Assembly (NCBI GenBank): GCA_044228355.1
Contig: JBGAVA010000001.1
Location: forward strand, 16,229-80,228
Origin: Candidatus Saccharimonadales bacterium
Lineage (GTDB): Bacteria; Patescibacteriota; Saccharimonadia; Saccharimonadales; UBA4665
Length of the DNA: 64,000 nucleotides
Direction of reading: 5' to 3'
The notes beneath the pieces were generated by a model that did not search any database, was not told the DNA's origin, and saw only the letters and a list, made by a program, of their open reading frames with translations. Every line of letters begins with the position of its first letter. The first letter of the stretch is position 1. Shown piece after piece: positions 1 to 64,000 of this stretch. The position numbers and the translations under genes were made by a program.

Positions 1-1
1 C

Positions 2-559
2 TTTTCGCTGCTCGGGGCGGGCATATTTGGCCCCACCAGCGTCTTCCCGAAGCTCAAAGAGCGCGGTGTCCTTAGACGCTACCATACGACCACACTCAAA
101 GTCTGGCAGTATTTCCTCGGAAATGTCATATCTAACACCTTTGTTGGGCTGATGTCTATCGCCACGATGTTTCTGGTGGGCCTCACGGTGTTCAATCTCA
201 ATATGCGCGGCAACTACCTAGTGCTCGGGCTGCTGGTGTCACTGGGCGCTATCATGCTGTTTGGCATTGGTCTCGCCGTCGGCGGCTGGGCGAAGAACGA
301 GCGTCAGGCCGCACCGCTGGCGCAAATCATCACGTTTCCTATGATGTTCCTCTCTGGTAGCTTTTTCCCGCGCTTCCTCATGCCCGAGTGGCTGCAGGGG
401 ATTACGAACTATCTGCCGCTAACACCGGTGATCGACGCCGCGCGCCTGATAATCACTGAAAACCGTGGCGTGCTGGATCTGCTGCCGCAATTTGGCATCA
501 TCCTCGGCTGGTGCGTCATAGTCTACGCCCTAGCCTTCCGCTTCTTCCGCTGGGAATAA
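2..559 (+). CDS. ABC-2 type transporter permease, C-terminal part (5' end outside window)
   Basis: The frame is open from base 2 with no stop. The translation is multi-TM and hydrophobic, with QIITFPMMFLSGSFFP and LPLTP segments typical of ABC-2 permeases. Confidence 0.6.
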   Translation, partial: FSLLGAGIFGPTSVFPKLKERGVLRRYHTTTLKVWQYFLGNVISNTFVGLMSIATMFLVGLTVFNLNMRGNYLVLGLLVSLGAIMLFGIGLAVGGWAKNERQAAPLAQIITFPMMFLSGSFFPRFLMPEWLQGITNYLPLTPVIDAARLIITENRGVLDLLPQFGIILGWCVIVYALAFRFFRWE

Positions 560-607
560 CAGGGGTAGACTATTGCAAAAAGGATAAAAATATGCTAATG
601 TTTTAGC

Positions 608-2059
608 ATGCCGCCTCGCCCAAAACGACCCCAAGAACCCGACCCGAACCAGGGGGCATTTATTGTGGCCGAAGTTGTTGGCAATGGCGCTCCTGATTCG
701 CAAGATTTTCGTCTGATTGGTCGTGTCGTCGGCATCAAGCCAGACGGTTTTTTCCCAGACCAAACGCCGCTGACAACAGATGCGGCTATTACTCCCGAAG
801 CGCATTTGACTGCCGAGGCTTTAAGGGCGCGGCATACGGCCAATCGTACACGAGCTCAACTAGGTAAACACTCTCCCTTACAGCGGGATGGTACATACAC
901 GACAGTTCTTCCTGGAGACGTTCTTCCTCCTTGTAAAGAATTTGGCAGGGAAAAACCACTCATTGTTACTGAAAGAAATTTCCCAAACGCTAAAAAGTAC
1001 GCGTCCGCACTTGAGAAGAAGCGGCTGGAACGTATTCGGGCGAATCCCACATTTGATACCCTTCGCGTGAGTGATGTTATACAGGTTGTTGCGGACGGAT
1101 TTGATCTTAATACTGCCCTGGATGCTGCTCGTCAAATCCCCAAGCCAGCAGAGGAGCCCAAGGATGAATTACCGAGGTTCAATACCCTAGGTAGTCGTCT
1201 AAAACTTGTTATTGAAGAAGCGGAAGCTGCTCAATTCGTGCCAGCCTCTCGCTCAGAGATAAACGTTGTCTTACCACTTATCGATCATGGCATTCGTGCT
1301 GAAGGGAGTTCTACTCGCGGAGCGACACACAATCACCTACTCGAAACGGAGATTGCTGCGAAGAAGAGTGTTCGAGCTAAAGGTTACAGCACAAGAGTCC
1401 AGGCTTGGTATGCTGATCGTGCAGTAGCGAGTCGCTGTTATGAGATGATAGATTATTTTGAGGATGCAACTGAGTCTGTCTCTGCTGTTAATAATCTCAT
1501 GGAGCAGATTTCTGAACTTTCTAGCGACGAAGAACGCAGAGCATTTATCCGTGGGAACTACCACCCAGCTATGGGAGTAGTCATGCGCCACATAGTGGCA
1601 CATCAGCTTCAGGCCGCCGAAACAGTCGTAGAAGATCTATTCTTCAAACCTATGAGTGCGGTCGAAGATCGGACCATCAAGCTTTCTGAATTGGCCAGTT
1701 CAGGGACGCGAATTGCCGGCAAATTAATTACACCGGCTGAGCTTGAACAGGCACGTAGATTAGTCGAGACCCATGTGAAACAGGGTTCTGGCCAATATAC
1801 CGATAGCGCCCGGACGGCTCGGAACAAGACATTAATTACACCATTTACGAACCCAAATATGCCCGAAGACGTGCGAACGTTTATCCATAAAGCATTCGCC
1901 ACAATGGAGATTGAAGATATTCGCACACTCTTGCCTATTGTGGCTAAATCACAGGAACGAAGAATGACTTTTTGGCGTGCGGCACTCGGTGACATTAGCG
2001 GCAGGTACAAGTCTTTCGTTGAATCTGCCCTTGTTAAGACTAAGGCGCTCGCCTCATAA
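608..2059 (+). CDS. hypothetical protein (483 aa, soluble, no recognised motif)
   Basis: Long ATG-initiated ORF preceded by a TTGCAA-17-TAATGT promoter-like sequence. No shadow ORF of comparable length. Confidence 0.5.
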   Translation: MPPRPKRPQEPDPNQGAFIVAEVVGNGAPDSQDFRLIGRVVGIKPDGFFPDQTPLTTDAAITPEAHLTAEALRARHTANRTRAQLGKHSPLQRDGTYTTVLPGDVLPPCKEFGREKPLIVTERNFPNAKKYASALEKKRLERIRANPTFDTLRVSDVIQVVADGFDLNTALDAARQIPKPAEEPKDELPRFNTLGSRLKLVIEEAEAAQFVPASRSEINVVLPLIDHGIRAEGSSTRGATHNHLLETEIAAKKSVRAKGYSTRVQAWYADRAVASRCYEMIDYFEDATESVSAVNNLMEQISELSSDEERRAFIRGNYHPAMGVVMRHIVAHQLQAAETVVEDLFFKPMSAVEDRTIKLSELASSGTRIAGKLITPAELEQARRLVETHVKQGSGQYTDSARTARNKTLITPFTNPNMPEDVRTFIHKAFATMEIEDIRTLLPIVAKSQERRMTFWRAALGDISGRYKSFVESALVKTKALAS

Positions 2060-2073
2060 CGTACAATAGAACT

Positions 2074-3798
2074 ATGCTATACGGGAGAGATACGAAGCCA
2101 ATATTTATTTTGGCGCCGATGGATGATGTGACCGATACGGTGTTTCGGCAGGTGGTGGCCGGGTGCGCGCCGCCGGATATGTTTTTTACTGAGTTTGTGA
2201 ATGTCGATGGGCTAATGAGCCCAGGCCGGCCGAATCTGCTTAAAAAGCTGCGTTTCGCTGCGGTAGAAGGGAAGGTCATAGCGCAGTTGTGGGGCCTGAA
2301 GCCAGAGAATTTCCAGGCTGTGTGTCAGCAGATTGCCGATGGTTCGCTGGCGCGTGAGCTAGGTTTGCCCGCTGGCGTTAATTTCTACGGTGTCGATCTC
2401 AATATGGGCTGCCCGGCCAAAAGTGAAGTAAAGAACGGCGCCTGCGCAGCGCTGATTCGCAGCGAAAACCGCGAGCTGGCCGGTCAAATCATCGCCGCCG
2501 CGCACGAGGGTCTGGCCGGTCGCTTGCCGCTCAGCGTCAAAACGCGCACTGGTTTCAGCGCCGTCGATATGACATGGTTCGATTTCTTGCTGCGCCAAAA
2601 CCTGGACATGCTCACCGTCCACGGCCGTACCCGAAAGCAAATGAGCAAAGTCCCGGCCGACTGGGAGCTCATCGGCCGTGTGCGCGAAATGCGTGACGAG
2701 CTGGGCGCGAAAACCCTCATTGTCGGCAACGGCGACGTTATGAGCCGCGGGCAGGGCGAAGCCCTCGCCAAACAGTACAAACTAGATGGCATCATGATCG
2801 GCCGCGGCATATTTCACAATATTTTCCTCTATTCCAAGGACGGACCTTGGAAATGGGGAAAATGTGGTGAAGTAGAGAGAATTGAGCTGTTTCGGAAGCA
2901 TGTGGAGCTTTTTGCCGAAACATGGAAAAAGGGTGAGCGGCCCATCCACACCCTAAACAAATTCTGCAAAATGTACATCCAGGGTTTCGACGGCGCCTCT
3001 TCCCTGCGCGCCGCACTCATGCTGGCTCGTTCGACAGACGAAATACTCGAGCTGCTAAACAACCATGAACGTTCAGCGCATATGGTTGCTTCGTCGTCCT
3101 CAACTCCGTATGATGATGAGATGAGCAATATAAAAGCAATTGTATTTGACAGCGATGGCACCGTGCTTGATACCCGAGAACTTATCCTGGAAGGTTATAA
3201 AACAGTCCTTAAGAAGCATGGTCTGGAGCATTTGGCGAGCGATCATTACATTCGCCAGCGCCTCGGTAAGCCTGTACCCGAAACGTACGAGCAGATTATC
3301 GCAGGTCATCATTCATCGCTGACCATCCAAGAGCTCGCCGCTGAGCATGACGAGGCGCAAAATGCACTGGTGCACCTGATAAAGCCCTATCCTCATACCG
3401 AACAAATACTGCGTGTTTGGAAAAACAAGGGTATAAAACTGTGCTTATTTACCTCTGGGAAGCGGATGATGATTGAGCGCAACTTTGCGGGCGCGGGCAT
3501 GCCAAATCCATACGAACTTTTTGACGCAATAGTGACTGCCGATGATGACATGGCTCATAAACCGGAACCAGATGCCATTAGGGAGTTACTGAAGCGTGTC
3601 GATGTGGCGCCGCAACACGCCGTGGTCGTTGGTGATCATGCGTACGATATCCTCGCGGCAAAACGCGCAGAAGTAGCTCTGAAGATAGGTGTTCTACACG
3701 GTTTTGGTACTTCGCATGAGCTACTCACCGCAGGAGCAGATTTTCTGGCAGATGGGCTGGACAGCCTGAATCACCTAATGAACTTCGCAACAAATTAG
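2074..3798 (+). CDS. tRNA-dihydrouridine synthase (Dus) fused to a C-terminal HAD-superfamily phosphatase domain
   Basis: The N-terminal roughly 330 aa carry APMDDVTD and the catalytic-Cys loop LNMGCPA of the Dus family. After an SSSSTPYDDE linker come the HAD motif I IVFDSDGTVLDT and motif IV VVVGDHAYD. There is no stop between the two halves. Confidence 0.75.
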   Translation: MLYGRDTKPIFILAPMDDVTDTVFRQVVAGCAPPDMFFTEFVNVDGLMSPGRPNLLKKLRFAAVEGKVIAQLWGLKPENFQAVCQQIADGSLARELGLPAGVNFYGVDLNMGCPAKSEVKNGACAALIRSENRELAGQIIAAAHEGLAGRLPLSVKTRTGFSAVDMTWFDFLLRQNLDMLTVHGRTRKQMSKVPADWELIGRVREMRDELGAKTLIVGNGDVMSRGQGEALAKQYKLDGIMIGRGIFHNIFLYSKDGPWKWGKCGEVERIELFRKHVELFAETWKKGERPIHTLNKFCKMYIQGFDGASSLRAALMLARSTDEILELLNNHERSAHMVASSSSTPYDDEMSNIKAIVFDSDGTVLDTRELILEGYKTVLKKHGLEHLASDHYIRQRLGKPVPETYEQIIAGHHSSLTIQELAAEHDEAQNALVHLIKPYPHTEQILRVWKNKGIKLCLFTSGKRMMIERNFAGAGMPNPYELFDAIVTADDDMAHKPEPDAIRELLKRVDVAPQHAVVVGDHAYDILAAKRAEVALKIGVLHGFGTSHELLTAGADFLADGLDSLNHLMNFATN

Positions 3799-3807
3799 GA
3801 GGATCGG

Positions 3808-4650
3808 ATGACAAATGTGGCGGTGCTGGGACTGGGGATTATGGGGCATGGGATTGCTGATAATTTTTTGAAGCATGATTACCATGTGTCGGTGTGGAAT
3901 CGTTCGCCGCAGAAGGCAGATGACCTCGTGGCACGCGGAGCGCGCCGGGCCGACAGTGTGGCAGATGCGGTGCAGGGTGCAGAACTTGTCTTTGAGGTGA
4001 CGGCAAATGACGAATCCGCCCGCGAAGTATGGCTCGGTGCGGACGGCATACTCGCCCACGCCACCACAAACCAAACGCTCATTACCTGCGCGACGCTTTC
4101 GGTCGACTGCGTGGATGAGCTGGCACGGGCTTGCGCCGAAAAAGGCTTCACGTTCTTCGACATGCCCATGACCGGCAGTCGGGCGGGCGCCGAGAGCGGT
4201 ACCCTGGTACTTTTGGCTGGCGGTGACCAGCAAAAACTGGATGAGGTGAAGCCGCATCTGGAAAATATCGCATCCCAGGTGAAATACTTCGGTCCGGCTG
4301 GCCACGGCATGCGCGTGAAACTGGTGCTGAACTGCTTGCAGGCGGTACACTTGGCGGGTTTTGGCGAGGCCATGCGGCTGGCGAAGGCCATGGGGCTTGG
4401 TGAAAAACAAACGGCTGAAATGCTCTGCGAGAAACCCGGCGGCGCTACGACACAGATGGCTTGGCGCGACTATCAGAACCACCCGGACCCTATCAATTTT
4501 GCGGTCGAACTCATCGCCAAAGACGAAACGTATGCCCTGCGTACTATAGACTCTTCCCAAACACCGCTCATAGCTTCGACGCTTGCGACCTACCAAGCAG
4601 CCATCGCCGAGGGTCGCGGCGATGAAGATTGGACGGTCGTGACGAAATGA
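3808..4650 (+). CDS. NAD(P)-dependent beta-hydroxyacid dehydrogenase (3-hydroxyisobutyrate/6-phosphogluconate dehydrogenase-like)
   Basis: N-terminal Rossmann motif VAVLGLGIMGHGIA followed by a 6PGDH-type NAD-binding layout. The long antisense ORF 3775..4596 is a shadow. Confidence 0.75.
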   Translation: MTNVAVLGLGIMGHGIADNFLKHDYHVSVWNRSPQKADDLVARGARRADSVADAVQGAELVFEVTANDESAREVWLGADGILAHATTNQTLITCATLSVDCVDELARACAEKGFTFFDMPMTGSRAGAESGTLVLLAGGDQQKLDEVKPHLENIASQVKYFGPAGHGMRVKLVLNCLQAVHLAGFGEAMRLAKAMGLGEKQTAEMLCEKPGGATTQMAWRDYQNHPDPINFAVELIAKDETYALRTIDSSQTPLIASTLATYQAAIAEGRGDEDWTVVTK

Positions 4651-5222
4651 TAAAAGCTATCATTTTCGACTGTTTTGGGGTGCTGGTAGGGAAAGGCATA
4701 TGGCGTACATATGAGGTCGCAGGCGGCAATGTAGACAAAGACAAGGCATTTCTTGACGATATTATCTACAAAGAGTGCGCCGGTGAAATAGATGAAACAA
4801 CGTATAACCAAGCCTTTGCAGATAAGCTCGGCTTGTCTGTAGACGCCTGGTTGGCTATAAAAAATCGCGAAGAACAGCCTAACCTGGAACTGTTTGATTA
4901 TATTCGCGCATGGCTAAAACCACAGTACAAAATTGGCTTCCTGAGCAATGTTAATAAGGGTGTTATAGAACGACTCATCCCGGCCGAGCTACGGGAACTG
5001 TTTGATGCCGAGATTCGCTCGGCTGAGGCCGGTTTCCAAAAACCCGACCCGCGTATCTATGAACTTATGTTGCAAAAACTCGCTGTATCGGCCGAAGAGG
5101 CTGTCTTTATCGATGACCATGAGGAATATCTGGTCGGCGCCCGGTCTATCGGGATATCAACCATTCAGTACACAGGATTTGATGATTTCCGGGCCGAACT
5201 CGAGACGCTCCTGGCCCGCTAG
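4647..5222 (+). CDS. HAD-superfamily hydrolase
   Basis: Motif I IIFDCFGVLV directly after Met7 of the listed ORF. The ATGA overlap with the upstream stop supports a start at 4647. DDHEEY resembles motif IV. Confidence 0.7.
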   Translation: MIKAIIFDCFGVLVGKGIWRTYEVAGGNVDKDKAFLDDIIYKECAGEIDETTYNQAFADKLGLSVDAWLAIKNREEQPNLELFDYIRAWLKPQYKIGFLSNVNKGVIERLIPAELRELFDAEIRSAEAGFQKPDPRIYELMLQKLAVSAEEAVFIDDHEEYLVGARSIGISTIQYTGFDDFRAELETLLAR

Positions 5223-6100
5223 AAGATGCGTTTTTTGCGGCCGATGGCGTAGGCAGTGAGCACGGTAAGCAAACAGACAAGCATCAGACCGGCAAAAGCT
5301 TTCGTATTGTGCTGCTCGGGCAGGCCGATATTCATGCCGTACATGCTGAAAAACATGGTAGGTATGGAAATAAACACGCTCACCATGGTGAGTATCTTTA
5401 TGGTGCGGTCGAGGTTGTGCGAGCCTATGAGCGTGTAGGTGCGCCGGATGGATGTAAGTGATTTTAGGTTTGATTCGCACGTTTGGATGGACTGCTCATT
5501 GTTGAGAATGACGGTGTCTACCAGATCGCGGTGGGCCGCAAACCCGGGCACGGCGCTGTCATTCAGCAGGTGGCGCAGCGCTGCATTTGTGGGGACGAGC
5601 GAGCTTAAGAAGTCGTTCATGTCATCTTCTATGTGGACAAAGCGGATGAACGAGCGCGGTCCGACCGAACGAGTGCCCAACCGCTCAAGTAACCGGCGGA
5701 TTTGCTTGCTTGAATCGTGGATGAAGCGGTCGTAGTCGGCATCTATCTTGAGAAGTATGAGAAGCATGAGGTGTACCGGGTCGTCACCGTCGCCGTCGCT
5801 GGCATCTTCCGGCAGAATGTCTTTGATGCTCGGCAGTTTTTCCAGGCTGACGGTAACGAGCCGCTCGCTGTCGAGCGCAAACAGGATCGGCGCCGTTTCT
5901 ATACCGCCCTCACTAGTTTGGTAGGCGAAGCGGGTGATGATGTAGGTGTGCCGGTGCTTGCCGGTGGTTTCGACGCGGGGGATTTCATCGCGGTCGAGGG
6001 CATCGCGCACGAACCGTTCCGAAAGCTGGTACTGCTCACACAGGAGCTTTATTTCGTGTTCGCTGGGCGCCTCGGCGTGTACCCAAATATTACGCTGCAT
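5219..6100 (-). CDS. corA: CorA-family magnesium/cobalt transporter
   Basis: C-terminal two-TM region carries the signature YGMNIGLPE (GMN motif). Confidence 0.75.
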   Translation of the reverse strand: MQRNIWVHAEAPSEHEIKLLCEQYQLSERFVRDALDRDEIPRVETTGKHRHTYIITRFAYQTSEGGIETAPILFALDSERLVTVSLEKLPSIKDILPEDASDGDGDDPVHLMLLILLKIDADYDRFIHDSSKQIRRLLERLGTRSVGPRSFIRFVHIEDDMNDFLSSLVPTNAALRHLLNDSAVPGFAAHRDLVDTVILNNEQSIQTCESNLKSLTSIRRTYTLIGSHNLDRTIKILTMVSVFISIPTMFFSMYGMNIGLPEQHNTKAFAGLMLVCLLTVLTAYAIGRKKRIF

Positions 6101-6235
6101 ACGTGTAGTATAACGCGCTTATGGCAAAACGAACATGGCATCGGGCCTACGCCCGGATCCAGCATTATCGTCAAGGAGTATTATCAATCCGCGTTTCCTG
6201 CGGGGCATACAAGGAGGTGGATACAAAATCTTTTA

Positions 6236-6311
6236 TGGTGGGGGCGGTAGGACTTGAACCTACGACCAATCAGTTATGAGCCGACTGCTCTAACCACTGA
6301 GCTACGCCCCC
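6236..6311 (-). tRNA. tRNA with CAT anticodon (elongator Met or Ile2/lysidine), CCA encoded
   Basis: The reverse complement reads GGGGGCGTAGCTCAGTGGTTAGAGCAGTCGGCTCATAACTGATTGGTCGTAGGTTCAAGTCCTACCGCCCCCACCA. It has a 7-bp acceptor stem, a canonical D and T loop, and the anticodon loop CTCATAA. Confidence 0.9.
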
Positions 6312-6416
6312 ATGAACTTTGCTTGTAAATGACCAATCTGCCGTGCTTGTCGCTGGCGGCGCAATCTGTCACCGAACAGATTATAGCAGATTTCACAGGG
6401 GTGGTATACTACCTGT

Positions 6417-6887
6417 GTGAAGATCAAGACAAATATAGTAGATATATGGCAGCGTTACGAAGAGCCGGTGAAGGCATATGTGCTGTCTATGCGCGATGTG
6501 CGGAACGTGGGTTCTCTGGCATTTGTGGTGCTGGTGCTGCTCATAAGCTGGAGCGGCGTGAAGGCTATAGAGACGAATTACAAACTGCAGCAAGAAGTTT
6601 CTCGCCTGCAGGAACAAAACGAAGTGAAAAAACTGCAGAACCAGAATAAAAAACTAGAAAACCAGTACTACACCACGCCGCAGTACCGCGAGGTAACGGC
6701 CCGCCAGAACTTTGGTCTGGCCGCACCTGGTGAAACTGTGCTGCTGGTACCGAAAGACGTGGCCTTGGCCCACACGGTTTCTATGCCAGACGAAAAAAAG
6801 GGTTCAGCCCCAGCCAAAAAGAAACCATTCTACCAGCAAAACTTTGAGGCATGGATGGACTTTTTCTTTCACCGCGCGCCTAACTAG
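6417..6887 (+). CDS. FtsB/DivIC-like septum formation initiator (single TM plus coiled coil)
   Basis: A TM helix (LAFVVLVLLISW) is followed by the coiled coil YKLQQEVSRLQEQNEVKKLQNQNKKLENQ and a YREVTARQNFGL box typical of the family. GTG start. Confidence 0.55.
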   Translation: MKIKTNIVDIWQRYEEPVKAYVLSMRDVRNVGSLAFVVLVLLISWSGVKAIETNYKLQQEVSRLQEQNEVKKLQNQNKKLENQYYTTPQYREVTARQNFGLAAPGETVLLVPKDVALAHTVSMPDEKKGSAPAKKKPFYQQNFEAWMDFFFHRAPN

Positions 6888-7070
6888 AGACGACCGCCAC
6901 CTAAAAAACGGGTTTTTAGCAGCCTCTTCATACGCAGAAATAGTTTACTCTTTATCACGATCGTGAGAATTAGTAAACTGGTTCGTTACGATTATTTTTT
7001 GGGAAATCATACCCCAAGTGCTGATTTGGATAGGGTTTTAGAGCAGATTTGACATACGGTGACACCTCTG

Positions 7071-7099
7071 TTAAACTTGTGTATAACGTATTGTATAAT
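7071..7099 (+). promoter_or_regulatory. sigma70-like promoter for initiator tRNA (TTAAAC-17-TATAAT)
   Basis: TTAAAC at 7071-7076 and TATAAT at 7094-7099, with a 17-nt spacer. The tRNA 5' end lies 12 nt downstream. Confidence 0.5.
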
Positions 7100-7110
7100 C
7101 GTTCAGATGC

Positions 7111-7185
7111 CGCGGGATGGAGCAGCGGCAGCTCGCATGGCTCATAACCATGAGGTCCCAGGTTCGAGTCCTGGTCCCGCAACCA
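7111..7185 (+). tRNA. initiator tRNA-fMet (CAT), CCA encoded
   Basis: CGCGGGATGGAGCAGCGGCAGCTCGCATGGCTCATAACCATGAGGTCCCAGGTTCGAGTCCTGGTCCCGCAACCA. The C1:A72 mismatch and the CGCGGG acceptor stem are typical of bacterial initiator tRNA. Confidence 0.9.
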
Positions 7186-7186
7186 A

Positions 7187-7222
7187 GTTAAAACCCCAGT
7201 GCAAACTGGGGTTTTAACTTGG
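7187..7222 (+). terminator. intrinsic terminator hairpin after tRNA-fMet
   Basis: The GTTAAAACCCCAGT / ACTGGGGTTTTAAC stem has a GCAA loop and a T-rich 3' side. Confidence 0.65.
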
Positions 7223-7280
7223 TATTGGCCAAGCCTCGAATCTGGGACCAGCAGCAAAGCAGATGCGTAGGTCCCTGGTA

Positions 7281-8048
7281 CTATGGATGCGACAAGTATT
7301 TCTTGAAGAACTCCACCGTTACGTTATTTATGGCCGGGAGGGCTTCGGGGTCGCGTTTGTAGCCGTGGGTTGTGTCGAACTCTAGATACTGCGTGGGCTG
7401 AGGTGCCAGCTCGGCCATGGCTCTAACACTTTCGGGCGTGACGTCTGTATCACGCGAGCCGGCGACGAACAGGGAGGGTATGTGCAGCTTTGGCGTTTCG
7501 TCGAGAGCGTTGTACTGCGCTCGGTCGGTCAGGAAGCTGTAGGGCAGTCGGATTTCCGGGAACCGGCCGTTGCCGAATGTCGCCCAGCCAGTCTCGCGCC
7601 ACACTTTTTCGGCACTTGGTTCCATCACTTTCCACCCAGAAGAGGGCTGGCAGCAACACACGGCTTTGATGGCCGGGTAACGTACAGCGGATGCCAATGC
7701 GACGAAACCGCCCATGCTGTGACCCCATATAGCGATGCGCTCTGGGTCAATCCCAGGTGAAATCTGTGCCCAACTGAGCACATCTGCTACCGCCGCAATG
7801 TAGTTTGTCATGGTGTAATCTTTTTCAAACGTGCCCTCGGACTCCCCAGAGCCCGGCGCATCGATCCGCAGCGCAGCGATGCCCGCTTTCACCAGCTCCT
7901 CGGCCAGTGCCTCTATATGCGCCTCTTCCTTCCACCCTGTAAACCCATGCAGCAGTATTACCAGGGGAAAAGACTCCGCACTGGGCGCACGAAGCAACCC
8001 AATAAGGTGCAAACCTGACTGTGTCTGTATGGTAACGCGCTGTTCCAT
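7281..8048 (-). CDS. alpha/beta hydrolase (serine hydrolase, dienelactone hydrolase / peptidase S9-like)
   Basis: LLHGFTG oxyanion region and nucleophile elbow GHSMGG, with a C-terminal His region. Confidence 0.7.
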   Translation of the reverse strand: MEQRVTIQTQSGLHLIGLLRAPSAESFPLVILLHGFTGWKEEAHIEALAEELVKAGIAALRIDAPGSGESEGTFEKDYTMTNYIAAVADVLSWAQISPGIDPERIAIWGHSMGGFVALASAVRYPAIKAVCCCQPSSGWKVMEPSAEKVWRETGWATFGNGRFPEIRLPYSFLTDRAQYNALDETPKLHIPSLFVAGSRDTDVTPESVRAMAELAPQPTQYLEFDTTHGYKRDPEALPAINNVTVEFFKKYLSHP

Positions 8049-8098
8049 GCTGTCAGTATAGACTACATTTCTCCAACCGGGGCTGTTATGATGAAGCC

Positions 8099-8854
8099 AT
8101 GAAGTACAAGCTACTCTTACTCGACATAGACGGAACGCTTACCAAATCGAAGCAGCATGCCCTACCAAGTGAAGTAGTATGCAATGCGGTTTCTAACGCT
8201 CAAACTAAGCTTCATGTCGCGGTTGCTACCGGGCGACCGTTTAGTTTTGCCGAACCTGTCGTGGCAGTACTACGGTTACGCGGTGTCAGCCTATTTAACG
8301 GGGGTGCCGAAATCGTTGACACGGTATCGAAGGAAGTACTGAAACGCACCCAGCTAGAAGTCGAAACACTTCAGGAGCTTGTCCGTCTCGCGCTCCCATT
8401 TGGATACGAGGTCTTCACTGACTCAGACCAGTATACGAAATCGCTGACCTCATCGGACCAGATTCGTGAACCGGCCGCAAAACTATTTATCCACGCCGTC
8501 CGGAACGCAGACGCGCTCCATCTGCTCGCGCAGCTCAACGGTGTGCCTGGCGCGGAAGCGCACCCAACAACGTCATGGGAAGACGGGGATGTCGTGGACA
8601 TACATATTACTCATGAGTTTGCCACAAAACGACATGGCGCCGAGGAGCTAATCGCTATGCTAGGGGTGAAGAAGGAAGAGGTCATAGCCGTTGGCGATGG
8701 CTATAATGATGTGCCGCTGCTGGAGGCGGCCGGGCTAAAGGTTGCTATGGGCAATGCCCCCGAGGAAGTTAAGCAACTGGCCGACTACGTTGCGCCATCA
8801 CTGGCCGATGACGGTGTTGCTGAAGTCATAAACCGGTTCGTACTGAGCACATAG
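8099..8854 (+). CDS. Cof-type HAD-IIB phosphatase
   Basis: Motif I LLLLDIDGTL, motif IV GDGYNDVPLL, and a cap domain between them. Confidence 0.75.
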   Translation: MKYKLLLLDIDGTLTKSKQHALPSEVVCNAVSNAQTKLHVAVATGRPFSFAEPVVAVLRLRGVSLFNGGAEIVDTVSKEVLKRTQLEVETLQELVRLALPFGYEVFTDSDQYTKSLTSSDQIREPAAKLFIHAVRNADALHLLAQLNGVPGAEAHPTTSWEDGDVVDIHITHEFATKRHGAEELIAMLGVKKEEVIAVGDGYNDVPLLEAAGLKVAMGNAPEEVKQLADYVAPSLADDGVAEVINRFVLST

Positions 8855-9775
8855 TTGCATTATGCGAGAGCTTCGGGACATAATAGGCTTGTGCAGCCTA
8901 CAAGCGACTCGCCCAACCAGCAAAAACCCACCACATCTCCTCAGGGGCCGGTTAGCATCGAACCGAGTGTAGCCCGCAAACTAGCTGCTTCGTTACGTGT
9001 ATCGCACGGTGTCAATGCCCTGGCTGTCTATATGGTAATTGGCGTCATCGGAGGCGCGGGTTTGTTTATACTGCGGGCATCGCAAACCGGTACGCACACC
9101 ACCATACAGAGTTCCACTGTCACAAAAGACGGTACTTCGCAACATGGCTCCACGGCCGTCCCGGGCGCTCCTGCCGATTCTTCGCCCGAGCAAACGACGC
9201 CAGCACCTACTTCGGTGCAATCTTCAAAACCGTCGCCCACTACGCAATCGCCCCCAACCACTCAGCCGTCACCCGCAGCCACCCCAACGCCTACGGCCAA
9301 TTGTCTTCCCGCAAACCCGTCACAGTACGATCTGTATTATATAAAGATGACAAATTCGCAGTATCTTAGCACAAACGGCTACGCTGACACAAACAAACTA
9401 TATGATGGTTTAAAATTTGCTGGCCTGCTCGGCACTATCGACACAAAACAGTACAGTGTCCTTGCCGTCTCGGATGGTACGTGGGGGAAGCTATCGCCCC
9501 AGCAAATAGCCTGGATGAACGCCAGCTCGCAGAACATGCGCTCTGTACTCGGCTGGCAAGTCATCACCAGCTGTATAACGTACAAAGGCGTGAATGCTAC
9601 GAAAGACTTGCCTATCGGCACAACAAAAGTGGTAAATACTCTAAATGGTTCCATCACGTTTACCGCGGACAGTATGGGTAAGTTTGAAACCGCCCCAGTA
9701 TATATATGGGATTGGTACACCAGCAATGGTGTTGTGACTTTCTCGGATTTTGTAAAGCCGCCGCAGGTTCAGTAG
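8855..9775 (+). CDS. membrane-anchored extracellular protein with Pro/Thr/Ser-rich linker and possible fasciclin (FAS1)-like C-terminal domain
   Basis: TM helix ALAVYMVIGVIGGAGLFIL, then a low-complexity PTTQSPPTTQPSPAATPTPT linker. The C-terminus ends with SNGVVTFSDFVKPP, which resembles the FAS1 NGVIHxID motif. The listed start is TTG, and the true start is uncertain. Confidence 0.45.
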   Translation: MHYARASGHNRLVQPTSDSPNQQKPTTSPQGPVSIEPSVARKLAASLRVSHGVNALAVYMVIGVIGGAGLFILRASQTGTHTTIQSSTVTKDGTSQHGSTAVPGAPADSSPEQTTPAPTSVQSSKPSPTTQSPPTTQPSPAATPTPTANCLPANPSQYDLYYIKMTNSQYLSTNGYADTNKLYDGLKFAGLLGTIDTKQYSVLAVSDGTWGKLSPQQIAWMNASSQNMRSVLGWQVITSCITYKGVNATKDLPIGTTKVVNTLNGSITFTADSMGKFETAPVYIWDWYTSNGVVTFSDFVKPPQVQ

Positions 9776-9791
9776 CTGGTATGGGTTGCCT

Positions 9792-10334
9792 ATGACGCAG
9801 TATCTTCTTTTACTGGGGTGCGTTGTTGTCGCAGTGACGCTGCTCGCTGTAATGAAGCGGGCGGAGTGGAGTGCGAGGATATCTTTTAGTATGCACGCCG
9901 CACAAAGCCGCGGCTCGTACGTCATATTTGCGCTCGGTTTAACCGGTGCGGTCACCTGTTTTGCGGCATGGTTTGTCGGCTGGTTCGCGCCGCAGTTTCA
10001 CCCGGGATGGCTTTTTACATCTGTGTTTTTCACCGCACTGGCACTTTTGCTGGTGGCGGCCTGGGTGCGGTGGGAAAAAGGCAAGAAGGGAGAGATCCAC
10101 GACTTTGCCGCGTACCGCATGGCGTACCTCATGCCCGTACTGCCGGCAATTCTTGTATTCAACCCAAGCCTGTCGCTTGTCGCCCGCACCGTGGCTGGAG
10201 GCGTAGTCGTCGCTCAGCTTATCTTGCTGTACCTGCTTTTCTTTGTTCCGGCCACACGCCGCCACTTCTTTCGCTACCAGCTCATGTATATCGCCCTGAC
10301 TTTCGGTGCGCTATTTGCAGCTACATATGTCTGA
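9792..10334 (+). CDS. integral membrane protein (about 5 TM), unknown function
   Basis: Hydrophobic ORF with its first ATG at 9792. It contains one in-frame variant copy of the TTTCACCCGGGATGG motif at 9996-10010. Confidence 0.5.
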   Translation: MTQYLLLLGCVVVAVTLLAVMKRAEWSARISFSMHAAQSRGSYVIFALGLTGAVTCFAAWFVGWFAPQFHPGWLFTSVFFTALALLLVAAWVRWEKGKKGEIHDFAAYRMAYLMPVLPAILVFNPSLSLVARTVAGGVVVAQLILLYLLFFVPATRRHFFRYQLMYIALTFGALFAATYV

Positions 10335-11777
10335 CTACTTGAGGCAGCCGTCGTATTTTTCGGTGTAGGCTTGGGTGTTTGTATGGTGACGGGAGAGACC
10401 GTGATTGCGCTCGTTGCCATTACGCTGCAGCTCAGCCTGCAAGTAGCGGTATTCGGAGCTATAATCCTGGCGCAATTCGGGCGATGCGCCGCAAATGGCT
10501 GGCCAGGCATCGGGCGAAAGGTGCGCGATGTAACTTGTGTCGAGTGGCACGTTTCTGTCGGATCGCTCGGTAATGTTCTTGCGCGCGATGATGCCCTCCG
10601 GGTTCAAAACAGCGGCAGTCATGAGTACGCCGACCAGTATGTACCAGCCAGCCGCATATAGCTGGCGCGAGGTTAATCTACCCCAGAGCCACACCACCAG
10701 CGCCACGCTGCCGAGCAGTATACACACCAGGCCGAGCCGGGCGACAAAACGGGTTATGGTCCAGCCGTAGGTGGCTTCGTACAGGCTCAGTCGTTTCCAG
10801 GCTGAGAGTATGACGATGCCGTTGAGGGCCACGAGTGCCACGGCGAGATATTTGGTTTGGGCGTGCGGTGTCTTTTTGAGCGCCGAGATCACATACTTTA
10901 TGACTGCGCTGGCGAGCAGGGTAGCGACCAGCAGCTGGCCGTAGCCACGGTGCGCATAGGACGCATAGGTCAGGCCGTCTGGCAGTGCCCCGCCGGCGAA
11001 GAGGTAGCGAAGTTGCAGGGCGACAAAAACAGCAAAGATGACAGACAGTGTCCAGAGCATAACGTCGGTATCGCGCTGGCTGAGAGTCTGTTTGATGACG
11101 GCCGGTGAAACTTTAGCCGGTGACCGCTGCATGAGCAGCAGCAGGGCCACCACTGACAGGGCTGTCCAAAAACCGATGGTGATAATCCGGCCGACATCAT
11201 AACCTGACAGCATATCGCTGAGTGCTTGCAGTGCATCGCCCAGCCAGCTGAAGCCGCGGCCAAACACTTGGTCGGCCGAAGCAAACAGGGTTATAAAAAC
11301 CACTGCCAGGCCGGCTGCGCCCATAAAACCGCGGTTGATTTTTATGCCAGAAATGCGCTGCTGACTGAGTCCGGCTGTCAGCTCTTTTGGCGCAGCTAGG
11401 CTCCTCAGCCTAAAGCGGTCGAAAAACACCGGCAAACGTGCCGACAGCGGGAGGTCGCGGTAATCATCTACAAAGGCAGTAGAGGCAAGCAGACTCAGCG
11501 AAACCAGTGAAATCATGACAGACCAAAACTGCACCAGCGGCGCAGCTCGCCAAAAGACCATGGCGGCACTGGTGAGCGCCAGCACGGCGTAGGTGGCGGG
11601 CAGTCGAACCTGCCTGTTATTGTCCAGGGCTGCTAACAGGCAAAAGCCGGACCACAGCGCCACAAAGATGAAGAAATTCAGCCCAAACACGCTCTGTCGG
11701 ACGAGCATATCGGTACATAGCCCCAGAAAAAGACCGATGAATATGACCTGTAACGTTGAGTTGCGGCTGAGTTTCAT
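10335..11777 (-). CDS. polytopic membrane protein (480 aa, about 12 TM), unknown function
   Basis: Long hydrophobic ORF. The opposite-strand ORFs here are short shadows. Confidence 0.55.
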   Translation of the reverse strand: MKLSRNSTLQVIFIGLFLGLCTDMLVRQSVFGLNFFIFVALWSGFCLLAALDNNRQVRLPATYAVLALTSAAMVFWRAAPLVQFWSVMISLVSLSLLASTAFVDDYRDLPLSARLPVFFDRFRLRSLAAPKELTAGLSQQRISGIKINRGFMGAAGLAVVFITLFASADQVFGRGFSWLGDALQALSDMLSGYDVGRIITIGFWTALSVVALLLLMQRSPAKVSPAVIKQTLSQRDTDVMLWTLSVIFAVFVALQLRYLFAGGALPDGLTYASYAHRGYGQLLVATLLASAVIKYVISALKKTPHAQTKYLAVALVALNGIVILSAWKRLSLYEATYGWTITRFVARLGLVCILLGSVALVVWLWGRLTSRQLYAAGWYILVGVLMTAAVLNPEGIIARKNITERSDRNVPLDTSYIAHLSPDAWPAICGASPELRQDYSSEYRYLQAELQRNGNERNHGLSRHHTNTQAYTEKYDGCLK

Positions 11778-11847
11778 ATCTACAATAGTATACCACCCAA
11801 CGCAAATAATGCCCGGTCAAGGCCATGAGTAGGGTATACTGCATAGC

Positions 11848-12336
11848 ATGAAAATGCATGAAGGATTGAACAAAACGGCTTTTTCGGCCACGCTGCACTG
11901 TTTGACGGGCTGCGCTATAGGTGAGGTGCTCGGTATGGTGATTGGTAATGCGCTGAACTGGCACGGGGCGGTGACAGTGGCACTTTCCGTAGCACTGGCA
12001 TTTGCGTTTGGCTACGGCCTGAGTATGCTACCCATCTTGAGACATGGGCTGAAACTGGGGCAGGCGATGAAGATTGCGCTGGCGGCAGACACTGCTTCCA
12101 TAGCCACCATGGAGCTGGCCGACAATGCTTTCATGCTGGCCGTGCCGGGCGCCATGAGCGCCGGGCTGAGTTCGCCGCTGTTTTGGGCGAGCCTTGCCAC
12201 TTCGCTGGCGGTTGCCTTTGCCGCTGCCTATCCCGTGAATCGCTGGCTCATTGCCCGCGGCAAGGGCCACGCTGTCGCCCACCAGCACCACCACGCACCC
12301 GAACATACTGACCACACCACCCACTCACACCACTAG
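11848..12336 (+). CDS. DUF4396-like membrane protein with His-rich C-terminal tail
   Basis: The N-terminal LHCLTGCAIGEVLGMVIG box is as recalled for DUF4396. The tail is HAVAHQHHHAPEHTDHTTHSHH. Confidence 0.6.
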   Translation: MKMHEGLNKTAFSATLHCLTGCAIGEVLGMVIGNALNWHGAVTVALSVALAFAFGYGLSMLPILRHGLKLGQAMKIALAADTASIATMELADNAFMLAVPGAMSAGLSSPLFWASLATSLAVAFAAAYPVNRWLIARGKGHAVAHQHHHAPEHTDHTTHSHH

Positions 12337-12754
12337 CGCTCGTATGCCGACAAGGCCTATCTGTCGATCAGTGAATGCAGGCTCTCGCGCCTGTCTGCCG
12401 ACAGGCAGGCCTGCAGGCGACTTCCTCTTTTGCCGGAAAAGAGGAAGCGAGAAACCTCGGCCAAGAGCTCCAGCTCTTGGTGAAATGCTGCTCATTTTTA
12501 CAACCGGAGAGCACGAACGCCTCCGGCTAAGTACTCTCCGACCCTATCGGGCAAGCTCAAAAAAACCTGACAACATTTCATCCATGAGCCTCCACATGGC
12601 CCCTACTAGCTATATCCACCTTCGCCAAGGCTTCGGTGGATGGTTCCTAGCGGCCTTCGGCCGCCCCCACCCCCTACCGTCCACCATCTACCCCCTACTC
12701 CACCCGGGACGGCAAAACAACAGAGAACCACTACACCCCATTTGCATTTTGTGG

Positions 12755-13618
12755 CTACAGAAGGCTCAGCCAAATAGCGCCGCCAACCATGATGGCTGCG
12801 CCAGCGAAGCGCACAGCGTAAACGCGCGGCGGGTGTTTTTCGAGCAGCGCTGGGAAGCGGAACGAAAGCGCCCAAGCAAAGATCATCGAAAACGGCAGTG
12901 ATACAATAATCGAGTTTATGCTCAGATTGCGTGAGTAAGCATAGGCGCTGGTAGCGGCGTACACAAAGGCGAGCAGGCCAAGTGCAACAAACGGCGTAAT
13001 CTTTTCCCGCGTGAACCTTTCGCGTTCCAGGTGTGCAAAGCGGAGCGTAGGAAGCAGCAGAGCCAATGTGAGTAGATCATGCCAGAGGACAGTCGTGGCA
13101 AACCCGTTTTGCGCAACCGAGCGGTTGAGGAAATACCCATCAAGTGCAATGGTGAGCATCGCTATGAGTGCAAAAAGTGTATGTTTTTGCAGAAATGCCC
13201 TAAACCGGAGCTGTTCGTTAAAGGTAGCGAACGGGCTGGCTGCAATAATCAAGACTATCAGTCCAATCCCGAAGCCCGATAGGTGTTCACCAAGCAGCAG
13301 CGTGCCAAGGAGTACCGAAAAAGCCATCCGTATTCCATAAAGTGGTGCCATAGCGGTGACGTCCATCTTGTACAGGGCTAGGGTATAGAGCGAAAACGAG
13401 ACAGCTGCGCACAACGACGAGAGCGTCAGTGCCATCCATTGCATCGGCCATCCGCCGTGCTGCCACCAAGCGAATACCGCAATGGGCGGCAGAGCAAACG
13501 CGATCCAGAGAACGTTGAAAAGCCAAGGACTCTTTATGAGCCGTTTGCTCGATATCTTTACGATCAGCGGTTCAATCCCTGTCGTTACTGCCGCTAGCCA
13601 TGCCAGCCAAATATCCAT
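12755..13618 (-). CDS. EamA/DMT-superfamily transporter
   Basis: About 10 TM in a two-fold repeated hydrophobic architecture. Confidence 0.6.
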   Translation of the reverse strand: MDIWLAWLAAVTTGIEPLIVKISSKRLIKSPWLFNVLWIAFALPPIAVFAWWQHGGWPMQWMALTLSSLCAAVSFSLYTLALYKMDVTAMAPLYGIRMAFSVLLGTLLLGEHLSGFGIGLIVLIIAASPFATFNEQLRFRAFLQKHTLFALIAMLTIALDGYFLNRSVAQNGFATTVLWHDLLTLALLLPTLRFAHLERERFTREKITPFVALGLLAFVYAATSAYAYSRNLSINSIIVSLPFSMIFAWALSFRFPALLEKHPPRVYAVRFAGAAIMVGGAIWLSLL

Positions 13619-13673
13619 GAGGGGAAGTATAGCGTAGAAGGGGCGCGTGATATAGCTAGCTTCATAATAAATA

Positions 13674-13702
13674 TTGACAAAACGTAAGTATTTTGCTATA
13701 CT
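13674..13702 (+). promoter_or_regulatory. near-consensus sigma70 promoter (TTGACA-17-TATACT)
   Basis: TTGACA at 13674-13679, an exactly 17-nt spacer, and TATACT at 13697-13702. It is oriented away from the divergent EamA gene. Confidence 0.6.
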
Positions 13703-14052
13703 TGTATTAGTTTTGAGGGTGCAAACTTACGAAATACGCACCCGAAAAACAAACAGTACAAACCAAATTACTCAAAGCGGTCTCATCTTGTTTGCGGCGA
13801 AATATATACGCAAATAAGTTGTGTTCGTGCTGCCAAAAAACAGCAGGCACGCGTACAAGAGACGCTAGAGTAACCCAGCTTGCTCATGTGTTCGAACAAC
13901 ACAACCAGCGGGTTTATTCGGAGCGCCCTATACACCGGGCACCGAACCCGAAAAACAGAGCGAATAGCAGGGCAGGGCTGTACAAAAAAATAAAAAATGA
14001 GCAGGGAAGCGCCAAACCGCCCACCCACTCGCAAAAAAGGAAGGCAATAGCG

Positions 14053-14148
14053 ATGTTGTTCGCCATACAAGACGGGCTGGCGTACGAGCTGATACCATGC
14101 AGCGACGCCGCCATGCTGGCCATCGACGAAGATATCATGCAACTGTGA
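14053..14148 (+). CDS. small acidic protein, 31 aa (MLFAIQDGLAYELIPCSDAAMLAIDEDIMQL)
   Basis: The ATG is preceded by AAGGAAGG 8 nt upstream. The stop lies 15 nt before a strong intrinsic terminator. Confidence 0.4.
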   Translation: MLFAIQDGLAYELIPCSDAAMLAIDEDIMQL

Positions 14149-14162
14149 TATTCGCTGGTACA

Positions 14163-14195
14163 AATATCCCCAGGTTTTATCTGGGGATATTTTTT
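14163..14195 (+). terminator. intrinsic terminator (11-bp stem AATATCCCCAG/CTGGGGATATT plus T-run)
   Basis: Perfect 11-bp stem with a 7-nt loop, followed by TTTTTT. Confidence 0.75.
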
Positions 14196-14247
14196 GCTTC
14201 GTTGCGCTTGGGCAGGGCAGGGGAACCAAGTATAATAGACGTAAGCA

Positions 14248-15945
14248 ATGTCCGAAAAGTACGATAGTTTTCAACCTCGGCGAGCCACGAGTGTCGATGG
14301 CTTCTTGACTGGCCCTGGCCAGCGTCCACGTAGTCCTGGTTTTCGTGCGCCGTCAGCCCAGCCGGGGGTAACCTCAGCGCCATCTCAGGGAAGAACGGTA
14401 GGCTTGCCAGACATGCCAAAGAGAAGCCTCCCCTCCCCTGTTTTATCTCAAGCCCAGATCCAGCCGGAGCGGGCGGATTACCACCTTGACGGATCCGAAA
14501 AAGAGTATGCAGTACTTGATGAGCCGGGTCTCAGCCGCCGTCAGAAACGCAAGGCAGCAAAAGCCGCCAAAAAGGCTGAAAAAAAGGCACGCAGGCAAGG
14601 CCGCAAACCGCGCAGTCTGGGCAGGCGCATCGCCAAATGGTTCGGCATACTGCTACTGGTGGCTGTGTTGGCGCTGGGCGCGCGATTTTACAAAGATATT
14701 GCCAAACTCACCGGTAATAAAAACCCGTTTAGTATCCTAGGCGTGTTCCGGCCGTCTGAGCTCAAAAATGATAATGGCAGGGTGAATATATTGGTTGCGG
14801 GCAATTCGGCCGATGACCTCGGCCATAACGGCGGCGAACTAACCGACTCAATCATGGTGCTCAGTATCAACACGAAAAACAATACCGCGCTCATGCTCAG
14901 TATACCGAGAGACTTATGGGTTGCTATGCCGCCAGACGTCGGCGGCCATGCAAAGATAAACGCCGTCTATCCACAAGGAGGCATGGACGACTTGAGACTA
15001 ATCGTTGAGGATGCTACCGGCCTAGCTATCCACTATACGGCACTTGTGAATTACACGGCATTTCGTGATTTGGTAAATGCGGTCGGTGGCATAACGATCA
15101 ATATTAAAAGTGACAATCCCCGCGGTATCTACGATTCTAGCCTAGATTGGAGTTCTCGCAGCTGTTGCGCGCTAGCCAAGTACCCGAACGGCCCAGCAAT
15201 GCTTGATGGTAAACAGGCCCTGAACCTTGCCCGGGCTCGAGGTGAAGGATTCGGCTCATACGGTTTCGAAGGTGATTTCACCCGTACGGAGCACCAGCGT
15301 CAAATGCTCCTTGCTATAAAGGATAAAGCGTCAAATCCCTCAGTTATTGCTAATCCGCTCAAGATAAGTAATCTTGTGGATGCGGTTGGCAGCAATGTCC
15401 GCACCGACCTTCAAGTTGGCGAGATGCAGTCTCTCTACTATTACGGCAAAAAGATTGATAACACCAAGATAGATTCATACAATATTAATACGCTGAAGGG
15501 CGAAGACATTACCATGCTGGCAAACTACACTTCGCCGGACGGGCAGTCTGCGCTCATCCCGGCGGCAGGCATGGACGATTTCACTGAAATCGCTGCCCAA
15601 ATAAAGAAGGTCTTTACGGCCGGGCCGCTCATGAAAGAGAATGCCGGCCTGGTTATTTTGAACGGTACCGATGCCATTGGTTTGGCCAAACTTCAGAAAA
15701 ACAAACTGCTTAGCCAGGGGGCGAGTGTTTTGGCAGTTGGTGATGCAACGACGCAGCCCAACACTACCATCATAGATAACTCCCAGGGTAGCAAGCCGAA
15801 TACTCTCGCCTACCTCAAGAAAGAATACAAAGCTACTGTCGTAACCAACTCAACACTGGCCGCCAGCTATCCGGCGGCAGACTTCATTCTTATCTTGGGC
15901 GAATCGGCCGCGCCCAAGACGTCTTCGGGCACTCGAACGAATTAA
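14248..15945 (+). CDS. LytR-CpsA-Psr (LCP) family cell-envelope phosphotransferase with disordered N-terminus and C-terminal LytR_C-like domain
   Basis: TM anchor, then the LCP core NILVAGNSADDLGHNGGELTDSIMVLSINTKNNTALMLSIPRDLWV. Confidence 0.8.
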   Translation: MSEKYDSFQPRRATSVDGFLTGPGQRPRSPGFRAPSAQPGVTSAPSQGRTVGLPDMPKRSLPSPVLSQAQIQPERADYHLDGSEKEYAVLDEPGLSRRQKRKAAKAAKKAEKKARRQGRKPRSLGRRIAKWFGILLLVAVLALGARFYKDIAKLTGNKNPFSILGVFRPSELKNDNGRVNILVAGNSADDLGHNGGELTDSIMVLSINTKNNTALMLSIPRDLWVAMPPDVGGHAKINAVYPQGGMDDLRLIVEDATGLAIHYTALVNYTAFRDLVNAVGGITINIKSDNPRGIYDSSLDWSSRSCCALAKYPNGPAMLDGKQALNLARARGEGFGSYGFEGDFTRTEHQRQMLLAIKDKASNPSVIANPLKISNLVDAVGSNVRTDLQVGEMQSLYYYGKKIDNTKIDSYNINTLKGEDITMLANYTSPDGQSALIPAAGMDDFTEIAAQIKKVFTAGPLMKENAGLVILNGTDAIGLAKLQKNKLLSQGASVLAVGDATTQPNTTIIDNSQGSKPNTLAYLKKEYKATVVTNSTLAASYPAADFILILGESAAPKTSSGTRTN

Positions 15946-15963
15946 CCACCAGTATCGTGTACA

Positions 15964-16638
15964 ATGAGAGGCATGATGAGACACCCACTTATTTCACGGA
16001 TAATACTAACCACACTCGCTTTCGGTACGATGTTTGCGCTGGTGCAGCAGCAAGCTCGCCTGCAGGCCAACGACATGCCGCAGCTGCTCGCGACCCAAGC
16101 CGCCAAACAGCTCGATGCTGGTTACGGACTCCAGAGCATAAACATGGGTGCGACCGATCTGGCAAATAACCCGGTGCCATTTGTGGTTGTCTATGACGAA
16201 AAGGGTAAGGCCGTCGGTGGCTCGGGCTACCTAGACAAAAAACTTGCCCTCATGCCTGCCGGCGTGGTCAATCACGCCAAGCCCGGCGAGCCGCACGCCG
16301 TGACGTGGGCGCCGCGTAGTGACATACGGATTGCCAGCGTTACGGTGGCGGCGAAGGACTACTATGTTACCGGCGGCCAATCACTCAAGATGACAGAAAA
16401 CCACACGCGTAGGCTACTGCTGCTGACGCTGTTTGGCTATGTTGCCAGCCTCTTTATAGTCGTAGCGGTTCGGTTCTGTCGCTGCCGTCGCTGCCGCGTG
16501 ATGAAAAGTCACGCCGCCATGTGCGCCCATGACTCGTGTGTTTGCTGTACCCCTGGCGACAAACCTGCACCTCCGTCCGCAAAAGCTTCTGCCGTCAAAA
16601 AAGCACCCAAAACCACCACCAAACGCCCGGCAAAGTAG
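15964..16638 (+). CDS. membrane-anchored protein with Cys-rich juxtamembrane tail, unknown function
   Basis: N-terminal TM, a second TM near residue 150, then CRCRRCRVMKSHAAMCAHDSCVCC and a Lys/Pro-rich tail. Confidence 0.45.
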   Translation: MRGMMRHPLISRIILTTLAFGTMFALVQQQARLQANDMPQLLATQAAKQLDAGYGLQSINMGATDLANNPVPFVVVYDEKGKAVGGSGYLDKKLALMPAGVVNHAKPGEPHAVTWAPRSDIRIASVTVAAKDYYVTGGQSLKMTENHTRRLLLLTLFGYVASLFIVVAVRFCRCRRCRVMKSHAAMCAHDSCVCCTPGDKPAPPSAKASAVKKAPKTTTKRPAK

Positions 16639-16751
16639 CGCCGGCGCCGAAATAATGGTATACTAAACAGTACTAGATTATCTTAAGATAAACACTCTTT
16701 AGCACCGGTTGTTTCCTTGACTCTATTTAGTCATTAACTTTAGGAGCAACC

Positions 16752-17747
16752 ATGATTTCATTTGTATGGCCGCCCGGTGCGCCGATGCTGGCCGGCACCG
16801 GCGGTTCCGAAACCTACACGGCAGGACACGTCCGCGAACTCTTGCGCCGGGGCATCCCAGCCCAAGTCGTAACCATCGGTCACGGTACGCGGGACGGGCG
16901 CAAAGATTATCCCGATATCCCTTTTGTGTCACTCAAATCAGCCGCCGAGCTATCGGTCATGAGCGGACAAATTGTGTTCGTGAATGAGGCATACCCTGTT
17001 TCTACCAGGCAAAAAGCGGCAATTATTCTGCACTGCGTCATACCAGAACTGGACGAGCAAACCATCTATAAAGAGTATATTTCTGGCAAGACAGTCATCG
17101 CGACCAGCATATACAATGCGCAGCAGTGGGCGCTCTACCTAGATATCCCGTACAGCCGCATGCACATAGTGCTGCCGTTCGCCGACCCGGTGTTCGGCAG
17201 TGTCGTCAGGTCGAAGCCGCTTAAACAAACGCGGATACTCTACGCCGGCCGTCTGCACCCAGATAAGGGCATTTACACCCTGCTCGAAGTGCTCCACCAG
17301 GACGTGATGCGGCGTAATGGCTACCGGGTCAGCATAGTACTTGCGGGGCAGCATGTCGAGACCGGGCGCACAATCGCCCGCATGCTTCAGGGCTACAAGT
17401 ACGCCCAGCTATTGCCACCGCAAAAAACAGTCATCAGTATGGCGGGCCTGCTAAGCCACAGCGACGTACTGGTGGTGCCGTCTGTGTACGCCGAGCCGTT
17501 CGGCATGCTTTCCATAGAGGCGCAGCACGCTGGCTGCCGGGTGGTTGCCAGCAACCTTGGCGGTTTGCCGGAAACCAACTGCGGACTCCTAACCCTAGTG
17601 GAGCCGCGTAACCCGAAGGCTCTTTTGAAAGGCATAGATCAAGCCGTTGCTCTCGGTGCTGCCACCAAAAAAGAACGAACCATCGCCCGGTCGAGTTTTT
17701 CCCTCGATACCTCAGTCACCAGCCTGCTCGAAGTCCTGCACGCGTAA
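16752..17747 (+). CDS. GT4-family (GT-B fold) glycosyltransferase
   Basis: C-terminal EPFGMLSIEAQHAGCRVVASNLGGLPE (the EX7E region of retaining GT4 enzymes). Confidence 0.75.
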   Translation: MISFVWPPGAPMLAGTGGSETYTAGHVRELLRRGIPAQVVTIGHGTRDGRKDYPDIPFVSLKSAAELSVMSGQIVFVNEAYPVSTRQKAAIILHCVIPELDEQTIYKEYISGKTVIATSIYNAQQWALYLDIPYSRMHIVLPFADPVFGSVVRSKPLKQTRILYAGRLHPDKGIYTLLEVLHQDVMRRNGYRVSIVLAGQHVETGRTIARMLQGYKYAQLLPPQKTVISMAGLLSHSDVLVVPSVYAEPFGMLSIEAQHAGCRVVASNLGGLPETNCGLLTLVEPRNPKALLKGIDQAVALGAATKKERTIARSSFSLDTSVTSLLEVLHA

Positions 17748-17785
17748 GTTCAATAATTACGCTTCGACGGTGATATAGTACCTGC

Positions 17786-18634
17786 ATGTGGTATATCTAT
17801 ATGGGGTTGCACCTCATCGGCATTGTTGGCTATAGCTTATTGTTGCGCCGCGCCCTAGTAGCAAAAGCGGATAAGTGGACGCAAGCGACCATAATGCAGA
17901 CAGCGATAGCTCTACCTATGGTCATTGCATCGTTCTTCTTGCGACCTGACTTATCGACCTACACAGCCAGCACGGCTGTACTACTCGGACTTATAATTGT
18001 TCTCGTCATTGCGTTACACGCAGCCAATGTACTTGCGGTTCAGCACCTTGAAGCTAGCACGTACTCTATTTTGTACAATCTGCGCCTGGTTTTCGTGACC
18101 ATACTAGGAATTCTTTTTCTGGGCGAAAAAGTCGTTTTTCTGCAGCTTTTAGGTGGGCTACTCATCTTTATTGCAGCAGTCACTGTACGGAAAAAAGCAC
18201 AGCACCATACTCAGGCAGCTGGAGTGTGGTGGGGGGTTGCGGCGGCTGCGCTGCTTAGCGTCCTGAGCCTTTGTGAGAAAAGGCTTATGGGCCAGGTGGG
18301 TTTTTATGCGTACATTGTAATGAATGCATATATAGCCACTCCAATAATGTGGGCCATACTACTAGCGCGCGGTACTCGCGTAAAGCTAGCATACATTACT
18401 CAAAAAGAGACAATTATATTTATGGCCTTTCGCGCTATCTCGGCCTATGGGTTTGTCTTGGCCATTAGCACGGGCTTATTAAGCGTCACCAGTTATATAT
18501 CGGGTATGAGCGTGGTCTTGATCGTATTGTTCGGGGCGCTACTACTTGGCGAGAAAGACCATATGCGCTCGAAGCTGATCGCTACAGCACTTGTAGTAGC
18601 AGGGTTAACTGCCATTCTTCTCGCTAATCTGTAG
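17786..18634 (+). CDS. EamA/DMT-superfamily transporter
   Basis: About 10 TM in a duplicated EamA-like layout, including the GEKVVFLQLLGGLLI segment. Confidence 0.6.
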   Translation: MWYIYMGLHLIGIVGYSLLLRRALVAKADKWTQATIMQTAIALPMVIASFFLRPDLSTYTASTAVLLGLIIVLVIALHAANVLAVQHLEASTYSILYNLRLVFVTILGILFLGEKVVFLQLLGGLLIFIAAVTVRKKAQHHTQAAGVWWGVAAAALLSVLSLCEKRLMGQVGFYAYIVMNAYIATPIMWAILLARGTRVKLAYITQKETIIFMAFRAISAYGFVLAISTGLLSVTSYISGMSVVLIVLFGALLLGEKDHMRSKLIATALVVAGLTAILLANL

Positions 18635-18704
18635 CAGTTAAACAGTGTCGTGAACAATATGTTGCATAAGAAAATCTCCCAGCAAAACGCTGAGAGATTT
18701 TTTA

Positions 18705-18781
18705 TGGTAGCGGGGGCGAGATTTGAACTCGCGACCTCAGGCTTATGAGTCCTGCGCTCTAACCAACTGAGCTACCCCGCC
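18705..18781 (-). tRNA. tRNA with CAT anticodon (elongator Met or Ile2/lysidine), CCA encoded
   Basis: The reverse complement reads GGCGGGGTAGCTCAGTTGGTTAGAGCGCAGGACTCATAAGCCTGAGGTCGCGAGTTCAAATCTCGCCCCCGCTACCA. It forms a cloverleaf with a G1:U72 pair. Confidence 0.9.
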
Positions 18782-18940
18782 GCAACGAACAGAGAGGATT
18801 GTAGCAAATTTCATCCCTGTTTGCTAGTGCAACGACTCGATACATACGCGGCAATGGACGTTAAGCACACTCGTCACCCAGTGCCTCTCACCTAGCCAGA
18901 GTTCTAGTGGTTAATGATTCAATCTAGCCAGAAAAAACAG

Positions 18941-18988
18941 CTCCCGGTGAAACTAACAGATAGAAAACCGCCATCCCAGGTGAAATTA
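18941..18988 (-). repeat. copy of the TTTCACCTGGGATG composite element
   Basis: On the minus strand it reads TTTCACCTGGGATGGCGG...TCTGTTAGTTTCACCGGG. It lies directly 3' of the minus-strand gene 18992..19210. Confidence 0.7.
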
Positions 18989-18991
18989 CCT

Positions 18992-19210
18992 TCAATTAAG
19001 ATGCTTTTTGGAACGCACTAGCGCTCGTATACCTATGAGTGCAATAGGTATTCCGATGACGAGACCGCTCACGAGGCCTTGCTTAGGTGTCAGATGAAAT
19101 CTGCCATATGCAAGTGGGACTATCCATATACCAAACAGTACCAGACTGGTGCCGAACACAATCAAGCATAGGGCAACAGTTGTGCGGGAATACTTTTTTT
19201 GCCGATTCAC
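18992..19210 (-). CDS. small two-TM membrane protein (72 aa)
   Basis: GTG start and two hydrophobic helices. Confidence 0.4.
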   Translation of the reverse strand: MNRQKKYSRTTVALCLIVFGTSLVLFGIWIVPLAYGRFHLTPKQGLVSGLVIGIPIALIGIRALVRSKKHLN

Positions 19211-19289
19211 GTGTACATAGTAGCATGCTAGCCTCGCTGCTTTAGCTGTAACGCTTACATATAGTACATGCCGGAGTCATGTGGGAATG

Positions 19290-20051
19290 CTAGTAATTCT
19301 TGAGGGCGAGGTGGGTGGCGGCGGCAAGGCCGACGATGATTATGACTATACGGAGCCAGTGTGACGAAACTTTTTGGGCGGCGTGAGCCCCGAGGTAGCC
19401 GCCTATGGTCGTGCCCACAGCCATGACCACGCCTATGTGCCAGTCGATCAGCCCGGTCGAGTACAGTACGGCGATGGATATGAGAGAAACCAGTATGGCC
19501 GAAACATTTTTCATAGCCGCCAGCATGTGCACCTCGTGTACTTTGCCGAGCCCCAGAAACGCCAGCATGATAAACCCATAACCCGCCCCGAAGAACCCGC
19601 CGTAAAAGGTGATGGGAAGCAGGGCGATGCCTATGAGCACGATCGGCAGCAATGCCTTACTGCGCCCGCGCAGGTGCGTGTGCAGGTGGAAGTGCAGGGC
19701 TGGCTGGAAGGCAAAAAGCGCTACCCCAAACATGATGAGCAGCGGCACCAGCTCGGCAAAATCGTTACTGGGCATAGCGCGCAGGGTGAGTGCGCCCGCC
19801 AGCGCGCCTAGCGCGACAAACGGCAGAATGAGGATGTAGCGTTTCGGCACTTTGCGCAGGTATCCTCGGTAGGCATACACCGCGGCGAGCTGTCCGGGCG
19901 GCGTAATGATGTTCGCCGTCACATTTGCCACCAGGGGCGGCACACCCAGCGAAAGCAGCACAGGGAAGCCTATGAGCATGCCGCCGCCAGCTATGGCATT
20001 CATGGCGCCAACAACTATGCCCACAAGTAGTATGATGATATCTTTTTCCAT
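19290..20051 (-). CDS. TauE/SafE (TSUP, DUF81) family anion exporter
   Basis: MNAIAGGGMLIGFPVLL and a repeated 4-TM architecture. The start is moved to MEKDII because the first 8 listed codons lie in a repeat element. Confidence 0.7.
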   Translation of the reverse strand: MEKDIIILLVGIVVGAMNAIAGGGMLIGFPVLLSLGVPPLVANVTANIITPPGQLAAVYAYRGYLRKVPKRYILILPFVALGALAGALTLRAMPSNDFAELVPLLIMFGVALFAFQPALHFHLHTHLRGRSKALLPIVLIGIALLPITFYGGFFGAGYGFIMLAFLGLGKVHEVHMLAAMKNVSAILVSLISIAVLYSTGLIDWHIGVVMAVGTTIGGYLGAHAAQKVSSHWLRIVIIIVGLAAATHLALKNY

Positions 20052-20053
20052 TA

Positions 20054-20174
20054 GAAACGACACAAAACGACACATTTCGAGCGAAAAACTCCGCTCCTCA
20101 TTCCGTCGTACCGTAGTACGCCTGCATTCCGGTGCTCGTTTTTCATCCCAAACTGCACCATTTTGTGTCGTTCC
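20054..20174. repeat. palindromic repeat remnant (imperfect 14-bp terminal inverted repeats GAAACGACACAAAA / TTTTGTGTCGTTCC)
   Basis: Inverted termini at 20054-20067 and 20161-20174. The interior contains CATTCCG boxes like those of the MITE family. Confidence 0.4.
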
Positions 20175-20258
20175 TTTCGTGTTTGATTTGGCTTGTGCTT
20201 ACTAGTATACATCGAAACCGAATCACGAGGGCAGAATTATCAGTCGTGACGAGAAAAA

Positions 20259-20516
20259 CTACTTCCGGCGCAGCCACATACGCTTGAGTAACGAAACCGT
20301 GAGAGTCGAAAGTAAAAATCCCATGACGGGCACAAGGGCGTTGAGCCACGGTTCAACATGAACGACAAAATGTAAGTATGCCACAACGGTTAAATACGTC
20401 ATACCAGCGATACTCAGGCGCCGCAGCCAGCTGGTCTCCCACGCCTTATCTGCCTCCACCCGCTGATTTCGTATTTCTAGTGCAGCAATTCGTTTTTCAA
20501 GCGACGATTGCATCAT
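20259..20516 (-). CDS. small two-TM membrane protein (85 aa) translationally coupled to hicA
   Basis: Its ATG overlaps the hicA stop (ATGA). It has a coiled N-terminus followed by two TM helices. Confidence 0.45.
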   Translation of the reverse strand: MMQSSLEKRIAALEIRNQRVEADKAWETSWLRRLSIAGMTYLTVVAYLHFVVHVEPWLNALVPVMGFLLSTLTVSLLKRMWLRRK

Positions 20517-20737
20517 TTGAGGTTCCGAATAAGCTCATCCACACTAATACCCAGGGGGTTCAAGATGCCTTTTTTCAGCGTTCCGGGCTTCAGTTGTTTA
20601 TGGTTAGGAATGACTGTTGTCCGGCCGGTGGCATCTCGCAGTTTGATATGACTGCCGCGTTGGCCCACTTTCACAAAACCCATACGCTCAAGTGCGCGCA
20701 CAAGTTCAGATGCTGATATGACGGGCTGTTTAGGCAT
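20513..20737 (-). CDS. hicA: HicA-family mRNA interferase toxin
   Basis: SELVRALERMGFVKVGQRGSHIKLRD...TVIPNHKQLKPGTLKKIL is a typical YcfA/HicA fold signature. The start is set at MPKQPV, overlapping the hicB end. Confidence 0.8.
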   Translation of the reverse strand: MPKQPVISASELVRALERMGFVKVGQRGSHIKLRDATGRTTVIPNHKQLKPGTLKKGILNPLGISVDELIRNLK

Positions 20738-20960
20738 GGGCAAAGCCAACTGGGACAACGAATTGCCTGCGATATGTCGATTCGGAAGGCTCTGTTTCGG
20801 GGCTATCTTCAAGGTATAGCTCGATAGCCTCGCGGATGTTTGCCAGAGCCTCTTCTATAGTCTCGCCCTGCGAAGCACATCCCGGTAAATCGGGCACCCA
20901 AACTGAGAAGCTGCCGTCAACTTCTTCTTGAAATACTGCCTGATATTCACTGCGTTTCAT
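20730..20960 (-). CDS. hicB: HicB-family antitoxin
   Basis: YQAVFQEEVDGSFSVWVPDLPGCASQGETIEEALANIREAIELYLE (UPF0150/HicB N-domain). A TATAAT box lies 6 nt upstream of the ATG, so the mRNA is apparently leaderless. Confidence 0.8.
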   Translation of the reverse strand: MKRSEYQAVFQEEVDGSFSVWVPDLPGCASQGETIEEALANIREAIELYLEDSPETEPSESTYRRQFVVPVGFAHA

Positions 20961-21005
20961 AGGGTAATTATACCATGAGTATCTAAGCTGGTACAATGGT
21001 AGCGT

Positions 21006-21926
21006 ATGAAAATTGATTTACCGGGCGGGCGGTATGTGGTGGCGGTGAGCGGGGGAGTTGACTCGGTCGTTCTTCTTGACCTATTGGCCAAGCAAAACGA
21101 CAATCCACAAAAAGACCCCAACTACCAACTACCAACTACCAACTACCAACTGACAGTGGCGCATTTCGATCATGGTATCCGGTCAGATTCGGCCGAGGAT
21201 CGCCAGTTTGTCCAAAAACTAGCCAAAAGGTACGGCCTGCCGTTCGTCTATGACCGGGCAGAACTGGGAGCGGGGGCAAGCGAGGCGGCCGCGCGCAAGG
21301 CTCGTTATGATTTTCTGGCCAAGGTCAAAAAAGCAGTCAGCGCGGATGCCATCATTACGGCGCACCATGAAGATGACGTGCTGGAAACCATCATCATAAA
21401 CTGGATGCGCGGCACGAAAAGCCGCGGGCTTAGTTCACTGCGTTCAGGCACGCTGGTACGGCGTCCTTTACTTGGGATGACCAAAAAACAGATACGGAGT
21501 TATGCTCGTTCGCAAAAACTGCAGTGGCGCGAAGACAGTACGAATGCCGATGAAACCTACTTACGTAACTACATTCGCAAGCATGTCGTTGCTGGCCTGG
21601 ATACGGAAGCCCGCACGAGGTTGCTTGAACACAGTGCGAAGGCTGCCAAGCTGAACGATGCCATTCACGAGGTAGTGACAGCGTATCTAGCGCAGCACAC
21701 ATCGCCAGAAGGTATCGACCGGGCACGCTACCGCGAACTGCCCAAAGAAGTGGCGCGCGAGGTGCTGGTCGAGTGGCTTCGCCGCTACACACACGCGGGC
21801 GTGACAACTAAGCTCATTGTGCGCCTAGACGCTGCCATTCGCACCGGCCGGAATGGCACCCAGGTCGACATCGCCGGCGGTCAAAGCTTCAAGCTGACTA
21901 GGGAAACTGCCGAACTGACGGTTTAG
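21006..21926 (+). CDS. tilS: tRNA(Ile)-lysidine synthetase
   Basis: PP-loop VAVSGGVDSVVLLDLL and HFDHGIR, with the downstream HHEDD region. Confidence 0.85.
   Translation: MKIDLPGGRYVVAVSGGVDSVVLLDLLAKQNDNPQKDPNYQLPTTNYQLTVAHFDHGIRSDSAEDRQFVQKLAKRYGLPFVYDRAELGAGASEAAARKARYDFLAKVKKAVSADAIITAHHEDDVLETIIINWMRGTKSRGLSSLRSGTLVRRPLLGMTKKQIRSYARSQKLQWREDSTNADETYLRNYIRKHVVAGLDTEARTRLLEHSAKAAKLNDAIHEVVTAYLAQHTSPEGIDRARYRELPKEVAREVLVEWLRRYTHAGVTTKLIVRLDAAIRTGRNGTQVDIAGGQSFKLTRETAELTV
21117..21150 (+). repeat. heptanucleotide microsatellite (CCAACTA)x4.9 inside tilS
   Basis: Four perfect CCAACTA units plus CCAACT, translating to PNYQLPTTNYQL in a variable loop. Confidence 0.9.
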
Positions 21927-22036
21927 GCTCTAAAACCAAGCTAAGAAAAAACAAAGAAAATAAGGTTTTTGCCAACGAATTTTGGTAATTTCTACGTTGC
22001 AAACCAAGCATAAGCGGCTCATACTGAAGCATACGC

Positions 22037-22855
22037 ATGGCAGACAAAGGTGGAGACTTACGACAAACCTACGCCGGGCAGCTCCTAAGAGCTTGCGGCG
22101 GAGACCCCAGGGTTGCCCTCGAAGAAATCAAAATTGCCGCAAAAGGCCTCCGCGCGTCCAAACAGTACAAACCCCAAAACGACGAAGTGGTTGTGCGTGT
22201 CGAGGACGTCAGTAAAACCTACAAAATGGGTAAAACGCGTGTTGACGCGCTAAAACAAGTCAGCCTCACCGTGCATAAAGGCGAGTTTATTGCCATCACT
22301 GGCACGAGCGGCAGCGGCAAAAGCACCTTGCTGCAACTCATCGGTGGGCTAGACAAGCCGACGTCCGGTGCAATAACCGTTCACGATCAAGATCTGAAAA
22401 AATTGAGCGATGGCAAGCTTTCCCGGTTTCGTAACCGGACAATTGGCTTTGTTTTTCAGTTTTTCTACCTGCAACCATTTTTGCGCCTCCAAACCAACAT
22501 AGAAGTCCCGGCCATGTTTGCCCGGACGAAGCGCGGTGTACGCAGTAGCAAGAGCAGTGAGCTAGCCGGTATGGTTGGACTAAGTGACCGCCTGCGCCAC
22601 TACCCGCGCGAACTTTCCGGCGGGCAGATGCAGCGAGCGGCCATCGCCAGAGCGCTTCAGAACGACCCAGATATATTGCTAGCCGATGAGCCAACTGGCA
22701 ACCTCGATCACGCCAACGCCACAGCCATCTTTGACCTGTTCAAGAAAATTCGTGACGAACGCGGTACGACCGTAGTGGTCGTCACGCACGATCTTGCACT
22801 TGCGGCCATGGCCGACCGCGCCGTTCACATGGCAGATGGAGGACTAGTAGCATGA
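22037..22855 (+). CDS. ABC transporter ATP-binding protein (MacB/LolD/FtsE-like)
   Basis: Walker A GTSGSGKSTLL, signature LSGGQMQR, and Walker B ILLADEPTGNLD. The N-terminal extension of about 50 aa is uncertain. Confidence 0.85.
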   Translation: MADKGGDLRQTYAGQLLRACGGDPRVALEEIKIAAKGLRASKQYKPQNDEVVVRVEDVSKTYKMGKTRVDALKQVSLTVHKGEFIAITGTSGSGKSTLLQLIGGLDKPTSGAITVHDQDLKKLSDGKLSRFRNRTIGFVFQFFYLQPFLRLQTNIEVPAMFARTKRGVRSSKSSELAGMVGLSDRLRHYPRELSGGQMQRAAIARALQNDPDILLADEPTGNLDHANATAIFDLFKKIRDERGTTVVVVTHDLALAAMADRAVHMADGGLVA

Positions 22856-24858
22856 TGACCTTGCTAGACAGCATCCAACTGGCTAGTGCCAAGCTGCGGA
22901 CGCACCGAGTTCGTACCGGCATCGTTGTTACGGTTGCTGCGCTACTGTTTTCGGGCATCGTTCTGGCGCTAACCATGCTTACTGGGGCAGCAAAGAGCGC
23001 CCAATCGTTCGGTACCGAGGGCTTAAGCGGCCGCTACATAGTCCAAGCCCACCCCATCTTTGATTCGCAAGCCATGTACATGAGTACGCCGGAAATGATC
23101 GAGACGTTCAAGACACGCAATGCTCAAATCAAGGCCGACAAAAAAGCGACCGCTAAACGGCTTAACCTCACCTATGATTCTGCGAGTGATATGAACCTGC
23201 CGCTCGTTGAGGGCAAAAACATGAGTGGCGTCACCGAAGCCTACCTGAACCCAGCCCACCCGGAGGTGCGCGAAGCTCTCAACACGTACGCCCAAAACCT
23301 CCCTCACCTCAGTTTCGCTGATTTTTCAGGACTTGCCAAAAAGGCTGGCGCTAAAGAGATGTACCGTAGCGCGACCAATCCATTCAGCGGCAGTTTTTAC
23401 TTTGGCAGTACTAACTCAAGCGCCAAAAATTCAACCGTTGTACCAGTGCTCGACGGCAAAGAACAGGCAGCGGATAGGGGTACGGGCGGGAACATGGGTG
23501 AACCCCGCGGTGTCGGCACCATCACGACTAGGGGCCTCACCTACTTCGATAGCAGCCTTTTAGAGCCGTTTGTACTGCCTGGTCAGAATTTGGCGCTCGG
23601 CAGTACCGGTGACGTGCCGGTCATAGCACCGGTGAGTGCCGTCGAAGAGATTCTGGGGCTGTCCAGTTTGCCCTCGACCGCTACCGCTCAGCAGCGTCTG
23701 GACCGGATGATTCGCCTGCGCAAAGACATCGCCGGAAAGACGGCACAGCTTTGTTACCGCAATACCGGCAGTAACGAGCTTCTGGCTCAAGCCAAACAAC
23801 AGGCTAAGGAAATAGCCGCCAATAAAGGCAAGGCCGGCTACATACCACCGAGCCTCCAGTACGCCGTGCCAGCAGAGGCTTGCGGTGCAGTGACTATCAA
23901 AAAAGACACCCGCAGTGCCGAAGAAAAAAGGCAAGCCGAAAACGAACTGACGTTCAAAAAGCAGTTTGAAGACTACGCTGAACCTGACCAGCAGATCATG
24001 CACATACGTATAGTTGGGTTTTCGCAGGACATGTCATTCCAGTCGGGTTTCAGTGCTCGCAGCATCATCGAGAGCATCCTACAGACCGGCCTGGGGCAGG
24101 GCTGGTTTGCACCGAGTGGCGCCATCACCGATGGTTCGGTAGCCGACAAAATCCAGCCCATGCTATCGAAGCGCCTGAACGTCGAACAAGTCTACTACGC
24201 TGAGTTTGCCGACCTGGCATCGGCCAAACGCTTTGCCAAAGAAGCCAGCTGCACCAGCAACGCCATGGGCGATCAAGCAATAATGATGGCCGGTCCATCA
24301 AAGGTTGGGCAGCAAGATCCGCGGGTGGTTGATTGTTACGGTCAGGGCAAATACTTCGACATCTCGCCGTTTGGTAACAACGCCAGCGCCATAGAAGACA
24401 TGCGCCGGGGCGTCTGGAAAGTGATGCGCTATGTTGCGCCCGTGGTGCTACTGCTGGCGTCACTCGTTCTGATGGGTATAGTCGGTAAGATAATCGCCGA
24501 TAGCCGCCGTGAAACAGCCGTTTTCCGGGCACTGGGCGCTACGCGTCTGGGGATCGCCCAAATATATCTGACCTACAGCGTGTTTATTGCGCTGTTCATC
24601 ATGCTGCTGGCGTTCGTGCTCGGTTTCTTGGGTGCGGCCATGCTCAGCCGTAAACTTGCGCCTGATGCTTCGGTCTCTGCGGTGCTGGCTTACAATTCTC
24701 AGGATGTGCATAAGCAGTTTACATTCTTTGGCGTAGAACCGCTCTATGTGCTGCTTATCATGGGGCTCATCGTGGTCGCAGCGCTGCTCAGTACGGCTCT
24801 GCCGCTGCTGACAAACATCCGCCGCAACCCCATCCAAGACATGCGCGACGAGAACTAA
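22852..24858 (+). CDS. FtsX/MacB-type ABC transporter permease with large extracytoplasmic domain
   Basis: ATGA overlap with the ATPase gene. One N-terminal TM, a roughly 480-aa soluble domain, then three C-terminal TM helices (FtsX topology). Confidence 0.75.
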   Translation: MMTLLDSIQLASAKLRTHRVRTGIVVTVAALLFSGIVLALTMLTGAAKSAQSFGTEGLSGRYIVQAHPIFDSQAMYMSTPEMIETFKTRNAQIKADKKATAKRLNLTYDSASDMNLPLVEGKNMSGVTEAYLNPAHPEVREALNTYAQNLPHLSFADFSGLAKKAGAKEMYRSATNPFSGSFYFGSTNSSAKNSTVVPVLDGKEQAADRGTGGNMGEPRGVGTITTRGLTYFDSSLLEPFVLPGQNLALGSTGDVPVIAPVSAVEEILGLSSLPSTATAQQRLDRMIRLRKDIAGKTAQLCYRNTGSNELLAQAKQQAKEIAANKGKAGYIPPSLQYAVPAEACGAVTIKKDTRSAEEKRQAENELTFKKQFEDYAEPDQQIMHIRIVGFSQDMSFQSGFSARSIIESILQTGLGQGWFAPSGAITDGSVADKIQPMLSKRLNVEQVYYAEFADLASAKRFAKEASCTSNAMGDQAIMMAGPSKVGQQDPRVVDCYGQGKYFDISPFGNNASAIEDMRRGVWKVMRYVAPVVLLLASLVLMGIVGKIIADSRRETAVFRALGATRLGIAQIYLTYSVFIALFIMLLAFVLGFLGAAMLSRKLAPDASVSAVLAYNSQDVHKQFTFFGVEPLYVLLIMGLIVVAALLSTALPLLTNIRRNPIQDMRDEN

Positions 24859-24871
24859 CAACCAGCAACCA

Positions 24872-24912
24872 AGTGAAATGCTAATCTGTTAGCACATCAT
24901 CCCAGGTGAAAA
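24872..24912 (-). repeat. copy of the TTTCACCTGGGATG composite element
   Basis: The plus strand reads AGTGAAATGCTAATCTGTTAGCACATCATCCCAGGTGAAAA. Confidence 0.6.
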
Positions 24913-24985
24913 AGAAGAGATTTGTTAGGATATCTAGACCAGACCAGTCGCATCTTGGCCATGTCTGTTGTATACTGTGTGGCAC

Positions 24986-26854
24986 ATGGAGACAAAATCA
25001 CCCCGTTCAAACGGTAAGCGGCCTGCGGGCAAGCAAACCGGTAAAAATATTGGTTTCACTGCGCTCATACTACTTTTTGCGCTCATAGGCTTTTCGGCCA
25101 TGAACCAGCCGACGTCGCTCAAGGAAATACCCATATCCCAAGCGGTGCAGGAAGCCAATGCTGGTAAGTACGCTGGTATCGAAGTTCGTGGCACACAGCT
25201 ACATATCACCAAAAAAGGTGACAAAAAGCCGACGCTCAAATCGACGCTGGAAGAAGGTTCGACCACAGCTGACGAAGGCATCAAGCGCGACAAAGTTAAG
25301 ATTACTGCCAAGCCTTCCAGCTCGATCACATCCAATATCATCGGTTTTGGTCTGACCACCATCTTGCCGCTGCTGCTTTTCGGTGCTTTGCTAATCTGGA
25401 TGGTGCGCAGCGCTCAGGGGCAGGGCAACCAAGCGCTTAGCTTTGGCAAGTCACGTGCTCGTTTGTACGGTAACGAAAAAGACAAGGTGGTGTTTAAGGA
25501 CATCGCCGGGCAGGGCGAGGCCAAGCAAGACCTAGAAGAAGTCGTCGAATTCCTGAAGTTCCCGAAGAAGTTTTCGGCGCTTGGCGCCAAAATTCCGAAA
25601 GGTGTACTGCTCGTCGGCCCTCCTGGTACCGGTAAAACCATGCTGGCCCGTGCCGTGGCGGGCGAAGCTGGGGTACCGTTCTTTAGCATCTCTGGCTCAG
25701 AATTCGTCGAAATGTTTGTAGGTGTCGGCGCCTCACGTGTGCGCGACCTATTTGCCAAGGCGAAGAAAAACGCGCCGTGCATTATATTTGTCGATGAAAT
25801 CGACGCTGTCGGGCGCCGCCGCGGGAGTGGTATGGGCGGCGGGCACGATGAACGCGAACAAACGCTCAACCAGATTTTGGTAGAGATGGACGGCTTCGAA
25901 CAGGGGCAGAACGTCATAGTTCTGGCTGCGACCAACCGTGCCGACGTGCTTGACCCGGCGCTACTGCGTCCGGGACGCTTTGACCGGCGTGTCATGATAG
26001 GTCTACCAGAGCGGGCTGATCGTCTGGCTGTGCTGCAGATTCATTTCAAGGACAAACCGCTCGCCAAAGACGTTGACCTCGACGCACTGGCTGCCAAAAC
26101 GGCTGGTTCTTCCGGGGCAGATCTGGCAAACATCGCGAATGAATCTGCCATCATCGCTGCGCGTAACAACCACAGCCAAATCACCCAGGAAGATGTGACA
26201 GAAGCTTTTGAGCGCGTTGCCATCGGGCCGGAGCGCAAGAGCAAGGTGATGAACGAAAAAGAGAAGGAACTGACGGCGTACCATGAGGCCGGCCACGCCA
26301 TCGTGGGTCATGTGCTGCCAGATAGCGATGTTGTCCATAAAGTCACCATCATTCCGCGCGGCGGAACGGGCGGCGTCACTTGGTTTATCCCGCCGGAAGA
26401 CAAAAGCTACCACTCGATCTTGGAGTACAAAGACGTCTTGGCTCGGATGCTGGGCGGCCGTATCGCCGAAGAAGTTGTGTACGGACATGACCGCGTGACA
26501 ACCGGTGCGGGCAACGACCTACAAAAGGCTGCTGAACTCGCCCGCGATATGATTACCCAGCAGGGTATGGGCAAGAAACTGCGCGACCAAGTGTTCCACG
26601 CCGAAGAAGGCATCATGATGGAACGGATTATGCACGAGCGTGAGTACTCCGATGAAACGGCGAAAGTTATCGATGATGAAGTGGAAGCGCTTATTAGCGA
26701 GGCGGCTGCCCGCGCCCGTGCCGTCATAAAGGCCAATATGGAACAGCTGAAGCGTCTGAAAGACAAATTGCTCGAGAAAGAAACCGTCGAGGCAGACGAA
26801 GTCGTTGCCCTATTTAAAGACTCACACCTCCCCAAAGAAGCCGCCCTGTACTAA
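24986..26854 (+). CDS. ftsH: ATP-dependent zinc metalloprotease FtsH
   Basis: Walker A GPPGTGKT, Walker [12 protein letters not shown] region, and zinc site HEAGHA. The first ATG is at 24986, just after a TATACT box. Confidence 0.95.
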
Positions 26855-26926
26855 GCCCCATCACCTCCCATCCCTCACAGCTCCGAAGGAAAACACTCAC
26901 TGCAACCCCAGGCCTGCTTTTTCTAT

Positions 26927-26968
26927 CCTCCAATCCCTAATCTCTAATCCCAATTTGTTAATCCTTAA
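26927..26968 (+). repeat. degenerate heptanucleotide tract (TCCCTAA/TCTCTAA/TCCCAAT/TTGTTAA/TCCTTAA)
   Basis: 7-nt periodicity read directly from the sequence. The tract is G-poor and intergenic. Confidence 0.6.
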
Positions 26969-27074
26969 TCGTTCCTCGTCCCTCATCATTCACCCGTGCC
27001 AATATTCCCTCTGCCGCCACCTGTATTTAAACGGCTAAAAGTGAGACAATATAACAGAAGCCGCTTATGCGGGA

Positions 27075-29696
27075 TTGTTCACTATGGCAACCAAGATTTT
27101 TAAGAAAACTGAAGAGCCAGCACACGACGACACAGGGGTGGTTCTTTTGCTACAGGTGCCCCGAACCAATGACAAAAAGGAGCTAGCAGCCGAGCAGATG
27201 TTTGCCAGCCTGCACGGACTGCTTACCATACCAACACCTGGTATACTCAAGGCCGCCAAGCGTGAGCGGCTGAGTTTTGAGATAGCGGTACGCGGCAAGC
27301 GTATCGGTTTCTATGTCTGGGTGCCGCGCTACCTGGTTAGTTACGTCGAGGAACAGATCTACGCGCAGTATCCGACAGTACATATCACAGAAGTCGAAGA
27401 TTACGCGATGGACAATCCAGAAATCAAGTATTCGACCCAGCTTGGCACGGAACTACGCTTCACTGCCAACAATGCTCTGCCTATCAAGACGTTTCAAAGT
27501 TTTGAAGTCGATCCGCTGGCTGCCATTACGGCAACGTTAGCAAAGTTTAACGATGACGAAGAGGCCTGGCTCCAGCTTTTGATCAGGCCAGCCAGCCAAA
27601 ACTGGCACCGCTCAAGCGAGCGCTACGTGGCGAAGATGAAGGGCCAGAGTAGTATGACGACAACTGGCTTGCTGAGTGTGCTCTGGGCGCCGCCGGAAAC
27701 TAAGGCCGAGACGGCGAAACTGACTGACGACCAGCAAACCCGGGTAGGAGCGGCCGAGCAGAAGGTGCAGAAACTTGCGTTTGAGACTCAGGTTCGCATC
27801 GTCTACCGCGGCAACACCCTGAAACAGCAGGCGCAACTTCAGATGCAATCAATTATAGCCAGCTACAAACAGTTCAACAGCACGTATCTGAACGGTTTTG
27901 AAGCAAAGCGCATTGCAGACGACCCGCTGCTCATTTCTCACTTTAGCCGCCGTGCGTTTAACAAGGCGGGCTTTATGTGCAATATAGAAGAGGTTGCCAC
28001 CTTGTACCATTTGCCCCACACCAATGTGGAGACGCCGTATATCATGTGGGCGACAAGCCAAACTGCCGAACCACCTGCCAACTTGCCCGTCGTTTCGCCC
28101 AGCACACAGGAAACCCTCAGCCCTGTGGCCGCCACGAACTTCCGCGGCCACAACACCATGTTTGGCATGCCGCGAAGTGACCGCGGACGCCACCTGTACG
28201 TCATAGGCCAGACGGGTACTGGTAAATCTGGCTTGCTGGAGCTGCTGACCATATCTGATATCTACAGCCCGTACGGGTTTGCTGTGATTGACCCGCACGG
28301 TGATTACGCTCTCAACATCCTGAAACGTATCCCGGCGGAACGGGCGGCAGACGTTGTCTATTTCAACCCGGCCGACACCGATTTCCCCATGGGCTTCAAC
28401 CCGCTCGAAATATACGACCCCAAGCTCAAAACGCACACCAGCTCAGAGCTCATCGGAGTAATCAAACGAATGTTTGATTACAGCTGGGGGCCGCGCCTAG
28501 AATATATTTTGCGCTACTGTCTGCTCGCGCTGCTGGAATACCCTCAGGCTACCATGCTCGACATCACGCGCATGCTAACAGAGAAGAAATTCCGCAATGA
28601 AGTCTTGCAGTACGTTCACGATCCGGTCGTCCGCAACTTCTGGACAATAGAGTTTGCTAGCTGGAACGACAAGTTTATGACCGAAGCGATTGCGCCCATC
28701 CTAAATAAGATCGGTGCCTTCACCGCGAACCCGCTGGTGCGCAACATCATCGGCCAGCCAAAGAGCAGCTTCAATATACGGCAGATTATGGATGAGCGGA
28801 AGATTCTCATCGTCAACCTCAGCCGCGGGTTAGTCGGCGAGGACAACGCCGCTCTGCTCGGCGCCCTGCTGGTCACCAAAGTGCAAATGGCGTCGATGTC
28901 CCGTGCCGACATCCCCGGCGAGCAGCGTATGCCGTTCTATCTGTATGTCGATGAGTTCCAGAACTTTGCGACCGATTCGTTCGCGACCATTCTGAGCGAG
29001 GCGCGCAAATATGGTTTGAACCTCACCGTGGCCAACCAGTATATTGCCCAGATGATACCCGAAGTCAGAGACGCGGTATTCGGTAACGTCGGCTCGATAA
29101 TCAGTTTTCGTACCAGCGCCGATGACGCCAGCACCATGATGAAATACTTTGAGCCCAAATTCACCGATCATGACATGGTGCATATGAATAACCGTCACTT
29201 TGCCGTCAGCATGACCATAGGCGGGGAAAAGATGCAGGCGTTTTCGGCCGTTAGCCTTAACCTGCCACCGTTCCAGCAGGATTACACCGCGCAAATCGTA
29301 GAACACAGCCGGTCGACGTATTCTCGCACCCGTCAGCAGGTCGAAGGGTACATCGCAGAACGATACGGACTTCAAGGTTCGGTTGTAACCACGCCTCCCG
29401 TTGCTGCACGTCCTCTTGCGTCTGCCACATTGCCACCCGAGCCAGAGCAGAAGCCAGCCGCACAGCCCAGAAGCGGTGGTCAAGCAGCAGCTGAGCAAGT
29501 GTTAGCCGCGAGCGAACTAGTCATGACCACCGATTCGTCAGTCAAACCAAAACGAAAGCGTGTCCGCAAGCGTAAAAAAGCAACCACGGAAGCACCAGAA
29601 CCCGCTAGCCCCCCGCCCAGTTCCTCGGTCCCGGCTGCCCAGAAGACACAACCTAGCGTCGTGGAAGACGAAACGGTTATCCACATAAAACGGTAG
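27075..29696 (+). CDS. T4SS coupling-protein-like / DUF87-HerA-FtsK-superfamily P-loop ATPase with a roughly 350-aa N-terminal domain of unknown function
   Basis: Walker A VIGQTGTGKSG, Walker B FYLYVDEFQNF, ARKYGLNLTVANQY, and a Pro/Lys-rich C-terminal tail. Confidence 0.6.
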   Translation: MFTMATKIFKKTEEPAHDDTGVVLLLQVPRTNDKKELAAEQMFASLHGLLTIPTPGILKAAKRERLSFEIAVRGKRIGFYVWVPRYLVSYVEEQIYAQYPTVHITEVEDYAMDNPEIKYSTQLGTELRFTANNALPIKTFQSFEVDPLAAITATLAKFNDDEEAWLQLLIRPASQNWHRSSERYVAKMKGQSSMTTTGLLSVLWAPPETKAETAKLTDDQQTRVGAAEQKVQKLAFETQVRIVYRGNTLKQQAQLQMQSIIASYKQFNSTYLNGFEAKRIADDPLLISHFSRRAFNKAGFMCNIEEVATLYHLPHTNVETPYIMWATSQTAEPPANLPVVSPSTQETLSPVAATNFRGHNTMFGMPRSDRGRHLYVIGQTGTGKSGLLELLTISDIYSPYGFAVIDPHGDYALNILKRIPAERAADVVYFNPADTDFPMGFNPLEIYDPKLKTHTSSELIGVIKRMFDYSWGPRLEYILRYCLLALLEYPQATMLDITRMLTEKKFRNEVLQYVHDPVVRNFWTIEFASWNDKFMTEAIAPILNKIGAFTANPLVRNIIGQPKSSFNIRQIMDERKILIVNLSRGLVGEDNAALLGALLVTKVQMASMSRADIPGEQRMPFYLYVDEFQNFATDSFATILSEARKYGLNLTVANQYIAQMIPEVRDAVFGNVGSIISFRTSADDASTMMKYFEPKFTDHDMVHMNNRHFAVSMTIGGEKMQAFSAVSLNLPPFQQDYTAQIVEHSRSTYSRTRQQVEGYIAERYGLQGSVVTTPPVAARPLASATLPPEPEQKPAAQPRSGGQAAAEQVLAASELVMTTDSSVKPKRKRVRKRKKATTEAPEPASPPPSSSVPAAQKTQPSVVEDETVIHIKR

Positions 29697-29871
29697 TTGA
29701 CTCACACGCATCTTTTACCCCAGTGTCATTCCGACCCCATTCGGCTTCGCTCAGGGCAGGCTCCGTGGAGGAATCTCGTCCGATGCTAACACGGACGGGA
29801 TCTTTCGACGGAGTTTATCCTGAGCAAAGCCGAAGGGCTCAAGATGACATCAAAAGATGCGCGTGGGTCAG
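29697..29871 (+). mobile_element. MITE-like element copy 1 (175 bp) with 20-bp terminal inverted repeats and a 10-bp target duplication
   Basis: Termini are TTGACTCACACGCATCTTTT and AAAAGATGCGCGTGGGTCAG. It is flanked on both sides by AAAACGGTAG (29687-29696 and 29872-29881). Confidence 0.75.
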
Positions 29872-29919
29872 AAAACGGTAGTCCACTTTGGGGTGGTAGG
29901 CTATACTATCTAACAGTCC

Positions 29920-31530
29920 ATGCAAACACCCATTTTTCGCAACCGGAAACGAATTACTTTCGGCAATGCCGCCCTGTTGCTCGTGGGAACGTCTTTGGTA
30001 GCGCAATTGATGGGCTTTCTCAGAACAAAAGTGGTGAATGCCAACTTCAACTCAACACCAACACACTACGTTCCACCCGATCAAAACGCCGGCGTCTACT
30101 TCGCGGCCTTCGTTCTGCCCGATTTCTTTTTCTTCATCATCGCGGCCGGTGCACTAGGCGTTGCCTTCATGCCGTATCTTTCCGATCGATTGGCCAAGGG
30201 TGACCGCAAGAGCGTCTGGGAACTTTCTAGTAGTCTGGTGAATTTTTTGAGCATATTTTTGTGCGCTGTTGGCGTGCTGATGTTCGTTTCGGCTGATTTT
30301 TTGGCGAATAAATTGGTGCCCGGCTTTACCAAAGACCAGCTGGACAATGTCGCTACCATGATCCGTATCATTGCCTTTAACCCACTGCTGTTTACCATAT
30401 CGGGCGTGCTGGCGGCAGTCCAGCAGGTTTTCGGAAGATTTTTCTTTTATGCCATTGCGCCGCTGTTTTACAACCTGGCCATCATTGCTAGTCTGTACAT
30501 TTTCAAAGACAATATTGGCATAGTCGGATTGGCCATCGGTGCCGCTGTCGGGGCATTTCTGCAGCTGGCGATTATTTTGGCAGGATCATACGGGCTTGGC
30601 TTCCGCTGGAAACCCAAGATCCACCGCACAGCCGAATTCAAGCAAATGATCAAACAGCTACCACCGCGCTCACTGGACCAGGGGCTCGACCAGGTGCAGA
30701 GCATCGTCGAAACAAAATTAGCTTCCAGCCAGATGCTAGGTGGGGCGACCGCCGTCGGCAACTACAACAGTGCGTATGTGTTGCACACTGCGCCAATCCT
30801 GCTTATTGGCACGGCTATCTCGACGGCAATATTCCCCAAGCTGAACGCGCGCCTCAGCCAGGGTCGCCCCGATCTGTTCCGGCAGGATTTTCTTCGCACC
30901 CTGCGGCTGATACTGTGGATTACGCTGCCAGTCGTTGTCGTCAGCTTTTTTGCGCGAGGCTACTTGGCGCGTATGATCTTCTCTAGCAACTCCCAGGCCA
31001 TCACCAACATCTTTGGTTTTCTCTGCGTAGCCATACTGTTCCGAACGCTCTACGCCATCATTTCCCGTTGGTTTTACGCCCAGAAAGATACGCGGACACC
31101 ACTGGTAGTATCGGTATTTGTGATTGCCCTGAATATTGTGCTGGCGGTGGCCCTTTCTCGGCCGCACGCCTACGGAGTTGAAGGATTGGCGCTCGCTCAG
31201 TCTATTGTGGCGGCGGTTGAAGTGGTCATCCTTAGCAGCATCATGCTGATCCGAGATCGTAAATTGTTCGACGTTGATTTTTGGAGCGGCGTCCTGCGGA
31301 TAGTATCGGTGACCGGCTTTAGCCTGATGGCCGGATTTATTTCGGTACAGTTTTTGCCGCTTGGCGCGAATGACCTGGGTGTCGCCCTGTTGTTCAAATT
31401 TACGGTCATTGCCAGCGTGACACTGGTCACGCACCTGGTTGTATCGGGCCTGTTTGCGCTCGAGGAAGCCCGTACTGTCTTTAGCTGGCTGAAGCGGCTT
31501 ATTTTGCGCCCTGTGCGTATCGAGTGGTAA
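29920..31530 (+). CDS. murJ: lipid II flippase MurJ/MviN
   Basis: The N-terminal AALLLVGTSLVAQLMGFLRTKVV box and a 14-TM MOP-superfamily layout. Confidence 0.85.
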   Translation: MQTPIFRNRKRITFGNAALLLVGTSLVAQLMGFLRTKVVNANFNSTPTHYVPPDQNAGVYFAAFVLPDFFFFIIAAGALGVAFMPYLSDRLAKGDRKSVWELSSSLVNFLSIFLCAVGVLMFVSADFLANKLVPGFTKDQLDNVATMIRIIAFNPLLFTISGVLAAVQQVFGRFFFYAIAPLFYNLAIIASLYIFKDNIGIVGLAIGAAVGAFLQLAIILAGSYGLGFRWKPKIHRTAEFKQMIKQLPPRSLDQGLDQVQSIVETKLASSQMLGGATAVGNYNSAYVLHTAPILLIGTAISTAIFPKLNARLSQGRPDLFRQDFLRTLRLILWITLPVVVVSFFARGYLARMIFSSNSQAITNIFGFLCVAILFRTLYAIISRWFYAQKDTRTPLVVSVFVIALNIVLAVALSRPHAYGVEGLALAQSIVAAVEVVILSSIMLIRDRKLFDVDFWSGVLRIVSVTGFSLMAGFISVQFLPLGANDLGVALLFKFTVIASVTLVTHLVVSGLFALEEARTVFSWLKRLILRPVRIEW

Positions 31531-31575
31531 ATCGCACTGACCTCTGTTATACTCCCAGAGTTAAGAGTTATTCTA

Positions 31576-33462
31576 GTGGATCAGTCACACATACGAAATT
31601 TTTGTATCATCGCCCATATCGATCACGGTAAGTCCACGCTGGCTGACCGATTGCTCGAGCTGACCGGAACAGTCGAAAAGCGCAACATGAAAGCGCAGCT
31701 GCTCGACCGCATGGATCTAGAGCGCGAAAAGGGCATTACCATAAAGCTTGCACCCGTGAGGATGACCTATCGGTCATCCCAAGCACCAAATCCCAAATCC
31801 CAAGTCCCAAACCTGCAGGAATACGAGCTGAACCTCATAGACACGCCGGGTCACGTGGATTTTTCGTACGAAGTCTCCCGCAGCCTCCAGGCGTGCGAGG
31901 GTGCGCTGCTGGTGGTCGATGCCAGCCAGGGCATCCAGGCGCAGACACTCGCAAATGTCTACCTAGCCATGGAACAAGACCTTACCATCATCCCAGTGCT
32001 GAACAAAATCGACCTGCCTGCCGCCGATGTCGCCAAAGTCAGCCGTGAGATCATCAGCCTGCTGGGCTGTACAGCAGAAGATATTCTGCACATTTCTGCC
32101 AAAACTGGTCTGGGCATAGAGGCCGTCCTCGAGCGTATTGTGGCCGATATACCCCCTCCGCGAGCACCTATGGGTCTGTCCTCTAGGTCGCAGCGGGGTG
32201 AAACCGACAGGGGGGAATTGACCATCCCAGGTGAAAAGTCGGCCACCAGAGCGCTCATTTTCGATAGTTACTACGATGATTACCGTGGTGTCATTTTGTA
32301 CGTCCGTGTTTTCGATGGGCATATCCTAAAGAACGCTCAGATAAAGATGCTCGCCACTAGCGCGCAGGGAATCGCGCTGGAAGTGGGGGCGCTCAAACCA
32401 GATATGACGCCAAATGCCGAACTTAAGACCGGTGAGATTGGCTACATCGTCACCAACCTCAAGAGTACCCGTGAAGCCCGCGTCGGCGATACAGTCACGC
32501 TGGTGTCTCATCCGGCCGCCGAGGCGCTGCCAGGTTACCGCGATGTCCAACCGTTTGTTTACGCTGGCTTCTTCCCAGAGAGCAACGAGTATTACCAGGA
32601 GCTGAAAGACGCCATAGAAAAACTCAGCCTCAGTGATTCGGCGCTGCAGTTCGCACCGGAAAATTCGCCCGTGCTGGGCTTCGGTGTACGTATCGGTTTC
32701 CTGGGATTACTGCACATGGATATCATCCGCGAGCGCCTGGAGCGCGAGTACAACCTCGAGCTCGTCGTCACGAACCCAAGCACCGACTACCAGATCAAAC
32801 TCGTGGGTGGCGAAGAGGTCGATATCAAATCTGCCGCAGACTTGCCGGAAGTGACCAAGATCGCCGAGATCCGCGAGCCGTGGATAAAGGGCGAAATAGT
32901 CGTACCGCAGACCTATGTCGGCCCCGTTATCCAGCTCATATCGTCCAAGCGCGGGCTGCAAACCAACCTGAGCTACATAGACGAGCAGGCCATGGTGAGC
33001 TTTGCGGCACCCCTGGCGAACCTCCTGACGGACTTCTACGACCAGCTCAAAAGCATTACTAGCGGCTACGGCAGCTTCAACTACGAACTCGATGATTACC
33101 GCGCCGAAGACCTCGTAAAGGTCGATTTCTACGTGGCTGGCGACATGGTCGGCGCACTGAGCGTCATGGTGCACCGCAGCGAGGCGCAGCGGCTGGGCCG
33201 CGAAACGGTCGAAAAACTCAAGGAAGTCATCCCGCGCCAGAACTTCCAGGTCGCCATCCAGGCAGGCATCAACGGTCGCTTCATCGCCCGCGAAGACTTA
33301 AGCGCCTACCGCAAGGACGTCACGACCGGCCTCTACGGCGGTGATGTCTCCCGCAAAAAGAAAGTCCTCGCCAAACAAGCCAAGGGCAAAAAACGCATGA
33401 AACGTTTCGGCCGCGTCGACATCCCAGCCGAAGCCTTCACCGTCATGCTAAAACGAGATTGA
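31576..33462 (+). CDS. lepA: elongation factor 4 (LepA)
   Basis: IRNFCIIAHIDHGKSTLADR, DTPGHVDF, NKIDLP, and the C-terminal YGGDVSRKKKVLAKQAKGKKRMK. There are two insertions relative to the E. coli protein as recalled. Confidence 0.95.
   Translation: MDQSHIRNFCIIAHIDHGKSTLADRLLELTGTVEKRNMKAQLLDRMDLEREKGITIKLAPVRMTYRSSQAPNPKSQVPNLQEYELNLIDTPGHVDFSYEVSRSLQACEGALLVVDASQGIQAQTLANVYLAMEQDLTIIPVLNKIDLPAADVAKVSREIISLLGCTAEDILHISAKTGLGIEAVLERIVADIPPPRAPMGLSSRSQRGETDRGELTIPGEKSATRALIFDSYYDDYRGVILYVRVFDGHILKNAQIKMLATSAQGIALEVGALKPDMTPNAELKTGEIGYIVTNLKSTREARVGDTVTLVSHPAAEALPGYRDVQPFVYAGFFPESNEYYQELKDAIEKLSLSDSALQFAPENSPVLGFGVRIGFLGLLHMDIIRERLEREYNLELVVTNPSTDYQIKLVGGEEVDIKSAADLPEVTKIAEIREPWIKGEIVVPQTYVGPVIQLISSKRGLQTNLSYIDEQAMVSFAAPLANLLTDFYDQLKSITSGYGSFNYELDDYRAEDLVKVDFYVAGDMVGALSVMVHRSEAQRLGRETVEKLKEVIPRQNFQVAIQAGINGRFIAREDLSAYRKDVTTGLYGGDVSRKKKVLAKQAKGKKRMKRFGRVDIPAEAFTVMLKRD
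31779..31813 (+). repeat. heptanucleotide tract (CCAAGCA CCAAATC CCAAATC CCAAGTC CCAAACC) inside lepA
   Basis: Five 7-nt units encoding SQAPNPKSQVPN, at a site where E. coli LepA is about 10 aa shorter. Confidence 0.8.
32197..32236 (-). repeat. copy of the TTTCACCTGGGATG composite element embedded in frame in lepA
   Basis: The plus strand reads GGTGAAACCGACAGGGGGGAATTGACCATCCCAGGTGAAA, the same two-box layout as the intergenic copies. Confidence 0.65.
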
Positions 33463-33585
33463 CAGGCTAGTAAGCTAACCTTTCTCAGAACCGTTCGCAA
33501 CTCTGTCATCCTGAACTCGTTTCAGGATCCATACGCTTAGAATGAACGTCCTGTTGCAAAGCATGATGCTTCAAACAACTTCAAT

Positions 33586-33627
33586 GAGGTAAAACAGCTA
33601 TCTGGTAGAGGTGCATCCCAGGTGAAA
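33586..33627 (-). repeat. copy of the TTTCACCTGGGATG composite element
   Basis: The plus strand reads AGGTAAAACAGCTATCTGGTAGAGGTGCATCCCAGGTGAAA. It abuts the bcp stop codon at 33628. Confidence 0.7.
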
Positions 33628-34089
33628 TTAGCGGTTTTGGAGTTGGCGGAGATCGGCGAGGATTTCGGCGGCGTGGGCGGTGGGGTCGACACCTTTGTAC
33701 TCCTTCGCGATACCCCCGGCAGGGTCTATCAGAAACGTATTGCGTTTGGTGCCGAGCAGTGTTTTGCCCCAGAAAAACTTCGGATCCCATGAATCGTAGG
33801 CAGCGGCTACGGCGTGATCTGGGTCGCTCAGCAGCGTGAAGTTCAGGCCGTGTTTCTCGCGGAACTCGCGGTGACTATCCGGCGTATCTTTACTGACGCC
33901 GAGGACTACGGCGTGGCCGAACTCGGCTATGGCATCGCGGGCATCGCGAAAGGCGCAGGCCTCTAGGGTGCACCCGGGAGTGTTATCTTTGGGGTAGAAA
34001 TACAATACTACCCACTGGCCGCGGTAATCACTGAGCGAGTGCGGTTTGCCGTCCTGATCGTTTAGCGTGAAGTCTGGTGCTTGTTTCAT
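33628..34089 (-). CDS. bcp: thiol peroxidase Bcp (peroxiredoxin)
   Basis: MKQAPDFTLNDQDGKPHSLSDYRGQWVVLYFYPKDNTPGCTLEAC. The listed 70-aa N-terminal extension runs through a MITE and is rejected. Confidence 0.85.
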   Translation of the reverse strand: MKQAPDFTLNDQDGKPHSLSDYRGQWVVLYFYPKDNTPGCTLEACAFRDARDAIAEFGHAVVLGVSKDTPDSHREFREKHGLNFTLLSDPDHAVAAAYDSWDPKFFWGKTLLGTKRNTFLIDPAGGIAKEYKGVDPTAHAAEILADLRQLQNR

Positions 34090-34115
34090 GTAGGTACAGT
34101 AGCATACTACTAGCC

Positions 34116-34265
34116 CTGACCCACGCTCAGTTTTTATCACGTTGTCATTCCGACCCCTTCGGCTTCGCTCAGGGCAGGCTCCGTGGAGGAATCTCGTTAG
34201 ATGCGGACACGGACGAGATCTTTCGACTACGCTCAAGATGACATCAAAAACTGAGCGTGGGTCAG
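34116..34265 (+). mobile_element. MITE-like element copy 2 (150 bp)
   Basis: Perfect 20-bp terminal inverted repeats CTGACCCACGCTCAGTTTTT / AAAAACTGAGCGTGGGTCAG. The flanks CTACTAGC and CTACAAGC match at 7 of 8 positions. Confidence 0.8.
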
Positions 34266-34315
34266 CTACAAGCATATTGCTTTGTAACGGAGCGTACATC
34301 TGCTATAACTACTGC

Positions 34316-35029
34316 ATGCAAGACGACACAAAACAACTCCTCGAACACTACAAACCCAGCCAAGAAACTATCGACACACTCCGGTCGCAGCGGCTCATCA
34401 TATTCGCAGGCACAGCCGGGGCGGGTAAGAACGCCATCATGAACGGTCTGCTAAAGAGCGGCAAATACCACGATATCGTGACCAGCACCACCCGTGAGCC
34501 GCGGGAAAACAACGGTGTTATGGAACAAAACGGCGTAGACTACATATTTCTCTCGCACGACGAAGCGGTCGAAAAACTGAAGGCCGGCGAGTACATCGAG
34601 GCAGCGCCGGTGCACGAGTACATATACGGCGTACTGGCAAGCGAGATAGAGCGGGCGGCCGCAGCTGGGAAAACGCCGATCGTAGATGTCGACGTCCAGG
34701 GTGTGCATACGTTTAAATCGCTTTCAGATAATGTGGTGGCGATATTTGTGGTGCCGCCGAGCTTTGAGGTGTGGATGCAGCGGATCAAGCACCGCTATGA
34801 GAACGAAGCAGAGTTCAACGAGGTATGGCCAGCGCGGCGAGCTAGTGCTATACGAGAGCTGGAAGACGCGCTGAGTAAGCCGTACTACCACTTCCTGGTG
34901 AATGAAGATCTTGACCAGGCGGTTCATTCTGCCGAGGGAATCATAGCGCATAAGGACACGCAGCGGCAGATTGATAAGAGTTATCGGGTGTGGGTTGAGC
35001 GGATTTTAGCCGATCTTAAAGCTCACTAG
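34316..35029 (+). CDS. guanylate kinase-family P-loop kinase
   Basis: P-loop IIFAGTAGAGKNAI, then TTREPRENNGVMEQNGVDYIF (GK signature). The start is set at MQDDTK, downstream of the MITE. Confidence 0.7.
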   Translation: MQDDTKQLLEHYKPSQETIDTLRSQRLIIFAGTAGAGKNAIMNGLLKSGKYHDIVTSTTREPRENNGVMEQNGVDYIFLSHDEAVEKLKAGEYIEAAPVHEYIYGVLASEIERAAAAGKTPIVDVDVQGVHTFKSLSDNVVAIFVVPPSFEVWMQRIKHRYENEAEFNEVWPARRASAIRELEDALSKPYYHFLVNEDLDQAVHSAEGIIAHKDTQRQIDKSYRVWVERILADLKAH

Positions 35030-35739
35030 GGCCGGAAATCTTTTCATTTTATATGGCACGCTAATTATATTAACTGGCTTGATATTGCCGAATCCTCGAA
35101 GGTGCAGTACGGTGAATGGTATCGCAGCCGCGCAGGAAAGAAAAAGCTTTGTTTTTCTTTCCTAGCAGCGAGAAAAGAGGCTAGTCCGATGTACTGCAGA
35201 AGAAAAATGTACAGGAGCTTGAGAGAAGCCAGTGGTGCGGCTAGCTTTGCTAGTCGGCTGGCTGGTGCGAGAGTTGTGCCTAGGTGAACTTCGACAATAG
35301 AATCAAGGGGTAATTAGCTAGCGCATGTCATATCCCGACCGTTCGGCTGAGGTTGAGCCGAACGCTATTACTAAAGTGCCAGTGGCATTTTGTGATACGG
35401 GCGGTACTGCGACGAAAGGTCGAAGTGGCGGGCAAGGAGATTGCCTGAGCCTCAGTTCAAAGGGCCTCATTATGTTGATACCAGGCGAGATCCTACCACG
35501 GGCTGCCTTCTTAAAATTCAGATGCGATAAAGAAGGCACCCTGAAAGAGCTAGGCGGCTCGGTTCGGTTGGCTTGGCGCCGATAAGTTGTCATAAGCGCA
35601 ACGATCAGAGGAATATAAATGTTGTATAAATAACGTTATGCGTAAGATGTTTTTTGGCTACTTGACGTAGCTATATTGGTTATGGTAAGGTACGTCTAGT
35701 TGAATAAAATCAAGACCAAAAAAAGGAAGGAATGTCTCT

Positions 35740-37893
35740 ATGACATCTCAAGGTATCTACAGGCATCGTTTTGATGGCCAAAAAAAACTGAACAGAACTG
35801 TGACTAGAGCGGCGGGAACGATTATGTTTGTCGGCGCCATGCTCGCGCTAGCCATTACTCGTGTTGGAGCAGGAGCGAGCGACTTTACGTTTGGCGCAGT
35901 TGGAGACAGCGGTGCGGCCGCTTCAGCCCAGAGCGTCTTTAAGGCGATTGGTAGTACGGCAAATACTGATCCAAGCTTTAGGTTTGTGCAGCATGTGGGC
36001 GACTATAGTTATGCTCAGCTTGCTTCACCCGGGCCTTCTGGTACGACTGCCGGTACGAATGCTTGGTGTCAGTTGCTCAAAGACCAGATTAACGTCGGAG
36101 CAGGCCTTTCAACCGGTAGCAGTCTGGGTGAAAACTTCCCCATAATGCTAGCCATAGGCAACCACGAGGCAACCCTTTCTCAGCCAAATCCTTCGGTATA
36201 TGGCAGCTCGGCGACTAGCCCATACCATAATGACATGATTGAAGACCTGAAAACATGTTTGCCGAATCAGTTTGCCAGCCAAACTACAGCCTCTCCATAT
36301 GTTGAAGGCGGCGCGTCGAATTCTAATTACGCCCGTGAATACTATTATGATTACCCTGCCGCTAGTCCCATTGCTCGTTTCATTGTAACGTCACCGGGTA
36401 GTGCCTATAACATGACACAGACGGATGGTAATGGACTCTATGACTATTCTGTAGGCTCAGATCACTATAATTGGCTTGCAGCATCCATTGACGCCGCCCG
36501 CAGCAGTGGTATCAAATGGGTAATTGTTACGAACCATACGAACTATATTTCAGCCGGCAGTACGGATGTGCACCATAATGCAGATATACCATCGGACTAC
36601 TTCAACTTGCTTCTGAGTAAACGGGTCGACCTTATCCTGCAAGGCCATAATCATATTTACCAACGCAGCAAACAACTAGCAAATAATGTAACCGGATGTA
36701 CGACCGTTTCTGCAAATACTTATGACGCAGATTGTGTCGCGAGCGATGGCGGCGCGACGAATGCTTTCACTAAAGGCCAAGGTTCAATTCTAGCTATCGT
36801 TGGCATGGGTGGCGATGATCTACACTCGATAAACACTAGCGATGGTGACTACAACTACTTTGACTCAAATATGGGACTTGGAACAAATGATACATTCGGC
36901 TTCCTTAAAGTGAACGTAACAGACACAAAAATAACAGCTGACTTTGTGCGCGGCACCGGGCAACCAACTGGTTTCAACGACACGTTTACCATAGAAGGTC
37001 CCGCTGACACCACAGCCCCAACCGTCACTCTTACCTCTCCAGCCGCTGGAGCTACTCTCACTGGTACTACAACCCTCACGGCTACTGCTGCCGACGATAC
37101 CGCCGTGACAAAGGTTGAGTTCTATGAAGGTACGACAAAACTGACCCAGGTAGCCACAAGCCCGTATACATATGCGTGGAACACGACTACAGCGGCAAAC
37201 GGTAGCTACACACTCAAGGCCATCGCCTATGACGCGGCTGGCAATTCTACCCCAAGCTCCACGGTGACTGTAACGGTCAATAATGTGGTGGCAGATCCAA
37301 AAACGACCGTTAACCTGGCTGAAACGACTTCTTCCGAGCCTGCCGCCATTAGCGAAGCTGTCATGACTGCAAAAGCGGGCACCTGTAATGATTTCTCGTC
37401 TGCAAAGACAGTGTCGGGAACGGGTATTACCGTACCAGAGTCAGGGGTATCGATATTGGGAGGGTTCGACTTCACGCTAGACTGCACAGTAGTAAGTGGT
37501 AGTGCAACGGTAGATATAACCCTTGGCGAGCTCTATGCCGATACGTCGAAACTGCGCATTTACAAAGAGAAAGACACGGTAATCACTGATGTCACTTCGC
37601 AAGTGAATGTACACAATACGGACCAAGCGACAGTGATCACGTATACTCTGCTGGACGGTGCTGCCTTTGACAGTGACTCTACGGCAAACAGCACTATCAA
37701 GGATCCGCTTTATGTTGGCGTGCTCGGTGCTAACGAAGAAACCGCAAGTGAAGACAGCGAGAACGGTACGAGCGAAGACCTAGAAGATACAGGGACAAAA
37801 GTAGCACTTTATGTTTCGGGGGCATTTCTGCTCTTCGCAACATCGACTATCGTCTTTTCTCGGACCCATCGCCGGTACAAGCTTTCCAGATAA
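35740..37893 (+). CDS. secreted calcineurin-like metallophosphoesterase with Ig-like domain and C-terminal sorting-signal-like anchor
   Basis: GDYSY, IGNHEA and LQGHNHIYQRS metallophosphoesterase motifs. Also present are a TAPTVTLTSPAAGATLTG Ig-like repeat and a C-terminal LEDTG plus TM helix plus RTHRRYKLSR. Confidence 0.7.
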   Translation: MTSQGIYRHRFDGQKKLNRTVTRAAGTIMFVGAMLALAITRVGAGASDFTFGAVGDSGAAASAQSVFKAIGSTANTDPSFRFVQHVGDYSYAQLASPGPSGTTAGTNAWCQLLKDQINVGAGLSTGSSLGENFPIMLAIGNHEATLSQPNPSVYGSSATSPYHNDMIEDLKTCLPNQFASQTTASPYVEGGASNSNYAREYYYDYPAASPIARFIVTSPGSAYNMTQTDGNGLYDYSVGSDHYNWLAASIDAARSSGIKWVIVTNHTNYISAGSTDVHHNADIPSDYFNLLLSKRVDLILQGHNHIYQRSKQLANNVTGCTTVSANTYDADCVASDGGATNAFTKGQGSILAIVGMGGDDLHSINTSDGDYNYFDSNMGLGTNDTFGFLKVNVTDTKITADFVRGTGQPTGFNDTFTIEGPADTTAPTVTLTSPAAGATLTGTTTLTATAADDTAVTKVEFYEGTTKLTQVATSPYTYAWNTTTAANGSYTLKAIAYDAAGNSTPSSTVTVTVNNVVADPKTTVNLAETTSSEPAAISEAVMTAKAGTCNDFSSAKTVSGTGITVPESGVSILGGFDFTLDCTVVSGSATVDITLGELYADTSKLRIYKEKDTVITDVTSQVNVHNTDQATVITYTLLDGAAFDSDSTANSTIKDPLYVGVLGANEETASEDSENGTSEDLEDTGTKVALYVSGAFLLFATSTIVFSRTHRRYKLSR

Positions 37894-38103
37894 CATGTAA
37901 GCCTGCGGCTATATCTAGGCACTGAAGAAGAACTGCAATTCATGAAGTTGCAGTTCTTCTTAAAAGTAGCCTGAGCTCGACAGAAACGTCGAGTTTTCCG
38001 AAGCAAAGGCAGTGTTGTCGTATGACGAGTTTCTGAGGGCGCCAACTGGTTATCGCATCGAGCCGAGGTTTAAATTCGGCGAAGAAATCCTTCTTTTTAA
38101 GCA

Positions 38104-38130
38104 TTGGCACTCTTGAGTTTTGAGTGCTAG
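38104..38130. promoter_or_regulatory. CIRCE operator (TTGGCACTC-N9-GAGTGCTAG) upstream of hrcA
   Basis: Close match to the CIRCE consensus TTAGCACTC-N9-GAGTGCTAA, 18 nt before the hrcA ATG. Confidence 0.85.
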
Positions 38131-38147
38131 TTTGATATGCTTATGTC

Positions 38148-38846
38148 ATGAGTCCTAGGCAAAAGCAAATTCTCACCGCTATCATCGAGCAGTACGCAGA
38201 GGTAGCCGTGCCCGTGGGCAGCAGCTTGCTGGCAAAAGTCTTTGGCGTTTCCAGCGCAACCATCCGTGCCGAGATGGCCGAGCTTGAAGCCATGGGTTTC
38301 ATACGGCAGCCACACACCAGCGCTGGGCGTATCCCGACAGACAAAGGCTACCGCTTTTATGTCAATAATCTCGCCGAAGCTCAACAGGCGCAGCCAGAGC
38401 GCCGCGCCGAACGCGCACTGACCGCTCGCCTAGGCAGCAGTGGCTTGCCGGAGCGTGCCATCCGCAACGCCGTCGACACTCTGGTAGAATTGACGCACAA
38501 TCTTGGACTTGCCACCATAGGCAACCAGCTGTACATTTCGGGCCTTTCCAACCTTTTTGGTCAGCCCGAATTTCACGGCGGAGCCCAGGTGCAACAGGTA
38601 GCGGCTTTACTTGATAATCTCGAACCGTGGTTGCGCGAAGCCGCGCCGAACCAGCCGCTCAGTGTCTACATAGGTGCCGAAAACCCCATCGGCCGTACGG
38701 CAGACGTTAGCCTTATCATCAGCCGATTCCGCAGCCCGTTTAGCGACCACAGTTACATCGGTACGCTCGGCCCAACTCGTCAAAGCTACCGCGACGTCAT
38801 GTCTCTCGTCGCTCACGCCGGCAAAACCTTGGAGGAAGTTCTGTAA
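38148..38846 (+). CDS. hrcA: heat-inducible transcription repressor HrcA (short form, 232 aa)
   Basis: N-terminal winged helix RQKQILTAIIEQYAEVAVPVGSSLLAKVFGVSSATIRAEMAELEAMGFIRQPHTSAGRIPTDKGYRFYV. Confidence 0.85.
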   Translation: MSPRQKQILTAIIEQYAEVAVPVGSSLLAKVFGVSSATIRAEMAELEAMGFIRQPHTSAGRIPTDKGYRFYVNNLAEAQQAQPERRAERALTARLGSSGLPERAIRNAVDTLVELTHNLGLATIGNQLYISGLSNLFGQPEFHGGAQVQQVAALLDNLEPWLREAAPNQPLSVYIGAENPIGRTADVSLIISRFRSPFSDHSYIGTLGPTRQSYRDVMSLVAHAGKTLEEVL

Positions 38847-39131
38847 ATGCCAACCTCTTCAGTTATTGAAACCAAAGAGCAACGACGAGCTTTAGATACT
38901 CAACAAGCAGCACAAAAGCCAACAGCGGAGATTTGGATCGAAGCGATAGTCGCGGGATTGGTGATGGCAGCTCTAGTGTACGTAGGTATGAAGTATGGCT
39001 TCAAGGTGCAGGACGATATGACAAAAGCTGGAGCTTGGATTGCGGCCACAGGAGCGTTCACTCAAACTTTACTCACGAATATTGTCATGCGCAGATCGGC
39101 ACGAAAGAAATCAAACGAGGGGAAGCTATAA
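38847..39131 (+). CDS. small two-TM membrane protein (94 aa) inside the hrcA-grpE operon
   Basis: Its ATG directly follows the hrcA stop, and its stop overlaps the grpE ATG (TAATG). Confidence 0.5.
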   Translation: MPTSSVIETKEQRRALDTQQAAQKPTAEIWIEAIVAGLVMAALVYVGMKYGFKVQDDMTKAGAWIAATGAFTQTLLTNIVMRRSARKKSNEGKL

Positions 39132-39667
39132 TGTCGAATCACCCAGCTAAAAAATCATCAACCAATGATAAATCGATAGATTACAAACAAGTCGCAGAGC
39201 AGCTGGCGGCTGAAAACGCGCAGCTTACCGAGGCACTGCAGCGCGAGCGGGCAGACGCGGTAAACTTGCGCCGTCGGCACGACGAGCAAATCGCTTCACT
39301 TCGTTCTACCGTGAAAGCTAGTGTGGTAAAAGACCTGCTGCCTATCATCGATAACTTCGAGCGCGCACTCAAGCACCTGCCCGAGACAAAGACTCACGAG
39401 TCAAGGGTCATGAGTCAAGACGAAAAACAGCTACTCGACTGGGTTGAAGGTGCCAAGAAGATTATCGTCCAGTTCGAGAAAACCCTCTCCGGCATAGGCG
39501 TGGAGCGCATAAAAACCGTCGGCGAACCGTTTGACCCGCACCTGCACGAAGCGGTTAGTATGGAAGAGGCCGGTGGTGACCAGGAAATTGTGAGCGAAGA
39601 ATTGCAATCAGGCTACAAACTAGGCGACGACGTCATCCGCCACGCCATGGTCCGCGTAAAAGGCTGA
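39131..39667 (+). CDS. grpE: nucleotide exchange factor GrpE
   Basis: LLPIIDNFERAL, VGEPFDPHLHEAV and VIRHAMVRV motifs. The start is set at MSNHPAKK. Confidence 0.85.
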   Translation: MSNHPAKKSSTNDKSIDYKQVAEQLAAENAQLTEALQRERADAVNLRRRHDEQIASLRSTVKASVVKDLLPIIDNFERALKHLPETKTHESRVMSQDEKQLLDWVEGAKKIIVQFEKTLSGIGVERIKTVGEPFDPHLHEAVSMEEAGGDQEIVSEELQSGYKLGDDVIRHAMVRVKG

Positions 39668-39668
39668 T

Positions 39669-39935
39669 ATGCAACAGACAGGAGAAATTCTAATCGGTAG
39701 GCCTTTTGGGCCGGAACCGCCTATTTCGCCTCAGATTGCCGCTGGGGCAGCAGTCTTAAATGCCTTTGTATTCGATGGATACCTGCCCACTACAGATCAT
39801 GAAATCTCTAATGCGATCTTCTTAGCGAATTCATTTTTAAGGGACAGGGGTTTACCAGAATCAGTAACTCCAGTCGATATATTTCTAGCAAAAGGTACAG
39901 TTGCATCAGAACTGAGCCTTGCCAATCGAGAATGA
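39669..39935 (+). CDS. hypothetical protein (88 aa) between grpE and dnaK
   Basis: Its ATG lies 1 nt after the grpE stop. No recognisable motif. Confidence 0.4.
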   Translation: MQQTGEILIGRPFGPEPPISPQIAAGAAVLNAFVFDGYLPTTDHEISNAIFLANSFLRDRGLPESVTPVDIFLAKGTVASELSLANRE

Positions 39936-39952
39936 CACAAGCTGTGAATGTG

Positions 39953-39979
39953 TTAGCACTCTTGACATGTGAGTGCCAA
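39953..39979. promoter_or_regulatory. CIRCE operator 1 upstream of dnaK, overlapping the TTGACA -35 box
   Basis: TTAGCACTC-TTGACATGT-GAGTGCCAA. TTGACA at 39962-39967 and TACAAT at 39986-39991. Confidence 0.85.
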
Positions 39980-40000
39980 TTTGGTTACAATGGACGCATA

Positions 40001-40027
40001 CTAGCACTCTAGGTATGTAACTGCTAA
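40001..40027. promoter_or_regulatory. second, degenerate CIRCE-like operator upstream of dnaK
   Basis: CTAGCACTC-TAGGTATGT-AACTGCTAA. The left half-site is good and the right half-site has diverged. Confidence 0.5.
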
Positions 40028-40045
40028 CAAGAAAGGGTATCTCAT

Positions 40046-41959
40046 ATGTCAAAAATCATCGGTATCGACCTCGGTACGACCAATAGCGCCATGGCTGTCA
40101 TGCAGTCGGGCAAGGCCGAGATTATCACGAACAGCGAAGGCAACCGCACTACGCCATCTGTGGCCGCGGTCAACAAAAAAGGTGAACGTCTGGTGGGGCA
40201 AATCGCTCGTCGCCAGCAGGTTACCAACCCCAAAGACACCATCTACGAAGTAAAGCGTCTCATAGGCCGCAATTTTAACGACAAAGAAGTCCAGCGTGAC
40301 CTGAAACTCATGGGCTACAAGATCGTAAAGAGCGGCAACAGCACCAAAGTGGAGATGGCAGGCAAAGAGTACAGCCCAGAGGAGATCAGCGCCATGATCC
40401 TTGGTAAGCTCAAGGCCGACGCCGAGGCGTTCCTGGGTGAGCCAGTCACCGAAGCTGTCATAACCGTGCCAGCCTACTTCGATGACAGTCAACGCCATGC
40501 CACCAAAGACGCCGGTAAAATTGCTGGGCTCGAAGTCAAACGCATCATCAACGAACCGACGGCAGCGGCTCTGGCGTACGGCCTCGATAAGAAAAAGACC
40601 GATGAAAAGATCGTCGTCTACGACCTCGGTGGCGGCACCTTCGACGTTTCCGTGCTTGAGCTCGGTGACGGCGTGTTTGAGGTGAAATCTACGAACGGCG
40701 ATACTCACCTGGGAGGCGCCGACTTTGACCGCGTCATCATAAACTACTTTGCCGACGAGTTCAAAAAAGAACACGGCATAGATATCCGCGAGGACAACGC
40801 CGCCATGCAACGTCTGCGCGACGAAGCCGAAAAGGCCAAGATCGAGCTATCTTCGTCTCAGGAAGTCGATATTAACCTGCCATTCTTGACCGCCGACGCC
40901 GATGGTCCGAAGCACTTCGAACACAAGCTTACTCGCGCCAAGCTGGAAGAACTGGTCGGCGACCTCATAAGCAAGACGGCCGAACCGTGCCAAAAGGCAC
41001 TGAAAGACGCCGGTCTCAAGAGCAGCGATATCGACAATGTTGTCCTGGTGGGCGGCATGACTCGCATGCCAGCCGTGCAGGAAAAAGTGAAAAACATCTT
41101 CGGCAAAGAACCGATGAAGGGCGTCAACCCAGACGAAGTCGTTGCCGTGGGTGCGGCCATCCAGGGCGGCGTGCTGCAGGGTGATGTCAAAGACGTGCTC
41201 CTGCTCGATGTGACGCCGCTTTCTCTGGGTATCGAAACCATGGGTGGTGTCATGACGCGGCTCATAGAACGCAACACCACCATCCCAACCAGCAAATCCG
41301 AGGTGTTCTCAACAGCGGCAGATAACCAACCTCAAGTGGAAGTCCACGTACTGCAGGGTGAGCGTGAAATGGCTGAGGGCAATAAATCTCTCGGTCGCTT
41401 CATCCTCGACGGCATCCCGCCAGCCCCGCGCGGCATACCGCAGATAGAAGTTACCTTTAATATCGACGCCAATGGCATCCTAAATGTCACCGCCAAAGAC
41501 AAAGGCAGCGGCAAAGAGCAGAATATCACCATCCAAGGCTCTGGCAGCCTCGACAAAGACGAAGTCGAGAAAATGGCCAAAGAAGCCGAAGCTCACGCCG
41601 AAGAAGACAAGCAGAAAAAGGAAGCCGTCGAAGCACGCAACCACCTAGACACCGCCGTCTACCAGGCCGAAAAGCTGAAGGGTGAAGAAAAGGTCGGGGA
41701 AGACGACAAAAAGGCCATAGATGAAGCCGTCGAAAAGGCCAAAAAAGTCGTCGCCGACGAAAAAGCCGACAAAGACGTGCTCGAAGCCGCAGCCAAAGAG
41801 CTCAACGACGTCCTCATGCCCATCGGCGCCAAGATGTACGAGCAGGCTGCGCCTGCAGACGAACAAGTAGCAGATGACAATGAGCAGACAGACTCCAAAA
41901 AAAAGAAAAGTGACGACAAAGACGCGCCAATCGAAGGCGAAGTCATAGACGAAAAATAA
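40046..41959 (+). CDS. dnaK: chaperone DnaK (Hsp70)
   Basis: [28 protein letters not shown], and an acidic C-terminal tail. Confidence 0.97.
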
Positions 41960-42003
41960 TAAGCCGGGTCGCAAATGCCTCTCAGTAATGAAATGGAGTA
42001 AAA

Positions 42004-42354
42004 ATGGAAGTAAAAGATTTTGTTGCACAAATATTAGTTGACCTCGACGCAGCAATTGAAGAAGCGAGAAAAAATACATCAAGAGAAATACACTTCTCAG
42101 TAAATAAAAATAATCGCACGGTCGAGTTTGACATTGCTGTTAGTACTGAACAAGGTTCGTCAAAAAGTGGAAAAGCAGGTATTAAGGTTCTTGGTCTTGC
42201 GGATGGTGACGCGAGTCTGTCGTCTGAATCAAAAAACTCGGTGGTAAGCAGGATTCAGTTTGGAGTTTACATAGCAGAACAAACCAAAAATGAGGAGCGC
42301 GAACAGACTGCGGCGTTCGAAGCGCGCAATAACCAGGTCCCGTCTTTTATATAA
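42004..42354 (+). CDS. small protein resembling the trypco2 (trypsin-co-occurring / effector-associated) domain
   Basis: The pattern FVAQILVDLDAAIEEARKN..IHFSV..VEFDIAV....GKAGIKVLGL..G.......S.IQFGV matches the recalled trypco2 layout of helix, beta-hairpin, G-K-x-G and a beta strand. SD GGAG lies 5 nt upstream. Confidence 0.4.
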   Translation: MEVKDFVAQILVDLDAAIEEARKNTSREIHFSVNKNNRTVEFDIAVSTEQGSSKSGKAGIKVLGLADGDASLSSESKNSVVSRIQFGVYIAEQTKNEEREQTAAFEARNNQVPSFI

Positions 42355-42382
42355 CAGAGGCCAAGATCTATTCAGAGTGATT

Positions 42383-42440
42383 CAGAGGACAGTTCTCTGA
42401 AAGTTGTGGTTTCAATTGGCTTGTAAGAAATAAAATGGAG
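42383..42440 (+). repeat. degenerate copy of the hairpin plus TTTCA-box element
   Basis: CAGAGGACAGTTCTCTGAAAGTTGTGGTTTCAATTGG...GAAATAAAATGGAG aligns with 45694-45750. Confidence 0.5.
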
Positions 42441-42480
42441 TAGTGCAAACTATGCTTAGCCAAGGAACCTTGAGTAAATA

Positions 42481-42990
42481 TTATTCGTTGAGTGTGTCGC
42501 CAAGTTGTATTGAGTAAGATAGGGCGGCCCCGAACATAGCTACATGTCTTGGCTGGGGACTATCTAAGTGTGCTTCAACTACGTGCATAACTGCTTCATG
42601 CGCTGAGGGTTCAACTCTACGAAAACTATCTAGAACGTCTAGTAGTACATCTGTCTTACTTTTTGTGGTGTCAACTAACAAACCAGCAATATTGTGCCGC
42701 TGTACAATAACTGCGTGCGGTATCTGAGGGGGTATTAAACCTACGATTACTTCATGCACACTTACGCCCAAAGATGCCCATTCAGCGTCAATCGGGCGTA
42801 GAGCTCTTCCTACGAGTTGTGTAATGAGTACATGATTTATACCCCACCGTGGGTTGGATCTTTCCGCGATATCATGCATGGCAGTAAGTACAGCCGCGTC
42901 CCGTACAGCATCAACAATTCCGGAATGTGTCTCCAGGCTCATAAGACTGGAATTATAGAATTCCCTAGGGCTGCCTGCAAGCACTATCAT
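42481..42990 (-). CDS. hypothetical protein (169 aa), possible HD-superfamily fold
   Basis: The all-alpha-looking sequence has H(S)-x18-HD spacing (ETHSGIVD...LTAMHDIAE) and later His/Asp residues. This is a weak motif-only call. Confidence 0.35.
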   Translation of the reverse strand: MIVLAGSPREFYNSSLMSLETHSGIVDAVRDAAVLTAMHDIAERSNPRWGINHVLITQLVGRALRPIDAEWASLGVSVHEVIVGLIPPQIPHAVIVQRHNIAGLLVDTTKSKTDVLLDVLDSFRRVEPSAHEAVMHVVEAHLDSPQPRHVAMFGAALSYSIQLGDTLNE

Positions 42991-43068
42991 TATTGTTTCG
43001 TGTCGGGGGCACCATTGAACTATCCTATGAGGGTCATAATTTGATCCGGAAAAAGGACATCACAGCCA

Positions 43069-44202
43069 TTACACTTTTAATAGTTGGGATGCAAGTGCCT
43101 GTGTGATGGCTACGATTTTCGAATTGTCTAGAGCGGGTTCTTTGTACAGGTCAGCTGTTACGGCCAAGAAGCGCTGTGGGATGGAGTTGGCTGCCTGATC
43201 GAATTGGTCAAGTACGCTGTCTTTGCCTAGAACAAGCGTGCGGTATTCATCCTCTTCTAGCTCTGAGGCTTTGCCTGTTCTAAATTTGTTCAAGAGTTCT
43301 ATTTCACGGTTCAACCGTTTTACGCTAGAGTTACCACTATCAAGAAATGTTCCCAAAAAGCCGCGTAGTCCAGCATAGGGAGCAAAGTGCTCCTTGCCTA
43401 TCAACTTGTTGTACCATGAATAATCTCTTAGCCCGTGTATGTGTCCGGCGGCGTATGCAAGACTTGAATCCAGTTTACCGACATCTTTTTCCGGGCCGAA
43501 TTGTCGGACTAGCTCGTTAAACTCAGGTGTTCGTAGCAGTAGATTACCGTAAAGGTGCAGGATATTATCATGTACGGCACTCCATGCGGTTGTCTCGAGC
43601 GATACTCCTTCTTGTGGGGTGGGCGCAACAAGTACAGTTCCGTTCGACATGCCTTCAGTGAGCATACTACCTGGATATGACATACCGCCATCATTGGCTT
43701 CGTAATCCCTAAGACTTACAGAGTCCCCAAGACCCGGTACTATATCATTTAGATCACCTAATGCGCTTGCGCCAAGCGTACACCAAATATTCAAAAACTC
43801 GCTGTTGCCTTTAACTCCTCTTTCGCTGCGAATACCAAGCCTCTTGGCAACAATTGCTGCCGGGTTATTACTCTGTTCGGCTGGCTGACCCGGCTCAAGT
43901 GGCGCAATCAGGATGGATTGCTCAAGGTTCCATCGAATGACTCCGAACTGGCCACCACCCAACACTGGAGTTTTTTGATCGTCTAGCCCGAGGTCTTTGG
44001 CTCGAGCTTGGTATGCGCTAACGTCAGACGGGGTGACGTTAAACCTTAATAGGGTATTTCCAAGCCTGGCCGCTGGGTTATGATAAATATCCAAAACAAC
44101 TTCACTTATATGTGATTCGGATAAGGAAGGGTCTGAGTCCGGGTTTGCTAGCGTAGATCCGACTAGCTCAAAGCCAGGAGAAAAAGAATTTTGCTGGAGC
44201 AT
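43069..44202 (-). CDS. hypothetical protein (377 aa), unknown function
   Basis: The start is set at MLQQNSF. A TTGCGT-17-TACAAT promoter ends 9 nt upstream, so the mRNA is apparently leaderless. The AT-rich 86-codon extension in the ORF track is rejected. Confidence 0.5.
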   Translation of the reverse strand: MLQQNSFSPGFELVGSTLANPDSDPSLSESHISEVVLDIYHNPAARLGNTLLRFNVTPSDVSAYQARAKDLGLDDQKTPVLGGGQFGVIRWNLEQSILIAPLEPGQPAEQSNNPAAIVAKRLGIRSERGVKGNSEFLNIWCTLGASALGDLNDIVPGLGDSVSLRDYEANDGGMSYPGSMLTEGMSNGTVLVAPTPQEGVSLETTAWSAVHDNILHLYGNLLLRTPEFNELVRQFGPEKDVGKLDSSLAYAAGHIHGLRDYSWYNKLIGKEHFAPYAGLRGFLGTFLDSGNSSVKRLNREIELLNKFRTGKASELEEDEYRTLVLGKDSVLDQFDQAANSIPQRFLAVTADLYKEPALDNSKIVAITQALASQLLKV

Positions 44203-44268
44203 AATTATCGTATTGTATACTAACATGGCCAAAAACGCAAGATAATCAATTAGACATCTATTAACCTC

Positions 44269-44328
44269 CCATACATCCTGCACACTTTCACTAACATAGA
44301 AAGGAGTGAAAGTGTGCAGGATGTATGG
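44269..44328. repeat. perfect 24-bp-arm palindrome (CCATACATCCTGCACACTTTCACT-N12-AGTGAAAGTGTGCAGGATGTATGG)
   Basis: Read directly from the sequence, in the divergent promoter region between the 377-aa gene and fic. Confidence 0.9.
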
Positions 44329-44367
44329 TAGGTAAATGTCGATAGTTGTTTTCTGCTTGACAGCGGA

Positions 44368-44436
44368 GTTTACATTGCTGTTGCAGATGTAAACTAAATG
44401 TGCTATATTGTTTACATTAAGCAATAGGATGTAAAC
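44368..44436 (+). promoter_or_regulatory. fic promoter (TTGCAG-17-TATATT) flanked by two identical operators GTTTACAT-N11-ATGTAAACTAAAT
   Basis: IR1 (44368-44394) overlaps the -35 box and IR2 (44410-44436) ends 5 nt before the ATG. Their centres are 42 bp apart. Confidence 0.6.
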
Positions 44437-44441
44437 TAAAT

Positions 44442-45605
44442 ATGGGCATAATTGGTACATATCGTCAACAACCGCAAGATTTCAAAGCGTTTATACCGAA
44501 CGATTTTCCGCCTGCAGTCGAACTGCATTTTTCGCGCTCCATACACGCAAAGCATACCGAAGCCATCCGTTTGCTCGGAAAACTGGACGGTATTACGCAG
44601 CTGCTTCCTGATAAGGATTATTTCCTCGAAATGTTTGTACGAAAAGACGCATCGTCCTCCAGCCAGATAGAGGGCACAAAAGCAACGATGATGGATGCTA
44701 TTGAAGCTGCAAATATCGAGAGAAGTTCCGATCTGCCGACAGATGTTGACGATATCCTCCACTATATAGATGCGTTGAATTACGGTATAAAGCGAGCAGA
44801 AGAGTTTCCTTTTACGCTGCGTTTTATCCGCGAACTGCACGAAAAGCTCATGCTTGGTGCTCGCACAACGCACAATGCATACCCTGGTGAATTTCGGTCG
44901 TCACAAAACTGGATCGGCGGAACTCGTCCAGGAAATGCACGGTTCGTCCCGCCTCCGGTTCATGAAATGAACGCGGCACTGGGTCAGTTCGAAAACTTCA
45001 TACATGCCGAAGATGACTTCCCTCCTTTAGTAAAGGCGGCTTTTTTGCATGCACAATTTGAAACAATCCATCCCTTCGCCGATGGCAATGGCAGAACGGG
45101 CAGAATGATAGTCACCATGTTTCTTTGGCATGAGCATTTGCTAGAGCTGCCGGTGCTGTATCTGTCTACATATTTTAAGAAACACCAGAATGTGTACTAT
45201 GAAAGGCTCGATGGATACCATTCGGAAAGCAATAGCATCGAAGAGTGGGTTGATTTTTTCTTGGATGGAATCATCGAAGTCGCTCAGTCAGCAATCGAAA
45301 CATGTAAAGCCATAACCGAGCTGAGAGAACGTGACATGAGGAAAGTGCAGGCTCTCGGGAAGGCTGCCGCACCCATGACGCTAGCGGTCGTGCGAAATCT
45401 ATACAGGCTACCGACGGTTGGCATCGCTGATGTAGTGGACTGGACAGGATACAGCCGACCGGGTGCGTACAAAATCATAGACCGGTTGGTAAATATGGGC
45501 ATACTGCATCCCACCAAGGAAGCCGACACGTATGGCCAGAAGTATATGTACAAGGACTACGTTGCGCTATTTGGTGACGCCGAGCAAACCGGCAGCGCTG
45601 CTTAA
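44442..45605 (+). CDS. fic: Fic-family protein (AMPylase-type) with N-terminal DUF4172-like region, intramolecular inhibitory motif and C-terminal winged-helix
   Basis: Catalytic HPFADGNGRTGR and inhibitory (S/T)xxxE(G/N) = SSQIEG. The N-terminal GTYRQQPQDFKAFIPNDFPP is typical of this subfamily. Confidence 0.85.
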   Translation: MGIIGTYRQQPQDFKAFIPNDFPPAVELHFSRSIHAKHTEAIRLLGKLDGITQLLPDKDYFLEMFVRKDASSSSQIEGTKATMMDAIEAANIERSSDLPTDVDDILHYIDALNYGIKRAEEFPFTLRFIRELHEKLMLGARTTHNAYPGEFRSSQNWIGGTRPGNARFVPPPVHEMNAALGQFENFIHAEDDFPPLVKAAFLHAQFETIHPFADGNGRTGRMIVTMFLWHEHLLELPVLYLSTYFKKHQNVYYERLDGYHSESNSIEEWVDFFLDGIIEVAQSAIETCKAITELRERDMRKVQALGKAAAPMTLAVVRNLYRLPTVGIADVVDWTGYSRPGAYKIIDRLVNMGILHPTKEADTYGQKYMYKDYVALFGDAEQTGSAA

Positions 45606-45693
45606 GAGAACGGTCTCCGTCCCACCTATACACCCTCGTCCCCCTGCCCTCGATTCAGGATCCATGATTCAGAGGATTCAGGATTCAGAGATC

Positions 45694-45772
45694 CAGAGGA
45701 CTGTCCTCTGAAAGTCGTGATTTCACCTGGGAGGCCAGAAATAACAGAGGTTAATTTCGTCTCGGTATATGC
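45694..45772 (+). repeat. hairpin (CAGAGGACTGTCCTCTG) plus TTTCACCTGGGAGG composite element
   Basis: It lies directly after fic and is preceded by a GATTCAG x4 microrepeat at 45652-45690. Confidence 0.7.
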
Positions 45773-45827
45773 TACGGAAAAAACCAGAAAATGGCGTTTC
45801 AGACAAGCTAGTAGTATACTCGAACTT

Positions 45828-46400
45828 ATGAAAGCACAAGCAGCACAAAACAAAGAACAATCTAACGTCAAAGCACCAGGCCAGCATATGTCAGAGCGAA
45901 AGGAGCTTTTGCTCTTTTTGCTGATACCGAGTTCGGTAATCGCACTAGTCGCTGCTTTACTGTGGTTTCCAAGTATGTTGGCGCGCCCTAAGTACGACTT
46001 TATATATTCATCGTGCCCATCCTATGAATGTGATTTTGATTTTACCGTGAAGAACGGCCGTATCTCGAGGGCATATGACGGCGGTTATCTCGGCGATGGG
46101 TACAACTATAATCGACAGATTCCAAGGCTGTATTACTACGATGTAGCAACTGGTTCAACCGAGCAGCTAGACGAATCAAAAGCTCAGACCTATAATCTCC
46201 GCGGCTCAAATGTTTCACCTGATGGTTACCAGCTGGAGAGGGCCAACGGTGAAGGGTCGGGTGGATTTCTCTTTTGGGGCGGTTCTGGTGACTACGGCTG
46301 GTATCTAAAAGATGGTTTGAAAAAGAAACGGGTGAATCTGTCGTCGAGCAGCAGCTACTACACCGAAAATATAACGCTCATAGGTTGGGTCGAGGAGTAA
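45828..46400 (+). CDS. membrane-anchored extracytoplasmic protein, unknown function
   Basis: The start is set at MKAQAAQ. TM helix LLLFLLIPSSVIALVAALLWF, then a Tyr/Gly-rich beta-like domain. Confidence 0.5.
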   Translation: MKAQAAQNKEQSNVKAPGQHMSERKELLLFLLIPSSVIALVAALLWFPSMLARPKYDFIYSSCPSYECDFDFTVKNGRISRAYDGGYLGDGYNYNRQIPRLYYYDVATGSTEQLDESKAQTYNLRGSNVSPDGYQLERANGEGSGGFLFWGGSGDYGWYLKDGLKKKRVNLSSSSSYYTENITLIGWVEE

Positions 46401-46403
46401 GCG

Positions 46404-47492
46404 ATGGAAAATGTATCCGAGAAAAACGTCATACTGGGAAATATTAAGGAAGGCCTTGCCTCAGGCATAATATCCGTTCAAGATTTACGCAACCTATTGC
46501 CGCCAGAGATTTCCATTACCGAGCCAGCAGAGCCAGCAGAGCCAGTCGAGACTCCGGTTTCACAGGTTCTACAACCTACTCCTGTTCAGGAGGAAACTGC
46601 GAGACCAAGGGCCGAAACAGGGAAGAAACTGTCGCTCGTAGACACGTTGTTCTACCTAGCGGGCGGGGTTTTATATGCCTCGCTCATGGTTATGGCTTTC
46701 CAGGCGGGTGCTGATTCCCGCGCGGCTATCATGCTAGTGTGCGGTGTGACTCTTTGGGCGCTGACGTTCGTACTCGGCAGACGGCAGTCATCAAGCGAAA
46801 ACCGCGAAGGGTTTGTTAATGCCATGCTGCTTACGGGCTGTTTAGCGGTGATTTCCGGCGGAGTTATGGCTGCATCTCAGGTAGCCCAAGACCTAAATAT
46901 CCAATTTGGTTACGTGCTTGCCGTCGCGTTACTATTGCTCGGTGGCATGCATCTCTACCTGGACCGTCTCTTTCGCCACACCATCCTGGTGGTATTTGGT
47001 ATGTTCCTGGTTGTAGCTGCTTTTCCGAGCATACTTTCGGCGATGCTCAGCGGACAAAATCTGCCCATGGATGTCTGGACACTGATAGGGATGGGAACGG
47101 GTGCCTTGACGGCCGCGGCGGGATATGTGGCATCTCACACCGCACCGGGTCGTGAGCATTTGCGCGATTCGTTTTCCTCTATCGCAGCGTTCTTTGTACT
47201 GAGTTCGGTGTACGGCGCTAGTATTGGTAGCGAAGCTGCCGCTCTTTGGAGTATAGTACTGCCGTTGCTTATATACGGCGCGTTTTACCTGAGCATAAAG
47301 CGACGTAGCAAGAACTTCCTGGTGACAGGTTCGTTGTTTCTTGTCTTATTCATCATAACCATTGCGTTCAGATATTTCTCTGGTTTCGGTGCTGCATTCT
47401 CGCTGCTTGTGTCGGCGACGGCGCTTTTGGCGACTGCCTTCATGGCTAGTAGTATCAACAAACGTTACATAAAGTCTTCAGCGCAAGAATAA
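46404..47492 (+). CDS. polytopic membrane protein (about 9 TM), unknown function
   Basis: It starts 4 nt after the previous stop. A soluble N-terminal segment of about 70 aa is followed by hydrophobic helices. Confidence 0.55.
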   Translation: MENVSEKNVILGNIKEGLASGIISVQDLRNLLPPEISITEPAEPAEPVETPVSQVLQPTPVQEETARPRAETGKKLSLVDTLFYLAGGVLYASLMVMAFQAGADSRAAIMLVCGVTLWALTFVLGRRQSSSENREGFVNAMLLTGCLAVISGGVMAASQVAQDLNIQFGYVLAVALLLLGGMHLYLDRLFRHTILVVFGMFLVVAAFPSILSAMLSGQNLPMDVWTLIGMGTGALTAAAGYVASHTAPGREHLRDSFSSIAAFFVLSSVYGASIGSEAAALWSIVLPLLIYGAFYLSIKRRSKNFLVTGSLFLVLFIITIAFRYFSGFGAAFSLLVSATALLATAFMASSINKRYIKSSAQE

Positions 47493-47527
47493 ACAAACGG
47501 TAGGTCGATACAGTAAATGACTTTGCC

Positions 47528-47575
47528 GATTTCACCTGGGATGTAGGAAATAACGGTGTTGATTTCATCTTGTGC
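47528..47575 (+). repeat. copy of the TTTCACCTGGGATG composite element
   Basis: GATTTCACCTGGGATGTAGGAAATAACGGTGTTGATTTCATCTTG. Confidence 0.7.
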
Positions 47576-47598
47576 GAGGTCTGACCTACTTTGGCATG

Positions 47599-49155
47599 CT
47601 ATGCGCTACTTGGACGATTTTGACGATATTGTCCTATTGCACGAATAACATCTTCGTGGCCGTACACATATGGCTGTATGCCTGTTTTACGTTCATGCCT
47701 CATCATTTGACGCATGAGCATAGCTACGATGCCGTTTATATCAGCAGGAGACATTTCTTCGGTTAGGGCAGCCAGATCTGCGAACTTGATTTCATCCATA
47801 GATGTGAGTATGGAGGCGTCATCGAGCACCTCTTCACCTATTACCGCAAACATACCGGCTCTTTTGTAAATTAGCGTTCGCCATATCTCTTCCCTTGCCG
47901 CTAAATTGGGCAACGGAAATTTTACGGTTCGGTCGAATCGACCCTGTCGCAGGAGTGCAGGGTCTATACCGTCAATGCTGTTTGCGGCTGCGACCGTGAG
48001 CACCAGAGGGTACTCAGTGCTGGTTAGAATTGTCTTGAACTCTGCTATCAAAGAGCGAGACAGCCCAGAGTTACCACCAGCGTTATTTGTAAAGAGACCG
48101 TCAAATTCATCGAAAAACAAGATGACAGGTTTGCCGCCATGGCCTTTTTGGGTTGACTCATATAGTTCCCGTAAGTTTCTCTGCGTCGTACCTACATACG
48201 GGTCAAGTATATCGGTTACGCTAACTTCATTTAGTTTATATCCGTACTCTCTGGCGATCCCTCGTACAACGCTGGTTTTTCCTGTGCCCGCTATTCCCTC
48301 TAGCAGAAGTGCGCCAGGTTTATCTACGCCATATTTTTTGAGCAGAGACTGGGGAGTTAAAGCATCATCAACCCATTCCCTAATGGCGTCTATTTGTACC
48401 CGTAAACCCCCAAGATTTGCGAGTAATGGATAGCTTTCGTGCCCTGGCACCCCTGTATAGCGCGCAAGCTTCTTTCCGGGTTGCTCGGATTGTGGGTTAG
48501 GGTCTTGCTCGCTAGTTACACCTGGTAGAGAAACTCGAAATACGATTTGCTCGTTTGGGTCGTCTATCGTCGTTACTGAGTTTGCTATCATACCAGTTAT
48601 GCGGGCGAGTTCGACAACAGTTTGCGTTATGTTTAAGTCTTTTGAAGAAAGAACTGCCGGCGAGTCATTTTCCGCTCGAGTGTCAACGGCCGTGATACTG
48701 ATCATGTCTTGGCTGTCATGATTTGAGCTCGCATCGTTAGCTACGCGTTTTATCAGGAAGCCCCGTTCGCTTGATCTGTGTTCGACGTACATAGTGTTGC
48801 CATCTTGATAGCCAGGGAAAGTGTATTCGTTATGTAAAGTCCTGCCCAATTGACCGACTGCCCGTCTAATGCGACGCCGTCTGTTATTGTTACCTGCTTC
48901 AGTTGTAGTAACAGCAATCGTAGAATGGCAATTGTATGAGTCGGGACCAATTGGTTCGAAGTGCATTTTAACTTCCAGCCCGCCTGGATGGGCTTGATCG
49001 ATAGTTCCGATGCAGCGGACGACGTTTGGGTCAATGTCTGCTTCCTCGCCCGTAAACACAACCGAGATTGGTTTTTTGTTCCAGCTCAAAGGGGGCGGAG
49101 GAGTAGTGTCGGGTGCTCTCTCAAAGGGGCTTGTCATAATATGAGACAATAACAC
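47599..49155 (-). CDS. classical AAA+ ATPase (CDC48/FtsH-clade AAA module) with a roughly 260-aa N-terminal domain of unknown function
   Basis: Walker A EGIAGTGKTS, Walker B ILFFDEFD, and the second region of homology DPALLRQGRFDRTVKFPLP. Confidence 0.8.
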   Translation of the reverse strand: MLLSHIMTSPFERAPDTTPPPPLSWNKKPISVVFTGEEADIDPNVVRCIGTIDQAHPGGLEVKMHFEPIGPDSYNCHSTIAVTTTEAGNNNRRRRIRRAVGQLGRTLHNEYTFPGYQDGNTMYVEHRSSERGFLIKRVANDASSNHDSQDMISITAVDTRAENDSPAVLSSKDLNITQTVVELARITGMIANSVTTIDDPNEQIVFRVSLPGVTSEQDPNPQSEQPGKKLARYTGVPGHESYPLLANLGGLRVQIDAIREWVDDALTPQSLLKKYGVDKPGALLLEGIAGTGKTSVVRGIAREYGYKLNEVSVTDILDPYVGTTQRNLRELYESTQKGHGGKPVILFFDEFDGLFTNNAGGNSGLSRSLIAEFKTILTSTEYPLVLTVAAANSIDGIDPALLRQGRFDRTVKFPLPNLAAREEIWRTLIYKRAGMFAVIGEEVLDDASILTSMDEIKFADLAALTEEMSPADINGIVAMLMRQMMRHERKTGIQPYVYGHEDVIRAIGQYRQNRPSSA

Positions 49156-49227
49156 AAAAGAGAATTAAAACAAATATTATTTTATTCAAACTTTTCATTT
49201 CAGGATTGAGATATCACTACGAACCAA

Positions 49228-49278
49228 GGTTTCACCCGGGATGCGGGAAATAACAGAGCTGGGGTTTACCTGGGATTG
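49228..49278 (+). repeat. copy of the composite element with two boxes (GGTTTCACCCGGGATG ... GGTTTACCTGGGATTG)
   Basis: Read directly from the sequence, between the AAA+ gene start and the 49286..49780 gene end. Confidence 0.7.
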
Positions 49279-49285
49279 AGAGAGG

Positions 49286-49780
49286 TTAGCGGTACTCGAG
49301 TAGCCAGGTCTTGCCAGCGTCCATTGTGCAGGTGTGGAGTTCGGCTCGTTCGCCGCGGCGCAGAGTGAAGTCCTGGGTTTTGCAGCCGTTCAGATCGATA
49401 CCCTTTTCCTGTAGGGCGCTGCCCTGTTTCAGGGAAACACCGTTCACTGTCAGGCGTATCTGGTCGCTGTCAACTGATTTGATAGTGAGCGGCAAGCGGT
49501 CCCCATTCAGCTGCCGTAGGTTTACGGTGTTGCCAACAGCGGGCTGCCCCGTAAACACGGTCTTTTTGGGGTCTTGTTCCTCTGAAGACCCAGTCCACGC
49601 CTGCTCGTCCACTTGCAATGTCCCGGCGCTTTGCGGCTGTCCGGTTGCAAAGAAAATAACCAAGCCGGCAAAAATCAGACCTAATACGATGAACATGAGT
49701 AAGCGTGCCTTCGATTTTTCTCTGAAAAAATTCCTTTGTCCCATGCAATCTAGTATAGCAGCAGTATCCAGTGCCGCCAC
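49286..49780 (-). CDS. membrane-anchored protein (164 aa), unknown function
   Basis: TM helix LLMFIVLGLIFAGLVIFFA followed by a beta-rich ectodomain. Confidence 0.5.
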   Translation of the reverse strand: MAALDTAAILDCMGQRNFFREKSKARLLMFIVLGLIFAGLVIFFATGQPQSAGTLQVDEQAWTGSSEEQDPKKTVFTGQPAVGNTVNLRQLNGDRLPLTIKSVDSDQIRLTVNGVSLKQGSALQEKGIDLNGCKTQDFTLRRGERAELHTCTMDAGKTWLLEYR

Positions 49781-49854
49781 GCCCCTTTTTGCGCAGTGCC
49801 AACGTGTTGTGCGGTATGGTATGGTTGTCAGCGGCGGCGTGATATAGTGAGCAT

Positions 49855-50643
49855 ATGAAACAATTCATAGTAGCTGCGTTGGTCGTACTCGGCCTCGTGG
49901 TCGCGTCTGTGCATCAGGTTGGTGCGGCCGAGCAGTATGTCAATGATGCAGATATCAACCTTATCGATGCGGCCACGAGCGCCATAAACGCGTTCGATGA
50001 AGAAGGCCAGAAGGAGAGTTTTTCCATAGAAGCCGTAAAGGCAAAATCTGAAGCAGCAAGCCAGAAGTTATCTGCGCTCGAAAAACATTCGTTTACAACC
50101 GAACTCGGCACAGAGTACTCAAAAGCAGGCGCAGATCTGCAGGCGAAAGCCAAGACTCTTCGCGAAGCTATGACTGCGTTTGTTGCGACCATGGAGGGTA
50201 GCGACGAGGCTGCGTACAATGCCGCCCTCGATGCCTACACGGCAGCCGAAGATACGTTTGGTGCATCGTACGACGCCCTGAACGCCGCAGTTGAGGCTCA
50301 AAATACCGTAGTCGAAAAAGATACGAATCAGAAGCAAGCCATGTATCTGGCGGCCCTTATTCTGACCGGACTGGCCGCAGCCGCCTCCTGGGCGTGGGCT
50401 ATCCTGAAAAAGGAAGCTGACGCAGTTCTTCAGGGCGCACAAAAAGCAGTTGCCATCAATTCACTGTGGCCTCTGGGGGGTGCCATCATTACGTTTGTGA
50501 CATTTCAGACGGCCAAAGATGGCAGTGGTAGCTACACCATCATGTGGGGCTTGATTGTCTTCGGTTTGATAGCATTCGGCAAGTCCATTATGGAATACGT
50601 CGCAGCGCGAAAGCTCACCGGCGCAAAGAAAGCCGCCAGCTGA
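49855..50643 (+). CDS. secreted alpha-helical protein with C-terminal TM helices, unknown function
   Basis: Signal peptide MKQFIVAALVVLGLVVASVHQVGA, an Ala/Glu-rich helical region, then three hydrophobic helices. Confidence 0.5.
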   Translation: MKQFIVAALVVLGLVVASVHQVGAAEQYVNDADINLIDAATSAINAFDEEGQKESFSIEAVKAKSEAASQKLSALEKHSFTTELGTEYSKAGADLQAKAKTLREAMTAFVATMEGSDEAAYNAALDAYTAAEDTFGASYDALNAAVEAQNTVVEKDTNQKQAMYLAALILTGLAAAASWAWAILKKEADAVLQGAQKAVAINSLWPLGGAIITFVTFQTAKDGSGSYTIMWGLIVFGLIAFGKSIMEYVAARKLTGAKKAAS

Positions 50644-50665
50644 ATGGCGTAATAAGAGCTAGGGA

Positions 50666-50710
50666 CGTTTCACCTGGGATGGCAGGATAACAGATAGGGG
50701 TTTCACCTCG
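50666..50710 (+). repeat. copy of the composite element (CGTTTCACCTGGGATGGCAGGATAACAGATAGGGGTTTCACCTCG)
   Basis: Read directly from the sequence, 23 nt after the stop of 49855..50643. Confidence 0.75.
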
Positions 50711-50784
50711 TTTCTTGGAAAGCCGGCTTTGTCATGGTGTGTACTCTGCTTGTGCTACAGTATAGATAACAAGTAGGAGGGTAT

Positions 50785-53706
50785 ATGTTTTGGCTCATTA
50801 TTCTCGGGATTATCGTCATCGTCATACTAACGGGGCGAGATAAAACACCGACGCCACCCTCGAACGACATCAATCAGCAGTGGGTCGACTACATTGCGGC
50901 CTACCGGCAAAACGTGAAGTCAAAGTCGGAAAAAGCGCTACTCTCCCGTATGCTCGATGATCTTGTGGCGCAGGGCATGCCGACGCCTTCAGCTTCGCTT
51001 CTTGCCACAGCTGAAGTGGTCGACCGTGAGGAATACGAAAGATTCCGACTTGAGACGTCTGAGGCGCACGGGTCTGAGGCCGGGGTGCAAGCCGCAGCCG
51101 TAGCTCAGCCCGAAAGCATTGTCCAGGCGGCTCCCGACTGGCAGGCAGAGTTGCCGCAGGCCACGGCTGCAGAACCGGTCAAACTGGACAATACGACACT
51201 GCTACTGTACTTCGGTGCTTTTCTGTTTATCGCCTCGGCTGGGTTGTTTGTGGCACTCTCCGGCGCGTACGGGGAGCTGCGCGTGGCTACGATACTAACG
51301 GTGATGGCAGCACTCTACTTCGGTGGGCTGTGGCTGTACGATAATAAACCCAAACTGCAATCGGCCAGCTACACGTTTATCGGTATGGGGTTGATGCTTG
51401 CGCCGCTGGCGGGCCTGGCGACGTACTCGTACGTGATGCGTGATCGTCCGGAGCTGGTGTGGCTACTGACATCGGTACTGTGTCTGGGGCTGTACGGCCA
51501 TGCCCTGCGTAAGCTCAAGACGCCGCTGATGGAGTATATCTTTATCGGGACATTCGTTTCGCTGTTTGAGTCGGCCATATCGGTACTGAAACTGCCGCTG
51601 TACTACTACGGCTGGGGTTTTGCGGCTGTCGGGCTGTGCATGCAGGCCTGGGCTCTGTACCGGAAAAAGGCCACCGATTATGATGAGCCGACAACCATGA
51701 GCAGCGGTTTACTGATACCGCTTTCAATCATGACAGCTCTGTATATGCTGCCGGATTACGGCGTCGTTCAGCTGGGCGTCTCGCTGCTGCTGGCCGCCCT
51801 GTATTACGGTCTTCAGGCCTGGAAGGCGCAGGACGACTATGTACGGGTGAACAATGCCGTGGTATCACAAGTGTCACTGCTCTTTAGCCTGTCCTGTTTT
51901 GCGTATGGCTGGCAACACAAGCTCTCTCACGTTGTGCTAGTACTGATGGCGCTTGGTTTCATACAGTTGCTGGTGCTTATGACGAAGGCGGCCTCGGCGC
52001 TCACAAAATCAGTTGCGACCGTTGGATTTCTGTCGCTCGTTACGGCCGCTCTTCTGGCTTGGCAATATCCGGGAGAACAGGTGGCCGCCACGGTATTCGC
52101 CGCCGCCTACGGTGTACTCATCTGGATTCACCAGCAGCGGTCCGATATGTACGTTGTGGCTACACTCGTAGCGGCTACACTGCCGTTTAGTATCGGTCTA
52201 CGAGCCGTGGAAACACCGTGGCACGCGTGGGGTCTGGCGGCAGCTACGTTTGGTATTGCCCTGGGTCAGCTCGCGGCGTTTGCGCTGACGAAGCGGACGG
52301 CTCTGGACACAGACGAGTGGCGTACCAGTTGGCGCAGCATGCTGCTGCTCACGCTTGGTCTGGGCTGTTTTGTCTCTGTCTTTGCTGGTTCTGTGGCGAT
52401 TTTGGTTGCCGGTGTAGCCGTGGCGCTCACCACTTACGGAATAGGGCATTACGATGCTTCACCCGCCTGGCGGCAGAGCAGCAGCCTTTTTGCGGCGCTT
52501 CCAGCTGTGTTTTCGGTGTCCAGACCGAGTGCGTGGCTGGCTGCGTTATTTGTAGGATGCGCCTGGAACCTCTTGTTGGTAGTCGCCAACCGGTTGGAAC
52601 TGGCTCGTTGGCTTGGTAGTGCGCTCTGGCTCCTACTGCCGGTTGGGTTTGCCCGAGTTTTTCCATCTCTCGACACGGCTTCATGGTACGCAGCCAGCTA
52701 TTTTGTCTGCATGGTCGGTATGGTAGTGGCCCGCGCGGTAGCTCAAAAGCGCATCGCGCACCTGCCGATAGCATTGTCTGAGTTGGAGCGGCGCCTTCAT
52801 AGTGATAGCCAGGCGTATGTCGCTGGGTATGCGCTGGCAGGCATAGTATCGTTTGTAGCGAGTCTGTCCGGGCCGCGTATGTTGCCGGCTATTATGGGGA
52901 CTTTGCAGGCTGCGCTGTGGGTATACATCGCTCGCAGTGTTGAACGCCGACCAGACATAATCGGGCTGGTACCGGTACTGCTCCAGGGTGCGCTGTGGGG
53001 GACGTACCGCGACGCATCGTCGGTCAATCTGTATGTATTTGGCAGTACCATGATAGCCCTTGGCGGCTACCTGTATGGGTGGCTCCAATCTGCCGGAAAA
53101 TCGACTGTCAACTACGGCCGTCAGCTGCAGACGGCGTCGCTTACCATGCTTTACCTGGCACCGGCAACGGCTATGTTCTTCGAGACGCATTGGACGATGC
53201 CCCTCGGTTTGGCTGTGGCTGGGCTGGCCACGCTGCACGCGGCATGGGGACGCGCTCAGAACGAGCGGGAGATGGCGGGCGGAGTGGTTGTGCTGGCTCT
53301 GATGTGGCTGCTTGGCTACAACGGTGTCGATAACACGCAGGTCTACACGCACATTCTCGCCGCGTTATTCGGGCTGTACGCCTACTGGCGTAACCGCTTG
53401 GGCGACAAAGAGACGAGCCACAGCTATCTTGTAGCTATGCTGTGTGCCGCCACCATTCCGCTGGGCTTTGAGGTAATGGGCGGCACTGGCGGCGGCCTGT
53501 ACGGCTGGTGGTTCTTGGGCGAACAAGTTGCCATCATGCTGTTCGGTATGGCCATAGGCGACCGTTTTGTTACTCGCTGGGGCATGTACGTAGCGGTCGG
53601 TGCAGTGCTCTACCAGCTGCGTTCACTAGCCTGGCTGTCGCTAACGCTGCTGGCACTGTTCCTCATCGGCCTCGCCGTCTACCGCCTACAGAAATCCGAT
53701 AAATAA
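50785..53706 (+). CDS. very large polytopic membrane protein (973 aa, more than 20 TM; DUF2339-like architecture)
   Basis: SD AGGAGG lies 6 nt upstream. An N-terminal TM is followed by a soluble stretch of about 120 aa and then continuous hydrophobic helices. Confidence 0.6.
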   Translation: MFWLIILGIIVIVILTGRDKTPTPPSNDINQQWVDYIAAYRQNVKSKSEKALLSRMLDDLVAQGMPTPSASLLATAEVVDREEYERFRLETSEAHGSEAGVQAAAVAQPESIVQAAPDWQAELPQATAAEPVKLDNTTLLLYFGAFLFIASAGLFVALSGAYGELRVATILTVMAALYFGGLWLYDNKPKLQSASYTFIGMGLMLAPLAGLATYSYVMRDRPELVWLLTSVLCLGLYGHALRKLKTPLMEYIFIGTFVSLFESAISVLKLPLYYYGWGFAAVGLCMQAWALYRKKATDYDEPTTMSSGLLIPLSIMTALYMLPDYGVVQLGVSLLLAALYYGLQAWKAQDDYVRVNNAVVSQVSLLFSLSCFAYGWQHKLSHVVLVLMALGFIQLLVLMTKAASALTKSVATVGFLSLVTAALLAWQYPGEQVAATVFAAAYGVLIWIHQQRSDMYVVATLVAATLPFSIGLRAVETPWHAWGLAAATFGIALGQLAAFALTKRTALDTDEWRTSWRSMLLLTLGLGCFVSVFAGSVAILVAGVAVALTTYGIGHYDASPAWRQSSSLFAALPAVFSVSRPSAWLAALFVGCAWNLLLVVANRLELARWLGSALWLLLPVGFARVFPSLDTASWYAASYFVCMVGMVVARAVAQKRIAHLPIALSELERRLHSDSQAYVAGYALAGIVSFVASLSGPRMLPAIMGTLQAALWVYIARSVERRPDIIGLVPVLLQGALWGTYRDASSVNLYVFGSTMIALGGYLYGWLQSAGKSTVNYGRQLQTASLTMLYLAPATAMFFETHWTMPLGLAVAGLATLHAAWGRAQNEREMAGGVVVLALMWLLGYNGVDNTQVYTHILAALFGLYAYWRNRLGDKETSHSYLVAMLCAATIPLGFEVMGGTGGGLYGWWFLGEQVAIMLFGMAIGDRFVTRWGMYVAVGAVLYQLRSLAWLSLTLLALFLIGLAVYRLQKSDK

Positions 53707-53735
53707 CCCTAGATAAACGCAGCGCACGACATGGT

Positions 53736-53773
53736 TTGGCACTCTGGACTTTTGAGTGCTAGTTCGCTACAAT
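53736..53773 (+). promoter_or_regulatory. CIRCE operator (TTGGCACTC-N9-GAGTGCTAG) with adjacent TACAAT -10 box
   Basis: 53736-53762 matches the hrcA-proximal CIRCE almost exactly. TACAAT lies at 53768-53773. Confidence 0.8.
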
Positions 53774-54010
53774 TCTATATGGCGATTTATGATTATCAGT
53801 GGGTACCCCAAGGCGTCCAGCTGACTTTTACCAGAGCATATGCCGGGATATAAGTGCAGCACATCGCCGTGGGTCAACCTCGCGAGGTTTTATGTCAGAC
53901 ACAAGAATGTTCGGAAATACGCATTGCAAGATATTGACAATTAAGTCAAGAGGTGCTACTGTATTAGTACAACACCTCGCCCTCGTGGAAACACTCGGTG
54001 AGGTTTTTTA

Positions 54011-54634
54011 ATGGCCGACAGTACGCAAAAAAAGGCAATTGTCTATATAGACGGCGAGAACTTCCTGCATAGAGTCGAGGACGTTCTAAAATCAAAAGCA
54101 CTCATACAAAAGAAAGAGGAAATCATTCGTCTGGATATTACGACGTTATTTCAGGATATTTTCCCGGAGTATCAGCTAGAATTGAGGTACTACGGCACCA
54201 AAATTCGAACACATGATATTACCGATCCGACTGTTTTGGACCGTGCGAAAGTGATGGTTGAGTCTCAGCGGCGTTTGAAGCGCAATCTAGAAAATCAAGG
54301 GTGCGCCTTTATCGTCTCGGGTTCGCTGAGGCTGCGGCAAGTAACATGCAGCTCATGTCAAAAAACGAGCCACGTATTTAAAGAAAAAGGGGTCGATGTG
54401 CGTCAAGCTGTGGATATTGCGGAGGAAGCGGGAGAGGGCGTGTGCCAGATTATTGTCAGCTCGGATTCAGACTTGCTTCCTGCGCTGCACGCAGCAAGAG
54501 CTAAGGGAAGCCATCTCATATATGTGCACCATGCAGAGCAACCAAATTTTGCCATGATAAAAGCTGCCGGCGAAACGCGCGTGTTTACGCCAGCACAAAT
54601 TGTAGCCGCTTATCAGGAGGTAGAAAATGAGTAA
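54011..54634 (+). CDS. NYN (LabA/DUF88-like) domain protein, predicted RNase
   Basis: VYIDGENF at the N-terminus and [13 protein letters not shown] acidic motifs typical of the NYN/PIN-like fold. A central CSSCQ loop is present. Confidence 0.65.
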
Positions 54635-63209: not shown

Positions 63210-63527
63210 AGCGAAGCGAACCGGTGCGTAGCGCCGGCTTTAGGTAAGGGTGGAGAGTGCGTTTCGGATTTATTCCGAAACCGTGAGGAGGGACAAAGTC
63301 CCTCCTAAAACAACCAGCGAAGCGAACCGGTGCGTAGCGCCGGCTTTAGGTAAGGGTGGAGAGCGCGTTTCGGATTTATTCCGAAACCGTGAGGAGGGAC
63401 AAAGTCCATCCTAAAACAACCAGCGAAGCGAACCGGTGCGTAGCGCCGGCTTTAGGTAGGGTGGAGCAAGTATTTGGATTTACTCCAAATACGCAGCGGA
63501 GGGGCGTTAGCCCCTCCTAATTTTTTC
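63210..63527 (+). repeat. tandem array of three 106-bp hairpin modules
   Basis: Units start at 63210, 63316 and 63422. Units 1 and 2 differ at 2 positions. Unit 3 has diverged but keeps both distal hairpins through paired substitutions. Confidence 0.9.
63498..63526 (+). terminator. plus-strand intrinsic terminator (GGAGGGGC-GTTA-GCCCCTCC then TAATTTTTT)
   Basis: 8-bp GC-rich stem followed by a T-run on the plus strand only. Confidence 0.65.
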
Positions 63528-64000
63528 CTAAAAACTATTCCACAAAAACTGGTTGGTGACCTCGTGGTGGTGGATGATTTCCTCAGATTTTATGCGAGTG
63601 CCCAGTTCTAGGGCGCTGCGATTAGCCACGGCTTGTTTGGGGGCAAGGTATTTCTGCTTGGTCTGCTCGCCCAGCAGTCGCGACGTGTATTCGCTGGATT
63701 TATAGAGGCGGACAGCATCATGAATGGTGTCGGGCAGCATGCGTACCCGTGGGCGTTTGCTGGTGTCGGCTCGCGGCGGTTTGCCATCGAGCCCGGTCCG
63801 TAGCAGCGTAAACGCGACCAGGTAGGGGTTCGCATCTGGTGCGACCGAGCGGACTTCTATGCGGGCGGTTTTCTCGTTAGCAAACGGGATGCGGATCATG
63901 GAACTGCGGTCGTTGGCCGATGCTTTGATCTGGTTTGGCGCCTCATAGGCCGGGTCGAGTCGCCGGTAAGCATTGACGCTAGAGTTTAGTACCAGGCATA
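63528..64000 (-). CDS. glnA: glutamine synthetase, C-terminal part (5' end outside window)
   Basis: NAYRRL..., SSMIRIP...RIEVRSVAPDANPYLVAFTLLRTGLDG, and the C-terminal LPDTIHDAV...EVTNQFLW are typical of GS. Confidence 0.8.
   Translation of the reverse strand, partial: CLVLNSSVNAYRRLDPAYEAPNQIKASANDRSSMIRIPFANEKTARIEVRSVAPDANPYLVAFTLLRTGLDGKPPRADTSKRPRVRMLPDTIHDAVRLYKSSEYTSRLLGEQTKQKYLAPKQAVANRSALELGTRIKSEEIIHHHEVTNQFLWNSF

Follow-up and report, generated by a model that had tools for sequence, protein, structure and literature searches.

Introduction

Minimal mobile elements (MMEs) of Neisseria (Saunders & Snyder 2002; Snyder et al. 2007) are considered here by their definition as quoted in PMC3082526. 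As in MMEs so defined, the dnaK-dnaJ interval of the window (the whole 64,000-nucleotide stretch of Candidatus Saccharimonadales DNA that was analysed) is a site between two conserved genes, occupied by different whole-gene cassettes in different strains or species, with no integrase or transposase found, in a naturally transformable host lineage, and with an insertion in one relative (L007) that carries a homologous-recombination footprint. The interval differs from MMEs in that several modules are stacked in one site, separated by a co-oriented, specific 45-nt repeat (E), and in that a module changes slot within the array, for which exchange in the flanking genes cannot account by itself. 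Natural competence, with DNA integrated through homologous recombination, is described for Saccharibacteria (PMC10633639).

Integron arrays, including CALIN (attC clusters without integrase), are likewise arrays of short gene modules with co-oriented copies of one repeat family between them, and they share with the present locus a precise one-module difference between near-identical strains, with the junction inside the repeat. Unlike these arrays, the locus has no IntI that could be found, its repeat is a bipartite motif of direct-repeat type that lacks the palindromic folding of attC, its modules hold 1–3 genes in both orientations, and E also lies inside housekeeping genes. Dispersed short repeats were also compared (Neisseria Correia elements and DUS, Haemophilus USS, Rickettsia palindromic elements). 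E resembles them in being confined to a subclade of closest relatives, multicopy, intergenic as well as coding, present in several frames and on both strands, kept at orthologous sites, and associated with variable regions. It is not an inverted-repeat MITE, and it differs from DUS (10–12 nt) and USS in being bipartite and 45 nt long with a box spacing of 34–35 nt, and from Rickettsia palindromic elements in that two of its coding-sequence copies are not insertions.

Conserved flanks and composition of the interval

The left flank is the hrcA-grpE-dnaK cluster, which ends at 41959 as predicted (dnaK, 40046..41959, forward strand, HSP70 E 1e-265; hrcA, grpE and dnaJ identities also from Pfam). 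The right flank consists of an NYN-domain gene (54011-54634, forward strand, Pfam match) overlapping dnaJ (54627-55739, forward strand, Pfam match) in the same orientation. CIRCE-like inverted repeats were detected by CIRCE scan at 38104, 39953, 40001 and 53736, with 0.04 expected by chance; two operators lie upstream of dnaK (39953-39979 and 40001-40027), and the one at 53736..53762 (forward strand) overlaps a TACAAT -10 box in the promoter of NYN-dnaJ. The original prediction had assigned dnaJ its own CIRCE promoter at 53736, which was recovered, but had not mentioned the NYN gene between operator and dnaJ. CIRCE lies 45–56 nt upstream of dnaJ in 23 of 68 relatives, some of these with short dnaK-dnaJ gaps, NYN precedes dnaJ also in L038, L059, L077 and L079, and the CIRCE promoter of dnaJ predates the insertions. 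Insertion in the gap is probably tolerated since dnaK and dnaJ form two transcription units, each under CIRCE/HrcA control.

Between the flanks (41960-53735), 10 ORFs were counted rather than the 11 first proposed. The AT-rich character of the 42-45 kb part was reproduced (GC 0.43–0.48, versus 0.50–0.59 in the flanks). GC3 was atypical in i1 (0.34), i2 (0.37), i3 (0.43) and the AAA+ gene (0.45) relative to core genes (0.61–0.69), but not in i10, which is core-like (0.655).

Comparison with related genomes

An accessory, lineage-specific interval had been predicted, and gene content between dnaK and dnaJ was indeed not fixed across the lineage. The gap is 70–1700 bp in about 60 of the 68 Saccharimonadales relatives with both genes, and expanded gaps (2.6 to >10 kb) are restricted to the closest relatives, each with different cargo, which makes this a real variable locus. 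Cargo of the same locus in relatives consists mostly of envelope, secreted or transport proteins.

The only strain-level polymorphism found in the interval is that of strain L216, which is 97–100% identical elsewhere and is missing exactly window positions 47555-49254, the 1700-bp AAA+ module; its single E joins the left part of copy E3 to the right part of copy E4, with the crossover inside E, and this junction fits insertion or deletion alike. The same module was found in another slot in L224 (i1, E, AAA+ homolog at 45%, E), where it occupies slot 1 versus slot 4 here, and L212 has the order dnaK, small gene, AAA+ homolog (51%), E, Na/H antiporter, hairpin plus E, with E and the AAA+ 5′ flank conserved (0/300 shuffles). 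In L007, a duplicated fragment with CIRCE and the dnaJ 5′ end borders the i5-i6 insertion and is a footprint of homologous recombination. The i1/i2 pair recurs in L221 without i3 or Fic, no Fic gene lies near the AAA+ homologs of L212, L224 and L211, and L216 has Fic and lacks AAA+. These comparisons show gain, loss and repositioning of modules as whole units, E marking the junctions, and they bear out a cassette-like organisation, with repeats at module boundaries and one strain indel and one slot change both bounded by repeats. By the same comparisons, the interval genes do not form one system, their modules varying independently.

Structure and distribution of the repeat

E is a bipartite repeat of ~45 nt, composed of TTTCACCTGGGATG, ~8 nt, ATAACAGRGG, ~5 nt and TTTCACCT, and specific to the subclade of closest relatives. 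The pattern RTTTCAMYYGGSNKGNNRGAAATAA gave 4 exact matches, all on the forward strand, versus 0.01 expected. Five co-oriented copies, all on the forward strand and detected by nhmmer, lie between gene modules of the interval: E1 with a hairpin (CAGAGGACnGTyCTCTG; 42381..42455, E 4e-9), E2 with a hairpin (45694..45775, E 1.8e-17), E3 at the left boundary of the AAA+ module (47529..47581, the strain indel breakpoint), E4 at its right boundary (49229..49279, ~93 nt upstream of the AAA+ start), and a degenerate E5 (50667..50719). The five positions originally named were correct, but the repeat is not unique to the island, since 8 further copies of its core were found in the window outside it (52 kb). 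Nine more copies, all co-oriented with dnaK, lie in the dnaK-dnaJ intervals of L001, L003, L005, L013 and L212.

It is improbable, in our judgement, that E serves as recombination site for a dedicated, recombinase-dependent system of integron type, in which circular one-E cassettes would recombine with chromosomal E at a GGGATG core to build a co-oriented array downstream of dnaK. Such a system would fit the orientation of E, 14 of 14 interval copies being co-oriented with dnaK and 10 of 11 copies elsewhere opposite (Fisher p = 3e-6), as well as the E-AAA+-E unit in different slots of different genomes and the mixed gene orientation of the cassettes, as in integrons; however, no integrase or recombinase was found among the ~38 window ORFs scanned with Pfam, and E, unlike attC, is not palindromic and has no structure predicted by RNAalifold. 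In L216 the junction is an exact hybrid of E3-left and E4-right, and E3 and E4 share identical bases only in blocks of 7, 6 and 9, short for RecA-dependent or general recombination, so that a dedicated enzyme may be involved, but deletion between short direct repeats accounts equally well for this strain. Copies inside housekeeping coding sequences without indels, and copies at positions conserved across species, are unexpected for a cassette-only site.

Alternatively, E could be primarily a signal bound by protein that has nothing to do with cassette exchange, for example a DNA-uptake sequence, a binding site of a regulator or nucleoid protein, or a transcription insulator whose action depends on orientation. 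It would then accumulate in any free intergenic DNA, with module-border location and the one deletion as by-products. The 8 core copies outside the island include in-frame copies, without any indel, in a 3-hydroxyisobutyrate-dehydrogenase-like gene and a 2-hydroxyacid dehydrogenase gene. One copy lies inside the hypervariable lepA linker; the spacing of box 1 and box 2 is fixed at 34–35 nt while the spacer varies, orthologous sites in L001 and L002 carry E as well, and E stands a short way before the promoters of ftsH and AAA+. This account is nevertheless unlikely as well, given that neither the strict co-orientation in the interval nor the slot-changing E-AAA+-E unit is predicted by a passive binding site, and that the density of E is only ~1 per 5 kb, below known uptake sequences, which occur at ~1 per kb. 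The natural competence of the lineage would suit an uptake signal, but no uptake sequence is described in PMC10633639. Since E also lies in housekeeping coding sequence, it may have a primary function that has nothing to do with this locus, and since L007, L008 and L221 have shared modules without detectable E, E is not required for cargo here.

Gene modules

The first gene after dnaK, i1 (42004..42354, forward strand, 116 aa), has homologs in L001 (52%), L221 (66%) and L224 (69%); its predicted Trypco2-like identity stands above the Pfam cutoff, but marginally (PF19631, 24.4 versus 24.2 bits), and no trypsin-like protease accompanies it. Convergent with i1 is i2 (42481..42990, reverse strand, 169 aa), of a tiny family with 9 homologs among 1.84 billion representatives; its proposed HD domain was rejected, as the D of the 'HD' dipeptide is not conserved in the family, and i2 had no PDB profile match. 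The near-ORFan i3 (43069..44202, reverse strand, ~377 aa, ORF open to 44460 and up to 463 aa) has a single non-self homolog (P0060, 48%) and no match in Pfam, PADLOC, NCBIfam or PHROG. A 33-nt inverted repeat, 94% complementary (44260..44337), lies in the divergent i3/Fic promoter region, and two independent Logan assemblies break at it.

The class II Fic AMP-transferase gene (44442..45605, forward strand; Fic_N and Fic by Pfam) was compared with SoFic, a single-gene anti-phage defence of class II Fic type included in PADLOC and DefenseFinder (PMC12249575). Its full-length match to the PADLOC SoFic model (E 1.6e-107, positions 5-358 of 361) upholds the predicted defence-type module, the full architecture of Fic_N, Fic core and C-terminal domain is present, and alignment to SoFic structures 9vjc and 3eqx showed HPFADGNGRTGR (HxFx(D/E)GNGRxxR) and the N-terminal inhibitory SSQIEG (SxxxEG) intact. 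It differs in being related only distantly to the SoFic proteins of solved structure (phmmer E 1e-27 to 1e-31), in scoring 158 bits versus the NCBIfam SoFic equivalog cutoff of 550 bits, in having no AS1-like small antitoxin ORF downstream, and in that a defence role of Fic is only putative in any CPR bacterium. By these profile matches Fic is the sole gene of the interval assigned to a named defence family (SoFic type), and a plausible, putative stand-alone abortive-infection toxin.

The AAA+ gene (47599..49137, reverse strand) encodes a classical-clade ATPase of 512 aa (PF00004, E 1e-26). With the classical clade (PAN/Rpt, Mpa/ARC, Cdc48/p97) and IetA it shares conserved Walker A and B motifs, a second region of homology with arginine fingers, and the predicted fold of the ATPase domain, the AF2 model matching Rpt, Mpa and p97 (E ~1e-17). 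It differs from them in its 235-aa N-domain, without a match in PDB or BFVD, in the lack of an IetS protease, proteasome or conserved partner gene here, and in belonging to a very rare family, of which 5.8 billion clusters yielded 4 relatives, partial or full-length. A novel N-domain had been predicted, and the N-domain is unassigned; the defence link was not supported, PADLOC matches to IetA and TRIP13 being partial and on the ATPase core. Assignment as IetA of IetAS was rejected, as the match covers only the generic core and the IetS partner is absent. The AAA+ unfoldase thus stands by itself as an orphan module, independent of the others.

The interval genes other than Fic and AAA+ encode envelope proteins. 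By TM scan, i5 (1 TM; start 45828 or 45888) and i6 (8 TM) form a two-gene membrane module (45888..47492, forward strand), also present in the dnaK-dnaJ interval of L007 and L008 (44–59% identity). The divergent genes i8 (49286-49780, reverse strand, 1 TM) and i9 (49855-50643, forward strand, signal/anchor plus 2 TM) encode small envelope proteins without family matches in Pfam, PADLOC, NCBIfam or PHROG, and both are present in L216. Adjoining the dnaJ side, i10 (50785..53706, forward strand) encodes a polytopic membrane protein of 973 aa, predicted to have at least 15 TM segments; its family comprises 68 homolog clusters (30–98% identity, mostly ~945–1000 aa). It holds the same position in L002, L003, L005, L006, L057, L060, L076 and L218-L222, and from this conservation and synteny with dnaJ in many species it is an ancestral resident beside NYN-dnaJ.

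Discussion

That the ~12 kb forms a single conflict or defence island acquired by horizontal transfer, with Trypco2, HD, Fic and AAA+ as a new multi-gene system, as the original prediction held, is very improbable: the PADLOC SoFic match, the partial IetA and TRIP13 matches, the marginal Trypco2 match and the low GC3 of i1-i3 and the AAA+ gene speak for it, but i10 is a conserved resident, the HD call fails, IetS and a trypsin-like protease are absent, 9 of the 10 proteins have no PADLOC match above the generic ATPase core, cargo in relatives is mostly of another kind, and the view is largely refuted by the independent distribution of modules (L216, L221, and the AAA+ homologs of L212, L224 and L211).

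Rather, the dnaK-dnaJ gap is probably a hypervariable accessory locus, MME-like and built of repeat-bounded modules, in a naturally competent Saccharimonadales (TM7) lineage. The locus would consist of the ancestral resident i10 and 4–5 small modules of 1–3 genes each in mixed orientation (i2, i3 and Fic; i5 and i6; AAA+; i8 and i9) after the small gene i1, with co-oriented E copies sitting between the modules. We infer that modules were exchanged through recombination of one E copy with another, through homologous exchange in the conserved flanks following natural transformation, or through both.

The dnaK-dnaJ interval and its flanks

All window proteins were compared by tblastn with 80 dnaK loci, taken from the best 80 DnaK relatives among GTDB representative genomes, nearly all of them Saccharibacteria/Saccharimonadales MAGs (82-91% identity), which assigns the window to a TM7 bacterium. 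Pfam matches backed the identities of hrcA, grpE, dnaK (40046-41959) and dnaJ (54627-55739), and an operator scan of the window returned CIRCE-like operators at 38104, 39953, 40001 and 53736, with a chance expectation of 0.04, so that the predicted anatomy of hrcA-grpE-dnaK followed by a CIRCE-controlled dnaJ is correct. Two tandem CIRCE operators precede dnaK (39953-40027), and HrcA (38148-38846) is short, at 232 aa, as in all relatives. The interval holds ten genes, in the order i1, i2, i3, Fic, i5, i6, AAA+, i8, i9 and i10, and not the 11 ORFs counted originally; a gene for a NYN-domain protein (predicted RNase, Pfam), absent from the earlier map, occupies 54011-54634 between CIRCE and dnaJ. 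The gene sits behind the CIRCE promoter and shares 8 nt with the start of dnaJ, which makes heat-shock co-regulation probable. NYN homologs sit between dnaK and dnaJ in four other loci (L038, L059, L077 and L079).

Both flanking genes are conserved across the 80 loci (identity 82-91% for dnaK, 67-88% for dnaJ), 68 of which contain both. In about 60 of these 68 the gap is 70-1700 bp, and expanded intervals were found only in the closest relatives, with differing contents (8.9 kb in L002, 7.1 kb in L003, 7.7 kb in L006, >10 kb in L005, 4 kb in L013 and 2.6 kb in L007, and also in L008). Cargo differs among these loci (L002, L003, L005, L006, L007, L008 and L013) as well as L001, L212, L216, L221 and L224, in the manner of whole-gene cassettes; the comparison across related genomes thus marks an accessory region, as had been proposed. 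Exact-protein look-ups with the window dnaK and dnaJ returned no additional strain variants. CIRCE lies 45-56 nt 5' of dnaJ in 23 of the 68 relatives, including some with short gaps, and the independent dnaJ promoter is therefore older than the insertions; it probably makes the site permissive for insertion.

The predicted AT-richness at 42-45 kb was borne out (GC 0.43-0.48, vs >0.50 in the flanks), and GC3 is 0.34-0.45 for i1, i2, i3 and the AAA+ gene. The proposed uniform island of about 12 kb did not hold, because i10, the 973-aa membrane protein, is conserved beside dnaJ and has a core-like GC3 of 0.655, equal to that of dnaK, dnaJ and lepA. Homologs of i10 lie within the interval, directly or closely 5' of dnaJ, in seven loci, the distant L057, L060 and L076 (33-36% identity) among them, and in further metagenomic relatives; the family comprises 68 clusters (30-98% identity, mostly ~945-1000 aa). 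Given this conservation near dnaJ and the core-like GC3, i10 is an ancestral resident and not cargo.

Interval proteins

The Fic protein matched the PADLOC SoFic model PDLC03963 over its full length (E 1.6e-107, model positions 5-358 of 361), with the Fic_N, Fic core and C-terminal domains of that architecture, and residues 22-359 align with solved SoFic-family structures (PDB 9vjc, 3eqx). The catalytic HxFx(D/E)GNGRxxR motif (HPFADGNGRTGR) and the N-terminal inhibitory (S/T)xxxE(G/N) motif (SSQIEG) are both intact and aligned with SoFic, so that the Fic enzyme of the original prediction can be specified as a predicted SoFic-type (class II Fic) protein. Its score against the NCBIfam equivalog NF046030 was 158.4 bits, below the cutoff of 550 bits, and it is therefore taken as a member of the SoFic family rather than an equivalog. 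No credible small ORF for an AS1-like antitoxin follows the Fic gene. An inverted repeat of 33 nt, 94% complementary and with a loop of 12 nt, occupies 44260-44337 in the divergent i3/Fic promoter region, and two independent Logan assemblies (L201 and L216) both begin at 44285, within this repeat.

The 512-aa AAA+ protein proved, as predicted, to be a classical AAA+ ATPase. The motifs GxxGTGKT, FFDEFD, AAANS and PALLRxGRFD are invariant, giving Walker A, Walker B, sensor 1 and the arginine fingers of the second region of homology, and the predicted ATPase domain has the AAA fold, matching Rpt, Mpa and p97 (Foldseek, E ~1e-17). The 235-aa N-domain was modelled with pLDDT 76 and pTM 0.76, and the model had no match in PDB or BFVD. 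A PADLOC match to IetA spanned model positions 109-307 of 374, which is the ATPase core alone, and no protease such as the subtilisin-like IetS was found in the locus or beside AAA+ homologs, as IetAS pairing would entail. The family is very rare, with four partial or full-length relatives.

The remaining proteins gave little assignment. i1 passed the Pfam Trypco2 threshold marginally, by 0.2 bits (PF19631, 24.4 bits, gathering threshold 24.2), which keeps the trypco2-like label, but no trypsin-like peptidase accompanies it in the locus or beside i1 homologs in L001, L221 and L224. i2 (169 aa), initially described as HD-like, belongs to a family of nine sequences among 1.84 billion representatives, in which H...HD...D is not conserved (the alignment reads MH-x-[IV]-AE, and the residue at the 'D' position is variable), and it had no Pfam match and no PDB profile match. 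i3 is a near-ORFan, and no family matches were obtained for i5/i6, i8 and i9 (membrane or anchored proteins).

These genes do not form one novel conflict system, as originally suggested, and they show no defence-island clustering: SoFic was the single system-level PADLOC match among 10 interval proteins, and the SoFic-type Fic is alone in having a pedigree in defence. Cargo at this site in relatives consists mainly of proteins of the envelope, of secretion or of transport (metallophosphatases, a BNR/sortilin-like protein, an S26 peptidase, PG-binding proteins, MFS transporters, a Na/H antiporter, UbiA and DUF4386), together with one IS200-like ORF. A "conflict island" label thus suits a single gene and not the locus.

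A bipartite repeat

The repeated element of about 45 nt, here termed E, is real: its pattern matched 4 times, each time on the + strand, where 0.01 matches would be expected by chance, and a degenerate fifth copy begins at 50667 (E1 to E5 in order, E3 and E4 flanking the AAA+ gene). Aligned over 26 copies, E is made up of two direct TTTCACC boxes, box 1 (TTTCACCTGGGATG) and box 2 (TTTCACCT), the second 34-35 nt after the first, with a centre, ATAACAGRGG, that is conserved in intergenic copies; a short hairpin (AGAGGACnGTCCTCT) precedes several interval copies. RNAalifold predicted 0 pairs for the 26 copies, which thus lack an imperfect palindrome of the attC kind, and a covarying TTTC/GAAA stem was rejected, as it held for island-type copies only. 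An Rfam scan of the window at gathering threshold returned only 3 tRNAs, and E matches no known RNA.

Profile searches located more interval copies, 3' of dnaK, in L001, L003, L005, L013, L212 and L224, always co-oriented with dnaK. In the window plus L001, L002, L003, L005, L013 and L212, 14 of 14 interval copies are oriented as dnaK and 10 of 11 copies elsewhere are opposite (Fisher p = 3e-6). The E core occurs eight further times in the window, so E is not confined to the island. Outside it, a minus-strand copy at 24866-24911 lies 5' of ftsH, as does one at 1144-1189 of L209, an unrelated metagenome contig; in both, E is divergent and 45-76 nt 5' of the ftsH start, and the AAA+ gene is arranged alike. 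Another copy follows a small conserved gene, with orthologous sites in L001 and L002.

Copies were also found within genes. In lepA (31576-33462), an in-frame E at 32236-32190 (minus) supplies RGETDRGELTIPGEK to the linker that follows the G domain. This linker exceeds those of A. aeolicus LepA and of about 50 relatives by about 19 aa; the motif-bearing, E-derived extension occurs in the window, L001 and L002 only, and linkers elsewhere are short in most relatives and longer but unrelated in a few. E-like motifs at 4284-4240, in a 3-hydroxyisobutyrate-dehydrogenase-like gene (3808-4650), and at 61719-61675, in a 2-hydroxyacid dehydrogenase gene (61163-62083), lie in proteins that align without gaps to PDB homologs. 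Because these two genes are unchanged in length, the motif was written into existing coding sequence, in differing frames and strands. An in-frame mobile insertion of the Rickettsia palindromic element type would accordingly fit the lepA linker only, and was rejected as an account of E in general.

Other assignments of E were rejected as well. Sigma-70 promoter and intrinsic terminator roles were discarded on a candidate hexamer spacing that varies over 11-15 nt and on inconsistent placement relative to genes; promoter-like matches in the locus do not exceed shuffles (14 vs 13.0). A REP/RAYT link was set aside as E is not palindromic and the window has no Y1 gene. The L013 interval contains an IS200-like Y1 transposase ORF (13179-13802, Pfam E 2.7e-8), whose tie to E is not supported. 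A scan of IMG/VR with a 14-mer gave at least 120 single matches, consistent with chance, and a metagenome scan with the island-type pattern gave only 9 short contigs.

That E is primarily an uptake or binding signal is unlikely. The core is present 12 times in 64 kb, where about 0 copies would be expected, and 4-5 of these lie within coding sequence; the density over these 64 kb is below that of known uptake sequences.

Module movement and junctions

The locus is variable, its modules (units of 1-3 genes between E copies) are independent, E lies at module borders, and in one recent case the junction of a one-module difference falls within E. This last case is L216, a Logan contig from a near-identical strain, which is 97-100% identical over Fic, i5, i6, i8, i9, i10, NYN and dnaJ and lacks the AAA+ gene. 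It aligned by blastn to the window in two blocks, 44285-47554 and 49230-55823, whose 25-nt overlap is E. Its single E is a hybrid whose left part is that of E3 (CACCTGGGATG) and whose right part is that of E4 (GCGGGAAATAACAG...GGGGTTTACCTGGG), which places the crossover within GGGATG.

The AAA+ module also changes position. In L224, an i1 homolog is followed directly by E, an AAA+ homolog (45%) and a second E of the same orientation, which puts the module in slot 1, vs slot 4 in the window. In L212, a homolog (51%) is found two genes after dnaK, with E about 85 nt 5' of the start, as in the window, and the two 5' flanks are significantly similar (0/300 shuffles); a Na/H antiporter gene and then another hairpin and E follow. 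A degenerate E 3' of the L212 AAA+ gene was rejected, its score being reached in 149/300 shuffles. Other modules recur separately (i5/i6 in L007 and L008, i1/i2 in L221). Together with the L216 junction, these positions substantiate the cassette-like organisation that had been noticed initially.

Flanking the i5-i6 insert of L007 is a duplication of CIRCE and the first 41 dnaJ codons (90% identity, 12349-12471 and 14504-15616), which looks like the footprint of integration by homologous recombination. Short tandem repeats resembling GATTCAGAG (45651-45693) lie just 5' of the E2 hairpin and show a 15-nt indel vs L216; a further indel, of 18 nt and in frame, falls in the low-complexity N-terminus of i6.

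A dedicated integron-like mechanism acting on E is improbable. Co-oriented sites separate the cassettes (14/14) and the L216 polymorphism has its junction inside the site, as in cassette arrays; however, Pfam detected no recombinase (tyrosine recombinases/IntI included) among the about 38 ORFs of the 64-kb window, and E is not palindromic, unlike the bottom-strand hairpin of attC.

Other features of the window

A VirD4/TrwB-like coupling-protein ATPase (873 aa, 27075-29696) adjoins ftsH and murJ. It may be part of a type IV-like secretion apparatus, which has been reported to be important in Saccharibacteria. TATACT -10-like boxes lie 7-15 nt 5' of the candidate ATGs of i5 (45828, box region 45814-45830) and ftsH (24987, box region 24966-24987), and this proximity suggests leaderless or very short-leader mRNAs.

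Mechanism and significance

We infer that modules are exchanged in one of two ways, or in both: E copies would recombine with each other, or DNA taken up by natural transformation would enter through homologous recombination in the conserved dnaK/dnaJ flanks. Saccharibacteria are naturally competent and transformable (PMC10633639), and the logic is that of the minimal mobile element described for Neisseria (PMC3082526), in which two conserved flanks enclose differing whole-gene cassettes, both features being shared by the dnaK-dnaJ interval. There is a small chance that E is itself the functional site of a new cassette-exchange mechanism in Saccharibacteria, non-palindromic, bipartite and 45 nt long, acting through a recombinase or as a combined uptake/recombination signal. 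If so, E would allow these very small genomes, in a naturally competent lineage, to exchange modules of one gene at a protected dnaK-dnaJ slot, defence genes such as Fic and the orphan AAA+ among them. Because Saccharibacteria can now be transformed, E is directly testable.

Both SoFic-type Fic proteins and hotspots that lie between conserved genes are already known. What appears to be new is that a CPR genome stacks modules with a co-oriented, subclade-specific bipartite repeat between them, and that this repeat is present inside housekeeping coding sequence. Members of the Candidate Phyla Radiation have genomes of about 1 Mb, in which known mobile elements and recognised defence systems are both few, and little is understood of how accessory genes are gained and shuffled there. 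The slot between dnaK and dnaJ is a candidate neutral site for engineering, and the locus provides a concrete, testable example of such shuffling: a fixed chromosomal slot between two heat-shock genes, in which modules of 1-3 genes come and go between near-identical strains, with junctions in a defined repeat.
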